A stretch of 64,000 bases of DNA, taken from assembly GCA_030704615.1 (NCBI GenBank), contig CM060731.1:67642001-67706000 (forward strand), read 5' to 3'. The notes under the pieces are model-generated. The model was not told where the DNA came from. It ran no database searches and worked only from the letters and a program-made list of their open reading frames with translations. The position numbers were made by a program, and so were the translations under genes. Origin of the DNA: Takakia lepidozioides (lineage: Eukaryota > Plantae > Bryophyta). Positions 1 to 64,000 of the stretch are shown piece after piece (the stretch's first letter is position 1; every line of letters starts with the position of its first letter).

Positions 1-670
1 GAAACTCTAAATGGCTCATGGCCCACCGGCCCATCTTGGTGACATTGGTTGAATGCAAGATATATGCATTCACCATCGTTGTGTCCATAAGGAAGAAGAA
101 TAGCCGATGTCATTGTCAGTGACAATTACATGCCTCAAACCATGCAATCCCGCAGCAAGACTAGTGACAACATCATAACCCTCATCTTTGCCACTTTTTG
201 GCCTTTCGCTCTCAAGCCCCCCTGCATTCTTCCCAAAGTAAACAGAGAAATCGTACACATAAGAAGTCTCCGAATCATCCAATGCCCACAACTTCATGCC
301 CCCACTTGCATGGCTTATTTGGCATGTACATCCTCATCGCACAATATTTGCCCTTGTAACGGATCATGACCTCGCCAACCGTCAACATCTTATGAAGATT
401 CCAGAGCGACTTACATCTAGCAACTACTTCATCGCAAACCCACCTAAGCTTTCCCAACTGTTAAAATTGGGACTGCCATGATCAGAGACTAGAGTGGTAT
501 TGCCAACAAGGTGCAAATATCTAAGTATGGCCTCCCACCTGCGAATGACAGGACAAGAGAAGAATACCTCAGAGTGTTTTCCAGTAACACAGAGTTCCGG
601 GCAGCTTCTTCATGCCCATAAACACACAAATACCAATCCAAACCCGCAATTCAGGAACTATCAATTCCTT
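1..670 (-). pseudogene. piggyBac-like transposase (DDE_Tnp_1_7 type), central part, decayed
   Basis: Minus-strand fragments ELRVWIGICVFMGMKKLP..YW, MIRYKGKYCAMRMYMPNKPCKWG, KLWALDDSETSYVYDFSVYFGK and GYDVVTSL..HVIVTDN follow the piggyBac motif order; stops and frameshifts present. Confidence 0.8.
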
Positions 671-739
671 TGTCATGGTTTTAGTCATGGTTAACTAGAA
701 TTACCTACTTCTAGTTAACTAGGACATTTTGGATATTTA
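671..739 (+). repeat. Terminal block A1 of the outer element (copy A2 at 28229-28297)
   Basis: TGTCATGGTTTT...GGATATTTA near-identical at both places; contains hairpin GTTAACTAGAA-N8-TTCTAGTTAAC. Confidence 0.9.
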
Positions 740-1109
740 GTGGGACAAGAAGGGGGTGTTTCTTTTGTCTTCTACAGCTAGGCCAGCCTGCAGGTCTTCT
801 TCTCCTGTGACTGTAAGACGGTTCGTGGGACACCAGAGGGTGTCAGTGCCATCTGTTCCTGCATATGTATAGTATCAAACATACATGCGAGGGATAGATC
901 TGTGTAAGACCAGCTTCGAGGTGCGTACAACTTGCAGCTGCGTACAAAGAAGTGCGGTGCAGCTTCTCTACGACTTGGCCTAAGTTGGCATTTGGGCCAC
1001 TGGCACAGTTAGACTAAATAGGAAGGGCCTCCATCCCTCTTTGTTATCCTTGAAAAAGTCTAAGACTGCCAAGCAAGGCCAGTCATGGTACAAGATGCAT
1101 GCTTCTAGA

Positions 1110-1276
1110 GACTTCATTTGGTCTCACATGCCAAGTGAGGTGTCAAACCTCACTTGGGACATGGGGATGGGTTTTCCCCTTATGAGTGTTGAGGAGGGCT
1201 CATCTTCTTGTAGTTGAGCCTCCATAAGCCTCTCCCACCTCCATAGCTCTAGCTATTGAGAAGGAGTGTGATGAGG
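1110..1276 (+). repeat. Block C1 of the outer element (copy C2 at 28319-28484)
   Basis: About 165-bp direct repeat; contains hairpin CCAAGTGAGGT-N5-ACCTCACTTGG (1131-1157). Confidence 0.9.
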
Positions 1277-2269
1277 TAGCTCAAGAGAAGCTAAGAAGTG
1301 GTTGTTCTATCCATGGTGAAATGAAGCCAAGTGGGGTTTTATTTGGTTGACAAACAAGCAAGCAAAGGCGGCGCTAGAAGGGAGTGCTTTTGCTAGTTCT
1401 ATGAGTTATTGGATTGCTCTTGGTGAAGCAAGTGGTTGACCAAGCAAGTGGCGCATGTGTGGAGCACGCTTTCCGAGTGTGGCTTCCAATTCAAGCTTGA
1501 GGAGAGCTAGAAGGTGAAGTGAGCAAGTTCATTCCTTGTGTATGAGGTGGTGCATGTTGTGGAAGAAAAGCCAAGGAGCTACATAGGCTAGGGCTTGAAG
1601 ACAACAAAAGCAACCACTTGGAGAGCATCAAGAAGCTCAAGATGACTCCAAAGGGAAGCATGTGGGTGAGAATTCTATCCATGATGATGTGAAACCAAGC
1701 CTAGAGTATTGAAGAGCTTGGAGCACATGTGGGAGATCATTGGAGGTGGTCTTCATGAAGAAAGGAGATTGTGGCTCACGGCATGCATAGCAACTTCAAC
1801 CATACATTAGCATGTGACAAGACAAGGAAGGGGAAGGTGAAGCTCATGTATTCATTCCCTTTTTGCTTAAGTTTTGTGGTGGATGGTTGATCAAGCAAGT
1901 GATGCTTATGTGGAGCATGCTCTTTAGGGCTTGTGACTTCAAGTTTGAGAAGATGAGCTCTTGAATAGAGGTGTGGATACACATTATGATGAATGAAGAG
2001 AACACCTAGGTCAAGAGGTGGAAGTGTGTGTGACTAACCCATGCAAGGGAAAGCACATGGAAGATGGCATACAAAATTCAAATTCAAGCAAGGCTTGGCG
2101 CTTGTCATTGGGCACATTAGCTTGCTATGAGTTCCAAGGAGATCAAGATGAACTTGTCAATTTGGGATGAATGCATTGCAAAGTAAGATAATGCAATCTT
2201 GCATGCATGTTAGGGGGGGAAGATACCATGAAGAAGGTGTTTCTTACTATACTCTACAAACCCTAGTCT

Positions 2270-2510
2270 CCATATTCTTCAAGAAACTGTGTATGGGCTC
2301 CCTCTGCCCATCATACACTTTTGTGAACAGTGTATGGAACCCCTGCCCAACATACACTTTTGTGAACAGAGTATGGGCCCCCTCTGCCCAACATACGTTT
2401 TTGTGAACAGTGTATGGGCTCCATCTGCCCCACCATACACTTTTGTGAACAGTGTATGGATACAAGTGGAGAGACTTTGCCTACCATACGTTTTCATTAA
2501 AAGTGTATGA
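2270..2510. repeat. Tandem array of about 41-bp hairpin units (5-6 copies)
   Basis: Core CATACACTTTTGTGAACAGTGTATG (CATACACT/AGTGTATG stem) at about 2312, 2351, 2392 and 2434, with degenerate copies flanking. Confidence 0.85.
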
Positions 2511-3369
2511 CATCCAGGGTGTATCTGGAGGAGTATTGCCTTTGGAGGATCTTTGGGGGGTCCTTTGAGGAGCTTTTAAGACACTTGAAGAGCTCTTGAA
2601 GGGGTGTTTGGAGGACTATTTGGAGGACTATTGGGGATCCTTGAAGACCAATATTTAGCAAACATTTGGAGCTTTGGAGGGCTATTTGGAGGACTATTTT
2701 GGGGTCCTTGGAGGCTAATATTTGGCGAGCTTAAGGTGTCTTTGGCAACTTGTCTGAAGGATTTTTTGGGGTCATTGAGGGCCATGATTTGGCAGGCTTT
2801 GGGGGCCTTAGTGAGATTGTTTGAGAGACATCTTGAGGGCTCTTGGAGAGTTATTTGAGAGACCCTGGAAGGTAGTTATGTCTGTTGGTCATGAGCAAGA
2901 GCGTTTAGAGATAGGGGGAGACTAGTGGGATGAGAGCATTCTGGGATTAGGAATTTCTTTAGTCAGGCTTCCTCGTAGTCTTCCACCCTCTATGTAGGCC
3001 AAAACCTTTCCGTAGGTGGAGGCAAGAGTTAGTCCGGGTTTGGGCTAGGGTGTCCTTGCAGGAGCGACACTGTGGAGTGTTTTTTTTGATGTGGGGGGGT
3101 TACTATCTTGATTTTCTTGTGTTTGGATCCCCCCCACACCTGCATGCTTGACTGTGCGCCATGTCAGTTTTGTGTGGGCGCTTGTTTTCATAGGAGGTTG
3201 GTCCGGATTTGATCACCGGCCAATCCTAAAGCATGTTGTCGGTGGTGAGGCTGGGGTGATGACCAGTCAGACCATCATTGTTTCTCTTATGGTGAGGCTG
3301 GGTTAATGACCAGCAGACCATATGAATGCTTGCGGTGGATGCAGGTGTAGGTTTATGTTACAAACCTAG

Positions 3370-4300
3370 TGTCGCGCGGCTTTTACTCACCCATCCCTTC
3401 GCTATCCGAGGCGGGAACTCCAAGATAGAAGAGTTGGAAATCTCTAAGCACTCAGCCCGCTCAGAACAATCAGTCATGACCTACAGCTAGTGTATCATGG
3501 GGGTGTTTCCTATTTGTTTTCCTTCCCGCATTCATGTTAGCTAGTTACCTTACTGTTGGTATTTAAGTATCACTTTGCTTCAGCAATCTATCGGATTCCA
3601 TCAACTCATCCATTCATTCCACAGCTTCACTCAGATCTCTCTACACAGTGTGAGTATGAAGTATGTATCAGATTAATATCTATCAAGTATCGGGCTGAAG
3701 CCATGGTATCTCTATTCTGCTCTACATTACAACTCTACTTCTTGCATTCAGCAAGTATCAACAGATTGTTCTCCTCCTACTCCGTGCTCTCCCTCTTTCT
3801 GCTCAGAGATGCACTCTCCGCTTCATTTTCAAGTTTTGATTTCCCCCCGAAGTCTTTCCAGAAGTGCTCCCAGAAGTCATTCTCCCCCAAGAAGTGATGA
3901 TTTTCCAGTCCTCGCTCCTAGCTTTATCTTCCTACCCGTTGTTCTAACCGTTTCCCTCACTAACCGTCATCCGTGAACTAACATGTTCCATTCGCAGATG
4001 TTGTTCCCCACAGTTGTTCCATGTCTTGCTATCCGTTCCCTATGGTCATGACAGCTGTGTCAAGCTATGATTGGCTGTGTGAAACTGTGACGGGCTGTGA
4101 CGGGCTGTGCGACTGTGTTGGGTTGTGTCGGGCTGTGTCGAGCTGTGACTGGCTGTGCGACTGTGTCGAGCTGTGACGGGCTGTGTAACCCCCCCCCCCC
4201 CCCTAAAAGTGCGCTGCTGTCACCCCTAAGGCTCCTGTTGGTCTCAGTCTGTGCAAAAATTAAGGGTAAAAGTGCCTAAGTCCCAGACAGTCCTCTAACA
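3370..4300 (-). repeat. 3' LTR of the Athila/Tat-like element
   Basis: Near-identical to 21701-22708; adjacent polypurine tract on the minus strand at 4301-4320. Confidence 0.95.
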
Positions 4301-4320
4301 TTACCCCTTCCCCTCTCAAA
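4301..4320 (-). promoter_or_regulatory. Polypurine tract
   Basis: Minus strand TTTGAGAGGGGAAGGGGTAA directly before the 3' LTR. Confidence 0.85.
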
Positions 4321-4338
4321 AAGCCGTGTCCTCACGGT

Positions 4339-5340
4339 TTACTGTTTGGGATTAGCAAACCTTTGTGAGCGAGCACCCTTCTGACGTTGAGAGTCTCGTG
4401 AAGGACTCTGTGTGTGAGCCCGAGGTCTGTCACTGGTTGACGAAGATGATTGAACACTACCTGGATATGTCAATCCCTCTGGAGGCTGATATCGAGGTAA
4501 TCTTTCAGGCATAGGAGACCCCCGTCGCTTCTTCTCTGCCATCTGAATTGCATAGTCCTCTGTCATGTCAAAAGAGTCCGCTAAAGAAACAGTTGTATCA
4601 AAATCCTCGTCGCCTCTCAGGTGTTTTAACGGCCAAACTTTTTGTGGAATCCTCTGGGGCATACAATGTTGTCCCACCATGTCTGGAAGTTTAAACTGCA
4701 AAACTTGCTGTAAGCGCTGAATGGCAAAATTGGTGAAGACCCTGAGCTCCTTGTCTGTCCAGGTGAGTAGGGTACCAATTACTTGTGAATTGTGCAAGTA
4801 TTTCCATGCCTCATGTCCCTTAAAGAAAATATCGTCAGGGCCGAATTTCTGTGTTGACAAATTGTTCCAGGCCGCATGAAACCATGAACGAATCTGAGAA
4901 TCCTTTTGCATCATAATTTTTGCCTCATATAGGTACATATGAGGTGGCACTGAAGGTAAGACCCAATGATCCCCACTGGAATAACTCAGAAAGCGCGTTT
5001 GCATCTTCTGCTGCTCAATGTGATAACGTACTAGAAAACAAGCAGCGTAGTATAACCCGCAGCCCATGACAATACTTGCTACCTCTTTGGTCTTGGTATA
5101 AATGAATCCATGTACAACTTGGAAGGCAATTAATTCCTTCAACATGGTACTTGCCTCATGCCAGTACTGCGCAAAGTGATGATCCTCAATTGGTCGATTG
5201 TTCGGAAGAACTTTAGTCCTAGTTGTCACTGGCAGCCAAATGCGCATGATTTGATAGTAATGTGCCAACGACTGCGGAGGACTAAATTCCTTCCAAGCCA
5301 AATCCAACACAATGGGAATTTGGTTGAAGGGCATAATCAT
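4339..5340 (-). CDS. Extra retrotransposon ORF3, 333 aa, unknown function
   Basis: Open ORF between ORF2 and the PPT, in frame with ORF2; aromatic-rich core and basic low-complexity tail. Confidence 0.6.
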   Translation of the reverse strand: MIMPFNQIPIVLDLAWKEFSPPQSLAHYYQIMRIWLPVTTRTKVLPNNRPIEDHHFAQYWHEASTMLKELIAFQVVHGFIYTKTKEVASIVMGCGLYYAACFLVRYHIEQQKMQTRFLSYSSGDHWVLPSVPPHMYLYEAKIMMQKDSQIRSWFHAAWNNLSTQKFGPDDIFFKGHEAWKYLHNSQVIGTLLTWTDKELRVFTNFAIQRLQQVLQFKLPDMVGQHCMPQRIPQKVWPLKHLRGDEDFDTTVSLADSFDMTEDYAIQMAEKKRRGSPMPERLPRYQPPEGLTYPGSVQSSSSTSDRPRAHTQSPSRDSQRQKGARSQRFANPKQ

Positions 5341-5352
5341 AGCCCGACTGTA

Positions 5353-7941
5353 CTACCGTGCAGCAGGAGTTTTAGGTGGGTTAAAAGCAGCATTCCCCCA
5401 TACCTCAGGCTGTGGTGGCTGTGGTGTGGCTGTAGTAACAACAGGGTCAGCTACTGTTACAGTGACTTGTTGTGGTGTTGGTGGCACTGGCTCTTGTACC
5501 ATTAGCATCTCCTGCACCCCCTGCGAAGAAGACTGAAAAGCCAAAGTTCTGGCTTGTAAATAAGAAGCCATCAGTTGTTCCTCAGGTACAAAGACTCTCT
5601 TGTCGATATTTGAAGTGAGGTCCTCCACCTGAGTCTGCAGGCCGTCTACATCCTCCTGTAACTCCGCTATCCTACTATAGACATTGTCTATAGTAATTGT
5701 GGCAATGTTCTGCACTTGCAGTCTGAGCTCATTCATCTCGCTTTGGGTGAGCTTTCGTGGTGCTTTGCCCTCCACCGGCCCTTGTGCTAACCAGACCTGC
5801 ATAAGGTGGTTATCCACCAAGTTGCTTGTGGCACCCCTGAGAGTCTGCTCCTCTGTAAGCCTGTACACATCTATCTGCTGCTGTAAAGCCTCCATCCGCT
5901 TTGCATGAGGTTCAACCAAACTCGCATAGGCAGCAGCCAGATTATTGGCTTCTTTCCAAGCCTTGTTAGCCACAGAGAGTTCATTTCTATTTACCATGAG
6001 CGTTTGTTGCAACTCCAGGATGTACCTCTCTTGGTCAGCTTCAACCTGTCTGTATTGCTTGAAAGTATTTTCATTGCGACAGATTGTATTCTTCATATCG
6101 ACAATGAGTTTCGCTTGCTCGACATTCTCTGCCTCTGCCTTCGTACATCTTTCCGCTTGACTGTTAATTTCTATTGTAGCTTGGTCAAGCGTAGTTGTGA
6201 GTGTAGCACATTGTATGGCCATCCTGTCATGCACTGTCTGCAACTCCGTATGTAGTGCATTCACTTCTTGCAACTTGCTTTCATGCTTCACTTGCATTTG
6301 GTATAGCTGTTGCTTATGTGCTTCGTGCAACTGGTCTTGCGCGAGGCCTGCCTCAATCAATTGTTCCTTGGCCAATTGCAAAGCAGCTTTTGTACTCTCT
6401 AAGTCTTGCTGTATCTTGAGAGTGACCTCCTCATCGACCTTGTTTGCACACTCAGTGGCAAGTCGAGCCTCAAACTCCTTCCTGAGTTCCTCCCTCAAAG
6501 CTGCCAATTGGGTAGTTGGAACATGGGAATTGACATAAGTGCCCAACAAATTAAGTGTCTTGCTTATGGAACTCATAAGCATGGCCTGTTGAGGGTCATC
6601 ATGGTGATCTTGCTGCTGTTCTCCCTTATCCTCAACAATGTGATGCCTCACTAACCATTCAGGCCATTGCCCCACCAGATTTTCTTCCTGAACCACTTCA
6701 TCCGTCACAGGTGTTGCAGTGTCTTGACATTCTACCTGTGGTACCTCCGTCACAGGTGTGTGTATTATATGCACCGCAGGGTTTCCCCTGGACAACCGCT
6801 GCACCTCTGGAATCACTGTTTCCCTGACCAGACCAGAATTTTCATAGAGAAGGTCCCCCTTCTCAATTTCTGCCACCACCTGTTCTGTAGTGGGGATATC
6901 TAACCCTTCTTTCTCCAAATCAATTATTTCCGGTGGAACTGCATGGACAACTTGTGGTAACTCTGTGACAAGCCGATCATCTGGCTGTGATGGCTGTGAT
7001 ACTGAAGTAACTTCCTCTTCCCTCTCTGAAGGTCCTGCTTCCAATAATAGCAGCTCTATGTGCTGCTGTGCCCCTTCCTGCACAAGAGCTTGGGAAACAT
7101 TATCATGCGGTTTTCGTGAAGCCAGTGGATCCGCCACTACAGTCTTTCCCCGCCTCTGTCTCTTAGACTGGGATTGCCCTGCCAGTCCACCCTCACTCTG
7201 TGAAGAGCCTTGCTCTTCCATTACAGTGGTTTCGGTCTCAAACACTCCCATCTCCTTTCTTTCTCGAGCATCTAGTATGCAAGAATCAAGAATTATTTGA
7301 GTAATGATTGGGCCAGACACTATGATAGGAGACTTTGCGGCAGTGCCCTGTAATCTTTTCATCTCCTCTACCAGTGCGTTGTACATTATGTCCGCCCATG
7401 CTACCTCTTCTCCTCTCAGGGCTTTGAGTATTTCCTCTGTGAAGGATCTGCTCAAATACTGTTGGTTCTGTTTCATGGCAAACAAAATGTTCAATACCTG
7501 GCCTACCTCCCTTAGCCCTGGGTAGACGGCCTTGGTACAAGCATAACCCTGAGTTTTAAGGAAACTCCCTTCTTGGAATAAGTCCCCAATTTGCAGTCTT
7601 GCCCTGTGCTCCTCCACATGCACCTGACCTGATGGCAATTCAAACAATTGCTGTAGGTATAGGGGAGTAATTTCTAATTCAACTCCCTTCACCGTTGTTG
7701 CTCCTGTCCTAGGCTCAAAGTTCTGCAAGAATTGTAACATGTACTGCCTATGGTGCAATGTCCAATCTTTGCTTTGCAATCCTTCTAATCGCAGCTTCTT
7801 CAGTAACTGTACCGCCTGTGGAGTAGCAATCGTTTGTTTCTGCAGGATTGTGGTGTTCTTTGCAGGGCACAAAGCATAAACGTATGGTTGCCACAAAATG
7901 CTATGGGTAATTTCTTGTAAGCCTGCGGGGCTTGCAAGCAT
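5353..7941 (-). CDS. Extra retrotransposon ORF2, 862 aa: Athila-ORF2/Transposase_32-like N-terminus plus long coiled coil
   Basis: Intact ORF downstream of integrase; VKGVELEITP..LQQLFELP and GEEVAWADIMY..GPIITQI patterns; heptad-rich E/Q/L region; domain call by eye. Confidence 0.7.
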   Translation of the reverse strand: MLASPAGLQEITHSILWQPYVYALCPAKNTTILQKQTIATPQAVQLLKKLRLEGLQSKDWTLHHRQYMLQFLQNFEPRTGATTVKGVELEITPLYLQQLFELPSGQVHVEEHRARLQIGDLFQEGSFLKTQGYACTKAVYPGLREVGQVLNILFAMKQNQQYLSRSFTEEILKALRGEEVAWADIMYNALVEEMKRLQGTAAKSPIIVSGPIITQIILDSCILDARERKEMGVFETETTVMEEQGSSQSEGGLAGQSQSKRQRRGKTVVADPLASRKPHDNVSQALVQEGAQQHIELLLLEAGPSEREEEVTSVSQPSQPDDRLVTELPQVVHAVPPEIIDLEKEGLDIPTTEQVVAEIEKGDLLYENSGLVRETVIPEVQRLSRGNPAVHIIHTPVTEVPQVECQDTATPVTDEVVQEENLVGQWPEWLVRHHIVEDKGEQQQDHHDDPQQAMLMSSISKTLNLLGTYVNSHVPTTQLAALREELRKEFEARLATECANKVDEEVTLKIQQDLESTKAALQLAKEQLIEAGLAQDQLHEAHKQQLYQMQVKHESKLQEVNALHTELQTVHDRMAIQCATLTTTLDQATIEINSQAERCTKAEAENVEQAKLIVDMKNTICRNENTFKQYRQVEADQERYILELQQTLMVNRNELSVANKAWKEANNLAAAYASLVEPHAKRMEALQQQIDVYRLTEEQTLRGATSNLVDNHLMQVWLAQGPVEGKAPRKLTQSEMNELRLQVQNIATITIDNVYSRIAELQEDVDGLQTQVEDLTSNIDKRVFVPEEQLMASYLQARTLAFQSSSQGVQEMLMVQEPVPPTPQQVTVTVADPVVTTATPQPPQPEVWGNAAFNPPKTPAAR

Positions 7942-7944
7942 CGA

Positions 7945-9001
7945 TTAAGAGAAAAGATACTCTATGTTAACCCTAGTAGGCTGTGTTGTGCTGTGACAGG
8001 TTGTGTTATACTGTGGTACGCTGTGATAGGCTGTGACACGCTGTGATGGGTTGTGATAGGCTGTGTTACGCCGTGCTGGGCTGTGATAGGCTGTGTCGCG
8101 CCGTGCTGGGCTGTGATATGCTGTGTCGCGCCGTGCTGGGCTGTGATAGGCTGTGTCGCGCCTGTACTGCCCGCCCTGGTCATATACGCTCGGCCTAACG
8201 ACAAGTGCTCCATACTTTGTTGGTATCACTGGCACAGCCCGTGACTGCTTTTGCGTTTCAACATGCAAATCATGCTGCAATGGTTTGTCATGGATACCAC
8301 TGTACCCCTTCAACTTATTGGCATTGACTCTTCCCAGTATTTCTTTGTTAATGGTTTGTAACATGGCAGTGTTGTTATCATACATCTTTTGTATGACATA
8401 AGGTCCTTTCCATGGTGATTTAAGCTTAGAAGCTTTAATCTTTCCCTTCTTCTGCAACCAGAGAACCAAATATCCCGTCTTAAAAGTCTTTAACTTGCCT
8501 TCATCAAACTGTTCCTTTCTCTTCATCTGAATTCTGGTCATGTTATCAGCTGCATCAGCACGTACTTCTTCCACATGGTATAATTCATGTTTCCTGACCT
8601 TAATTGAATCTTGCAATTCCATTCTCTTTCCCCATTCCATTCTCATGGTAGGTAACAGGAATTCCACTGGAAGTAAAGCTTCCATACCATAAACTAATTG
8701 GAATGGTGTATACTTAGTGGTGACTTTATATGAAGTCCTGTATGACCACAAAGCTGTCAGCAGCTTTGCATCCCAATCCGTTCTGTTTGCATTGACTATC
8801 TCAGCCAAGATAGTACATAGTATTTTGTTGGTAGCCTCTGCCTGCCCATTACCCTGTGGGTAATATATTGTACTCTTCCTATGCACAATCATGAACTCTT
8901 TAGTCAATAATTCAATGGTCTCATTAATGAAGTGACTTCCCTGATCACTGATAAATTCCAAGGGACAGCCAAATCGTGTAAGTATGTTCTCATACAGGAA
9001 C
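7945..9001 (-). pseudogene. Integrase core and C-terminus of the Athila/Tat-like element, with repeat-encoded tail
   Basis: FISDQGSHF, YYPQGNGQAEATNK and WKGPY motifs; separated from its N-terminal half (15809-16300) by the chromovirus. Confidence 0.9.
7980..8165. repeat. 10/30-bp GCTGTG-type tandem repeat encoding (RRDTAYHSPA)n
   Basis: CCGTGCTGGGCTGTGATAGGCTGTGTCGCG x3 plus degenerate copies. Confidence 0.9.
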
Positions 9002-10593
9002 TGTCGCGCACCTCACTTCGGTAAGCTCCCCCTCAAGTCATAGTTACTCGCTTTGATGCGCGCGCCTGACTCCCAACCTGGCCGCCGGCCAACTTGGAGC
9101 TTCGGCTGCTCACCGGGGCATAACGGTCCCCCTTTGTTCTCCCAAAGAACCCTCCACCGATTTGGAACCAGCGGGAATTCCCTTTGGTAGTTGGCAGTCC
9201 GGAACAGCTCCCCACTCTTTGGTCGCTTTCCGGCTCGCTCGCTTACTCACTAGTTTTTGGTCACCAACGGGCTTGCACCGTTCTCGGGTTACTACTCCCT
9301 ATATATACTTCTGTAGCTGTCCGTGGGGTTCCACAACCAGCCATGCCATTTTATGGCGAACCACCACGAAAACCCTCGACTCCCGGTGATGAGTCGCGGT
9401 GAGTCTTGGCCCGCTCACCACGGCCCCTATGGACCGTGATGAGTCCCAAAACTCCCCACGACTCCCACCACGAGGTCTCCGCCCCCATGGTGAGTCCTAT
9501 GCCACCCCCACTAAGTCCCGCTAAGCTACCACCACCCCTTGTGGAGCCACCCCCACCGCAACCCGGTGTGCGGGGCTTCCACCTAGTGAGCGCCTCCGCT
9601 TCCCTGAGTGCCTTGGGCACTCAAGGGTGCTTCAGCCCCCCATACCTATCGCTGCCGCTGCCCCTACCACAGGGGCAGCCCCTCATGTGTCCCGACCCCC
9701 TGCCCTCAAGGCAAAGGGCCGCGACACACACCCCTACCAACAGGGAGTCGATGTCCTCATCAACTTGTCCATTTTGTAGAAACGAACATCCAAAATGTGG
9801 CGTCCCACATCAAGGAGTTTGTTTCCGCACCATGGCGTCCCATGGCAAAGAACCAAACCCCACACTTGACTCTACTCTCCACTAGCTAGTTCGGCCGACT
9901 TCCTCCAAGTCCCGGCCAAGGGTGGAGCCTCTCCAGCTCCTCCCAGTGCACTCTTCTTGGCCTACTTCAAGGCCAAGGAACGATCCTCCCCGAGGATCGA
10001 ATCGCCTTACTGCAACAACATTGCTTGTGATCGCTCATGATGCCGCTTTTGGCATCACCTTGAGCAAGGGTTCACCTGGAACCCTCTTTGACTAGGAAGA
10101 TAACCTTGAACCAACCGTGCGCCCCAATCACTACAATTGGGTCCGCCTTGGAATGCTGGCCTGAGGTACGAGAACACGCCGAAGCCGCACTACGACTTCG
10201 TCCCGAGGCTACACGATTATAGTACGTGAACGGAAGCACGTAGCTTCCGCGTTAGCCCGCACTACAAGGCAACCCCCTCGGTAGCGCAGTTATAGTACGC
10301 GCACGCGCCAGGTGCGCACTAGCACGTGAACTCCCAAAGAAGTCGCAAGTTTCCTTGCCCCTTGGATGGGGGTCACCCGATTTCGGCACTACGCAAACAC
10401 ACGATTAACCCAATTTACCTCTCCCACTTTTATAAGCTAGCATGCATTCTACACACTAGCCAACCATACCATGCATCACCATTCCAAACAAAATAGGACG
10501 CACAACATTTGGAACCCATTTCCTTTATAATAAATTTTTGTACAATACAAGTTTTTGTAATCGGATTCCTAAGCTAGCTAAGCCGGGCTAAGC

Positions 10594-13500
10594 ATGGAGC
10601 TGCCGGCAAACAGCAAGGTGCACCCAGTATTCCATGTCTCCATTTTGAAGCCTTACTTCAAAGATGAAGCGGACATCAAGTGTTGCGTCTGCCACCTATG
10701 CTGTTGGATCATGAACTTGAACCTGAGTACGAGGTGGAGGCAATACTTAAGTCGAGGAGGTTCAAGAACCGAACCTCATTCATAACCTTCCGAATGCGAA
10801 AGGGTCCCGCATACGGAGGTACGAACTTCGGACTCACTTCCGGAGGTAGTCGGAAATTCTTGACGTTCAACCAGACCTCTGTGCCTGCCTCAAACTTCAC
10901 TTCCCTCCGCTTCCGATTCGCCTGTCTTTCATACTGTTTCCTAGCTTTGGCAATGTTGTACTTTGCGAGCTTCAACAAACGCTCGCGTTCTTCCAGTACC
11001 GCCGCTACTGCCGGTTCCTCAACGTCCTGGGCGGCCCAACTTGTCGGCACCAGAGGTGCTTTTCCATAGACCAATACGAAAGGGGAAACTCCTGTTGCGG
11101 AGTGTATTGTGTTATTATAACAGAACTTTGCCGCGTCTAAGTGTTCCATCCAGTCTGATTGGTCTGCCGACACGTAATTCCGCAAGAATTGCTTCACTAC
11201 GGAATTCACTCTTTCCGTTTGGCCGTCCGTCGTAGGTCGGAAGGCGGTGCTCATCTTCAGCCTCGTCCCCATCTTCTTCAAAGTGTCCTCCAAAATTTAC
11301 TCGTAAACTTTGGATCACGATCCGAGACAATATCCTTCGGGACTCCATGATGCTTTAAGACGTGGGCGAAGTAAAGTCGCCCTGTCTCCTGCGCCGTTGC
11401 TGTCTCCTTGGTGGGGATGAAATGGCCCATTTTACTGAACCTATCCACCACCACCATGATTGCATCGAATCCTTTTGACAGCGGCATAGCAGTCATGAAA
11501 TCCATCGAGACGCTTTCCCAAGTCCCCTCTGGAATCGGCAAGGGTTGTAACAGCCCCGCTTGCTTTTTGTACTCGCTCCGGTTTTGTTGGCATGTGGTGC
11601 ATGTCTTGACATACTCCTCTGCCTCCTCCCTCAGTTTGGGCCAGAAATACTCTTTCTTCAAGAGTGCCGCAGTGCGCTTGGCTCCGCCGTGGCCCGCAAG
11701 CGAGCTATCATGGCATGCTCTCAAGAGGCTATCTCTGATCCCTCCCTTCGGCATGTAGAGACGCTTTTGCTTATACCGGAGCAGTCCATTTTGCAAGTGG
11801 AACTGCGATTTAACCCCCATCCTCAAGTCCTGCATCACGGACTTTGCCAGCTCATCCTTCCGGCAAGCCTTCCGGATCTTCCTTTGGAGCGCCGTCTCGC
11901 CCTTGTACACCAACAAGAGCTGCTGCTTTCTACTTAAAGCATCGGCTACCACGTTGTCTCGTCCCGGTTTGTACTGGATATCCACGTCGAACACTGCCAA
12001 AGTATCTTGCCACCTAAGTTGTTTTGGGGACAACTTGGGCTGCGTGGCAAAATACTTCACCGTGACATTGTCCGTGAACACCTTCACTGGGTTGGAACCA
12101 ACATAGTGGCGCCAAAGCTCAAGACAGTGCACCACCGCCTTCATCTCTTTCTCGTGCGTCGGCCACCGTCGCTCCACTTCATTCAGTTTCTTACTTTCGT
12201 AAGCCACCGGACGTCCATCTTGCATCAGTACACCCCCAATCGCGAAGTCCGACGCATCTGTATGTATCTCGAACGGACGATCGAACTCCGGGATTTTCAA
12301 GACTGGAGCTTCCGCCATCCGCTGCTTCAATTCAGCAAAAGCTTGGCCACACAAGGTGTTCCATACCCAGACTTTGGATTTACATAGAAGGTCTGACAAC
12401 GGCCCCGCGATCTTGGCGAAATTTCTCACATACTTCCGGTAATAGGAGGCGAGTCCTAGGAAGGATCGCACTCCCGGACCGAAGTCGGAGGCTCCCAGTC
12501 TCCTAGGAGATCGCCCTCGGAGGCTCCCAGTCTAAGATCGCCCTCATCTTTTTGTCATCCATTTTGATCCCATCCTTTTCACATGCCCCAGGAACTCCAC
12601 TTTTGTGACCCCGAATTCACACTTTGAAACTTTGGCATACAGCTTCCCTTCTCGCATTTTTGGAACACCCTTTTCAGGTGCTCCAGGTGCTCCTCCTTTG
12701 TTTTCGAGTACACCAAGATGTCGTCGATGTACACGATCACAAAGTCATCCAACCACTCCTGAAAAAGGCTGTTCATCAGCGTGCTAAAGGTCGCAGGTGT
12801 ATTGGTGAGCCCAAAAGACATCACCAAGAACTCATATGAACCATACCTTGTCTTGCACGCGGTCTTCTCCTCATCTCCTTCCGCCACCCGAATTTGATGA
12901 TAGCCGGAGCGCAAGTCAATCCGGCTGAAATACTTCGCTCCTGCCAACCGGTCGAAAAGGTCGTCGATCCTTGGCAAAGGGGTACCAGTTTTTATAGTCA
13001 CCTTATTCAAGCCCTGTAATCGACACACATCCGCAGCGTCCCATCCTTCTTGTCTGCGAATAGCACCGGGCTCCATAAGGTGACTTACTTCTGCCGGATG
13101 TACCCCTTTGACATTAGATCCTTGAGCTGAGTCTTTAGCTCGACCAACTCCCTGTGGCTCAACCGGTAGGGTGCCTTGGCAGGCGGTTCCGATCCCGGTA
13201 TCACCTCAATCTTGTGGTCAACTCCTCTTCGCGGTGGCAAGCCGCTTGGTAAATCCTCCGGCATCACATCCTGGTATTTCTCCAAAATCCCCTTGATCCA
13301 ATCTGGGCTCGGCTCCCCATCGCCTTCTCCTTTCACTTCTCTAATGTAAAGCAAAATTGGGGCTCGTGTGCCTCCTCCACGGCCCACTCCCTTGCTGACA
13401 GAAGGTTTATTCGCCCTCCCATGGATTTGGGCGTTTCCGACACTCGTAAGCCTCGCCACCATTCCCACATGGCAGTGTGATTACTCTCTTGCGGCCATCT

Positions 13501-13780
13501 ATGACCGCTCCGGATTTGCTCAAAAAGGTCATCCCCAAAATGAGATCCACTCCATCGATCTTGCAGATGGTGAAGTTCTCACGTCCCTCCCAACTCCCCA
13601 GTTGAAGAGGAACATCAAACGCCAACCTTGTCGCCATCTGTGGTTCTCCTTTGGCAGAACGCACCTCAATAGAGGCCCCCACGTCACTTGTCGGGAGTCC
13701 CAACTTTCGCGCCTGCCACCGGCGTCATGAAGGAGTGCGACGCTCCTGTGTCCACCAACAACGACACCTTAGTTCCGGAT
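10594..13780 (-). pseudogene. Chromovirus pol (PR-RT-RNaseH-INT), frameshifted, with inverted chromodomain start
   Basis: [40 protein letters not shown] and TDGQTER motifs across several frames. Confidence 0.9.
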
Positions 13781-13781
13781 A

Positions 13782-14945
13782 TTATCCCATCCACGAACAA
13801 TAACTGACTCCCTTTACGCAGGCGCCAGTTTCCTGATACAACTCACAAGAATAGTTGCCTACCTTGCAAGTCCTGGCGACCACCGCTTCCACCAAGCGAC
13901 TGATGGTATCTTCCGACAGCTCCGTGGTTGCCCAGTCATGTTCAATTGTCGAGGTTTTGTGCACTTCTTGGCCATGTGCCCGGCTCCCGCAATTGAAACA
14001 CACTCCATCAAAGGTCGCCTTCTGTCCGCCATAAGCCGCTCCACCCGCTTTTCCTTTCGAAGCACCAGGTGCCGCCTTGACGTGTGAAGGCCCTCCCTTC
14101 GATTTCCACGTGCCATTGTCGCCGCGTGGCCTATCCCACTTCTTTTCCGGTCGGAAGGAGTCACCTTCCCGCCGGGTCTTCTTGTGGTTCAGCTCCGTAC
14201 GGCCTTGTCTCTCACCCCTAGGGACATCCGAGAAACATTCAGCCCTCTCAATTGCCTCGTTCAAAGTCTTGGGTGGCTTCTCCTCCAACTTCCGCCTGGC
14301 CCATGGGGTCAGTCCCGCCACAAAGTTGAAGACCATTTCTGGTTCTGCCATGTCCGCGACTTCGAGCAACAGCACATTGAAAGCCTGGACATACCCCCGA
14401 ATGTCATCTGTTTGCTTCAAATTCCTCATCTTGTCCCGGGCAAGCCAGGACGCGTTGAGAGGCACAAACTGTCTCTTCATCAACTCCTTGAACCCACTCC
14501 AGTTCAAGGTTTCCGGGCTTGGACCTCGGTCGTGAAGGCGTTTCTGCCACCATTGTTGAGCATAGCCCCTCAAATAGGTGGGAGCCACTTCCACCCGATC
14601 CTCGTCACTCAACTTGGCCGCCCGGAAGTACTGCTCTAGCTCCAAGAGCCAGGTGTTGAGTGCCTTCTGATTTCGGACGCCCTCGAAGGTGCCGGGTTCC
14701 TTAGGCTTCACCTTAAACTTTGCCTTAGCGGAAGTGGCATTAGCCGCCTTCAACACGTCTTTCAACGTCCCGCCAAACTGCGCCAACAACCCTTCCCAAA
14801 AAGCTGCCGGCATGGGAGGCATCTGTTGGTCTGTCGAAGCTCTCAGGGATTCCTCGGGCTCCGACTCCTCGGATTCCTCCCGCTCTTGAGTGGCCTCGTT
14901 TTCAGAAACCTGAGTCGCTTCCTCAAACGGCCGCTTCGGTGACAC
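13782..14945 (-). CDS. Chromovirus gag (frameshift at the zinc knuckle)
   Basis: Retrotrans_gag-like KPKEPGTFEG..WLLELEQYF..AQQWW; CFNCG knuckle. Confidence 0.85.
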   Translation of the reverse strand: MSPKRPFEEATQVSENEATQEREESEESEPEESLRASTDQQMPPMPAAFWEGLLAQFGGTLKDVLKAANATSAKAKFKVKPKEPGTFEGVRNQKALNTWLLELEQYFRAAKLSDEDRVEVAPTYLRGYAQQWWQKRLHDRGPSPETLNWSGFKELMKRQFVPLNASWLARDKMRNLKQTDDIRGYVQAFNVLLLEVADMAEPEMVFNFVAGLTPWARRKLEEKPPKTLNEAIERAECFSDVPRGERQGRTELNHKKTRREGDSFRPEKKWDRPRGDNGTWKSKGGPSHVKAAPGASKGKAGGAAYGGQKATFDGVCFNCGSRAHGQEVHKTSTIEHDWATTELSEDTISRLVEAVVARTCKVGNYSCELYQETGACVKGVSYCSWMG

Positions 14946-15060
14946 GTCGCCCCCATCGGCTCACCAGGATCATCATCTTTTGGGCCATTCCGCTTTCGCT
15001 TTGGCTTGCCCGACCCCATGATGAGGCCAATCCCAAGGACAATCGCGTACTGAACTCTAA

Positions 15061-15072
15061 GCTCTGATACCA
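15061..15072 (-). promoter_or_regulatory. Primer-binding site for tRNA-iMet
   Basis: TGGTATCAGAGC 2 nt inside the 5' LTR end; identical site at 34448-34459. Confidence 0.92.
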
Positions 15073-15808
15073 AGTGTCGCGCACCTCACTTCGGTAAGCT
15101 CCCCCTCAAGTCATAGTTACTCGCTTTGATGCGCGCGCCTGACTCCCAACCTGGCCGCCGGGCCAACTTGGAGCTTCGGCTGCTCACCAGGGCATAACGG
15201 TCCCCCTTTGTTCTCCCAAAGAACCCTCCACCGATTTGGAACCAGCGGAATTCCCTTTGGTAGTTGGCAGTCCGGAACAGCTCCCCACTCTTTGGTCGCT
15301 TTCCGGCTCGCTCGCTTACTCACTAGTTTTTGGTCACCAACGGGCTTGCACCGTTCTCGGGGTTACTACTCCCTATATATACTTCTGTAGCTGTCCGTGG
15401 GGGTTCCACAACCAGCCATGCCATTTTATGGCGAACCACCACGAAAACCCTCGACTCCCGGTGATGAGTCGCGGTGAGTCTTGGCCCACTCACCACGGCC
15501 CCTATGGACCGTGATGAGTCCCAAGACTCCCCACGACTCCCACCACGAGGTCTCCGCCCCCATGGTGAGTCCTATGCCACCCCCACTAAGTCCCGCTAAG
15601 CTACCACCACCCCTTGTGGAGCCACCCCCACCGCAACCCGGTGTGCGGGGCTCCACCTAGTGAGCGCCTCCGCTTCCCTGAGTGCCTTGGGCACTCAAGG
15701 GTGCTTCAGCCCCCCATACCTATCGCTGCCGCCGCCCGCTGCCCCCACCACAGGGGCAGCCCCTCATGTGTCCCGACCCCCCTGCTCTCAAGGCAAAGGG
15801 CCGCGACA

Positions 15809-18800
15809 GGAACCTTGCTGTGGACTTGGCTGTGTTGTCCCTCAAAGCTTTAGCTTCCACCCACTTCGTAGTATAATCAGTGGCTGTAATTATGTACCTG
15901 TTTTGTGTATTCTTGGCTGGTGGCTTAATTGGTCCAACAAAGTCTAGTCCCCATTTCTGAAATGGTTCCGTAGGCATTGTAGGATGCAAAGCCATCTTCC
16001 CAGATCTTTGCAGAGGTTCTAGCCTCTGACATTCATCACAACTCTGACAATACTTGTGTACATCTTTGAACAAAGTAGGCCACCAGTAACCTGCATGTAG
16101 TATCTTCCTACTGGTAGTCTCTTCTCCAAATGACCTCCTGCCACTCCTTTATGAACTTCCTCCAAAACTTTTATTAACTTCATGGTGGTATAAGCATCGC
16201 TTCAGCACTCCATCTGGTCCTAGCTTATACATTCTGCTCCCTACCATAGTGTAGGTAGAGCCTTGATAGCAATTCTCTTTCTCTGCTCCTTTCCATAACT
16301 TGGTGGGCACTGACCATGATCAAGGTAGTATCTGATTGGCCACTACCAATCTAACCAGTCATCTGCACTTCCCTGCACCTCCACTGCAAAGACTCGCATC
16401 TGGTAATTGATCATCTACTCCCGTGGCTGGTTCTCCTGTTGATAACCGTGACAAGTGATCCGCCACAAGATGCAGCCTCCCAGGCTTGTAAACAACCTCG
16501 AACTCAAACTCGTGCAAGATTATCAACCATCTTGCTATTCTTCCGCTTATCAGAGGTTTGTTTACCAGGTATATCAGAGCCCGGTGATCCACATAGAACA
16601 TAAACTTCTTGCCCAACAGGTAATGCCTGAATTTCTTCACTGCATAGATCATTGCCAATGCTTTCCTTTCCGTTGTGCTATAATTCTTTCTGCATTGTTC
16701 ATCATCGGCTAGCATAGTACACAGGTGAATCTATCCTTCCTGTAACATTTTGGGCTAATACTGCTCTAGTGCTTCTCCAGAAGCATCACAGTGAACATGA
16801 AATATTTCCTTCCTGCCAGTGAGGATTAATCAGCACAGGTGTAGTTGTTACTGACAATGTAAGTTCCTCAAAAGCCTGTTGACATTCAAGTGTCCATGCA
16901 AACACTGCATCTTTCTTCAGAAATTTGCTCAATGGTGCTGCTATCTGTGCATACCGTCTGACAAATCTTCTGTAATAACTGGTTTGCCCAAGGAATCTCC
17001 TTAGACTCTTAACATTCACTGGTGGTGGAGAGGCTTTAATGGCCTCTGTTTTCCTGGGATCCACAAGAAGTCCCCTCTTACACACAATGTGTCCCAGAAG
17101 CACCCCTGAGTTCACACAGAAAGTATACTTCTCTGGATTCAGGCCCAGACCTCTCATCCTGCATCTGGCCAGACATAACTCCAATTTATGCAAGTGCTCA
17201 TTCTTAGAGCTGTACACACTGAAATCATCCAAGAACACCTGCATGAAATCATCCAGATACTCATGAAAAGATTCACTTATCACTCTCTGAAAGGTTGCTG
17301 GTGCATTACAAAGTCCAAAGGGCATGACTTTGTATGCATAAGCACCCCAGTCTGTGATGAAAGCTGTCTTTCCTTGGTCTTCTTCTGCCACTTGCACTTG
17401 ATTATAACCACTGAAGCCATCCATGAATGAGTACATCTCATGGCCTGCCACAGTGTCCAATACTGCTTCTGTGAATGGCAAAGGGAAAGGATCTTTCTTC
17501 GTTACAAGCATTCAACTTCTTGTAGTTCACACAAACTCTTAGTTTACCATTCTTCTTGGGAACTATCACAATGGGTGACAACCAAGTTGTATACTCTATT
17601 GGGTATATAAACTTAGCCTCAGCCAACTTCTTGATCTCTTCTCCAACCTTCTGTGCATAGTTGGGATTCATTCTGTACCTTGCCTGCTTGATTGGTACTG
17701 ATCCTGGTTCCAGTTCAATCTTATGCTGACAGATCTCAGGTGGTATCCCTTTTAGATCCTCGTAGCTCCAAGCAAACACATCTCTGTATTTGATGAACAA
17801 ACTCTTAGCTTCTTCAAAGAATTCTGGCTCCAAATCAGCTCCTACCTTCACCATCCTTGGTTCCTCTTTAGTTCCCACATTCACTTCCCTCACCTGCTCA
17901 TCAGCTGTGATTGTCCAACCAGTCACCACTTCATCCTGTAAACTCACAGTGGCTGGTTCCTCTAGGATTTCCATTTCTCCTTCTCTTTCTTCATAGAAAT
18001 GTGATGGGTAACTGCTGGTTTCCTCTTCAATTGGTGTTGCTGACACTACACCACAGCAGATACCTCTTAAACAACTTAGGCCTTCCAGCCGCATCTCTGC
18101 AACCTGCTCCCACTCTGGGTGTGCAGCAAACAGGGTAGCTTCCTGCTCCTCATCCAGTCCTCCTCTCCAGTCATACTCTCTGACCCCTCGAGGTCTTCTC
18201 GTAGCAGGTAATCTACTAGATTTCTTTGTGGTAATTTGTATCTCGTGCATCCCATTATGCACGGTTAGTAACTGAGAATTCCAGTCATGGAATACCCTGG
18301 CCTGTTTCAGCCACGGACGTCCCAATAATAAGGAGTAAGCCTCCATGACTTCATCCATCTTCAACACAGTTACTGTGATCATAAAGATCATCTTCTGTAT
18401 CTGTATCTGTATCTTAACTCCTCTTATCAATCCCAATGGCTGTACACTCCTTTGATCTGCCATTGTTACTGTAAATGGGCTGGTTTCATGTTACTTAGAC
18501 CAAGCTTCTTTTAATTGGTCTGTCATGAATATTTACTCCAGAGCCTCCATCTATCAGTACATCAGTTAGTTCTGTGCTTCCAATTCTCAATTGGATTACT
18601 GGCATAGAATCATCAAAGTCCATGACTGTTTCTCGCCCTTCCGGCTTCACATTATAACTGGTCACCTTGCTGTTCAGGTCTGTGTTTCCTGTCTCCTGGG
18701 CAATTCGATTGATTGCTTGATACAGCCTGTGTCTACAATAAGGTGCCACAGCCAATAGCTGTCCAATGGTAATCTCTGCTTTGGTCTGGCATATTACTTC

Positions 18801-19151
18801 AGCCAAAGTCCCTTCATTACTTTGCATGTCTGCAGCTTCTTTCTTCCTTTCATCCTCACTCACTTCTTCTTCTCCATCAGAATCAGAGGAATCTGCCACA
18901 GGAATATCAGTACTCTTCTGCATTTCCCTTATGGTATCTGCCACTTCCTTGTGCAGTTCCTTCTCATCTCTCCAAGCCTCATCATCTTCAGGCATATCAC
19001 TGCCATCTTCATTATCATCATCTTCCTCAACTACTGGAGGTATTAGTTTGGCTTTGCTTCTTGTTACTATCATTGTACTTACTTCTGGTACAACACATGG
19101 CCTAACCATGTGAGCTGCCACCACTGGGCCCTCATTCACAGGAGCTCTCAT
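15809..19151 (-). pseudogene. pol (PR-RT-RNaseH-INT N-terminus) of the Athila/Tat-like element, frameshifted
   Basis: [49 protein letters not shown] motifs. Confidence 0.9.
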
Positions 19152-21026
19152 CTCATTCTGGTGTCTAATCCAGAATGAACAGGCTGCCTTGCGATGTCTG
19201 ACTGATTACAATAGTAACACAGTTCTTCACCATTGGGTCCTCGCCCTTGGTCTGCTCTTGGATTATTTCTGTAATCTTGATTCCCTGGCTGGTAATTCCC
19301 CCTTGGATTACCCTGATAGTTGCCTCTGGAATTTCCTTGGTAATTCCCTCTTGAATTACCTCTCCCTTCCATGCCATTGTTATAACCACCAGGCCTACCA
19401 TAGTGGTCCTGATCATTGTTTCTTCTTGGCTGGGGCTGCACTTGATGCACCCTTACTTGCCTAGGTTCTCTTGCAGCTGTCCTTCTGTTGTAGTAACAAT
19501 TCTCAGTAGAATGGTTATCCATTTTACAGATAGTACAGTGTTTCTCCTTCATGTGGCATTCAGTGGTGGTATGGCCTTCATTCTGGCACTTTGCACACCA
19601 AACACCCTTCCTCCAATGTGTTGCAGCCTCTGTGGCATACTTCTTCAAGATTTCTTCTAATCTTTTCTCATAGTTATCCCTCTTCAACTTCTCCTTTCTC
19701 TTACTCTTCCTTTTTAGTTCTTGCTCTTCTTCTTCATCTGACTCATCCTCAGAGTCCTCATCATCCATTTTCTCTCTCCTGAGCATTCCCAATTGCTCAA
19801 TTCTGTTTGCAGTTTCAAATGCCTCCTCCACTGTATTATGGGGTAACATATCCACTTTCTTCTGCAACTCTGGTCTTAGTCCACTCACAAACCAAGTCTT
19901 CTGTAAACCTGGTGCTGGTACAGCAGCCAGCTTTTTCATCATCAATTCCATCTTTTCCATATACTCCTCAACAGTTTCATGCTTTTTTTGCTTTAACTGT
20001 TGTAAACTTCCATACACTTCATCCTCAGTTTTACTTGTCCTGAACCTATTTCGGAATGCTGTATTCAAGCCATTCCAGGTTAGGAAATGATTATCAGGGA
20101 ATCTTGCATACCATTCACTTGCTTTCTTGATAAGTGAACAAGGAAACAATCTCATCTTGGCATCATCGCCATTCTCATTGTTCACTATACACATGTGCTC
20201 AAATTGGCTAATGTGTACATCGGGATCCCCTTTTCCTGAATATATTGGAAAGGGTGGTTTTGCCCGTGTTGGTTGTAACGCCATCTGTGGCCCTACCTTC
20301 TGCCCACTGACAGGTGCTGGCACCCTTGCTGGTGCTGGTCCTTCAGGACCTGTTGTTGTTGTGGTGGATCTTCCACCAAGTGGTGGCCCTTGAGCACTCC
20401 TTGTTACTGGCCCCACGATATTCACAGTATTCCCAGCTCCAGTTGCACTACTTCCCACACTCCCTGTCCCCCCAGAGCCAGATCCAGGCAGCCCGCCTGA
20501 TCCCCATGAGCCGACACCTTCGTTGGCCTGTGATCCAAGTGCTCCACTTGATCCAGGTCCAACGGGTTGGGATGTCCTGGTTGTAGTCTCGGTCTACTTC
20601 TTCATACTCTTCCTCTTCCAATTTCTTCTTCTTCTCTCATTTTCATCCTCCAAGTTCTGCCCTTGGGTTTCTTCTTCACTCATGTAACTCAACTGTAATG
20701 GTGTTGGAGAGTCTGAACTCTCCGTTGGCTCTGCCACATCCTCTCCTCCTTCTTCACCTTCCGCTTCAAAAACTGGAGTTCCTGCTTTTGGTGTTCCATG
20801 CCAACTCTTTATCAAAGATTTCTGTCAAATCTTTTATCCAGGGATGTACCTCAGATCTTTCACCTCGTGATTGATCTTCTTCCCGTACCAATTCCCTTAA
20901 TCTTTCTTGCAAAGAAAAAGAAGGAGTGGCATCCAACTCTAGTTCTTCCGGTATGGGTGATGTACTCTCTGATCTTATGGTGTGAGAGGTCCAGATGATT
21001 CCCCTATGTCTATTCCTCTCTCCCAA
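19148..21026 (-). pseudogene. gag of the Athila/Tat-like element (tandem CCHC knuckles, GN-rich repeat), frameshifted
   Basis: YSGKGDPDVHISQFE..LFPCSL..ASEWY; CAKCQNEGHTTTEC and CTICKMDNHSTENC. Confidence 0.85.
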
Positions 21027-21127
21027 AGATATGGATAATTAGCTTTCAGATAGCTTTCTCTTTTTGTTGAATATCTCTGGCGTCTAGCTTCTCTTTCATC
21101 ACTCATGTCCCATGTCTTTCATTTCTT

Positions 21128-21808
21128 TTAATGTGGCAATAACCAAAACTCTCTTCTGTAATATCTCTCGTATATGCCTGGGTTTCTTTCAAGCTTCAAT
21201 GCACCCTTGGCTATACTAGAAGTCTCCGTTACCATATAACCATATGGCAAACAAGTCTGGAAAGCTGTTCTTGGTGTGAGTTTGATCCACAAAATATCCT
21301 TTGGAATCCAATTCTTTACCAGTACAAGCTCTTCATGCATATGAGTATAAACATTCACCTTTCTTTCCTCCCAGCCTTCAAACTCTACTCGCTTAATGGA
21401 TAGCAATGCTATCACATAAACCAGTGTTGTTCCTCTACAGGCCACCTGATAAATCTTTATCACTCCTTTCTCCAGACCCCACTCAGGGTCAGCATCATGC
21501 ACTCTCTTAAGAATGTTTTCTTTACAACCGTCTGGCAATTCCAAGAACCTCTGAAAGAATCGTTTGGACAATCTTTCCTTCTCAGTTTCACAGGGAATTT
21601 GATTCACATCAAATTCTTTAATTCTCCATCCACCATGATCCCACCAGATGCCTGTAACATCTGGTTGTTCATGACCCAGTTCCCCTGTATGGTCGCCAAA
21701 TGTCGCGCGGCTTTTACTCACCCATCCCTTCGCTATCCGAGGCGGGAACTCCAAGATAGAAGAGTTGGAAATCTCTAAGCACTCAGCCCGCTCAGAACAA
21801 TCAGTCAT
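21128..21808 (-). CDS. Upstream ORF (226 aa) starting inside the 5' LTR and crossing the PBS; unknown function
   Basis: Open frame with its ATG in the LTR; no recognised motif. Confidence 0.4.
   Translation of the reverse strand: MTDCSERAECLEISNSSILEFPPRIAKGWVSKSRATFGDHTGELGHEQPDVTGIWWDHGGWRIKEFDVNQIPCETEKERLSKRFFQRFLELPDGCKENILKRVHDADPEWGLEKGVIKIYQVACRGTTLVYVIALLSIKRVEFEGWEERKVNVYTHMHEELVLVKNWIPKDILWIKLTPRTAFQTCLPYGYMVTETSSIAKGALKLERNPGIYERYYRREFWLLPH
21680..21700 (-). promoter_or_regulatory. Primer-binding site (TGGCGACCA..., possibly tRNA-Arg)
   Basis: TTTGGCGACCATACAGGGGAA directly inside the 5' LTR; tRNA identity is inferred. Confidence 0.7.
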
Positions 21809-22708
21809 GACCTACAGCTAGTGTATCATGGGGGTGTTTCCTTTTTGTTTTCCTTCCCGCATTCATGTTAGCTAGTTACCTTACTGTTGGTATTTAAGTA
21901 TCACTTTGCTTCAGCAATCTATCGGATTCCATCAACTCATCCATTCATTCCACAGCTTCACTCAGATCTCTCTACACAGTGTGAGTATGAAGTATGTATT
22001 AGATTAATATCTATCAAGTATCGGGCTGAAGCCATGGTATCTCTATTCTGCTCTACATTACAACTCTACTTCTTGCATTCAGCAAGTATCAACAGATCGT
22101 TCTCCTCCTACTCCGTGCTCTCCCTTTTTCTGCTCAGAGATGCGCTCTCCGCTTCATTTCCAAGTTTTGATTTCCCCCCGAAGTCCTTCCAGAAGTGCTC
22201 CCAGAAGTCATTCTCCCCCAAGAAGTGATGATTTCCAGTCCTCGCTCTTGGCTTTATCTTCCTACCCGTTGTTCTAACCGTTTCCCTCACTAACCGTCAT
22301 CCGTGAACTAACATGTTCCATTCGCAGATGTTGTTCCCCACAGTCGTTCCCTGTCCTGCTATCCGTTCCCTATGGTCGTGACAGCTGTGTCAAGCTGTGA
22401 CTGGCTGTGTGAAACTGTGACGGGCTGTGACTGGCTATGCGACTGTGTTGGGCTGTGTCGGGCTGTGTCGAGCTGTGACTGGCTGTGCGACTGTGTCGGG
22501 CTGTGACGGGCTGTGTCGAGCTGTGATTGGCTGTGGCGGCTGTGTCGGCTGTGTCGGACTGTGACGGACTGTGACGGGCTGTGTAACCCCCCCCCCTAAA
22601 GTGCGCTGCTGTCACCCCTAAGGCTCCTGTTGGTCTCATTCTGTGCAAAAATTAAGGGTACCCCACAGATCCCGTAAAAGTGCCTAAGTCCCAGACAGTC
22701 CTCTAACA
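21701..22708 (-). repeat. 5' LTR of the Athila/Tat-like element
   Basis: Matches 3370-4300; longer GCTGTG array (about 22380-22585) and a 20-bp insertion. Confidence 0.95.
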
Positions 22709-22813
22709 CCTAGTAGTCTAAGCCATAAGCCGCAACAGGTTCTCTACCTGGTTATCTTGTGGAAAGGGGGATTAGAGACAGGTTTATAATAGGTGTGGTT
22801 GTGAGTTTTCATC

Positions 22814-25080
22814 ATGGAGGTGCCACCAGTTGCTGAGGAGAGTGCCGGTACGAGCACCAGCGATACTAGTGGGTATACAAGACAAGGTGTGCGGTTTAAG
22901 CCACCTTCACCTTCAGTGTCTTTTGAGGAAGGTTCAGACTCAGAGTTAGGAGGATTCTCGCCAAGGGTGCAAGCCATTTTCATGCCATTGTTGTGGGATA
23001 CGATGGAGGAAATGTATGGAGCTACCAAGGGGCCACGTCGGTACTCTGGAGCTGTGGGCACCATTGAGCTTGATGGGATCTTGGACAAGGAGTTGAGGAG
23101 AAGGGTGCGGGATGCAACTCTCCTACAAGTGGACCAACCCACCTTAGCAGATGTGTTTTTGCTGGCAGAGCGGATAGAGCTCAATATGGTGGAGGAGCGA
23201 GTGGTCATGGTGGGGTTTGGTCAGGAGACACAATGAAATGGGGCTCCTAGCCAACAACAACCACTACCCCAACGTGCTCAAGGCAACAAGGGGGCTCAGG
23301 CGAAGCCCAGGGAAGGGCCGAGAGGATCTCAATTGCAGAGGTCACTTCCTTCATTCTTAGGCCAACAACAGTCGGGTGTGACATGTTGGGATTGTGGAGG
23401 ACCCTATGTTAAGAGAGATTGCCCGGAAAGAGGCAAAGGGTCGGCACCGGCACAGCCTACACAACTACAATGTGAGCATTGTGGCAAGTATGGGCATGAA
23501 GAGGCCCATTGTTATGCATCCTGAGCTACGGCCAGGCCAGTTCCAAGGGAACAATGGTGGCCGAGGACGAGGCAATGTAGTCCAGAGAGGAGGTAGAGGT
23601 TGGGGTGGAGGACGTAACCAAAACCAAGGAGCACAGGGTCAGGGTCAAGGTCATGACCAAGGCATGATGGATAGACTTGCCCAGCTAGAGCAACGTCTTG
23701 CTGCCACGGCCACTACTCATGTTGTGTCAGCTCCAAGGCTTGAGGTTCAAGCCCCACCTGCACAACCTCATATGCCTAGGGAAGACCAGATTGGTATTGG
23801 CTTCATGTGTGGAGCCGCACTTGCAGGACCATTGCATGTGGACTATGCAGCTGCTGTCACTCGAACAGCAACGCGTGCTCCTGAGCCAAGAGGAGCGGAT
23901 GTGGATTTTGATCCACAAAGAGGGGAAGCAAGTCGGCAGACAAGGCTTCCACAGTCTTTCACATTGGCTGAGACAATGCCAACTATGCCATCTTGGCACC
24001 CCCTCGCCCAAGTGTGTCAGAAGTAGAGCCACGAGTGTCATTGGGGAGAGTTGGTATGGCTCGGGAAATGCCAGTGGGTGGTGCTGCAAAGCAAAGTGCA
24101 GCCAATACATTGTTGGGGGCGGCTACGGCAATTTGTCAAGCTCCAATGTTTTCTGCCATGACAATTGCAATGTCGGGGATGCGGCCAGCCGCAGTGTTTA
24201 GACTGGCAGCTAGACTCTGTGAGAATGGTGATGCATCGGCACTATCTGCGGGAATAGCGGATCAGTGCATGGATGCCCTGGATTCAAGGGTGAAGACAAC
24301 CACAGCTGCGCCATGGCAAGGAGCAGCTGCAAGGTTGCAAGAGTTGCGAGCTAGACCAGCCGTTGAGCGTAGTATAGTGACTCTTGGGGTAGTCCTGGTG
24401 AACAATCAGGATGGTGTGTTTCAGTTGGGTGGCCTGGCCGGGAGGAGGTATAGGTCACTGCGGGTCTTGTTGGACTCGGGAGCACAGCCATTGATGTTCG
24501 GGAGAGCAGCAATTGCAGGCTTGGGTCTTACATAGGCGGATTTGGAGCCTTGCCCTTTCCAAATTTAAACAAATTTGGGCGGTTCAGAGAAGGCACGAGG
24601 GATTACACGCCATGAGCTCTTCATTCGATTGCAGCCAGATCATCCTATAGATGGCTCTGTCATGAGAGCTAAAGCCATTGTTACGGACGCGATGTCTTAT
24701 GATGTGCTTGTTGGTGGGGCTGTGTTATACCCGATGGGCTATACGTTGGACTTTTGGGAGGAAACGGCATTCTACAGGCCAGAATGGCAGTCAGGGGATG
24801 GTCGACGTGCACTGCTCCCAGTGCGGTTTATTGGGAATGTAGCGGTGGATCATAGGAACATGATGCCCACATTGGCTACATTCTCAGGGGTGGTGGCTTG
24901 GGGTGGTGAGCTCTTGGAGGGCAATAGCCATGCAGATGATAGGCCACCACCTGATGAGGACAAACAATTGGCATACAAGGCTGATTTGCTTCCTCATGTA
25001 TCTGTTCATATTCCACTGTGGGGTACAGTTAGGAATTTGCATCGAGTAGCATGCGAGTATGTGCACCAAGCATGGCAGGG
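22814..25080 (+). pseudogene. gag (two CCHC-type knuckles) and aspartic protease of the outer element
   Basis: CWDCGGPYVKRDC, CEHCGKYGHEEAHC, RGG-rich tract, VLLDSGAQP and YDVLVGG motifs; stops and deletions. Confidence 0.85.
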
Positions 25081-25700
25081 CATGATGCACGATCGCATTT
25101 GTTTTGGGAGATGTTGAGAGTATTGCGTGACTTGCAGACGAGGTAAGTGCAACCTCTAGCCTATATCTTGGAGAATGTTCCTCTTATGGGGGACTCTCGG
25201 GCCAAGGTTATGGCCAGTGTGCATCAGGTGCGGTCTTGGATTGGATCGGCGGTGCTATTGGATGCAGCAGCGGTGGGATCACGAGCGCATTGACCTCGAT
25301 TGTGGTGGACCAATCTTGCACCACCAGAGCTGCTCAAGAGAGCATACGATTCCATTCAACGGCCACCGAATCTCACAGTTGAGGGCATTTTGGACCAAGG
25401 GAGGCAACCACAGAGGGTGCGACATGATGACCGTCCACCTCTAGTGGGGCAACCACGTGCGGCCTTGCCTACGCTCATGAGTTTTCCCTCGTCTCATGCT
25501 TTTCGAGACAATGGTCCTCGGTTGATTTGGGACAGTGTGCTACAGCAATTGGTGGAGCCCAATGCAGATGAATGAGAGCAGGCAATGGGATTTGCCACGG
25601 GCACTACAACTATGCCATCTCTGTCAGAGGCATCACGCCGACATGTGTTGGGTCAAGCAATTGATCTAAATTGCTTGACATAGGTCATTGGTTTGTGCAT
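25081..25700 (+). pseudogene. DNMT3-like C5-cytosine methyltransferase domain (motifs V-X) inside the retroelement pol
   Basis: Frame +1 read through stops: HDARSHLFWEMLRVL..AYILENVP..LLDAAAVGSRAH*PRLWWTNL..EPNADE*EQAMGFATGTT..SEASRRHVLGQAIDLN. Confidence 0.88.
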
Positions 25701-25954
25701 GGCTAAACAACGGAGGTTGCAGACAGTGGTGGCTACTTCTGCACTCCCATTTGGTATTGTATCCCCTCTGCCAACCGGGACGGTTGAGGCAGCGAGTGGG
25801 GCGAGCACATGATCATGGGGTGCAAACACCCATGGCAGATGTGGGATGAGATGCGGAAAAAAAGAGTCATTGGATCTCTCAAGCAGCAATATGAGGAGTA
25901 GGAAGAGCCATACATTGAGGATCAGTTGGAGGCCAAGGTAACCAATGTTTTTTA

Positions 25955-27915
25955 AGAGAGTTCGTAGTGGCATATGCTAGCCGCTCAAACAATGATGCCG
26001 AGACGAAGTATAGTTCCTATGAAGGGGAGTGTCTAGCTGCGGTATGGGCAGTGGCACATTTCAGATGCTACCTCTATGGCACCATTGTCACGGATCACCA
26101 ACCATTGAAGTGGTTGATGGAGTAAGACAAGCTTACAAGGAAGCTTGTACGGTGGGCACTTATGCTTCAAGAATACGACTTTCAGGTGGTGCATCGAGCC
26201 GGTATTGTCAATCGGGATACAGATGGATTGAGTCGTAATCCATGCACAAGCGAGCTTGATGATACTGGAGCTCGGTGGCATGGTGAGACGGATGAGGAGA
26301 TGGTGCCAGGATGGCATGCATCTGCCTTTTTGTGCATCCTAGCAATGGGAGCTCAAGCTGGTCCATCCCATAGCATTGGTCATGTAGATGGTGTGCATGA
26401 CAATCCGGAGATCAGTGAGGAGCTTGGTGGTGCTAAGGATGTGCATGAAGATGCAGCAGTGTTGGCCTACCTTCGTACTAGAGAGACAGCAGCCAGTGTA
26501 ACTGCTAAGGAGAGAGATTAGATCCTACAACAAGCCAAGAGGTTCAAGTGGGAGGGGACTCACCTACTCTGAGTATGGGAGGATGGACGAGTGAGGATTG
26601 TGCCTCATCCAACACAACGAGGCGATTGGTACGCCATGCCCATGAGAAGTTGGGACATTTTGGGGTGCGGCGCACTCATAGTTTGCTGCAAGGACAGTAC
26701 TGGTGGCAGGGCATGCACACGGATGTGCAACAGTTAGTGGCAAGGTGCATGGTGTGTGATAGAGTGCGAGCTTCTTTCAATGCACCTACTCCACAATTGC
26801 ATCATTTACCCATTATGGGTTTGGGCTATCGTTGGCGTCTTGACTTCGCAGGCCCATTGCCACTAACGATTCGCCATAACAAGTATGTGCTGGTGATGGT
26901 GGAACATTTCTCTAAGTGGATTGAAGTGGTGGCATTGCCTGACAAAGCAAGTGAGGGAGCTGCGTATGCATTCTTAGATCGAGTGCTTAGCCGATTTGGT
27001 GCTCCAGCCGAGGTACTCACGGACCAGGGAAGAAAGTTCTTTGGGGAGTTTCAGGCTTTGTGTGAGCAAGCCTTGATAGATCACCGCACTACTTCTCGGG
27101 ATCATCCCGAGGCTGATGGCCTGGCAGAGAGGGTTGTACAAACAATCAAGTGAGGCTTGCGCAAGTATGGCTTGCAGAAGGGACACTTAGGAGATTGGGA
27201 CCTTCAGCTACCTTGGTTGGCCATGGGCTACAGGTTTAGCAAACAAACATCACTTGCCTCGTTCTCACCTTATTTCCTTATCTTTGGCCGAGAGCCAGAT
27301 TTGCCTGCATCTATTCGCAGGGAGACTGCAGTAGTTCTCAACCTTGATGATCCGGATATGTGGACACAAACATGTGCCCAGCGGGCAGAGTTGTTCAAGA
27401 GATTGCCTATGGCTTTTGAGAACCTTGCTATTGCCCAACACCGAGACACATTGAGGTACGCCACTATACGTGGAGGGGGATATCGGCCAAGTGTTCGGCG
27501 TTTCCACCTTGGGGACTATGTGTATCTGCATCAGACAACGCCTACGACTTTGGATGTCATAGCAGGGCGTGTGATTCTAAGGGTCCGGGAGGTGTTGCCT
27601 TCAAGAGTGTTGATTCTGGAGGGTCGAGATGGCATGGTATGGAAGGACCATGTACGCAATTGTGCGCCATGTCACCTTCCACATGTGGATGGGAGGATAG
27701 ATCCCAACCTTGCAGTGGTACCTGCAGGGTTGCGTTGCATGCTATGTGGGCATGCTAGTGGTGCCGCGACCATGTTGGTGTGTGACAAATGCTCAAGGGG
27801 GTGGCACATAGGATGCTTGACACCGCCACTTGAGAAGGTTCCTAGTGTGAATGGTTGTGTCCATGATGCCTTGGACATAGGTAGTGGGCATGACAATGGT
27901 GGAATTGACAAGTGA
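25955..27915 (+). pseudogene. RNase H (C-terminal half), integrase and PHD finger of the outer element
   Basis: VAYASRSNNDAETKYSSYEGECLAAVW, TDHQPLKW, HEKLGHFG..CMVC, LDFAGP..LTDQG..DGLAERVV, CMLC..CDKCSRGWHIGCLTPPL..WLCP*C. Confidence 0.9.
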
Positions 27916-28139
27916 TCCAAGGTCTAGCTGATGGGAGCTCAACGCCATGGATACTTAATTGAAGATCATGGATTGCAGGAAGGCGAGTAACGATGGGGCT
28001 ACTTTTGCACCCGGCCTCTTGATCTATTGACTTTAGATACTGGGACATGTGCGATTGAAGACCAAGCGATGATTTTATTGAGATGGATACTTGTCAGCTA
28101 TCCGGTGTTAGAGGGACCTAATCATCTGCTATAGGGGCG

Positions 28140-28226
28140 ATTGTGGCATAGCTTTCTAGGATTGTATGCTTAGAATGTATGGTGGATAGCGATGTATGTT
28201 GTGGCACGATGCTTAGGTGCACGACA
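28140..28226 (+). repeat. Block B1 (copy B2 at 35215-35301 is the right terminus)
   Basis: 87-bp direct repeat with 4 mismatches, ending GCACGACA; followed by GT and then A2. Confidence 0.9.
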
Positions 28227-28575
28227 GTTGTCATGGTTTTAATCATGGTTAACTAGAATTACCTACTTCTAGTTAACTAGGACATTTTGGATATTTATAT
28301 TTGTATTTTGTGTGTTGGGACTTCATTTGGTCTCACATGCCAAGTGAGGTGTCAAACCTCACTTGGGACATGGGGATGGTTTTCCCCTTGTGAGTGTTGA
28401 GGAGGGCTCATCTTCTTGTAGTTGAGCCTCCATAAGCCTCTCCCACCTCCATAGCTCTAGGTTTTGAGAGGGAGTGTGGTGAGGGCTTTGTAGGGTGGAT
28501 TCCCTTAGCAAAGGTGCCCTTGGCTTGACTTAGTTTATGTGATTGAGTGGATTCATGAGTGGAGTGTTTCCATTG

Positions 28576-31500
28576 TGTCGCGCACCTCACTTCGGTAAGC
28601 TCCCCTTCAAGTCATAGTTACTCGCTTTGATGCGCGCGCCTGACTCCCAACCTGGCCGCCCGGGCCAACTTGGAGCTTCGGCTGCTCACCGGGACATAAC
28701 GGTCCCCCCCTTTGCTTCCCTCTAAACCCTCCACCTAATTGAGACTAGGCGAATTCCCTTTGGTAGATGGCAGTCCGGAACAGCTCCCCACTCTTTGTCG
28801 CTTTCCGGCTCGCTCGCTTACTCACTAGTTTTTGGTCACCAACGGGCTTGCACGTTCTCTCGGGGTTACTACTCCCTATATATACTTTTGTAGCTGTCCG
28901 CGGGGGTTCCACAACCAGCCATGCCATTTTATGGCGAACCACCACGAAAACCCTCGACTCCCGGTGATGAGTCGCGGTGAGTCTTGGCCCGCTCACCACG
29001 GCCCCTCTGGACCGTGATGAGTCCCAAAACTCCCCACGACTCCCACCACGAGGTCTCCGCCCCCATGGTGAGTCCTATGCCACCCCCACTAAGTCCCGCT
29101 AAGCTACCACCACCCCTTGTGGAGCCACCCCCACCGCAACCCGGTGTGCGGGGCTTCCACCTAGTGAGCGCCTCCGCTTCCCTGAGTGCCTTGGCACTCA
29201 AGGGTGCTTCAGCCCCCCATACCTATCGCGTCCGCTGCCCCCACCACAGGGGCAGCCCCTCATGTGTCCCGACCCCCTGCCTCAAGGCAAAGGGCCGCGA
29301 CACACACCCCTACCACAGGGAGTCGATGTCCTCATCAACTTGTCCATTTTGTAGAAACGAACATCCCAAATGTGGCGTCCCACATCAGGAGTTTGTTTCC
29401 GCACCATGGCGTCCCATGGCAAAGAACCAAACCCCACACTTGACTCTACTCTCCACTAGCTAGTTCGGCCGACTTCCTCCAAGTCCCGGCCAAGGGTGGA
29501 GCCTCTCCAGCTCCTCCCAGTGCACTCTTCTTGGCCTACTTCAAGGCCAAGGAACGATCCCCCCGAGGATCGAATCGCCTTACTGCAACAACATTGCTTG
29601 CGATCGCTCATGATGCCGCTTTTGGCATCACCTTGAGCAAGGGTTCACCTGGACCCTCTTTGACTAGGAAGATAACCTTGCCAACCGTGCGCCCCAATCA
29701 CTAACTTGGGTCCGCCTTGGAATTCTGGCCCTGGGTACGGGAACACGCCGAAGCCGCACTACGACTTCGTCCCGAGGCTACACGATTACAGTACGTGAAC
29801 GGAAGCACGTAGCTTTCCATCCGCGTTATCCCGCACTACAAGGCAACCCCTCGGTAGCGCAGTTATAGTACGCCACGCGCCAGGTGCGCACTAGCACGTG
29901 AACTCCCAAGAAGTCGCAAGTTTCCTTTGCCCCTTGGATGGGGGTCACCCATTCGGCACTACGCAAACACCCACGATTAACCCAATTTACCTCTCCCATT
30001 TTTTATAAGCTAGCATGCATTCTACACACTAGCCACCATACCATGCATCACCATTCCAAACAAAATAGGCCGCACAACATTTGGAAACCCATTTCCTTTA
30101 TAACAAATTTTTGTACAATACAAGTTTTTTGTAATCGGATTCCTAAGCTAGCTAAGCCGGGCTAAGCATTCTTTTCCTCCCCACGCTCAAGGTTTGATGT
30201 CCCCATCAACGTTTCCTTTCTCGCTTTTGAGGTCGCCCTTCGAAGCTGCAACCGCCTCGGATGCGTTTCCCATTTCTGAGGCACGCACCCAAGATGCCTC
30301 CACATGATGATAAGCCTTCTATTTGACGAGATACTTCGTTTCTCGGTTTCTGAACCTCCTCGACTTAAGTATTGCCTCCACCCTCGTACTCAGGTTCATG
30401 TTCATGATCCAACAGCATAGGTGGCGGACGCAACACTTGATGTCGATTCGTACGCGCTTCATCTTTGAAGTAAGGCTTCAAAAGGGAGACCTGGAATACT
30501 GGGTGCACCTTGCTGTTTGCCGGCAGCTCCACTTATTCATACACATCCTCATTCATAACCTTTCGAATGCGAAAGGGTCCCCGCATACGGAGGTACGAAC
30601 TTCGGACTCACTTCGGAGGTAGTCGGAAATTCTTGAGTTCTAACCAGACCTCTGTGCCTGCCTCAAACTTCACTTCCCCTATCCGCTTTTTTTTTCCGAT
30701 TCACCCTGCCGTTCCATAACCTTTTTCCTAGCTACCGTTTCCTAGCTTTGGCATGTTGTACTTTGCGAGCTTCAACAAACGCTCGCGTTCTTCAGTCCCG
30801 CCGCTACTGCCGGTTCCCTCAACGTCCTGGGCGGCCCAACTTTGTCGCACCAGAGGTGCTTTTCCATAGACCAATACGAAAGGGAAACTCCTGTTGCGGA
30901 GTGTTCTGTGTTATTATAACAGAACTCTGCCGCGTCTAAGTGTTCCATCCAGTCTGATTGGTATGCCGACACGTAATTCCGCAAGAATTGCTTCACTACG
31001 GAATTCACTCTTTCCGTTTGGCCGTCCGTCGTAGGTCGGAAGGCGGTGCTCATCTTCAGCCTCGTCCCCATCTTCTTCCAAAGTGTCCTCCAAAATTTAC
31101 TCGTAACTTTGGATCACGATCCGAGACAATATCCTTCGGGACTCCATGATGCTTTAAGACGTGGGCGAAGTAAAGTCGCCCTGTCTCCTGCGCCGTTTGC
31201 CGTCTCCTTGGTGGGGATGAAATGGCCCTTTTACTGAACCTATCTCACCACCACCATGATTGCATCGAATCCTTTTGACACAGCGGCATAGCTGTCATGA
31301 AATCCATCGAGACCTTTCCCAAGTCCCCTCTGGAATCGGCAAGGTTGTAACAGCCCCGCTTGCTTTTTGTGTACTCTCTCCGGTTTTGTTGGCATGTGGT
31401 GCATGTCTTGACATACTCCCTCTCCTCCTCCTCCCTCAGTTTGGGCCAGAAATACTCTTTCTTCAAGAGTGCCGCAGTGCGCTTGGCTCCGCCGTGGCCC

Positions 31501-34500
31501 CAAGCGGGCTATCATGGCATTCTCTCAAGAGGCTATCCCTGATCCCTCCCTTCGGCACGTAGAGACGTTTTTTGCTTATACCGGAGCAGTCCATTTTGCA
31601 AGTGGAACTGCGATTTAACCCCCGTCCTCAAGTCCTGCATCACGGATTTTGCCATCTCATCCTTCCGGCAAGCCTTCCGGATCTTCCTTTGGAGCGTCGT
31701 CTCGCCCTTGTACACCAACAAGAGCTGCTGCTTTCTACTTAAAGCATCGGCCACCACATTGTCCCGTCCCAGTTTGTACTGGATATCCGCGTCGAACACT
31801 GCCAAAGTATCTTGCCACCTAAGTTGTTTTGGGGACAACTTGGGCTGCGTGGCAAAATACTTCACCGTGACATTGTCCGTGAACACCTTCACTGGTTGGA
31901 ACCAACATAGTGGCGCAGAGCTCAAGGCAATGCACCACCGCCTTCATCTCTTTTTCGTGCGTCGGCCATCGTCGCTCCACTTCATCAGTTTCTTACTTTC
32001 GTAAGCCACCGGACGTCCATCTTGCATAAGTAAACACCCCAATCGCGAAGTCCGATGCATCTGTATGAATCTCAAACGGACGATCGAACCCCGGGATTTT
32101 CAAGACTGGAGCTTTCGTCATCCGCTGCTTCAATTCAGCAAAAGCTGGCCACAAAATGTGTTCCATACCCAGACTTTGGATTTACACAGAAGGTCCGACA
32201 GCGGCCCCGCGATCTTGGCGAAATTTTCTCACATACTTTCGGTAATAGGAGGCGAGTCCTAGGAAGGATCGCACTCCCGGGACCGAAGTCGGAGGCTCCC
32301 AGTCCAAGATCGCCCTCCACCTTTCTGTCATCCATTTTGATCCCATCCTGTGTAATCACGTGCCCCAGGAACTTCACTTTTGTGACCCCGAATTCGCACT
32401 TTGAAGCTTTGGCATACAGCTTCCCTTCCCGTAATTTTTGGAACACCCTTTTGAGGTGCTCCAGGTGCTCCTCCTTTGTTTTCGAGTACACCAAGATGTC
32501 GTCGATGTACACGATCACAAGTCATCCACCACTCCTGGAAAGGCTGTTCATCACGTGCTAAATGTCGCTGGTGCATTGGTGAGCCCAAAGAGTCATCACC
32601 AAGAACTCATATGAACCATACCTTGTCCTGCACGCGGTCTTCTCCTCATCTCCTTCCGCCACCCGAATTTGGTGATAGCCGGAACGCAAGTCGATCCGGC
32701 TAAAATACTTCGCTCCTGCCACCGATCGAAGAGGTCGTCGATCCTTGGCAAAGGGTACGGTTTTTTTATAGTCACCTTATTCAGAGCCCTGTAATCGACA
32801 CACATCCGCAGCGTCCCATCCTTCTTGTCTGCAAATAGCACCGGGGCTCCGTAAGGTGACTTACTCGGCCGATGTACCCCCTTTGACATTAGATCCTTGA
32901 GCTGAGTCTTTAGCTCGACCAACTCTCTGTGGCTCAACCGGTAGGGCGCCTTGGCAGGCGGTTCCGATCCCGGTATCACCTCAATCTTGTGGTCAACTCC
33001 TCTTCGCGGTGGCAAGCCGCTTGTTAAATCCTCCGGCATCACATCCTGGTATTTCTCCAAAATCCCCTTGATCCAATCTGGGCTCTCGCTCCCCATCGCC
33101 TTCTCCTTTCACTTCTCTAATGTAAAGCAAAAACTGGGGCCGTGTGCCTCCTCCACGGCCCACTCCTTTGCTGACAGAAGGTTTATTCGCCCTCCCACGG
33201 ATTGGGCGTTTCTGACACTCGTAAAATCTCGCCACCATTCCCACATGGCAGCGTGACTACTCTCTTGCGGCCATCTATGACCGCTCCGGATTTGCTCAAA
33301 AGGTCATCCCCAAAATGAGATCCACTCCATCGATCTCGCAGATGGTGAAGTTCTCACGTCCCTCCCAACTCCCCAGTTGAAGGGGAACATCAATCGCCAA
33401 CCTTGTCGCCAACTGTGGTTCTCCTTTGGCAGAACGTACCTCAATAGAGGCCCCCACGTCACTTGTCGGGAGTCCCAGCTTTTGTGCCGTTGCCGGTGTC
33501 ATGAAGGAGTGCGACGCTCCTGTGTCCACCAACAACGACACCTTAGTTCCGGATATTATCCCATCCACGAACAATAACTGACTCCCTTTTCGTAAGGCGC
33601 CAGTTTCCTGATACAACTCACAAGAAAAATTGCCTACCTTGCAAGTCCTGGCGACCACCGCTTCCACCAAGCGACTGATGGTATCTTCCGACAGCTCCGT
33701 GGTCGCCCGAGTCATGTTCAATTGCCGGGGCTTCGTGCACTTCTTGGCCATGTCAACAGCACATTGAAAGCCTGGACATACCCCCGAATGTCATCTGTTT
33801 GCTTCAAATTCCTCATCTTGTCCCGGGCAAGCCAGGACGCGTTGAGGGGCACAAACTGTCTCTTCATCAATTTCTTGAACCCACTCCAGTTCAAGGTTTC
33901 CGGACTTGGACCTCGGTCGTGAAGGCGTTTCTGCCACCATTGTTGAGCATAGCCCCTCAAATAGATGGGAGCCACTTCCACCCGATCCTCGTCACTCAAC
34001 TTGGCCGCCCGGAAGTACTGCTCTAGCTCCAGGAGCCAGGTGTTGAGTGCCTTCCGATTTTGGACGCCCTCGAAGGTGCCGGGTTCCTTAGGCTTCACCT
34101 TAAACTTTGCCTTAGTGGAAGTGGCATTAGCCGCCTTCAACACGTCTTTTAACGTCCCGCCAAACTGCGCCAACAACCCTTCCCAAAAGGCAGCCGGCAT
34201 GGGAGGCATCTCTTGGTTTGTCGGAGCTCTCAAGGATCCTCGGGCTCCGACTCCTCGGATTCCTCCCGCTCTTGAGCGGTCTCGTTTTCGGAAACATGCA
34301 TCGCTTCCTCAAACGGCCGCCTCGGTGACACGTCGCTCCCATCGGGCTCACCGAGATCATCATCTTTTGGGCCATTCCGCTTTCGCTTCGGCTTGCCTGA
34401 CCCCATGATGAGGCCAATCCCAAGGACGATCGCGTACTGAACTCTAAGCTCTGATACCAAGTGTCGCACACCTCACTTCGGTAAGCTCCCCTTCAAGTCA

Positions 34501-35190
34501 TAATTACTCGCTTTGATGCGCGCGCCTGACTCCCAACCTGGCCGCCCGAGCCAACTTGGAGCTTCGGCTGCTCACCGGGACATAACGGTCCCCCCCCTTC
34601 GCTTCCCTCTAAACCCTCCACCTAATTGAGACTAGGAGAATTCCCTTTGGTAGATGGCAGTCCGGAACAGCTCCCCACTCTTTGGTCGCTTTCCGGATCG
34701 CTCGCTTACTCACTAGTTTTTGGTCACCAACGGGCTTGCACCGTTCTCGGGGTTACTACTCCCTATATATACTTTTGTAGCTGTCCGCGGGGGTTCCACA
34801 ACCAGCCATGCCATTTTATGGCGAACCACCACGAAAACCCTCGACTCCCGGTGATGAGTCGCGGTGAGTCTTGGCCCGCTCACCACGGCCCCTATGGACC
34901 GTGATGAGTCCCAAAACTCCCCACGACTCCCACCACGAGGTCTCCGCCCCATGGTGAGTCCTATGCCACCCCCACTAAGTCCCGCTAAGCTACCACCACC
35001 CCTTGTGGAGCCACCCCCACCGCAACCCGGTGTGCGGGGCTTCCACCTAGTGAGCGCCTCCGCTTCCCTGAGTGCCTTGGGCACTCAAGGGTGCTTCAGC
35101 CCCCCATACCTATCGCTGCCGCTGCCCCCACCACAGGGGCAGCCCCTCATGTGTCCCGACCCCCTGCCCTCAAGGCAAAGGGCCGCGACA
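28576..35190 (-). mobile_element. Chromovirus Ty3/Gypsy LTR retrotransposon, copy 2 (same family as 9002-15808)
   Basis: LTRs 28576-29302 and 34462-35190, TSD CATTG, iMet PBS, chromodomain (YEVEAILKS..YLVK..GY..EASW) at about 30170-30400; gag deletion; many frameshifts. Confidence 0.93.
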
Positions 35191-35301
35191 CATTGTGTGT
35201 TCACTTCCATTATCATTGTGGCATAGCTTTCTAGGATTGTGTGCTTAGAATGTATGGTGGACAACGATGTATGTTGCGGCACGATGCTTAGGTGCACGAC
35301 A

Positions 35302-35581
35302 CCTTCCAACGAGGTCCCCCACGAGTGCCTGTACCCAACACTTCACACGCATAGCGGTTCGACTCTCTACAGATCCGCTCGAGTATAGATTGCCTCCAAA
35401 ACAGGTGAAAGAACCAAATAGGACTGGAACCCTTCATGCCCGGGAGGCAGGGACCTGGTTCGGGGGCACTGAAAGCATCTATGTCGCTTACAAAATCGAT
35501 GCCCACTTTTTTTTCCCATTTACAAGGCTTGAACATGTTCTTAAACTCCAGGTCAGGTTCATCAGCACCATCACACTCCAT
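35302..35581 (-). pseudogene. piggyBac-like transposase N-terminal part (continuation of 1-670)
   Basis: SPIWFFHLFWRQSILERICRESNRYA..GGPRWK; removing 671-35301 plus one CCTT gives an in-frame join GGPRWK-ELIVPELRVWIG. Confidence 0.8.
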
Positions 35582-36272
35582 GTCAAGATTCTCCGTATCC
35601 CAATATCCCAGTAATCTCAGTATCCAGTAATCTCAGTATAAGTGGCTCTTAGTTACGCCGGTTTCTGCCGGAGTCTTCTCTCTATTCACGCTTTGCCATC
35701 GTGGCAAATCAATTTCTGATTTCTGACTCGACCCAAAAACGTGTCGCTTCGTCCATTAATGTGTCACGTCGATGCGTCATGTGTCGCGTTCCATCTTATG
35801 GACCAAGCATAGTTAGTATCCCATGTCTCATTTGATTAAATTGAACTAACTAGACTGATGATGTCCCGAAAAAAAATAAAAATAAAAGAAAAACTGGATG
35901 ATAAATACAATCATCAACCCTATCTGTAACCCCATGATCCTGACATCGTGTCTCTCTCAGGCTATGCTTTGACACAAGACGTAAACACGAAACATACCAA
36001 GAGTGATAGTGGGCAGTTTCAGGCCAAGAGGGCATTGGATTCCCTCACTGATCGTAGTGAGCATTTGTGGAAGACTGAGGTGTGCATAGCAATGGGCTTA
36101 TGCGGCTGTCGAAAATTTCAAGAGTTTCAGTGTTGTATCATCATTTGGATATATCCCTAAACGTGGAGTGCCGATCTCTCCTTTACTGCGCTCCATGTTC
36201 ATTTGTTTCCAGATGAGAGCGGATCGGGTCAGTGTCAGAAGAAATTGAGAACTATTTCCAGTTTCCTCAAGC

Positions 36273-38621
36273 ATGGACTCAGCGGTGCGGGGAGAAGTGG
36301 ACATCCGACATATAATCGAGCTTGCCGTGGTCCCAGTGATGAAGGTTCTGACTATGGGTGCGTTAGGGTCCCTTCTAGCACAACCTCGAATCGGTATCAT
36401 TACGCCCGATGCAACGAGGTTACTAAGCAAATTAGTATTTGCACTCTTTCTTCCCTGTCTGATTTTCACAGAGCTTGGGGAGTCGGTAACTCTTTCCAAC
36501 ATGAGAGAGTGGTGGTTCATCCCTGTAAATGTTATGCTGAGCGCGGTTATTGGGTGCATGGTTGGGTACCTTGTGGCCCTAGTTTGCCAGCCACCACCAC
36601 AGTTCTTCAAGTTTACAGTGGTTATGACTGGGATTGGGAACACAGGGAACCTCCCTCTTACCATCATCGGCTCCATGTGTCATGGGCAGTCTCACCCATT
36701 TGGTAGCAAGTAAGTGATGTTCATCTTTTCCTTCACGCATGGGTGATTGGTGGCGATGATTCTGAGTGAGGATTGCTTGAATTTGTCAGGGGATTTTTGA
36801 CACGGTACTTTTTGAAGCATGTACTGTTTTGAGAGTTCGTAGTACTGTTGATGGGAAGTGGCCTCTTGCATTGTCTAAATCAACTATGAAGATTCATAGT
36901 AAATTCTTCTATAAAGACTGTCCGCTGTTAGTTCAGCCTGCCCTGATGCTATTGGCAATTATCACCAGCAAAAGTAGGATAATCTGGTCTCTTGATCTCA
37001 CTTTCATGTTAAATGTGTAACAGGTGTAACCAGACAGGGGTTGCCTATGTGGCATTCTCTCAATGGGTTGCCGTCATCATTGTCTACACTTTTGTGTACC
37101 ATATGCTGGAGCCCCCCCAAGAGTATTATGAGCTAGTTGATGAGGGAGAGGAAGGGTTTGACAAGGAGGAAACGGAGTCAGCTATGCCGTCTGTAACAGC
37201 AGCTGAATGGCCGCAGGTCGAAGATGCTCAAAATGAGGAGTTCCGCACACCTTTACTCTCTCAAATGTTCCGGAACACATCCACCTCATCAAGAGGTAGT
37301 TGCTCTTCCCTCATCCCTACCTTTAGTAACCTTCAATGTACCTGCAGGTCAGGGTCCAGGAAGTTTTGACATAGACAACCTTTACAACACTATCCTTAAT
37401 ATGGACATGGGATCATCGGTAGCCTTGGGCAGGACCTCAAGATACTACAGCCTCTGCAGTCAGACATTGCTCAAACATACGTCAACAATCATCAAACAAT
37501 CAGAGAAAACATGGATAATTGAGGGCTGATTTCCAGCACTTGACAATGATATGTCCAATGCTGGATGCCAACAGGTGTAAGTCACTATACAAGGACAGTC
37601 AGGAGGGGTTTAGGGTGAAAGAGAGAGGGACACAAGCATACCCACAAATTTAAGAAACTGTCCATCCTATTCCTCTCTCAAGAGAGTCAGATATTGAACC
37701 CAGACACTGTCAGCTTTTTCAAACGGCTACAATGACAGTGTGCTTGACTGTTGGCCTCGTACCTGCCTTTTGCACGCAGACAGAGGACTCGGGCCGAAGC
37801 CAGTGTAAATAAGAGCCTCTTCCCCTTTTGGTCCTTTCGTTGGTACACAATCATGGGTTCCAGATATTTCATATTCCAGTGAGATTGATGTGTCCATGCA
37901 TCCAGCTTGAGCTATTGGGTCTTTAATGTTCTTCTTGCTCAAGCCAATTGTAGTCTGTCCTTCCCATCTATCCTTCTATGCTCCCTTACCGATGTTTCAT
38001 CCTTCAGGTAGTTCAATTGATGGAGGGAGCCCAAGAAACGGGGTGCGCTGCCTGACCGAGCATCGGGTGATGAAGAAGATGAGAGTTGTGGCACAGAAAA
38101 CTCCTATTCAGCACATGTTACAGCCACCGTTACTCGCTTCTCTCTTAGGCATAGTTGTGGGGATATCACCTAAGATGAGCTCTATAGTCTTTGGAGAAGA
38201 TGCACCCTTGGGATGGTTCACCGACAGTCTCACTATACTGGGGGCTGCCTTAGTTCCATGTGTTATGCTTGTTCTGGGAGGCACCTTGTCAGGGGGGCCT
38301 GGAATTTCCGAACTGGGCTTCAGGACAACTGTCGGGATTTCTTTCACACGCCTCGTGGTGCTGCCACCTATTGGGATCGGAGTTGTGCTACTTGCATATA
38401 AGCTGGGTATTTTGCCGGAGGGTGACCGGATGTTCATGTTCGTACTTCTCTTGCAGCATACCATGCCAACTGCAATTCTGTCAGCAGCGATGACAAGTTT
38501 GCGTGGCTATGGTGAGCGAGAAGCATCAGCTTTGTTGTTTTGGCAACACATATGTGCAGTGGTTTCCATTGCAGTGTACATTATGATTTTCCTCAGAATT
38601 ATTTCAACCATTTACAGTTGA
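36273..38621 (+). CDS. PILS: PIN-LIKES auxin carrier (membrane transport protein); exons 36273-36709, 37024-37295, 38008-38621; 440 aa
   Basis: LLSKLVFALFLPCLIF, GIGNTGNLPL, GVAYVAFSQW, VPCVMLVLGGTL and LLLQHTMPTAI motifs; GT-AG introns in matching phase give 1323 nt. Confidence 0.93.
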
Positions 38622-39489
38622 TCATGGATTAAGTGGCTGCGAGAAATCAGTTGGAAGGCTAACTGTAAATCTCCGCCGCAGTTCTTCATGAGAGAATAAT
38701 AGAGAGCCACTGCGAACAAATCCCTCCATTGACTTTAGGGTTAGCAGGGCTATCAACTGTGCAACAGGGTATCAATCAGGTTATCAACAATACACACCCA
38801 ACGAATTGTAGAGTATGAAAAAAATAAGACCTCAACTGGGTACAGTACCTAAAAATGAGATCAAATTGGTTTCCGGTATTATGAAATTGAAAATCCGGAA
38901 CTGGCTCGATAATGAACTGAAGACAATAGGAATAATGTAAGAACTTAATGGACGCCTGTGATTTGAGTGATCTGATAGTACTTTCGCGGGATTCCTCCGG
39001 CCCGGGGAGGAGGCTGTCAAATCCTCCCCACCCTCGGTTTCAGTAGTGTAGAGGAGGATTAGGGTGTCATCGTCGCCATGTCATCTTAGACACGTCATCG
39101 TAGACATGTCATCGTCGTCGTGCCACGTCACCATAGATATGTCATCGTCGTCATGCCACATCATTGTCATCAACTTTTTTGAAACCTGCCCAAAATGCCC
39201 GAAAATAACCTGGAAAGGTGTGTTGCAGCGCGGAGGGGTTTCACACACCGATCTAGAGGGAGATACTACATGGTGGATGCGCCACAACCTTTTTGCATTT
39301 CAAAAAGGGGACTGGCTGCAGTATGAGGATTCCAAGCCCATTACGCTTTACAATCCACTCCTAGGACCAAATACGTCGAGGAGAGATTCAATTCCCAGAG
39401 ACCCCACTTTGAATAAATCAGATGCAACGACACATGTGCAACTGGCAACATTCTCGCTTACAGATGTGCAGTTGAATAAGCAGGATGTG

Positions 39490-40085
39490 CTCAGCATGGA
39501 CGTGGCAGAGAGGCTTTTGATATCTATGATCAAATGCACCGGGAAGGGGTCAAGCCTGACATTCATTCGTGTTCTCAATGCATGTGTCAGCTTACAATCC
39601 CTGGAGAAGGGCAGAGAGGTCCGCGCTGAAATAATCGAATCTGGAATTGCACCATATGTTAATGTGGAGAATACCCTCATTGATATGTATGACAAGTTTG
39701 GGAGCGTGAACGATGCACATCAAGTGTAAATATAGCTCAACCAATGTGGTCTCATGGAATGCCATGATCACAGGATATGCTCAGCGTGGCAAATTTTCAA
39801 CAAGATGGCTAATTGAGATGTGGTCTCATGGAGCAAATTACCAGAGGATATGCTCAACATGGTTGTTCTATGGAGGCTCTTGAAATGTATGAGCAAATGC
39901 GACAGAAAGGGGTGACTCCTGACAGGGTCACATTCACTTGCATTCTCCATGCATGTAGCAACTAAGGAGGCCTGGAAAAGGGCAAAGAGGTCTTGCTGAC
40001 ATTGTCAAATCTGGAATCGTGCAAGATATCATACTCGAGACATCCCTTGTTGACATGTATGCCAAGTGCAGGAGCATGAAATACG
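39490..40085 (+). pseudogene. PLS-class PPR repeat fragments
   Basis: TFIRVLNACVSLQSLEKGREV..NTLIDMYDKFGSVNDA; further VVSWNAMI and LVDMYAKC remnants with stops. Confidence 0.8.
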
Positions 40086-40519
40086 TTTCTCATGGTGCGC
40101 ATCCATTGCAGGATATGGGTTATATATTCAAAACCCTCACAGCATTTGAATGAACATGTTCAAAAGAGATCCACCTTCTTCCTGTCTTCATTCATTAGTA
40201 GGATCTCAGGGCTGGCCTTCACAGTGCTCTTTTCATAATTACACAAAGTAAGAGAATTGCTCTAAAGTACTACCATACAGGTTCTTTATCCGTTTCTGTG
40301 ACTGTCTTCATAGGTTAGACTGCTCTGACGGACTTTGATCCGTGAAAACTAAGAACAATCTGAAGTACAGAAAGGCAGAATTATCAGTGAAGCGGACCTT
40401 CTGTCCTAAGTAGAGTGCTTCAGGTCAAAACAAACAAAGACATGAGGTCAAAAGGCCGGCATTTAATCACATAGACATTTATCTACTCCCAACAGCGATA
40501 GGCTTCCTAGAGGGCAGGG

Positions 40520-42380
40520 AGAAGAAGAGAGAGAGAATGTACTCATAAGACTTTGTTTGCCGTACCCTTGTTGCCACATACAATACTAAGTGTGGGTCAG
40601 ACAAGTACCCTGCCTTATTCATCAGCCCAGCCAATCTTTGCAGCTCAGCATGGATTTCCTCAATTTGTGGATACAGTTTGTCTTCTACAACAAATATATG
40701 CACCCAGTTGTCACCTCAATGCAGCTGCAACCTGCCTCCTCTGTTATCCATCGCTTCTCTCATGTTAGCTTTATCATCCCACCTGCCAGCTGCAGTATGT
40801 ATGTTTGATAGTAGAACATAAGCTGCAGCATTCTGTGTATCACATTTAAGAATATATTTTGCCACGCGTTCTGCTCACTTGACATCAGAATGAAATCTGC
40901 AAGCACCAAGCAATGCCCCCCACACTGAAGCATCTGGGTTGATTGGCATTTTCTTAATGAAGTCCTCTGCCTCATCCAATCTCCCTGCCCGTCGAAGAAG
41001 GTCCACCATGCAGCCAAAATGCTCCACTTCCTGCAATCATCGCACTCCATGACACCACATTTCGCTGAGCCATGTTGTCAAAAACCTGATGGGCATCCTT
41101 CACGCTCCCACATTTGGCATACATGTCAACAAGGGCAGTCTCAAGATTAATTGTATCTCCATCAATTCCAGCTTTAATGATGTCAGCATGGACCTTTTCC
41201 CCCTGTTACAAGACTCCTAGACTGGCACAAGCGTAGAGTGCGCAAGTGAAAGTGACCCCGTTAGGCGTCACCCCTTCTTGTTGCATTTGCTCTAGATCGA
41301 AAGACTCCACCTCACATCCATGCTGAGCATATCCTGTGATCATTGCACTCCATGAGACCACCTTTCATTCAGCCGTACTGTCAAACACTTGACGGCATCA
41401 TTCATGCTCCCACATTTGGCATACATGTCAACAAGGGCAGTCTCCAAATTAAGATAAGACTCAATTCCAGCTTCGATAATGTCAGCCTGGACTTCTTTGC
41501 CCTTTTCTAAGTCAGTTAGGCTAGCACACGCATTGATAACAGAAATGAATGTGACCCTGTATGGCCTTACCCCTTCCTGTTGCATTCGCGCATAGATCTC
41601 GAAAGCCTCCCTACCACACCCATGCTGAGAATATCCTCCAATTATAGTGTTCCATGATACCACACTTCGTTGCGCCATACTGTCGAACACTTGAGGGGCA
41701 TCCTTCATACTCCCACATTTGGCATACATGTTAACAAGGGTTTAACATGTGGGGTCAATTGAATCACATGCCTCAAACCAGATACCATAAGATAATCGAA
41801 TCTAATTCTTGGAAGAATATCCGTCCATGAATTGACCCTACTGCAGCATCCTTGATCAACTTGCTCTCTCTTTGTCTCTCTCACATACACACTATGCTGA
41901 ATGATTTTTTGATGGTTTAGACCACTGGAAGAAGCTGCCTCTGACACTTGTATACAACCCTGAACTTGTTCCAGTCCGTGACATGGGTAAGGATGACCTG
42001 AAAGGCCTACCTACCCTCGACACTAGACTGAAATTCAAACTCAGGGTGAGTCTACCTTTGAACAATAAACAAATGCAGGGAGGAAAGGGATATGGTAAAT
42101 GCCCAATGTGCTGGCAGCCTGAAGACAATATCCATTTTCTGATACATTCGCCAGGGTATTCTCACCAGCGAGTGAGTGTTTTCAGGAACATCAAGAACAT
42201 GTTTTTGCACCCCTGTAGTTGAATGTCTCAAAGATTACTAGATGATATCTGCTGGAATCCCAGTTTTGATGATATGAGCATGAACTTCTTTGCCCTGTTC
42301 CAGGACCCCTAGGCTGGCACACACATTGAGCATGCAAATGAAAGTGACCCTGTCGGTTGTCACCCGCTCCTCTATCATTT
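40520..42380 (-). pseudogene. PLS-class PPR gene with E/E+ extension, fragmented
   Basis: MYAKCGSMKDA..VVSWNTIIGGYSQHG; E+ HIFVVEDKLYPQIEEIHAELQRLAGLMNKAGYLSD; frameshifts; no DYW tail seen. Confidence 0.85.
41750..42220 (+). mobile_element. Probable non-LTR retrotransposon 3' fragment inserted in the PPR pseudogene
   Basis: KFKLRVS..CPMC..ED.IHFLI..P.Y resembles a LINE C-terminal CCHC; interrupts the PPR repeats. Confidence 0.45.
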
Positions 42381-42905
42381 ATTTGTCTGTCTTGAAAGCT
42401 AGGCTCAAAAGTAGGTAGTTCTGCCTGGCTGAAGTGCCTTCACTTATTTGCTGCCTCTGGAGTGTCGTGGCAGACGCAAGAAAGAACTTCAAGGTCGGCA
42501 TGCACTCAATGGGTGTTCATGAGTTCCCTAATTTGATCCATCATCAGGTCAGCGATCTCAATGCTGTGTTCCCATCGCTTGTGAAGAACTTTATGCTTCT
42601 ACCTCATTTTCATTTCAGTCCATACTTGCTGGAAGGTTTCCCCTTTAAATGGCTTTGATTAGGGGTTCATATACAGATACAGACCCAAACTTGTCTTGGA
42701 CATGGTCATATCAGATACATGTGAATCTCTTTGTGACAGAAACAAGATGATGAACTTGATGTTTTTGCTGTTACCTATAGTGTTACCCTTGCTAAGAGTT
42801 TAGCTTTGAATTTCTGTTGGTGGGAGGAAGACTCATAGAGGGCTTGTTTAATCCATCATATAGCCTGATTTAGGCATCATCAAAATGCTAGTTTTGGAAT
42901 TCCAG

Positions 42906-43251
42906 TTGGAAAGGAATGTAGAACTGAGGATGGACATGTTTGAACTTTATGCAGAGGGGATCAAGTCAAGCAAACAGGAAGAAGTCATTTGTGACGCTCG
43001 GCTACGTGCAAGAGCATCCCGAATCCACCGAGGACAAGGTTACTGCCCACATACTGAAGGTGGTTGACAGCAACATGCAAAAGTTAGTTTGGGAGCTCCT
43101 CCACCCGTCCGCGGTCCCCAAAGTCTGCAAGAATATGCATTTCAACGTTGCGCGCATGATGCACATAGTCTTTAAAAGAACAGACGGTTTCGCAACACTC
43201 ACAGAGCTCGCGCCTTACGTGAAAAAAATTCTACCTGAGCCAGTGTCATAG
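42906..43251 (+). pseudogene. Orphan last exon of a diterpene synthase
   Basis: EHPESTEDKVTAHI..VPKVCKNMHFNVARMMH..DGF..VKKILPEPV; paralogous to 63333-63683. Confidence 0.8.
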
Positions 43252-43924
43252 AAAGGACCTGTGGTGCACCAGCATTCTCTCTATGCTTCAGTTGAGGCAC
43301 AGGATTAGCGCAACGTCGGACGTGCATTTCCACAGTTCTTGCATATGACCCTTGTGGTCTAAGTTAGTATTGATCAGCTTCTCCGTTTACAATCTTCAAT
43401 CCGAAGAACAAATTTCAATTCAGCAATGAGACGACAGCCTCCGCATGTCGAGAGCCATAGGTCGGCCCTGAACGGTAAAGTAGAAGCCACGGCACGAAAG
43501 GCCCCTCCAACGGTGGAGGAGACAAGATAGGGATGGGAGGCAGAAATGAAATGCTGTTTTGTAACTTAATATAGGTACGCTTCATGTTTCCGTTTTTTTT
43601 TGGCCCTGCCTGTGCAGAGCCCACTAAAGTAGTTACTAACTTAGTAAATTGGTAGTAATAAGAAGTCGGGAGGAGAGCCCTATGAGTCTCAAGGCGGGCC
43701 CCACCCTGGTGGACCATTGCTGGTGGACCCATGCTGGCCCACACATGTCACCCCTAAAGAAACCAGCAGGTGACACCTCCCAAATGGGCGCCTCCCAAAT
43801 CCTTGTGTAGCTTACTATTATCCCCTTTTTCATTCCTGGAGCATCCGTTAATGCACAAAGCCATGCAAACTTGGGGGCTATACTTCTACTCATTTGAAGA
43901 TGGTTTAGGTTCCAAATTTAAGCC

Positions 43925-44135
43925 AACAGTCAGTAGCTCAGTTGGTAAAGTGCACTGAGTGCCATCCGGATGAGGGTCAAATCCTGCTACTTGAGGGGTG
44001 TGGTACCCTCTTCTCCCCCTTCCCTGCGCGGTGTCGCATCTGAAAGCCTTACGGCGAGGTTACTGAGAGGTTATTTTCTCCTCTCTGTATCAAGGGGCCT
44101 GATTTGTGAGCTGTCGCTCCCGGGATGTTTCTGTT
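43925..44135 (+). mobile_element. Possible tRNA-derived SINE (second family)
   Basis: A-box TAGCTCAGTTGG and degenerate B-box GGGTCAAATCC; TSD not established. Confidence 0.35.
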
Positions 44136-44536
44136 CTTTAAAATAATAATTAAAAAAAATTAACCGGGGACCTTCTTGCAGAGCCCACCCAAGGAGGTGG
44201 AGGCCACAAAACCTGTAAAATGTAGCCCTTCCCTTCTTTATATACTCTCTTAAGGAGGTGGTGGAGCCTTCTCGGAGGGGCCCACCGCATCATCCCCACT
44301 ATGTGACGGTGTCTATTTTTTAAGACTGCAACGCCCTTCATGCTCCATATGAAGGGCAAGTGAAATCAGGGCCCTTCAAATGAAAGGCCAGATAAAATCT
44401 GAACCTTTCATCAGGAAGGGCTTAAAAAAAAAAACCTTGCAAATGAGAGTCTAAGTTAAATAATGAATGGTTCAAGCCTCAAGGTACAAGTGCTTAATAA
44501 TGAAGGGTTCAAGCCTCAAGAGTCAAGGGTTCAAAC

Positions 44537-45106
44537 CAGTGTTGGTCTGGTATCAACATTTTTTGATACCGGTATATGGGTGGCTCTCAAAATGACATAC
44601 CAGGGGAACATTGGTACCAGGGAATTTTTTAAATTAAATACCAGTCTGGTATGGATATTGAGAAAATTTTAATCACTTAAGCAATGGTGTCAATACAACT
44701 GTGCTCAAGTAATACCAGTTGGTATACATACTGGGATTTGGTATCAAACGAGGCTTCAATTCATGTAAAAACCACTTGATGAGTGCATCATAGGTGAGTG
44801 CATCATACAGAGCCTTGATCCAAGCATTGATTGTTCGCCCAACAATACACCTACCCTAAGCTGCGAAATGCCGCCATAAACTCTATCCTACTTCTCGTCA
44901 ACAAGAATTGATACCAGTCGAAGAAGGGTTGTGAGCCACTATCAACACTAAACCCTAGCCCTCAACACCACATGGTATTCGTCTGTTCTTATAAACCCTA
45001 CCCTAAGCCAAGTAATGGTATCATCCTGGGTATGTAAAATTTAAGACCAGGCTGGTCTATCCCAGGGTTGATATTCGGGTCCAATACCCATACCAAACCA
45101 ACATTC
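44537..45106. mobile_element. hAT-type MITE
   Basis: 8-bp TSD GTTCAAAC (44529-44536 / 45107-45114); imperfect 17-bp TIR CAGTGTTGGTCTGGTAT; internal ATACCAG repeats. Confidence 0.75.
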
Positions 45107-45309
45107 GTTCAAACCTCTAGGTACAAGTGCTTAAACCCATCCATTGCCCAATTTGCAATAGCCATCAGAGGTTCCAAATTCCAATGGTTATTGCAGTTTT
45201 GCCAGTGGGCCAAATTCCATTGCGAGAGCACGGGCCCTACATGCACATCCACCGTGCAAATGTGTCTACTATACGGCTATGGCATACTTTCTAAGTCCTA
45301 GTCCGCCGA

Positions 45310-45470
45310 ATGGGTGGGTTCTCAAAGCAAAATTGGGTAAAAAGTGATCGTAGAAATAGATTAAAGTTGAGGACTTTGGATGCATTGATGCGAGTTTCTT
45401 TATGTGGGCTCCAAGTGGAGGCCATGGATTGGACTGCCATTTTTGAAATTTGGAGTGACATGAAGAACAG
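45310..45470 (+). pseudogene. hAT transposase dimerisation-domain fragment
   Basis: GFSKQNWVKSDRRNRLKLRTLDALMRVSL. Confidence 0.65.
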
Positions 45471-45916
45471 TAGAGTTTTTTTTTTTTTAAACGAAGGAGG
45501 GATGGTGGCCTCAAAAAGCTTTATATCAAAACGACAAAACGTACGAAATTACAAAATTTGGAAATCCAGTTGGAAAAAATACCACCTCTAAGGCCGTGAA
45601 TGCTTACTGGGGGGAAACTACTCCATAACCGAATAGAACCAACAAAGGAGAGATGAAGGGGTGGGGAGGAGGAGGAATACACACTCCCTCTTCCCTAGTG
45701 GGGGGAGGGAGGAGGAGGAGGCAAGGAACACCTGCAGCGCCGAGGTCAATCGGAGCTCAAAGCTAATGACCCCAGAGACCAAAACCAGGCAGAGAACAAG
45801 AGAAAACCAAGAAGACCTGCAGAGCCAAAGAGTAAGAGGAGAGAGATAAGTCCAGAACCAAAGGCCTACAAATCCAACCAAGGCAGAAAAACGAAGAGGT
45901 GGGTAGTTGCAGGCTA

Positions 45917-46623
45917 CGGTGGACCAAAAACTGCGTAACATGGCAGTTTCTACAGTGACCTCCATTCATGGTACCTTTTATAGTAAAATCACAACTCAAT
46001 ATTTCATACAAGTTTATATGGTCTAAGATTTGTAACTACAGTAGAGACATACTCCAATTTTTTTTATTGTAAAAAGGATCACCTATGAAAGAGCTATGGA
46101 CTCTTAAAGTTGAATCTTATGGACTGCAGTGTTACACATGAAAGACTAAAAAAACATCATATACACCTAAGTAATAGCAAAAAAGAAAACTCATAAGGGG
46201 TGCCATTGTTGAAAGCTACCCAAATGCACTTTTATATGGACTAAAAACATCAAAGAATGAGAGGTATGGACTAATTTATACTAAACATTTGGCCCAAATA
46301 TTTTCCCTGATGTACATCATCCTCATTTAGAGGCTTTTGGGATATCATCATAAAAACCCATAATCTAGAGGTGCTAAGTGATATATGGAAAAAAATCAAA
46401 AATCTCTAATTATAAGAAATAAAAAATAATTTTCTATTTTTCAGAACTAAATACTAAAAATAATAATAAACAATTATAGCCTATTTGGGGTGGGACTTTT
46501 TACTAAAAGTGTTAAATATATCATATCTATCATCTAAAATTAAATATTTGGATAAATTCCTTCAATTTGAGGTACCTATATAGACTTTCATAGAGGAAAA
46601 AATCTGCCTTTTTTGGTCCACCG
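45917..46623. mobile_element. Tc1/mariner-type MITE
   Basis: Perfect TIR CGGTGGACCAAAAA / TTTTTGGTCCACCG flanked by TA on both sides; AT-rich interior. Confidence 0.8.
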
Positions 46624-46649
46624 TACCCTACACTGCCCGGCCAGTGACA

Positions 46650-47830
46650 AGGGAAAGTGCTACAGGACATCAGAACTTAAGCTGCAGCTTTAATTTCTGG
46701 TCCCTAGTCTTCTTATGCCTCCAGTTGGCCGAGTCATCATCTTCCCTTTCCATTGGGGATTTGCCATTGTGGGGGGATGGTGTCTTCCCACCGAGGAAAT
46801 GTGTCGGAAATGCAGGTGCAGAGCAGGCTGCAGAACTGTTCCATTGGAAATAGATTTAGACTGATCTCGGATAAAGAAGTTCATCTATCTTGCTACGGTT
46901 GTCTCATCGTGGTTTCTAGCTTATGTGCAGGGTTCGAATCATGGAGGAGAGGCTTTGTGTGGGAAGGCCATCGCTCAAAGATAGAGAAGGTGAAGATCCT
47001 CGCCGCGATAAGTTTCTTATCTACTCATGTTTATGTTGCATTTGCTCATTATCCCCGCTTGGTTCTTCCCCATTTTCTTCTTTCCTTCACCAACGCAATC
47101 CCAGGATCCCAAACCGCTGCAAAAAACCAGATTGAGGCCAAAAGCACTTGATTGGCCACCAGTGCTCTTCCCGCAATGGACATCATCGAGGAGCTCCAGT
47201 GGGCTAGGGTTCTTTTCAGGGTTGCAATAACAACATGCATTCTGCTTTGCTGGGATATATTAGGCCAATTTGATGGCCCAGCAGCTTGTGGGACTCCCCC
47301 TCATTAAGCCAAGTAAGGCCGATGTCTTGCCCCTAGGGATCACAATGAGAAGAAGAAGCTTGGGTCTGCAGCAACGAGAGCAGGCCCTTTGATTTTCTCC
47401 AATTGATTTTGAGGCCGGAGTCTAGGCAGAAAACATGCAAGGCTTCCACGGCACGATCAATGTTACCATGAGAAGAGTTGTCCAACAACAGAGACATATC
47501 ATCGGCATACATCGATAATTTAACCATTTCTGGCTAGTAGGTTGGCATGTGAAGACCCACGATATCTTGCCTAGCTTCGAACAGATGTCCGAGCGAATGT
47601 GCAGCAATCAAGAAGAGAAAGGGTGCCAGAGGGCACCCTTGTCTGACCGACCTAGATATTGGAAACGTGTGGGATATCACCCCATTTACCATCACTTTGT
47701 TGGAAGCATACTGCAGCAGTATCTTAACTCGTGAGGAGAAGTGACCAGCCAGACCCGATTTTCCCAAAGCAGCCAGCAGGAAAGTCTAATCAATGGAATC
47801 AAAGGCCTTCTCAAAGTCAAGCCTCAAGAA
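46650..47830 (-). mobile_element. LINE (L1/Tx1-like) reverse transcriptase remnant
   Basis: SVRQGCPLAPFLF, SMYADD, SGLKINWRKS and SIAGRALVANQVL motifs. Confidence 0.85.
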
Positions 47831-48048
47831 AGCTAGAGGCTGGTTGTTCAGAGTCGCTCTGTGGAGTGCTTCGTGTGCTAGCAAGATGTTATCCAGAATC
47901 ATGCGGTCCTTGAGAACCCCCATTTTTCAGAATTGTCATTGTCGGCAGTGAAAATATTGATCATTATGACTAGACCCTATGGATCTATACCCTATGGTCG
48001 TCTTCGCTAACCAGCTTCTACTTAACAGTCGACATTGGAATATATCAA

Positions 48049-48228
48049 ATAATACTAATATAGACGCCTCCCGAAGAGAGCGTAAATTATGTTGTCTCTT
48101 CACCACAAGGGCTACTGCCTTCCAGCTGAAAGGTGGACACCCTCATGACACACCAGACCATGGTTTGAACCCACAACCACATCCAATGTGGTATGTGCCC
48201 ATTACCATTGGGCTACATGTTGGTTGTC
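48049..48228 (-). mobile_element. tRNA-derived SINE, copy 1
   Basis: A/B boxes on the minus strand; TSD AATATATCAA (48039-48048 / 48229-48238). Confidence 0.8.
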
Positions 48229-48355
48229 AATATATCAACATACTAGTGCTCCGTGTTGCTGTGCTGCCCTGCAGTACCAGTGACGAGATGTCAAACTATA
48301 ATATAGATTTATCTCTTTTATCATAGCTATGACTCTAGGCTATTTTGTTTGAGAG

Positions 48356-48525
48356 ACAACCAACATGTAGCCAGTGGTAATGGGCACATACCACGTTGGA
48401 TGTGGTTGTGGGTTCAAACCATGGTCTGGTGTGTAATGAATTTGTCCACCTTTCAGCTGGAAGGCAGTAGCCCTTGTGGTGAAGTGACACCATAAGTTAC
48501 GCTCCCTTCGGGAGGCGTCATACTT
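48356..48525 (+). mobile_element. tRNA-derived SINE, copy 2
   Basis: GTAGCCAGTGGTAA A-box, GGTTCAAACC B-box; TSD TTTTGTTTGAGAG (48343-48355 / 48526-48538). Confidence 0.8.
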
Positions 48526-48634
48526 TTTTGTTTGAGAGTAGCAGGTCCCACCTTTTACAGAGAAGGATCCAGCAATGCATGTGGTTCACACCCATCGTGT
48601 TTTTGTTCATGAACAGGAAGTATGAGAAATAGTA

Positions 48635-48639
<5 letters not shown>

Positions 48640-48672
<33 letters not shown>
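48640..48672. repeat. (AT)n microsatellite
   Basis: Direct inspection. Confidence 0.9.
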
Positions 48673-48675
<3 letters not shown>

Positions 48676-50042
48676 AGTGAAAAATATTTATTGAACAATA
48701 GCTTCTTCATTGATTCACAGTAAAACCCTTTACTACATTTCAATGTAAACAGTCAATTATCTTCACTAAATCTAGTCATGGTATAGTAGAACCTATAAAC
48801 CATACTACTGTGCATATCTATAGACGCACCATCCAGTGAAATGTATAGTATTTCAATTTACCACATACAGTAAACTTCCAATAAGAGCAGATAATAATTT
48901 CACTAATTTAAGTGAACTAGAAATACTTGAGTCAAACTACTTGACGAACTTTCACTGTATATTCATCCAAAATCTGTTCACCTACTTTACTGTAGTCAAA
49001 TAACTTTACTCCGCGTCAGTCAAGCAGTCAAAGTGGTATGCCAGTGAAATGTGACAGTAAAAAGGTGGGACGTACCCGAAGGAGTCAAACAGATAGTTGA
49101 AAAACCCAGTTTTTGTTGTAGTGAGTGCTGAAGCTCGAGATTGAAACCCAATCTCAACATGCTCCACAAAGTGCACAAACTTGCACACAAAAAGAATCAG
49201 CTCTCTCTCTTCATTCCTAGCTCTCAGTAGCTTGAAGTTAGAACCCCCCAACGGGCTGAGACATGCATATGACACCCCCGCAACTCACCCCCGCAACTCC
49301 ACGGTCAGGTTGTTCGTCGTTTCTTGCATAAACCAACGGTTGCAATGGAAGCTAGACACCCACCACACTCGGCTGTTTCCATATATGGGTTGTCATACCG
49401 TTGAGGTATGTAACTATGCTCTTCAACACAGGCTGCCCGCCCCTCTTTCACTACCAAAACACTCAACCACCGATTTTTCCTTGTTCGATCGAGTTCCTGC
49501 CGACTCATATCATCTCTCCCAAACGGGTTGTTGCCGCTGCCCCCTCTTTATCCATGGGCGCGGCCTACAACCTATCTGCTTTTGATAGGCTAATGCATAT
49601 CTAATCTCAAAACACAAGTGCTAAAACTATAAACTCATATATGGCACTCACAGATCCGAGCACATCTTTCTCGAGTGATGAAAAAGAAGAACACAAGCTC
49701 ACACGAACTCTCACAAACTGATATAAATCATCACTCATATGTAGTCAAGCCTAGTGCATCCCACGCCATGGAGAATACGCACTATAGGCCATAGCCAGAT
49801 CAAATGAGCCACACCATGGCTGCTGTGAAGATAACCACTCTAGGTGCCTAAACATGCCTTGATCCCTAGATTGACACGTGATCCAATCCCAAGTGTCAAT
49901 ACATAAAAACTAGTTATTAACTAGCTAGTTTCACACTAGTGGTAAATTAACTTGACAACAATATCGGAGGAGTTTACCAATGTTGTACCGGTATCATATT
50001 TTTTTTAATACCAGTGGGATAATGGTATTGGATAAGAGCTCA

Positions 50043-51090
50043 ACTAGGGTAGCCTGTGCCGTTGGCCCAAGTATCCGGTATCATCAAGTCCTAATGCAAT
50101 TATCCCTATGTATCCAAGTACGTCTACTATGTCGAGGCATGTGTGTGAAGAATTGAAATCTAAGCCCAAGGGCAATCTCCTATGTATCCAAGTACTTCTC
50201 CCATGTAGAGGCCCAAGTGCGACCTCCAGTGTCCAAGTCCAAGTGCATCCCAAAGCGCACTTTGCTATTTTTGCAATCTCCCTTGTCGAGGCTTCATATA
50301 TTGATATATCCACTTTGCTATTTTTCAAGAATTTCCAGCGACCAAAAGCACTTGAAATTCCAAATCTGCCACATGATGGGCCAATCATAGCTCTAGGAAA
50401 GCCCACTTTGCTATTTTTTTTTGAATTTCCAGCGATCCAAAGCACTTGAAATTCCATATCTCCCACACCGCCAGCCAAAAATCATGAGACCAAGCCAGTG
50501 CACCCCTCCTCATCAAGGGCTTTCCAACGGCACCAAGCACCGGGGCTGGGGCCCCGCGGTTTGGGAGATCTCAACGATGCTACAAAAAAAACAAAACAAA
50601 CATCTTGATTCATATATTGACTAGGGTAGCCTGTGTCGTTGGCCTAAGTGTCAAGTGGCATCTAAGTCCAAGTGCAATCCCCTATGTATCCAAGTGCGTC
50701 ACCTATGTCGAGGCGCAAATGCGACCTCTAGGGTAGCCTGAGCCGTTGGCCCAAGTGTCCAGTGTCATCTAAGCCTAAGTGTAAGATCTTTTATGTATCC
50801 AGTGAGTCTCCTATGTTGAGGCCCAAGTGCAACCTCTAGTGTAGCCTATGCCGTTTGGCCCATATGTGAAGAATTGAAATCTAAGACCAAGTGTAATTTT
50901 CTATGTATCCAAGTGCAATCTTCTTTTCATGTATCCAAGTGCATCTCTCATGTAGAGCCCCAATTGTCCACTGTCATCTAAGCCCAAGTCCAATCTTCTA
51001 TGTATCCAGTGCAATTTCCTATGTGTCCAAGTGCGTCTCATATGTCGAGGCCCAAGTGCAACCTCTAGGCCCTAGGGTAGCCTGTGCAGT
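50043..51090 (-). mobile_element. Helitron-like non-autonomous repeat with tandem 3' ends
   Basis: Five copies of CTAGGGTAGCCTGTGCCGTTGGCCCAAG (minus strand: imperfect hairpin then CTAG|T); further copies at about 62795-62856 (inverted) and 63835-63905. Confidence 0.55.
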
Positions 51091-53005
51091 TTGATGTGCA
51101 GGTTTGAGAAGACTTATATAGAGCTTGAAAGTTATTAGTTTCTCGTGCAACGTGATACAATGCAGTGTCGACTTTTTGCCACAGGTATTTTACTACAAAC
51201 CATGTTTCATCCTTTTCTTTCTTCTCTTTTTGTCTTACGTTGGCTTACCTCTTTCTTGCTTGTTATCTGTTTATCTGTGGAAATGCAACATAACTAAGAC
51301 CTTGAAAAAACGAAAGTTATTTGAGGGCTATGAGCAACTTCCATCTTAGGATGGTTCAAACAACAACCCTGATATGAATGTGAGTATGAACAGGTCCATT
51401 CTGCTGCCCCATATCATCGCCGAATGATCTTTTTCATGTTACTTGTAGAGACTTTGTTTTCAGATCTGGACAGTCATGACTTCCATGGCCACTCCAGAAC
51501 AATGCCTGAAAAATTACCATATCAAACATGGTGATCTGTAAAAGCTCATCCAAAAGCTAGATTCACTCTGACATATACCTCAGCTTGAACATTAGAAACC
51601 TGAGATAGTGATAATGTCAATAAGTTGTCAAATCAACCTAATAGGCTCTGGCCATATTAAGCCGAGAAATTGAAAACCACAAAACTGTTCTCATAGAAAT
51701 TAGGGCATGTTCGCTTCTTGCTTTCTCATTTTTAGGATAAAAACGTACAGTGCTTAATATCGAGTCTCATAAAAACAGAGAGATCTATTACAGGCTATAA
51801 ATATTTGATAGCTATTAGTTGAAGTAAAAACCAGCAATGAAAAGTCCTAAAATGTTAAGCAAAGCAAAACACTTTGTCTAATCTGACATGCTATAGAATG
51901 AGCTCCATTTGAAATAAACAAATATGTAATAGAACTAGCTACTATCATAATAGACAATAAATCACATCTGAAACATATGCAGTGTCATGACAGTAACCTG
52001 TTATTGTGCTTGGTCTCTGATGACAGAGTTGGAGCATCGGCAAATTTGTGATGGCTGTAAGTGCAGGTCGCAATGGCTGACCTAAATTTTCATTGACTCC
52101 CTTGTCTCCTCTCATTCTTTCCAACACTCTCCTTCTTGATGCTCTCTGAGTAGGACTTAACATTCCAAGGTTTACACCATGATAGATGTTTGGATTAGCA
52201 GTCACCCCATTTTTGATGGCTTGGTGGAAAGCATTGCCCATAGCTCTGACATTATGTGCTTGCCAATAAGCCGCTCTTTGGCATTTCTCTATGGCTTTCT
52301 CACTTGCTTTCTCGGCTAGCGCCTTTTCTTCTCTCTCTCGCCATTTCTTCTCTCAACAGCCTTTCTCATAAGGGCTTTTTGTTGCATGATTGTTGTGTAC
52401 TCCGTAGAAGGCATGACAATGGAATTGGCATAGTCAACTAATGGCTCTTTTCCTTTTGTAGGCTTGGCTGGAAATCGAGGCAATGCAAAGAGGGACTGGC
52501 TTGACTGGTAAACATCTTGTGTGCACTGCACATCTATTTCTGAACTTTGTCCATTATCAGAAACCTGATTTGTGGCTCCTTGCAAATTGGCAGCAATGTT
52601 AGATCCCACAAAAATGTTGCATTTGGTTTTCTTCCATGTAACTAGCATCATTGGTTGGCTGGAATATATGTTCACTTGCTATGTCAATGAGTGAAGTGCT
52701 CTCACTAAGAGGTAGAGAAGGCCGCACACTTGTGTTTGTGTCCTCGTTGCTCCTCGATGCTTGATGTTTATTCGTATCAAGTGGACTATTTTCGATCATG
52801 GATAATAATGCAGCTGCTCCAGCAGTAGTATTTGCTTCAACCTCAACCTCTGCTTCATCATTCGCGCTCTCTGACCCTGTTTCAGGTTCCTCTGTTTCAG
52901 CATCAAATTGTTCAGAATGTCCAACTTTACTCTCCATTGCTTGAGGATTGAAAGACCAAATTCCGGTGGTGCGAAAACCAGCCCGAATATTTTGAGGTAA
53001 TAGAG

Positions 53006-53498
53006 CACTACAGGAAAAGGGGGGGGGTTAGCGACGCCTACCCCCCCGTTGCGCCTCTCCCGTGCGACGTCCCCATCTTGCGACGCCCAGGGCATCGCAG
53101 ACATACTGCCAAAATCCACGTTTTTGTGGATTTTGGCCAAGTCTTCCATTGCGACGCCTGACTAAAATTTCAAAAAAAACGTCGCAATTGGGCTACGACG
53201 CACTGCCTTGGTGCAACGCACTAGGGGTCGGCCCTTGGTGCGACGCCCAGGTTGTTAGTTGCGAGGTTGTGACGCCTTTGCAATGCCCTGGGGGTCGCTT
53301 CAAGCACCCCAGGAGAAAAGAAAAGAAAAGAAATATATATATATATATATATATATGCGACGCCTTAGGCGTCGCTTTTGAGTTTTTTTTTTTGCAAGTC
53401 ATTTTTAGCGACGGTTTTGAGTTTTTTTTTTTATAAGTCATTTGTAGCGACGCCTGAGGCGCCGCTAAAAATAACTTAATCATTTTTTGGTTGTAGTA
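53006..53498. mobile_element. CACTA-type non-autonomous element
   Basis: Starts CACTACA, ends TGTAGTA (terminal G>A), 3-bp TSD GAG, many GCGACGCC subterminal motifs. Confidence 0.7.
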
Positions 53499-54320
53499 GA
53501 GGGTGCAGGAAAAGCGACGCCCCTAGCGTCGCTTACATTTGAGCGACACGGGGAATATCGCTTTGAGGTCGCGACGAGCAACTCTTGCATGAACTACCTT
53601 ATGTACAATTAAATCATGAGTTTGTGTGTAAGTTCAGTAACTGATATGTCAGTTAGTATGAAGTGTCTTACTGTGTGTATAATCTAGTGGTCTTGAGTTC
53701 AAATTTGCTTAACAATACGTCGAATGAAATATGAATTCGATATGTGTCGGTTACTTGCAAAAACATGTTCAAAGGTTAGGTTTGACACTACGTGGCAAGT
53801 GTGTGTTCTACCATTTTTTGAACTGTGTGGATGCCGTCATCCATGCCTTTTCTTGCATTGCCATGCAAGCCCTTGTTTCACAGTCTTGAATGTAATCCTC
53901 CATGTTTCGTTAGCCTCTGAAAATGAAGTAATTAGGAATCCTCCCTCCCTCAACATTTATACATGCATTTACAGTCAACCATTCCCTAGACTTGGGTATG
54001 GTGCTGTAGATGCGAACCTTTCTTGGCAATGACCCTAGCTCCATAAGTTCGCCCAGCTTGACATCCTATTTCATTGCTATTCCATATGTGTGTGGAAGGA
54101 GAGTGATGCTTCATATACAACATTTTCAAAGTGTTGTGAAAGGTTTCACAATATTTGGAAGTAAGTGCTTTAGCCCTTGCCACTTCCAGCCCTTCAGCCA
54201 CTCTGATCGCAAGTTGTGGATGTCTTCTTCTAAACCACTTCAACCATGAGTGACCTAGAATGCTGTTGTGAAAGGGGTGGCTCTGATGTGAGTTAACTCA
54301 AGCACTTTCAGCTTCAATTG

Positions 54321-55270
54321 CATGGACGTTGAACCGTGAGCGGTGCGCGGGAAATCGTGAGCCCATAATATAAATTACATATGATTACGAGCATGGATGG
54401 GTCCTCAAAACATTAAGAAATGGGACGTATTTTCGCGGATTATTGCATAACAACCCTATATCCGAGGAAGCCAAAAAATGACGATATAAGGGTCATTGTC
54501 CCTGTTTTGTAGAAACCTGAATTAAATAAATTAAACAAAAAAACCATTGTTGTCTGGTATGCGCCGGCGCATACGAAATATGAGGGCCAATGTCCCCTGT
54601 TTTGTTAAAAACAAATTGAAAAACAGTAAAAAAAACACTGTTGTCTAGTATGCGTCAGTGCATATGAAATATGAGGGCCTGTCCCCTGTTTTGGAATATA
54701 TATATATACATGTATTATTAAAATAAAATTTTAAAAAATAATTGTCTTATAAGAAAACACTGTTATTTTGTACACGCCCGCGCATACGAAATATGAGGGC
54801 CACTATCCCCTGTTTTGTAAAACTAAAATTATAAAATTATAAAAATTAATTAAAAAATTAATTAATTTTTTTTTGAAAAAACACGGTTGTCTTGTATGCA
54901 CTGTCGCATACGAAATATGAGGGGCACTGTCACCCGTTTTGTAAAACATTTTTTTTTAAACATTAAAAAATAAAAATAAAAATAAATTAATGTTTAAAAA
55001 GAAAAAACATTGTTGTCTGATATGCGCCGGCACATATGAGGGCCACTGTCCACTGTTTTGTAAAACAAATTTTTTAAAAGTAATTATCAATTAAAAAACT
55101 AAAAAAATGTTTTTAAGAACAATAAACACTATTGTCTGGTATGCGCCGGCGCATACGAAATATGAGGGCTGTCCCCAGTTCTGTAAAAATATTAAAAACA
55201 AAAATTAAAAATGTTTGTTTAGAAAAAAACACTATTGGTATGCGCCGGCGCATACGAAATATGAGGGCTG

Positions 55271-55315
<45 letters not shown>

Positions 55316-55850
55316 GCATGAAACTGTTCTATGATTATTCCTACTGAGGATGGTGTGTTGCACAGAAGCTCCACGACTTTGTCTTCCTGCTAACTCTATC
55401 CGATCCTCTCAAACAATCAACCTTTAGATACACTGCCTACTCGACCCCTCTAGCGTCCGCCAATCGTCGCTTCCTTCCTCCTCCATGTCTGTCCACCTCC
55501 CTACCTGTATTAGATTCTTTCCCTCTATGATTGCATATGCATTATTGGGTGCGTACATGTGGCGGGATTGCATACGTACGTACACACACGACGTAGCCAC
55601 ATTCATCTATGTAGAGAACTATGCATCCACATCCATTATTTCATACCAGATAATGTTCTATTCAAACACAACGACATTCATCCATTTCCTAGCATGCAAG
55701 GACTTGGTATGTAAACCACGTCTAAATGGATGAAACAGATGGATGGAATGGATGTAACAGGTATGTTTTTGTTCATCGTGTCTGAAGTCATGTTTCCCTT
55801 AGCTTTCTCTCAGGCTCCTTTGCCTCCAGGCTCACGGAATAGCAGCCCTG
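54321..55850. mobile_element. Non-autonomous DNA element with 9-bp TSD and internal palindrome array
   Basis: TSD CTTCAATTG (54312-54320 / 55851-55859); degenerate 21-bp TIR ending CCGTGAGC; removal rejoins pogo HQLK-LKV. Confidence 0.75.
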
Positions 55851-57953
55851 CTTCAATTGGTGGACTGTAACTGAATAACCGATATCTTGCATGCGTAAAT
55901 TAATCCAGTCCACCACTTTATCTTCCTCTTCCACTGAGAGAACACCTTTAGCACCTACTTTTCTTTGCTTTGTTTTCCCATTGAGGTGATTTAGCAAGGA
56001 AGTATATTAAGGAATGTTCCAATGTTGACCTGCTTGTCTTATGCTCATGGTACCTCTTTCCACGACATCCATTGCTTCTTCCAGCGCATCATCATTTCAT
56101 AACCCTCTTTTTGTCTTGTCTTTCCCTCGTCTCTTGCTTTCTTGTTGACCCGGGGTTGTGGATGGTGGAGTTGGTGTTGCACAAAGGGGTTCAATAGGGG
56201 CTGGAGTTGCCGCTGATTTTGACCTGTTTGCTTTCTTCCCTCTTTTGTTGGTTTGAGCAGAAGCATTGCAAGCTGTCAATTCTGATGTATGACCACATTT
56301 GACAAGCTTTTTTTTCTTGGCCACATTTGTAGAGTTAGGAGTAGATCTTCTGCTAACCATTGCAATGCAGTATTGATCCAACTATAAACACATCAATGAC
56401 TAAGTAATTATATCATTTTCAAACTAGCGTCTAGTATTCGGGATGTCAATCAGTTTTACTGGCCACTCCAATCCACGACCTTTGTACCACTTTGCTAAGT
56501 TCAGCCTTTTTGGTTTCTCTCCTATATAAGGATGCTTCCCCAACAGACCTGTGACGCACCCAACTTTCTATAAATTCATATAAGATTTTCCTATGCATAG
56601 GTTTTGTAGAGTGGCTGACCTTCTATGAATTCATGAAATAATCTAAATTTATCCCAATCTAAGTCTTCTTCTTCCCCATCATTTTGTATCCCCTTAGGCA
56701 ACCACCTTTTCACTGACTCTATCATCTTCCCATAACGCACTTTCTTCACAGTGGATGTCCACTTGAAATACTCATAATCTGCAAAATGCTGCTTCACCAA
56801 GATGTCTACAGGGTTTTGTCCTAAAACTCGTTCCTTGTCCCTTGTCCTAGAACTTGTCCATTCCATGAACAAAAAACTATATGTGTGGTTTGAAGAAAAA
56901 GAGTCTCTGTCCATATTTGGAGATTAAGGGTTTGCTAAAAGAATATGAGGAGCATTAGAACAACTATGACAGCAGTACAAGTAAGGATATAAGAGAAGAA
57001 CCCATCATGCAAGCATAAAGGAGCTGAAGTTTTGAACTACTTTGCAAATGCTTGTTGCCGCCAACAATAAGAAAGATTCAAAACACATATTCAAATTGCA
57101 AAGCGCGCTTACTCAAAGTCAAAATAGAATCCGTTGCAAGACTGCACAATGACTAGTGGAAATCCTGAAAGTGTGTAATGTTTGACAAACCCCCCATATC
57201 ATGATAAAAACCCAAAGTTGTCAAGACCACATTCATCCATAGTCCTTTCATCTGTGCATGACCATGCAAGTGGGGTCCGTAAGACAATCAATCGTGCGCC
57301 TATTACCATACAATGCCTCGTTCAACAAATGTAACCTATTATAGGCCCACCCATGCCAAGTATTCACCCCATAGGTTGCCTATCAGACGGACCAGTAATG
57401 GGGTGGTGGTTATTCTATGCATAATGCCACTAGCACATTATGCCATTTGCACTAGCACATTATGAAACATAATGTGTTTGATTACGACTTGCAGGCCTAT
57501 GAGAGGGCGGCAGACTCAATCCTTTACGTTATGGAATGGCCGCAACATGCCATGATGGCGGTTTCGGCGGCAGCTCGGCGGCTGCTCGCCCTCTGGCTCG
57601 CCATCACCTTACCCGCCACAATGTCATGTTGCGGCCCATACCATAGTACATTATTGATATATCTCCAGTCGGCGAGGCTACAATAGCGGGGGAACATTCT
57701 GATTCCGTACTACCAATAACAATGGGGGAACATTTTGATTCCCTACTATTGTAGGGAATGGACAAGCCGCTCGCGAAATCTGCCTGGCGAGCCACCCGCA
57801 TATTCGCCAATGGCGCGCCCATTCCTTAGCGTTTTGGGGCCTCTAGAACCAATCAGAGGCTGCAGATCCCAATAAAGTCAAATTGACGAGTTATGCTAAC
57901 TCATTATGCGCACCCCGCGCATTCTGCTTTTTAATTTGCCTCTAAAACGGCAT

Positions 57954-58150
57954 AATCTGCCTCAAAAATCCTTTACGTACTAGATAACGCGCCCCCTAGG
58001 GTGCATTATGGCTCCTAGTGAGTCACTAGGACGAGGCCGATAGGCCGAGACCTAGGACGAACTACCGGCCTCGCCCTAGTGACTCACTAGGAGCCATAAT
58101 GTGCCATAGGGGGCACGTTCCCTGGCATAAAGGAATTTTGGGGGCAGATT
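57954..58150. repeat. Fold-back inverted repeat (about 85-bp arms)
   Basis: CATTATGGCTCCTAGTGAGTCACTAGGACGAGGCCG pairs with CGGCCTCGCCCTAGTGACTCACTAGGAGCCATAATG and extends outward imperfectly. Confidence 0.85.
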
Positions 58151-59425
58151 CTGCGAGGCCCTGATTGGTTGCAGGCCATAATAAGCCATTAAAAGTCAAA
58201 CTGCCGACTAGGAGAGTCAAACAGCCGATTAGCGCCAGCTCCGTGGAGCGTCGATTTTCTGCTTGCTAATTTGCCTAAAATATGGCAGAATCTGCCCCCA
58301 AAATCCTTTACATACTAGATAATGGCCACCGGGCGGACCCGGCAAGCGGCGGGGCCGCGAGCAGGGTCAACCGGTGGCCATTATCGAACGTAATTGGAAT
58401 GGGGGAGTATTACTGGGGCTACAAACCCCAAATGTTGCTATCAGAGCTACAATAGCCAAAAATAACTTGCCACGTGGTGCAATGTGGCAAACTCCCTTGA
58501 CAAGTGAAGGGCCAAACCGTGCGAAACGTTGGGTGGCAGCTGTAATACGACCCCATGTCCAGTTACGTGTAGGGGAAGGCCCTGAGTGGAGGGCCTTCCC
58601 CAACATCATAACCTAACCTAGCAGGGCCTTACGATACCTGCCAGCCTACCTGCCAGCCTAGCAGGAGCTTACAAATTTGTAAGGTACCGTACCTCCAAAA
58701 ACAGGAGGAATGTTCTGCTCGGTAATTCCAGAACCATTTTGGATTCCAATGATCCATGCGCCGAGGAGGTGTTCACTGATGAATCACAACCTGCATTGAT
58801 GATTCTGACCAGTAAGTTATGGGACGGACTTCCACCGCACCCTTTAAATGTCATGATCCGCCTGCATTGATAGTGTCTCGCATAACCGAAGGGATGGTTG
58901 GAGAGGATGGCAGTGCCTTATTTGTGTGTCTACTGTATTTCGATCATGAGTAAGTAGGACCTGGTGCTGCAGTGCATTTTGTTTGTCAAACGCATAGAGC
59001 AGGTTCTTCGAGAGTATGTGCGCGATTACTGCCGTGCAAGATCGGCTACGGCTCAGTGTTGCTCATCCGCTGGTGAGTGTGGGAGGGAGAGAGAAAAGAG
59101 GGGTGCATGTGTGTAAAGTTGGATCTCATAAACGAGTTATCAGTCTCCTAATCCTGGAGGGGCATGGGGCAATACTGACGCGTTGTATGCCTTGTCATGA
59201 TTAGTGGTTAGAAAAGTACGAAGGATCATCTATCTATGAACTCTTGCCTCCGTCTTGAGCTTGAGCTTGCGAGGTTATAGAGTATACTGTGGCCAAGACT
59301 TGTCGATCAACATATTGGGTTGTGGGTTGACAGTTGATTTCTTTGATAACATCGTCCGTGTCAGCACTAGGGAGGGCGGATCAAACCATTGTAAAAGCGT
59401 GGGTCCTTCTCTGCAATTCACAACG

Positions 59426-62400
59426 ATGGCTAGTTTACATTTTAGCGGCTTCATTGGCCAATCTTTGAGGCAGAGCAATGGACCATTTCACACATTTCCA
59501 AAGAGAATGCACACCCCCATTTCACAGATCAGAATGGAGGCAGCTCGTGATCAGCAGCTCATGGGCTCTAATGCAAGTACGTGCAGTTCCTCTCTATTTT
59601 CTTACTCTTGTTCTGTTGCAGGACCCCCGAACTTTATGATTGTCATACAAGCAGTGCAAGCTTAATAATTATTCTCGACGTAGCGTAGGGATTGATATCG
59701 GTGGTGAGGATATCCATATCGGTCTGCCAATATGTCGAACTACTCTAGCAGAGGTCTAGCTCCACAGTTAGACTCGTCTAAGTGAAATGCGGATGAACTG
59801 TGAGGCCAGAGTAGTGTTCCTGGCTGAATATGTCAGGTGCAACTGCAACGACCTGCTTCAATTTGATCCAAGGTCACAGCTATACAGGTCATGCGCTAGT
59901 AGTAATCACCTGGTTGGAAGTCATTGGGATTCGCTTAGTTTTTAATGCTTCATACAGATCTGGATGGTTGATGACCAATGGAATGTGGGCCTTTTTTGTT
60001 GGCACCCATATTTGCAGCTTTGACAGGTTGCGCCAGCGAGCTAGTACATGAGTTGAAACAAGTATCCACACTTGTGGACCTCTCGAAGGATTATTATAGC
60101 GAGAAACCCTTAAGTCATACTATGATCGAGGTAAGTCCTAGGGACTGCCCTAAGAGATTTTAGGGGTCTTGTTATATGTAGAATGGAGGTATATAGTTTG
60201 GAATCCTGGAACCTTCATTCAGTACATCTCAGCCGTAAGAACGTAGTAGAAATGTCACATTAAATAATGTTAAATTACTGCTTGTTCAAGTCAAACTCAT
60301 GACGTGAATACAAGTATCATGTTGACGATTTTCTGGCGCATCTGTTCATACATAAAATTTGACAATATTTGTCTGATCTTGTGATCCTGAACTGCATAAC
60401 CTTGTATCTGCAATGACATAGCTCCAGGACATGTATGAAGTTATCAATCGGATAGAGCCTAGTCTATCACATTTATCTCAGGATGTCATGCATATTTATG
60501 TGCAGACTCCTAGACATGTACAAAAGGTGACAGAATGGATTGAGATAGTGAGGGGTATATTCCAGTCCATGACCCTAGGGGAAATCTCGATGTCCCCTTA
60601 TGATACAGCATGGGTTGCACGAGTTCCTGCATTGGATGGCTCTGGAGGACCAGAGTTCCCCCAGTCTCTGCAATGGATTATTGTTAACCAGCTCCCGAAT
60701 GGTGACTGGGGAGACCCCGACCACTTCTTGGGGTTTGATCGTGCCAGCAACACGCTTGCGTGTGTGATTGCCTTGAGAACCTGGGGAGGTATGGGTGCGA
60801 GTGTTGAGAGAGGTGAATCATAAGAACATTTACAACCCTTAAATATTATTTTCGAAGGTGCATGCGTGGTCATGGTTGTTCAAGCGAGCGTCTACTGATG
60901 ATTTGTCAAGTACCTGCAAATATCCGTCTCTAACATAGTTCTTTGTCATGAGTGTATTTCGAACCCAGGTTTGGAATCCCTTCGATCCAACATTCACAAG
61001 ATCGCAGACGATGAATTTGTCAACATGCCCATTGCATTTGAGATAACTTTTCCATCCATGCTTGACAAGGCTAAAACTTTGGGCCTTGACCTCCCTTACG
61101 ACGCCCCAAGTTTACAATCGATCTACGCTGCCAGAGACAAGAAGATGAAAAAGTGGGACTCTATACTGTCAAACTCTTATGTCATATTCGGCGTTCGAAT
61201 AAGTTGATGCCAGTCTCCTCTAGATCAGGATGATACACCTAATATATATCCCTATCTGGAAACTTCAAGGATTGTAAATTTGAGACCTGTTTACATATGA
61301 CCGTAGATTTGGGCGAATGAATGAAGAATTTGGATGCTAACAAATTAGCTTTAATGTTGGATTCGAAGAAACCTCGCATGCATTATGATACGCAAACATG
61401 GAAGGGAAGAAGGAATTGACTTCCGAGCTCCTTCCGAGAGGCAGCTCGGGAAGGATTCACGTTGAAATAGCATTTTGGATGGTGTAGCTAGCCCTAGTTC
61501 AAAGAACCCTGAATCCTGACTTGGCCCTCTGCACCGTATCCAGATGAGACTGGGTACTAGACCCAACTAAGGTCTAGACATATATTACTTACTTCCTCTT
61601 CTACTTGCAATTGCAGGATTCCCATGGGGATGTTGCACAATCGCCCCACGTCACTTTTGTTTTCTTTGGAGGGGCTTCACACGGAAGTGGATTGGAACAA
61701 ACAATTAAAGTTTCAATCGAGTAACGGCTCCTTCTGTTGCTCTCCGGCCTCCGCTGCTTGCGCTCTCATGTACACGAAGGACAAGAAGTGCCATGACTAC
61801 TTGAATAAACTTCTTACCAAATTCCACAACGCAGGTACTGTGACGTGATTATTAGGTACTGCTTATGCAAGGAGTTTTGATCAGATGAGGGGTTCTTAAG
61901 TCTTGACCAAAAGACGGAAGCTGTTCAGAAGTGTTTTAATAGACTGGTATCATTTGTCGACCTTGATTAAACTGTCATGTTGCAGGCTTTCAGGTTGTTC
62001 GAAAGCAATGTAGTCAATATACATATTACTGGATTGTAGTGTTAAACGTTTGTAAGCGGACTGTGAAAAATGAATTGATTGCATCAGTGCGTGTCGTTGT
62101 GTGCAATGCCCAATGTGCATCCAGTGGATTTGTTCGAGCATTTGTGGATGGTAGATCGCCTTGAGCGCCTTGGAATTTCCCACTATTAAGGACTCCCTTG
62201 AATATGTGTACAAGTAAGATCCTGGGCCGCAGTAGAATGTATTCCTGGATCGTTCAATATGTCAAGGTCGATTTTACAGGCCATCAAACAACGAGTTACA
62301 AGCGTTCGCCATACATTGCATGTACTATATTGTGGGTACTACAGTATCCATACTTTATCGACTTAATGTCAAACTGATAGATTAAGATCGACGATATGAG

Positions 62401-63683
62401 CTTAGGACTCTGAAAGCTCATCTGGGTTGATCTAGGCGAGTGCATGGGTCCAAAACACTGAAGTGACACTAGCTGCATCTGTTCATTTGTGGGAAACAGA
62501 TTTTGGACAGACGATAGCATCGGGTTTACCATTCACACAGATTTGAAGGACTTGGATGACACTAGCATGGGATTCCGTCTGCTCCGCCTTCATGGCTTTG
62601 ATGTGTCCACCGGTAAGTAAGCATCCTTCGGTCTCCTTTTGTCGTCCTTAGTGCTAACTATCTCTAGGCGTGCAATCTTGCCACTGTATCAAAGGTTACT
62701 AGCGGAGTGATAAAATTTTGAGTCAAGACTCTGTCACCTATGCGTACAACTTCTATCGAGCCTCACAAACACTGTTCCCCGGAGAAACTATCCTAGGGGA
62801 TTGCACTTGGACTTAGATGACACTCGAGTCTTGGGCCAACGGCACGCGCTAGGGTAGAACACCCTATCACCTGGAAGAGCAGTCGCAAGAACACATCTGC
62901 AGGACAAGTCGCTCGACTCAAGTGGTTGTTTGTGTCACTTTCGCTTGAGTAATACTCTTACATATTGACATAGACTGATTAAGCTCATCATTTTTTCATG
63001 CAGTGGACGAGGTGGATCATATCACGGCTTACTGAGGCCGAGTGGGTTGAGTCAAGTTATACGCCGACTCTTGACGAGTACATGGAGATAAAAAATTCAC
63101 CCTCTACTGCATTGGAGCTAGGTCTGGGGTGCTCATTTTTTTTGCAGGCGAGACGCTAACTGATAAATTGATGGCGACTACCATAATTTGATGCGGTGCG
63201 TCAACCAAATCGGTGGCCTTCTCGAGGATCTCGAAGAACTCAAGGTTTGTAGTGCTATCATAATATGGAATCTGACCTAGTTGATTGATATTTCAATTTA
63301 ATCTATTCCCGAGTTGGATCCGTTAAATCCAATTGGAAAGGAATGTAGAACTGAGGATCGATGGACATGTTTGAACTTTATGCAGAGGGGATCAAGTCAA
63401 GCAAATAGGAAGAAGTCATTTGTGAGGCTCGGCTACATGAAGGAGCATCCTGAATCCACCGAGGACGAGGTTACCGCCTACATACTTAAGGTGGTTGACA
63501 GCAACATGCAAAAGTTAGTGTGGGAGTTCCTCCACCCATCCGTGGTCCCTAGAGTCTGCAAGAATATGCATTTCAACGTTGTGCGCATGATGCACGTAGT
63601 CTTTAAAAAAAATAGACGGTTTCGCAACACTCACAGAGCTCTCGCCTTACTTGAAAAAAATTCTACATGAGCCAGCGTCATAG
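59426..63683 (+). pseudogene. Three-domain diterpene synthase (CPS/KS-like, class II DXDD intact), pseudogene
   Basis: Phase-consistent exons 59426-59576, 60018-60130, 60506-60812, 60969-61152 and 61617-61834; [40 protein letters not shown] (62549-62560); mutated acceptors, frameshifts and a missing mid-region. Confidence 0.88.
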
Positions 63684-63908
63684 AAAGGACCTGTGGTGCA
63701 CCCCCTTAACTTATAATCAGCAGGGGGCACCGGCATAATAACCAGATCCCAAGCTGAATTATGGTTTATCATAACCATATAATAACTTATAATATGGCTA
63801 TCTACATCTGGGCTGCACCTGTGATTCATAATAACTAGGGTAGCCTGTGCCGTTGGCCCAAGTGTCCAATGCTATCTAAGCCCAAGTGCAATTTCCTATG
63901 TATCCAAA

Positions 63909-64000
63909 CAACCAGCATGTAGCCCAGTGGTAATGGGCACATACCACGTTGGATGTGGTTGTGGGTTCAAACCTGGTGTGTCATGAAGGTGACCACCTTT
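63909..64000 (+). mobile_element. tRNA-derived SINE, copy 3 (runs off the window)
   Basis: Same head as the 48-kb copies: GTAGCCCAGTGGTAATGGGCAC..GGTTCAAACC. Confidence 0.75.

What the first reader, a model, noticed from the sequence alone, without database searches (positions are those of the whole stretch)
25081..25700. Cytosine DNA methyltransferase domain hidden inside a Ty3/Gypsy pol of a land plant
Seen: reading frame +1 through four stops gives, in order, D.RS.LFWE..RVL (motif V), YILENVP (motif VI, ENV at 25171-25179), DAA.VGSRAH[R]PRLWWTNL (motifs VII-VIII) and E[R]EQAMGF..GTT..S...RRHVLGQ (motifs IX-X). It lies between the protease and RNase H. Known: DNMT3 enzymes have AAHRARYFWGNL and EMERVFGFP..YT..S...RQRLLG at these positions. 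Gypsy elements with a DNMT were reported from the charophyte Klebsormidium (de Mendoza et al. 2018). Inference: the flanking PILS, PLS-PPR and diTPS genes indicate an embryophyte host, where I do not know of this cargo being described. The element may methylate its own cDNA or insertion site.
Basis: partly seen in the sequence, partly recalled or inferred. Interest (0 to 1): 0.93.

Follow-up and report, generated by a model that had tools for sequence, protein, structure and literature searches.

The report
Moss retrotransposon carrying DNMT3-like methyltransferase
This is a dead, partly deleted copy, in what is likely a moss genome, of a jumping-gene family whose replication protein has a built-in DNA-methylating enzyme domain that would likely mark its own new copies; my literature searches found it described only from an alga, yet close relatives sit in mosses and liverworts, including the lab model Marchantia.

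Summary
Real. 25081-25700 encodes the C-terminal half (motifs V-X, four stops) of a DNMT3-like domain inside a Gypsy pol. This copy is dead: motifs I and IV (catalytic Cys), the RT and most of gag are deleted. It is a family trait, not a one-off capture: relatives with the order gag-PR-DNMT-RT-RH-IN-PHD occur in Marchantia, Calypogeia and Sphagnum (48-71% identity), and PR-then-DNMT in Closterium and Klebsormidium nitens; chlorophyte relatives carry the DNMT between RNase H and integrase. A neighbouring PILS gene groups with mosses (100/99). Host-species runs hold many copies, including the parts missing here. The whole element spans 671-35301 (4-bp TSD, three nested LTR elements) and has the split repeats A...B-A-B reported for Klebsormidium KnitGypsy-Dnmt3, so it is a land-plant member of that known kind. 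The domain is under purifying selection and a relative models as a DNMT3 fold; activity is untested. Ten literature searches found no land-plant report; a 2019 review says such elements are absent from land plants. This scan already found the family, and its split repeats, in other genomes.

The parts
671..35301 (+). Whole DNMT-Gypsy element, ends TG...CA, swollen by three nested LTR elements
   Evidence: Identical 4-bp target duplication CCTT at 667-670 and 35302-35305; repeats mapped
671..1276 (+). Repeat A1 (5' end), in two pieces 671-739 and 1110-1276 with unrelated DNA between
   Evidence: 98.6% and 96.4% identical to A2
3370..22708 (-). Unrelated Gypsy LTR element nested in the leader of the DNMT element; itself holds a second LTR element at 9002-15808
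   Evidence: LTRs 3370-4300 and 21701-22708, TSD CCTAG; inner element TSD GGAAC; gag/RT Pfam hits
22814..23990 (+). gag remnant with two zinc knuckles; about 170 residues of the capsid region deleted near 23080; frameshifted
   Evidence: tblastn of Marchantia P0003: residues 1-29 then 200-348; motifs at 23384 and 23471
24383..24805 (+). Aspartic protease (DSG at 24473), two stops
   Evidence: Collinear with P0003 521-840 at 45%; Asp_protease_2 hits in relatives
25076..25081 (+). Deletion junction: about 146 residues of family sequence missing, including DNMT motifs I and IV
   Evidence: P0003 residue 840 maps to 25075, residue 987 to 25081; profile match starts at position 192 of 528
25081..25720 (+). 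C-terminal half of DNMT3-like cytosine methyltransferase (motifs V-X), four stops
25840..25955 (+). Region of the deletion that removed the whole RT and the start of RNase H
   Evidence: No RT match between DNMT and RNase H for P0009, P0020 or L041
25955..26230 (+). RNase H, C-terminal part
   Evidence: Pfam RT_RNaseH E 1e-21
26623..27300 (+). DDE integrase with H2C2 zinc finger
   Evidence: Pfam Integrase_H2C2 E 4e-15, rve E 4e-13
27736..27849 (+). PHD finger at the integrase C-terminus, last zinc ligands lost
   Evidence: Pfam PHD E 6e-5; PDB hits DPF3, ATXR5, UHRF1, KDM5 PHD fingers E 1e-8 to 4e-7
28130..28139 (+). G-rich polypurine-tract-like motif directly before repeat B1
   Evidence: Same motif before B1 in 6 of 6 related loci printed; role as plus-strand primer inferred
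28140..28226 (+). Repeat B1, ends in CA
   Evidence: 95.4% identical to B2
28227..28228 (+). Two-base spacer between B1 (CA) and A2 (TG)
   Evidence: spacer is 2 bases in all 6 junctions matched among 80 loci and in L032
28229..28575 (+). Repeat A2, starts with TG; interrupted at its end by a nested element
28576..35190 (-). Third nested LTR element (same family as 9002-15808)
   Evidence: LTRs 97.7% identical, TSD CATTG
35215..35301 (+). Repeat B2, 3' end of the element
36249..38621 (+). Host PILS (auxin carrier-like) gene used to place the host
   Evidence: Pfam Mem_trans E 8e-37; best named hits Ceratodon 75%, Physcomitrium 72-74%, Sphagnum 76%; moss clade 100/99

Best explanation
The window holds a dead, triply deleted copy of a Gypsy-type retrotransposon family, in what is likely a moss, whose intact members encode gag-protease-DNMT3-like methyltransferase-RT-RNase H-integrase-PHD and likely use the methyltransferase to put 5-methylcytosine on their own newly made DNA. 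Shown: domain order, conserved catalytic residues in relatives, purifying selection, split repeats A...B-NN-A-B with 4-bp target duplications, presence across mosses, liverworts, Closterium and Klebsormidium. Inferred: the DNMT is made as part of pol, is packed into the particle with RT, and methylates the cDNA (CG first, by analogy with DNMT3A and SymbioDIRS-Dnmt3) so that a new copy arrives pre-marked like host heterochromatin; the integrase PHD, which resembles readers of the unmodified H3 tail, would steer insertion to H3K4-unmethylated chromatin. Also inferred: the reverse-transcribed LTR is B-A (B starts right after the purine tract), and the inserted form is a two-LTR circle opened by integrase at the CA-NN-TG site inside one LTR.
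For: Family membership: 40 relatives, 19 named: 16 Marchantia polymorpha, 1 Calypogeia, 2 Sphagnum; 80 metagenome loci with collinear domains; L041 has all domains from gag to integrase in one frame with two internal stops. Catalytic Cys and the Glu of ENV are invariant in 60 of 60 aligned rows, motif VIII arginines in 90% or more. Family profile hits DNMT3A E 5e-23, DRM 6e-12, HhaI 1.5e-8. Model of the L041 domain pLDDT 94.9, best folds DNMT3A/B/C, E 1e-19. Window versus five loci: DNMT dN 0.24-0.33 with dS 2.8 to saturated; protease dN 0.39-0.42; RNase H and integrase 0.09-0.17. Klebsormidium GAQ93235.1 and Closterium proteins have knuckle-protease-DNMT. Host-species contigs: 16067 and 31153 lie on 22700-28600, 30 of 30 bins covered including the DNMT, with loose ends at the gag and DNMT deletion points; the same runs cover the DNMT N-half and RT of L041, and one 2173-nt contig runs from the DNMT flank through RT to RNase H. 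All 8 loci that hold both ends have a 4-bp TSD, as does the window. A retrotransposon DNMT3 from Symbiodinium methylates CG de novo in yeast (PMC5890265, passages).
Against: No activity is shown for any member; the Klebsormidium domain gave no methylation in yeast (called inconclusive). This copy cannot be active. Every locus inspected carries stops or frameshifts, so present activity is not shown. CG depletion does not single out the element: observed/expected 0.48 here and 0.27 in L041, against 0.18 and 0.89 for two DNMT-free neighbours. Among close copies pN/pS of the DNMT halves ranges 0.28-0.96, as for decaying copies. Neither the target of methylation (cDNA, insertion site, host DNA) nor the PHD ligand nor a circular intermediate was observed. 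In 64 of 150 cluster representatives the motif IV Pro is replaced by Glu.
Confidence: 0.6

Rival explanations
1. The domain works as a DNA- or 5mC-binding module or decoy, not mainly as a catalyst: it tethers the integration complex or ties up host methylation machinery.
For: No activity of the Klebsormidium domain in yeast; Pro-to-Glu change in motif IV in 64 of 150 representatives; inactive DNMT3L-type paralogues exist (recalled).
Against: Catalytic Cys and ENV Glu invariant in 60 of 60 rows, SAM-binding motif I kept; bryophyte members have Pro-Cys.
Confidence: 0.15
2. The enzyme is active but acts after integration or in trans: it methylates the insertion neighbourhood, rival elements or invading viral DNA rather than its own cDNA.
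For: An antiviral role for transposon methylases has been proposed (PMC6338049, passages); the PHD points to chromatin substrates.
Against: The DNMT sits in pol next to RT in both architectures, which places it in the particle with the cDNA; no data on flanks.
Confidence: 0.2
3. One-off capture of a host DNMT3 fragment by this copy, or a chance join of two elements.
For: Only half of the domain is present and there is a frame change at its start.
Against: Sequence on both sides is collinear with one Marchantia protein; no introns; shared by 80 loci and many host copies; one TSD brackets the whole element.
Confidence: 0.01

Closest known systems
KnitGypsy-Dnmt3 of Klebsormidium nitens (de Mendoza et al. 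2018, PMC5890265; seen: passages, section 9 in full, searches of 3 supplement files; figures not seen)
   Same: Intronless, unpermuted DNMT3-like domain in Gypsy pol; DIRS-like repeat layout with Gypsy domains; purifying selection. A K. nitens protein found here has knuckle-protease-DNMT, 36% identical to the Marchantia domain.
   Different: Host is a land plant; many copies; integrase PHD is not mentioned in the paper's text (0 occurrences); the paper reads it as acquired in the K. nitens lineage, whereas relatives span Closterium, bryophytes and chlorophytes.
SymbioDIRS-Dnmt3 of Symbiodinium (same paper)
   Same: DNMT3-like domain in pol beside RT; two domain orders coexist; shown to methylate CG de novo in yeast.
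   Different: Tyrosine recombinase element, not DDE integrase; dinoflagellate host; relationship of the DNMT domains not tested here.
PHD-bearing Gypsy elements of Chlamydomonas: Gypsy-7a_cRei (PMC9940879, passages) and REM1 (title in reference lists only; paper not held)
   Same: Gypsy pol with PHD finger; green lineage.
   Different: No DNMT listed for Gypsy-7a; ordinary LTR pair apart from 8 bp. Sequence relationship not tested.
EpiLTRs and DAM-LTRs (bioRxiv 10.64898/2026.05.21.726589; passages and introduction; supplements closed)
   Same: LTR elements carrying DNA methyltransferases; the preprint refers to 'streptophytes (Gypsy-DNMT3)'.
   Different: EpiLTR DNMT is DNMT4-related, at the pol 3' end, with chromodomain and DAM; no land-plant Gypsy-DNMT3 is described in the passages seen.
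Phygy and Selgy non-chromovirus clades (Neumann et al. 2019, PMC6317226, passages)
   Same: Non-chromovirus Gypsy of seed-free plants; Phygy has a 4-base target motif.
   Different: No PHD or methyltransferase mentioned; Phygy prefers NCGN, which none of the 9 TSDs here fits. Relationship not tested by sequence.

Membership tests
KnitGypsy-Dnmt3-type Gypsy retrotransposons | DNMT3-like domain inside the pol frame of a Gypsy element | tested here: met
   L041 and P0009, P0280 hold PR, DNMT, RT, RH in one frame; window collinear
KnitGypsy-Dnmt3-type Gypsy retrotransposons | DNMT motifs in unpermuted order, no introns, closer to DNMT3 than to DRM | tested here: met
   Motif order I-IV-VI-VIII-X in relatives; DNMT3A E 5e-23 versus DRM 6e-12; fold hits DNMT3
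KnitGypsy-Dnmt3-type Gypsy retrotransposons | DIRS-like split direct repeats A1-ORFs-B1-A2-B2 | tested here: met
   Window; complete in L045, L062, L064; partial in L004, L015, L032, L069
KnitGypsy-Dnmt3-type Gypsy retrotransposons | Purifying selection on the DNMT | tested here: met
   Between lineages dN 0.24-0.33, dS 1.1 to saturated; close decayed copies are uninformative
KnitGypsy-Dnmt3-type Gypsy retrotransposons | One clade with the K. nitens element DNMTs, apart from cellular DNMT3 | tested here: inconclusive
   Tree of 38 domains has no cellular outgroup; K. nitens sits on a long, weakly placed branch among streptophyte-type rows; same domain order
C5 cytosine methyltransferases (active enzyme) | Motif I and catalytic motif IV present in this copy | tested here: not met
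   Deleted in the window; present in relatives (motif I pattern in 67 of 80 loci, motif IV in 54 of 80)
C5 cytosine methyltransferases (active enzyme) | Methyl transfer to cytosine | not testable with these tools
   Needs an assay; K. nitens domain inconclusive in yeast
Ty3/Gypsy LTR retrotransposons | Order PR-RT-RH-IN with DDE integrase and 4-6 bp TSD | tested here: met
   TSD in window and 8 of 8 loci with both ends
Ty3/Gypsy LTR retrotransposons | Two full identical LTRs at the ends and a tRNA primer site | tested here: not met
   Ends are A and B, not a pair; no TGG directly after A1 in 4 loci printed
DIRS/Ngaro/PAT (tyrosine recombinase) retrotransposons | Tyrosine recombinase instead of DDE integrase, usually no TSD | tested here: not met
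   rve and H2C2 integrase domains, no recombinase hit in three forward frames of 22501-28500; TSDs present
Phygy / Selgy | Placement in the REXdb RT tree | not testable with these tools

The most novel reading that the evidence does not exclude
Probability: 0.25. Interest if true: 0.88.

Novelty: new member of a known kind. Interest (0 to 1): 0.62.

Why it matters
Why transposons carry the enzyme that silences them is open; the known carriers are in algae with few genetic tools. This family is in Marchantia polymorpha, where methylation mutants exist (10.1101/363937, passages), so the target of the enzyme can be tested. It contradicts a published statement that methylase-encoding transposons are absent from land plants (PMC6338049; that sentence stresses tracheophytes, where I found none either). 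It suggests a much older origin than the lineage-specific capture proposed in 2018. Such copies are annotated as host genes in public proteomes and can inflate DNMT counts. The split repeats with a fixed two-base spacer point to an unexplained integration route for a DDE integrase.

Tried and rejected
No whole genome is held, so no genome-wide count. Viral contigs: no match to the integrase-PHD region. First structure model (8 rows) was unusable, pLDDT 42.7; only the 60-row model was searched. CG depletion as a footprint of self-methylation: not discriminating. Self-priming hairpin after A1: z-scores -0.89 to 1.33 in 5 of 5 sequences, rejected; no tRNA gene in the window. One-LTR-circle integration: 4 of 8 loci with both ends have the short form A...B with intact TSD, but L028 (short) and L069 (long) share one 3' flank, so recombination between B copies or assembly collapse can give the short form. 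RT tree: chlorophyte-type rows group at 94/89, streptophyte-type rows are not recovered as one clade and the bootstrap had not settled, so a single origin of both architectures is not shown; integrase-PHD identity of 49% over 413 aa to a chlorophyte-type protein, against 21-33% for other window elements, is the only support. Trees: one search was a quick tree of 37 rows; for I dropped 12 of them (one long branch, the rest redundant) and added 13. Within bryophytes the DNMT tree does not follow the hosts (Sphagnum nests with liverworts, 99/96), so paralogues or transfers are likely. No vascular-plant name appeared among 19 named of 40, the 24 hits, or 11 named of 30 representatives looked up out of 150; this is no evidence of absence. 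No RNA holder listed for the stretch; runs X8 and X9 are only guessed to be RNA. Atlas searches added nothing beyond the families. diTPS not found. Literature searches for a land-plant report; none found. Subscription journals, theses, Repbase, figures and preprint supplements were not searchable and may hold such a report.

Full report
Observation. On its own the piece is a weak match: Pfam DNA_methylase E 0.038, under the cut-off, and DNMT3A as best PDB hit at E 0.0013, aligned over motifs V-VIII and IX-X. The neighbours are protease, RNase H, integrase and a C-terminal PHD finger.

It is a family trait. A search with the read-through piece gave 40 longer proteins among 2156 candidates; the 19 named ones are from Marchantia polymorpha (16), Calypogeia fissa (1) and Sphagnum (2), at 48-71% identity apart from one gappy model at 32%. 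Of 30 scanned, 19 pass the Pfam cut-off, and P0009 and P0020 show DNMT followed by RT and RNase H. A metagenome scan kept 80 of 90 confirmed loci; they repeat the order gag-PR-DNMT-RT-RH-IN-PHD as far as they reach. L041 has gag to integrase in one frame with two internal stops. A profile of the family ranks DNMT3A/B/C first (E 5e-23), then DRM and bacterial enzymes. A model of the L041 domain from 60 rows is confident (pLDDT 94.9) and matches DNMT3 structures best. The catalytic Cys and the ENV Glu are invariant in those 60 rows. Between lineages the domain changes less than the protease while synonymous sites are near saturation.

This copy is dead. Mapping Marchantia proteins and L041 on the window shows three deletions: gag residues 30-199, about 146 residues that include DNMT motifs I and IV, and the whole RT. 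No motif I or IV is found in six frames. Other copies in the host species have these parts: contigs cover all 30 bins of 22700-28600 and break off at the gag and DNMT deletion points, and they cover the DNMT N-half and RT of L041, one contig running from the DNMT flank through RT into RNase H. Summed depth is no copy number; 16067 and 31153 laid contigs do show many diverged copies.

Host. The last exon of the adjacent PILS gene is closest to Ceratodon, Physcomitrium and Sphagnum (72-76%), then a lycophyte (68-71%), with liverworts and seed plants at 64% or less among named hits. In a tree of 26 rows it falls in the moss clade (100/99), outside Sphagnum and outside the Ceratodon/Physcomitrium group. 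This rests on one gene.

Ends. The element starts at 671 and ends at 35301, bracketed by the duplication CCTT; three ordinary LTR elements are nested in it, each with its own 5-bp duplication. It has no LTR pair but A1...purine tract-B1-GT-A2-B2. Of 20 long loci examined for internal repeats, three show the full layout and four part of it; a scan of all 80 found 18 with B, 8 with both ends, all 8 with a 4-bp duplication, of which 3 are long forms, 1 a deleted long form and 4 short forms A...B. The spacer between CA and TG is always two bases. De Mendoza et al. describe this layout for KnitGypsy-Dnmt3. A staggered cut at CA-NN-TG would leave the two-base overhangs that integrases use (recalled; inference). 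No circle was observed, and the short forms do not prove one-LTR circles.

Range. A profile search of 50%-identity representatives returned 150 best rows: 11 with the window's order, 94 with DNMT between RNase H and integrase, 45 too short to tell. Of 30 looked up, 11 are named: Closterium 7, Klebsormidium nitens 1, Calypogeia 1, Scenedesmus 1, Cymbomonas 1; Haematococcus came. The K. nitens and Closterium proteins have knuckle-protease-DNMT. In the DNMT tree the window joins Marchantia, Calypogeia and Sphagnum (98/97), chlorophyte-type rows form one clade (100/99), and K. nitens is weakly placed. The RT tree does not settle a single origin, and no cellular DNMT3 was available as outgroup.

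Mechanism. Most likely the DNMT is a pol product packed with RT that methylates the cDNA; the authors of the 2018 paper argue the same for DIRS elements and showed de novo CG activity for those, but not for the Klebsormidium domain. The PHD resembles UHRF1, DPF3, KDM5 and BAZ2A fingers, which read the unmodified H3 tail (recalled), as the ADD domain of DNMT3A does (recalled). Identity and architecture are shown; activity, substrate, PHD ligand and circle are inferred. Confidence: family identity about 0.97, cDNA self-methylation 0.6.

Known or new. Ten searches found the 2018 paper and later mentions of 'streptophytes' that cite it (PMC12344493, passages and one supplement file without hits; the 2026 preprint). 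PMC6338049 states that methylase-encoding transposons are not present in land plants such as tracheophytes. Passages of PMC6317226, PMC6453930, 10.1101/363937, PMC11982613, PMC10952607, PMC9940879, 10.1101/2021.11.30.470311 and PMC6673714 do not mention it. Figures, preprint supplements and subscription journals were not seen and may. This scan noted the family twice and the split repeats twice in other genomes; these are unchecked notes, not support.

Verdict. A real, decayed land-plant member of the KnitGypsy-Dnmt3 kind: new member of a known kind, interest 0.62, raised by the model host Marchantia, the wide range and the unexplained ends, held down by the 2018 precedent and the lack of any shown activity.

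Noticed in passing
window 4339-9012 (-): The outer nested Gypsy element carries long frames after its integrase (337, 863 and 355 aa) with no Pfam hit except a weak rve at the start; a 10-bp tandem array (7957-8176) lies inside and a similar one in its LTRs.
   Followed up: no
window 21128-21811 (-): 227-aa frame upstream of gag in the outer element, no Pfam hit.
   Followed up: no
window 10595-10772 and 30343-30531: About 180 bp are inverted between the two copies of the inner LTR family.
   Followed up: no
window 39481-42365: Broken PPR gene fragments in inverted arrangement.
   Followed up: partly
P0056, P0229, P0253 and other proteins: A large chlorophyte-type group (94 of 150 representatives; named: Haematococcus, Scenedesmus, Cymbomonas) has the DNMT between RNase H and integrase, forms one DNMT clade (100/99) and often has Glu-Cys at motif IV.
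   Followed up: partly
L028 13368-13482 and L069 7604-8171: One insertion site is seen both with and without the A2-B2 part.
   Followed up: partly
L045 10837-10857: The A2|B2 joint is exact in five loci but has about 17 extra bases in L045, and about 20 or more in the window; variable joints would fit end-joining of a circle.
   Followed up: partly
window 22700-28600: Against other host copies the window differs mostly by A-for-G and T-for-C (117 and 89 places versus 42 and 40 for the reverse in run X1), as expected from decay of methylated DNA.
   Followed up: no
window 740-1109 and 1277-3369: Unidentified DNA inside and behind repeat A1, probably further repeats; no match to the leaders of related loci.
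   Followed up: no

Follow-up and report, generated by a model that had tools for sequence, protein, structure and literature searches.

The window analysed here, a stretch of 64,000 nucleotides of Takakia lepidozioides DNA, contained a long retroelement, hereafter Z, which runs from position 671 to 35301 and is interrupted by the elements Y (with X1 inside it) and X2. This copy of Z is dead and heavily interrupted. Its layout was obtained by direct reading and self-comparison of the sequence, and other copies were followed in public contigs from runs X1, X2 and X4 (one sample) and X5 (another study); the run names are distinct from those of the nested elements. The features, in order, were:

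667..670, no strand: left copy of the CCTT target-site duplication, by direct reading; identical to 35302-35305
671..739, + strand: A1, left terminus of Z (98.6% identity to A2)
740..1109, + strand: x, 370 bp in place of the 21-bp link of the 3' unit (sequence comparison)
1110..1276, + strand: C1, likely the R region (96.4% identity to C2)
1277..3369, + strand: putative 5' leader of Z, without D or B, with tandem repeats at 2285-2459
3370..22708, - strand: Y, a Ty3/gypsy element containing X1; duplication CCTAG (3365-3369 and 22709-22713)
9002..15808, - strand: X1, a Ty3/gypsy element inside Y; duplication GGAAC, primer site TGGTATCAGAGC
22714..25954, + strand: end of the leader, gag and protease of Z, stopping at a deletion breakpoint
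25955..27912, + strand: RNase H, integrase and PHD finger of Z (Pfam), with one in-frame stop and one frameshift
27913..28139, + strand: putative 3' untranslated end of Z, finishing in the G-run TATAGGGGCG
28140..28226, + strand: B1, internal copy of the right terminus (95.4% identity to B2)
28227..28228, + strand: 2-nt spacer, GT in the window copy (contig base table at 28228)
28229..28575, + strand: A2 (28229-28297), 21-bp link, C2 (28319-28484) and first part of D
28576..35190, - strand: X2, a Ty3/gypsy element of the same family as X1, not part of Z; duplication CATTG
35196..35214, + strand: end of D, the D-to-B link (direct reading and contig joints)
35215..35301, + strand: B2, right terminus of Z, by identity to B1; heterogeneous flanks adjoin B's end in other copies
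35302..35305, no strand: right copy of CCTT (direct reading)

The original prediction had treated 28140-35301 as one repeat structure. This had to be abandoned, since X2 takes up 6615 of the 7162 bases of that interval and is unrelated to Z, with its own LTRs of ~730 bp, an initiator-Met-type primer site and the 5-bp duplication CATTG, which also forms the final five bases of 28229..28575. With X2 removed, A2-C2-D-B2 became one contiguous 453-bp unit, designated S. The region between C1 and B1, which had been described as coding, does hold the gag-pol of Z, but Y, together with X1, is nested inside it. The LTRs of Y measure about 0.93-1.0 kb (3370-4300 and 21701-22708), and X and Y share the pattern of CA, 2 nt and TGG..., plus 5-bp duplications. 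The initiator-Met primer motif was absent from Z and occurred only in X1, X2 and three chance-level sites (5 matches vs. 5.1 expected); the window contained no tRNA genes. The left flank of Z carries a remnant of a PiggyBac-type transposase, and on the right a membrane-transporter gene starts about 950 bp away. Given these flank contents, coding continuity across the insertion could not serve as proof of a single event.

The gag of Z starts with an ATG at 22815 and has two CCHC knuckles within 23237-23521, and LLDSGA, the protease motif, was read in the translation within 23972-24532. RNase H (25919-26122; Pfam, 4.7e-17) is followed by the integrase zinc finger and DDE core at 26509-27150 (Integrase_H2C2, PF17921, 9.3e-17; rve, PF00665, 1.2e-14) and by the integrase C-terminus with a PHD finger (27154-27912). 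By this set of gag, protease, RNase H and DDE integrase, Z is of the Ty3/gypsy type. The reverse transcriptase (RT) is deleted; relatives align only from their residue 394 on, most of the longer polyprotein relatives among the matches listed contain it, and loose contig ends at 25954 and 25958 (agreement 0.88-0.93) mark the breakpoint. Scanning of ORFs on both strands of Z revealed no tyrosine recombinase domain, and the cytosine methylase domain (PF00145) had no match in Z, in which the RT region of pol, where that domain could lie, is deleted. A CA followed by an 18-mer starting with TGG (1315-1334), 40 nt past C1, is a candidate primer-binding site. The G-run before B1 is a candidate polypurine tract; it is of the kind found in X, stands directly before B1 and not before A2, and has two more G in most other copies (variants 28132/28133). 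The last 15 bases before B1 and before A2 contain nine purines each, the G-run alone being different, and no purine run precedes A2.

The block order of Z is A1..C1..coding..B1-2 nt-A2-link-C2-D..B2, and the repeat blocks were recovered as predicted: A over 70 nt (670/671-739 and 28228/28229-28297, 98.6%; word-7 BLAST E-value 2e-24), C over 167 nt (1110-1276 and 28319-28484, 96.4%; 6e-61) and B over 87 nt (28140-28226 and 35215-35301, 95.4%). Pooled, the three pairs differed at 11 of 324 positions (3.4%). The elements nested in Z have a slightly lower LTR divergence (2.3-2.6%), which would be expected had the A, C and B pairs each been identical at the insertion of Z. A1 begins with TGTCATGG, contains a hairpin with a 12-bp stem (fold computed on the A2 copy) and ends in a TATA-like run, and B1 has (AT)TGTGG at its start and GCACGACA at its end. 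The predicted joint B1-GT-A2 was read directly in the sequence as ...GCACGACA-GT-TGTCATGG... Folding of the joint region as RNA (z = -2.2) gave mostly A's own hairpin, and notable pairing between B and A was not found.

The left end lacks a B, as had been claimed: neither B nor D was found in 600-3369 by word-7 BLAST (best other match E 0.14). The single CCTT duplication around the whole A1-to-B2 span was likewise confirmed (667-670 and 35302-35305); a 5-bp duplication does not fit (TCCTT vs. CCTTC), the chance of a 4-bp flank match is ~1 in 256, and CCTT was seen at one locus only. With CCTT on both sides, the termini of Z are TG..CA, TGTCATGG...GCACGACA. B's end, once reverse-complemented, agrees with A's start at six of eight bases and with B's own start at four of eight, and A does not start with TGG. 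Two identical long terminal repeats were not found at the ends of Z, which read A-x-C on the left and A-link-C-D-B on the right. The predicted combination of a DDE integrase (PF17921, PF00665), TG..CA ends and a target-site duplication on a split-repeat layout was thus present. Among the criteria of the DIRS order, the split direct repeats A1..B1-A2..B2 occur in Z, whereas the absence of a target-site duplication does not apply, CCTT standing on both sides at this one locus. The stretch after C1 is unlike D, and x is unlike the 21-bp link (28298-28318), over which contig depth stays high, so that x is not the form usual in the family. With x instead of the link and that divergent stretch after C1, the window copy is either chimeric or rearranged and fits no single round of reverse transcription.

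Contig figures were drawn from the best 24 of 193 loose-end groups and the best 32 of ~2930 pieces. The spacer base at 28228 was C in 51, 25, 29 and 3 contigs of runs X1, X2, X4 and X5, with depths of 121558/124134, 75362/77271, 74390/75811 and 186.6/186.6, respectively. The spacer is GC in about 98% of contig depth, which makes the joint a 10-bp palindrome, GACAGCTGTC. Four listed pieces crossed the joint, with 16-87 letters on the B side and 24-60 on the A side, none having 31 letters on both sides. The B-GC-A joint is family-wide, since many distinct contigs from two independent samples read through it; the expectation that it was not private to the window copy was borne out. Behind B's end (28226), loose ends were found in 38, 25, 39 and 2 contigs (same run order; agreement 0.38, 0.40, 0.37 and 0.68; median lengths 255, 151, 255 and 75). 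Before A's start (28229) they occurred in 11, 10 and 13 contigs (agreement 0.40-0.43), and before 28228 in 5, 8 and 2. These loose ends at A's start and B's end are heterogeneous flanking sequence and do not continue conservedly into a primer site or polypurine tract; right ends exceed left ends about two to one. Inserted copies of the family start at A and end at B. Before B's start, nine contigs of run X1 had loose ends at 28140 (median length 41), and no flank groups were among those listed for runs X2 and X4, which argues that family copies do not begin at B.

In the contigs, A was preceded only by B-GC or by flanks, and B continued only as GC-A or flank, a conserved primer-binding sequence after it not being found. 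Given that lack of a conserved primer-binding continuation, two complete A-C-D-B LTRs, the case named in the original prediction as refuting it, were not seen. Other copies join D directly to B ('goes back' joints from 28553, 28578 or 28579 to 28140 or 28141). This link has no G-run in the window copy and differs among copies: loose ends stand before 28134 and 28140, and the joints fall into three classes with different intervening letters. One of these (6 contigs in run X2, 5 in run X4) reads CA, 2 bases, 18 bases from TGG and the start of the G-run motif. S was found as contiguous A-link-C-D-B in many contigs, and some S units were flanked on both sides. As a rough figure, the depth of the B-A joint was similar to that of the 3' internal end. 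The Z family is very abundant in the plant genome, contig depth not being equal to copy number.

A protein search with the integrase-PHD region of Z returned 136 matches at E<=1e-5, the best from Marchantia with 76% identity. A cytosine methylase domain was present in 7 of the best 120 of these 136 relatives, one of them from Klebsormidium nitens. Proteins of K. nitens were 48% and 55% identical to Z; the 55% identical one, covering 58% of the query (integrase C-terminus), carries RT, RNase H, integrase and methylase domains. By this pol kinship, Z belongs to the KnitGypsy-Dnmt3 lineage. The legend to Fig. 4c of de Mendoza et al. (2018; PMC5890265) gives KnitGypsy-Dnmt3 of Klebsormidium DIRS-like repeats and Gypsy domains, in an order that the paper writes as A-coding-B-A-B; the accessible portion of its text contains no sequence-level joint, termini, duplication or mechanism. 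The layout was already noted once, in an alga, and left without explanation in that portion (PMC5890265). In the literature searched, that figure legend was the sole printed mention found of the layout on a Gypsy body, the name 'KnitGypsy' was found in a single paper, and a mechanism was not found. The label 'Chlamyvir' for PHD-bearing Gypsy elements was considered and dropped, as a published description of that clade rests on chromodomains and does not mention PHD. A 16-base stretch from the end of B, scanned against metagenomes, gave 19 loci, none homologous to the element in the window, and viral contigs had no match to the integrase of Z or to an alignment of 15 of the best 120 of the 136 relatives. 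Rfam gave no matches at gathering scores.

We propose, giving the idea an even chance of being right, that the reverse-transcribed repeat of this family is B-GC-A-C-U5 and that integration takes place at the internal palindrome GACAG/CTGTC, not at the repeat ends. Transcription would begin past A's TATA-like end and terminate beyond the C block downstream of the coding part, yielding an RNA of the form R(C)-U5-primer site-gag-pol-G-run-B-GC-A-R(C). Ordinary reverse transcription would place B-GC-A-C-U5 at each end; joining of these ends, into either a two-repeat circle or a tandem, would create the D-to-B link, which varies between copies. The integrase would then cut one palindrome, and insertion of the opened molecule with a duplication of 4 bp would produce A..coding..B-GC-A-C-D-link-B; cuts at both palindromes would release the 453-bp S alone. 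This reading was drawn from the family-wide joint, the flanks at the A and B ends, the G-run before B1, the variable D-to-B link and the kinship with Klebsormidium. The polypurine-tract argument for the G-run before B1 is weak, and the mismatch of the 5' and 3' parts of the window copy counts against the mechanism. In the original prediction, the internal junction templated both ends; the joint does lie inside copies, but it is likelier an uncut integrase site than a fossil circle junction. It is the D-to-B2 link, with its variation from copy to copy, that resembles a circle junction.

It is possible, although we would sooner doubt than assume it, that the PHD-integrase Gypsy clade of streptophytes and green algae as a whole joins its ends and that its DDE integrase reopens them at a conserved palindrome internal to the repeat. 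The provirus would then be rotated, A-coding-B-A-B, and the 453-bp by-product would spread on its own. A copy would owe its transcription competence solely to the downstream partial unit, which would restore the terminal repeat of the RNA.

The locus may instead hold a head-to-tail pair of a long unit L (A..gag-pol..G-run-B) and the internally deleted short unit S (A-C-D-link-B), each a complete transposable unit; the pair would be a by-product of two successive minus-strand transfers over co-packaged RNAs, or of circle recombination, and its outer ends would have served for insertion. S and L are collinear, each having A, C and then ~20 bases with a G-run before B, and S units flanked on both sides exist. 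The differences between the post-C1 and post-C2 stretches and between x and the link are those expected of different templates, and a single CCTT surrounds both units, neither having its own duplication. However, the ordinary route could not copy an A..B unit on its own, for want of a terminal repeat, so that the pair would still be needed, and the spacer stays constant, with GC making up about 98% of depth. The Klebsormidium relative has the same A-coding-B-A-B layout, as far as the accessible portion of PMC5890265 describes it, which suggests that the form is standard and not accidental, and we consider such a pair unlikely. Two variants were rejected or given less weight: S on both sides of L, since the window copy has no left S and the joint depth is, roughly, that of the 3' internal end; and a double insertion, for which the spacer is too short and too constant.

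Little credence was given to an ordinary LTR element with S as its LTR, in which B1 would be the inherited leftover of a tandem LTR and the 5' LTR would have been mostly lost by rearrangement, even though A-link-C-D-B is contiguous in many contigs, the window copy is visibly rearranged (RT deleted, x replacing the link) and the CCTT match could be due to chance (about 1 in 256). Such an element predicts a B-to-primer-site junction in each full copy, whereas B continues conservedly only as GC-A (agreement 0.37-0.40, 25-39 contigs), only B-GC or flanks precede A, and there is no purine tract before A2. Still less probable would be B (about 85 bp, TG..CA) as a mini-LTR, with A as the primer-binding side and the G-run as the polypurine tract, the window then holding an autonomous element and a miniature one in tandem, with B1 common to both and the leftmost B lost. 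The G-run directly before B, the 2-nt spacer after it, as after the LTRs of X and Y, and the continuation of B only as GC-A or flank would suit this arrangement. Yet flanks adjoin A's start in 11-21 contigs per run and B's start in at most nine (run X1, short) and in none listed for runs X2 and X4; the window copy begins at A with a duplication, A's first bases are not TGG, and the inverted match of B's start and end is 4/8. A tyrosine-recombinase route as in PAT, Ngaro and TOC1, acting in trans or from a lost gene, would account for the A1..B1-A2..B2 layout, which matches those elements in the accessible part of PMC4157794, and an assembly artefact might also produce it. No recombinase was found among the ORFs of Z that were scanned, the element has a DDE integrase, TG..CA ends and a 4-bp duplication, and the presence of the joint in contigs of an independent study excludes an artefact of this record; both ideas are largely refuted and scarcely credible.

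Integration at the internal palindrome, our preferred reading, would matter since LTR retrotransposons are defined, and detected by software, by a pair of identical terminal repeats, the ends of which serve for integration. Annotation would go wrong for a very abundant family that departs from this rule, with the 453-bp unit taken for a solo LTR and the body left as unclassified. If the reading is true, the normal substrate of a retroviral-type integrase is here an internal palindrome. To our knowledge, integrase cleavage at an internal site is known only as an in-vitro side reaction (HIV-1). The reading would further illustrate how an integrase element can come to have the split repeats laid out as in tyrosine-recombinase elements and, should the clade-wide reading hold, would amount to a third integration logic between LTR and DIRS elements.

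Compared with canonical Ty3/gypsy elements such as X and Y, Z has the CCHC gag, DSG protease, RNase H and H2C2-DDE integrase, as well as TG..CA termini, a short target duplication and a G-run resembling the polypurine tract of X. Unlike them, it lacks two identical end LTRs and a primer site after B, and its purine run precedes B, not the start of the terminal unit. In PAT, Ngaro, VIPER and TOC1, the split direct repeats are ordered A1 - coding - B1-A2 - B2, with B1 adjoining A2 downstream of the enzymes (PMC4157794, accessible part). These elements encode a tyrosine recombinase, whereas the integrase of Z is of the DDE type, with H2C2 and PHD fingers, and Z differs further in its TG..CA ends, 6-of-8 terminal inverted repeat and 4-bp duplication. 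Tandem TE dimers resemble Z in having two head-to-tail units of one family; those formed by double insertion have, in the accessible part of PMC5932611, a spacer of target-duplication length that differs at each locus, in contrast to the constant 2-nt spacer of Z (GC in ~98% of depth) beside a 4-bp duplication. HIV-1 integrase cleaves its own palindromic two-LTR junction in vitro (PMC1905944, accessible part), and as in the retroviral two-LTR circle junction described there, the joint of Z brings the integrase ends end-to-end as a palindrome. For retroviruses, the circle counts as a by-product, and its junction is not part of the provirus, whereas in Z the palindrome is inherited inside copies. 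KnitGypsy-Dnmt3 carries a methylase, which was not found in Z, where the part of pol that could hold it is deleted; like Z, it combines, according to the accessible part of PMC5890265, the Gypsy domain set with the repeat order A-coding-B-A-B.

Self-comparison of the window recovered the three pairs of direct-repeat blocks (A, B and C) that the original prediction had described; they belong to the host Gypsy-type retrotransposon, element Z. It also showed a repeat of about 730 bp present four times, representing the LTR pairs of two minus-strand copies of one Ty3/gypsy family (elements X1 and X2). The repeat blocks and the nested insertions were as follows:

671–739 and 28229–28297: blocks A1 and A2, 98.6% identity over 70 nt
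1110–1276 and 28319–28484: blocks C1 and C2, 96.4% identity over 167 nt
28140–28226 and 35215–35301: blocks B1 and B2, 95.4% identity over 87 nt
3370–22708, minus strand: element Y, target site duplication (TSD) CCTAG, LTR pair 97.6% alike, containing element X1
9002–15808, minus strand: element X1, TSD GGAAC, LTR pair 97.4% alike, inside Y
28576–35190, minus strand: element X2, TSD CATTG, LTR pair 97.7% alike

Element X1 contained gag, reverse transcriptase, RNase H and integrase, its proteins were matched by element X2 in tblastn, and in both elements the primer site, TGGTATCAGAGC, was situated two bases inside the LTR. Because element X2 is a nested Ty3/gypsy insertion, 6615 of the 7162 bases between 28140 and 35301 are foreign, and this interval does not form the single repeat structure reported for it; the underlying observation is real, yet it was mapped without the nesting. 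Once element X2 and one CATTG were removed, A2, a 21-bp link, C2, the stretch following C2 (D) and B2 constituted one 453-bp unit, here termed S. Between the two X copies, about 180 bp were inverted (10595–10772 vs. 30343–30531, 91% identity on opposite strands). Element Y without element X1 measured about 12.5 kb and included, downstream of its reverse transcriptase (4342–9012, minus strand), three long open frames of 337, 863 and 355 aa without Pfam match, save that the third contained the tail of an integrase core (rve, E 0.007, under Pfam's cut-off). Runs of a GCTGTG-rich 10-bp unit were located inside Y (7957–8176) and in its LTRs (22381–22583).

The outer flanks of Z read CCTT on the left and on the right, and a 5-bp target duplication did not fit. 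The left end lacked B, as predicted: a search more sensitive than the self-comparison found neither B nor D in 600–3369. The B1-A2 joint was GCACGACA-GT-TGTCATGG. The left flank of Z (73–460, minus strand) held a PiggyBac-type transposase remnant (DDE_Tnp_1_7 profile positions 104–215, in two frames). A host gene belonging to the same membrane-transport family as the auxin efflux carriers started approximately 950 bp to the right of Z (36249–38498, plus strand), and has at least three exons, since Pfam Mem_trans matched in three ORF pieces (4.4e-33, 5.1e-07 and 8.2e-25). The window also contained arrays of ~124-bp and ~100-bp repeats (54484–55270 and 50037–51071), inverted repeats at 39482–41740, and a 375-bp repeat at 42898–43270 and 63325–63702.

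The coding part of Z comprised:

from 22815, plus strand: gag with two CCHC knuckles
plus strand: protease with the motif LLDSGA
25919–26122, plus strand: RNase H
26509–27150, plus strand: integrase zinc finger and DDE core
within 27154–27912, plus strand: PHD finger

No tyrosine recombinase was found among the ORFs scanned on both strands of Z. Related proteins aligned only from their residue 394 (window base 25955), and contigs of other copies stopped following the window sequence precisely at positions 25954 and 25958 (agreement 0.88–0.93). The reverse transcriptase has therefore been deleted, and the copy in the window is dead.

Public contigs were mapped to the Z region from four sequencing runs (named independently of the elements): runs X1, X2 and X4 from one sample and run X5, which belongs to another study and is a plant metagenome. 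The family was very abundant, with 23336, 12284, 6503 and 623 contigs, respectively, mapped to 3.2 kb, and 1611, 557, 694 and 52 to a 231-base stretch around the joint. The second spacer base was C in 51, 25, 29 and 3 contigs (~98% or more of the depth at that base), although contig depth at the joint does not equal copy number. The usual joint, B-GC-A, is a perfect 10-bp palindrome, GACAGCTGTC, and the T in the window would be compatible with a C-to-T transition in a CHG context. The four listed pieces across the joint covered 16–87 letters on the B side and 24–60 on the A side, none of the four reaching 31 on both sides. The listings covered 24 of 193 groups of loose ends and 32 of about 2930 pieces. 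Past the last base of B, 38, 25, 39 and 2 contigs had disagreeing continuations (agreement 0.37–0.40, and 0.68 for the two), the median loose length being 151–255 in runs X1, X2 and X4 and 75 in run X5; these sequences are flanks. Disagreeing loose ends also occurred before the first base of A or one base earlier (11, 15, 21 and 2 contigs). Inserted copies of the family therefore start with A and end with B, B being followed by GC-A or a flank and A preceded by B-GC or a flank. As the joint was read in contigs of other copies, it is not private to the copy in the window: the A..B-A..B layout is a trait of the family and probably of the lineage.

Other arrangements of the repeats agree less well with these contigs. 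Were S an ordinary LTR, and other copies furnished with two complete A-C-D-B LTRs (the case in which the window's copy would be a rearranged one), each coding copy would add a conserved joint from B to the primer site, giving about as many distinct contigs as B-GC-A; none was seen in the listed groups. A role of B as a mini-LTR predicts flanks at its start as often as at its end. Among the listed groups of runs X2 and X4 there were none at its start, and in run X1 nine contigs had short, partly conserved loose ends there, resembling links from D to B. Contig joints showed D continuing directly into B in other copies, and B was also preceded by window-like internal 3′ sequence (five contigs of run X2, and one of run X5 spanning from before 28100 to 28212). 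Double-insertion dimers, in passages of PMC5932611, have a spacer of target-duplication length that varies by locus, whereas the spacer of Z is neither of duplication length nor locus-variable.

Integration at the internal palindrome could account for the A..B-A..B layout, and we consider the chances of this mechanism about even. The repeat produced by reverse transcription would be B-GC-A-link-C-U5, starting after the G-run and ending before the primer site, and the integrase ends would be the two palindrome halves within it. The DNA copy would be joined end to end, with the variable D-to-B link as the resulting joint. Cutting of a single palindrome would yield the observed order A..coding..B-GC-A-C-D-link-B, and cutting of both would free S; a downstream partial unit would supply the 3′ R of the next transcript. 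An integrase can cut a palindrome of this kind, as that of HIV-1 cuts its own two-LTR junction palindrome in vitro (PMC1905944). Elements X and Y have a purine or G-run immediately ahead of the 3′ LTR and, past the 5′ LTR, CA, two bases and TGG. In Z, no purine run ahead of A2 exceeded 3, while an X-like G-run, TATAGGGGCG, preceded B1, with two extra G in most other copies; its position is only suggestive of a polypurine tract, since purines made up 9 of the final 15 bases at both places. Forty bases past C1 (1315–1334), CA followed by an 18-mer beginning with TGG forms a candidate primer site. One class of D-to-B links in other copies (6 contigs of run X2 and 5 of run X4) consisted of CA, two bases, a TGG-initial stretch of 18 bases and the start of the G-run motif. 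Links of this class have the appearance expected if the end of a repeat were followed by copies of the primer site and of the purine tract and then by the start of a repeat. The window's copy does not match this scheme: its left part, unlike the right, has 370 bp (740–1109) in place of the link and other sequence after C1. This mismatch is beyond any single reverse-transcription round, and the copy is either a two-template product or later rearranged.

The integrase-PHD protein of Z had 136 relatives at E ≤ 1e-5, among them proteins of Marchantia (76%), another liverwort, Klebsormidium (48% and 55%) and chlorophytes; 7 of the best 120 of these contained a cytosine methylase domain. An integrase with a C-terminal PHD finger was common to the liverwort, charophyte and several green-algal relatives, some polyproteins also bearing a DNA cytosine methylase. 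Methylase-bearing Gypsy elements have been reported in Klebsormidium (De Mendoza et al., 2018; PMC5890265, in part). The name of the Klebsormidium element occurred in no other searched paper, and no further description of the layout or mechanism of such elements was found in the searched literature. An A-coding-B-A-B layout on a Gypsy element has, without explanation, already been noted once in print: the legend to Fig. 4c of PMC5890265 gives the Klebsormidium element a DIRS repeat structure with Gypsy domains, the DIRS arrangement there being A-coding-B-A-B.
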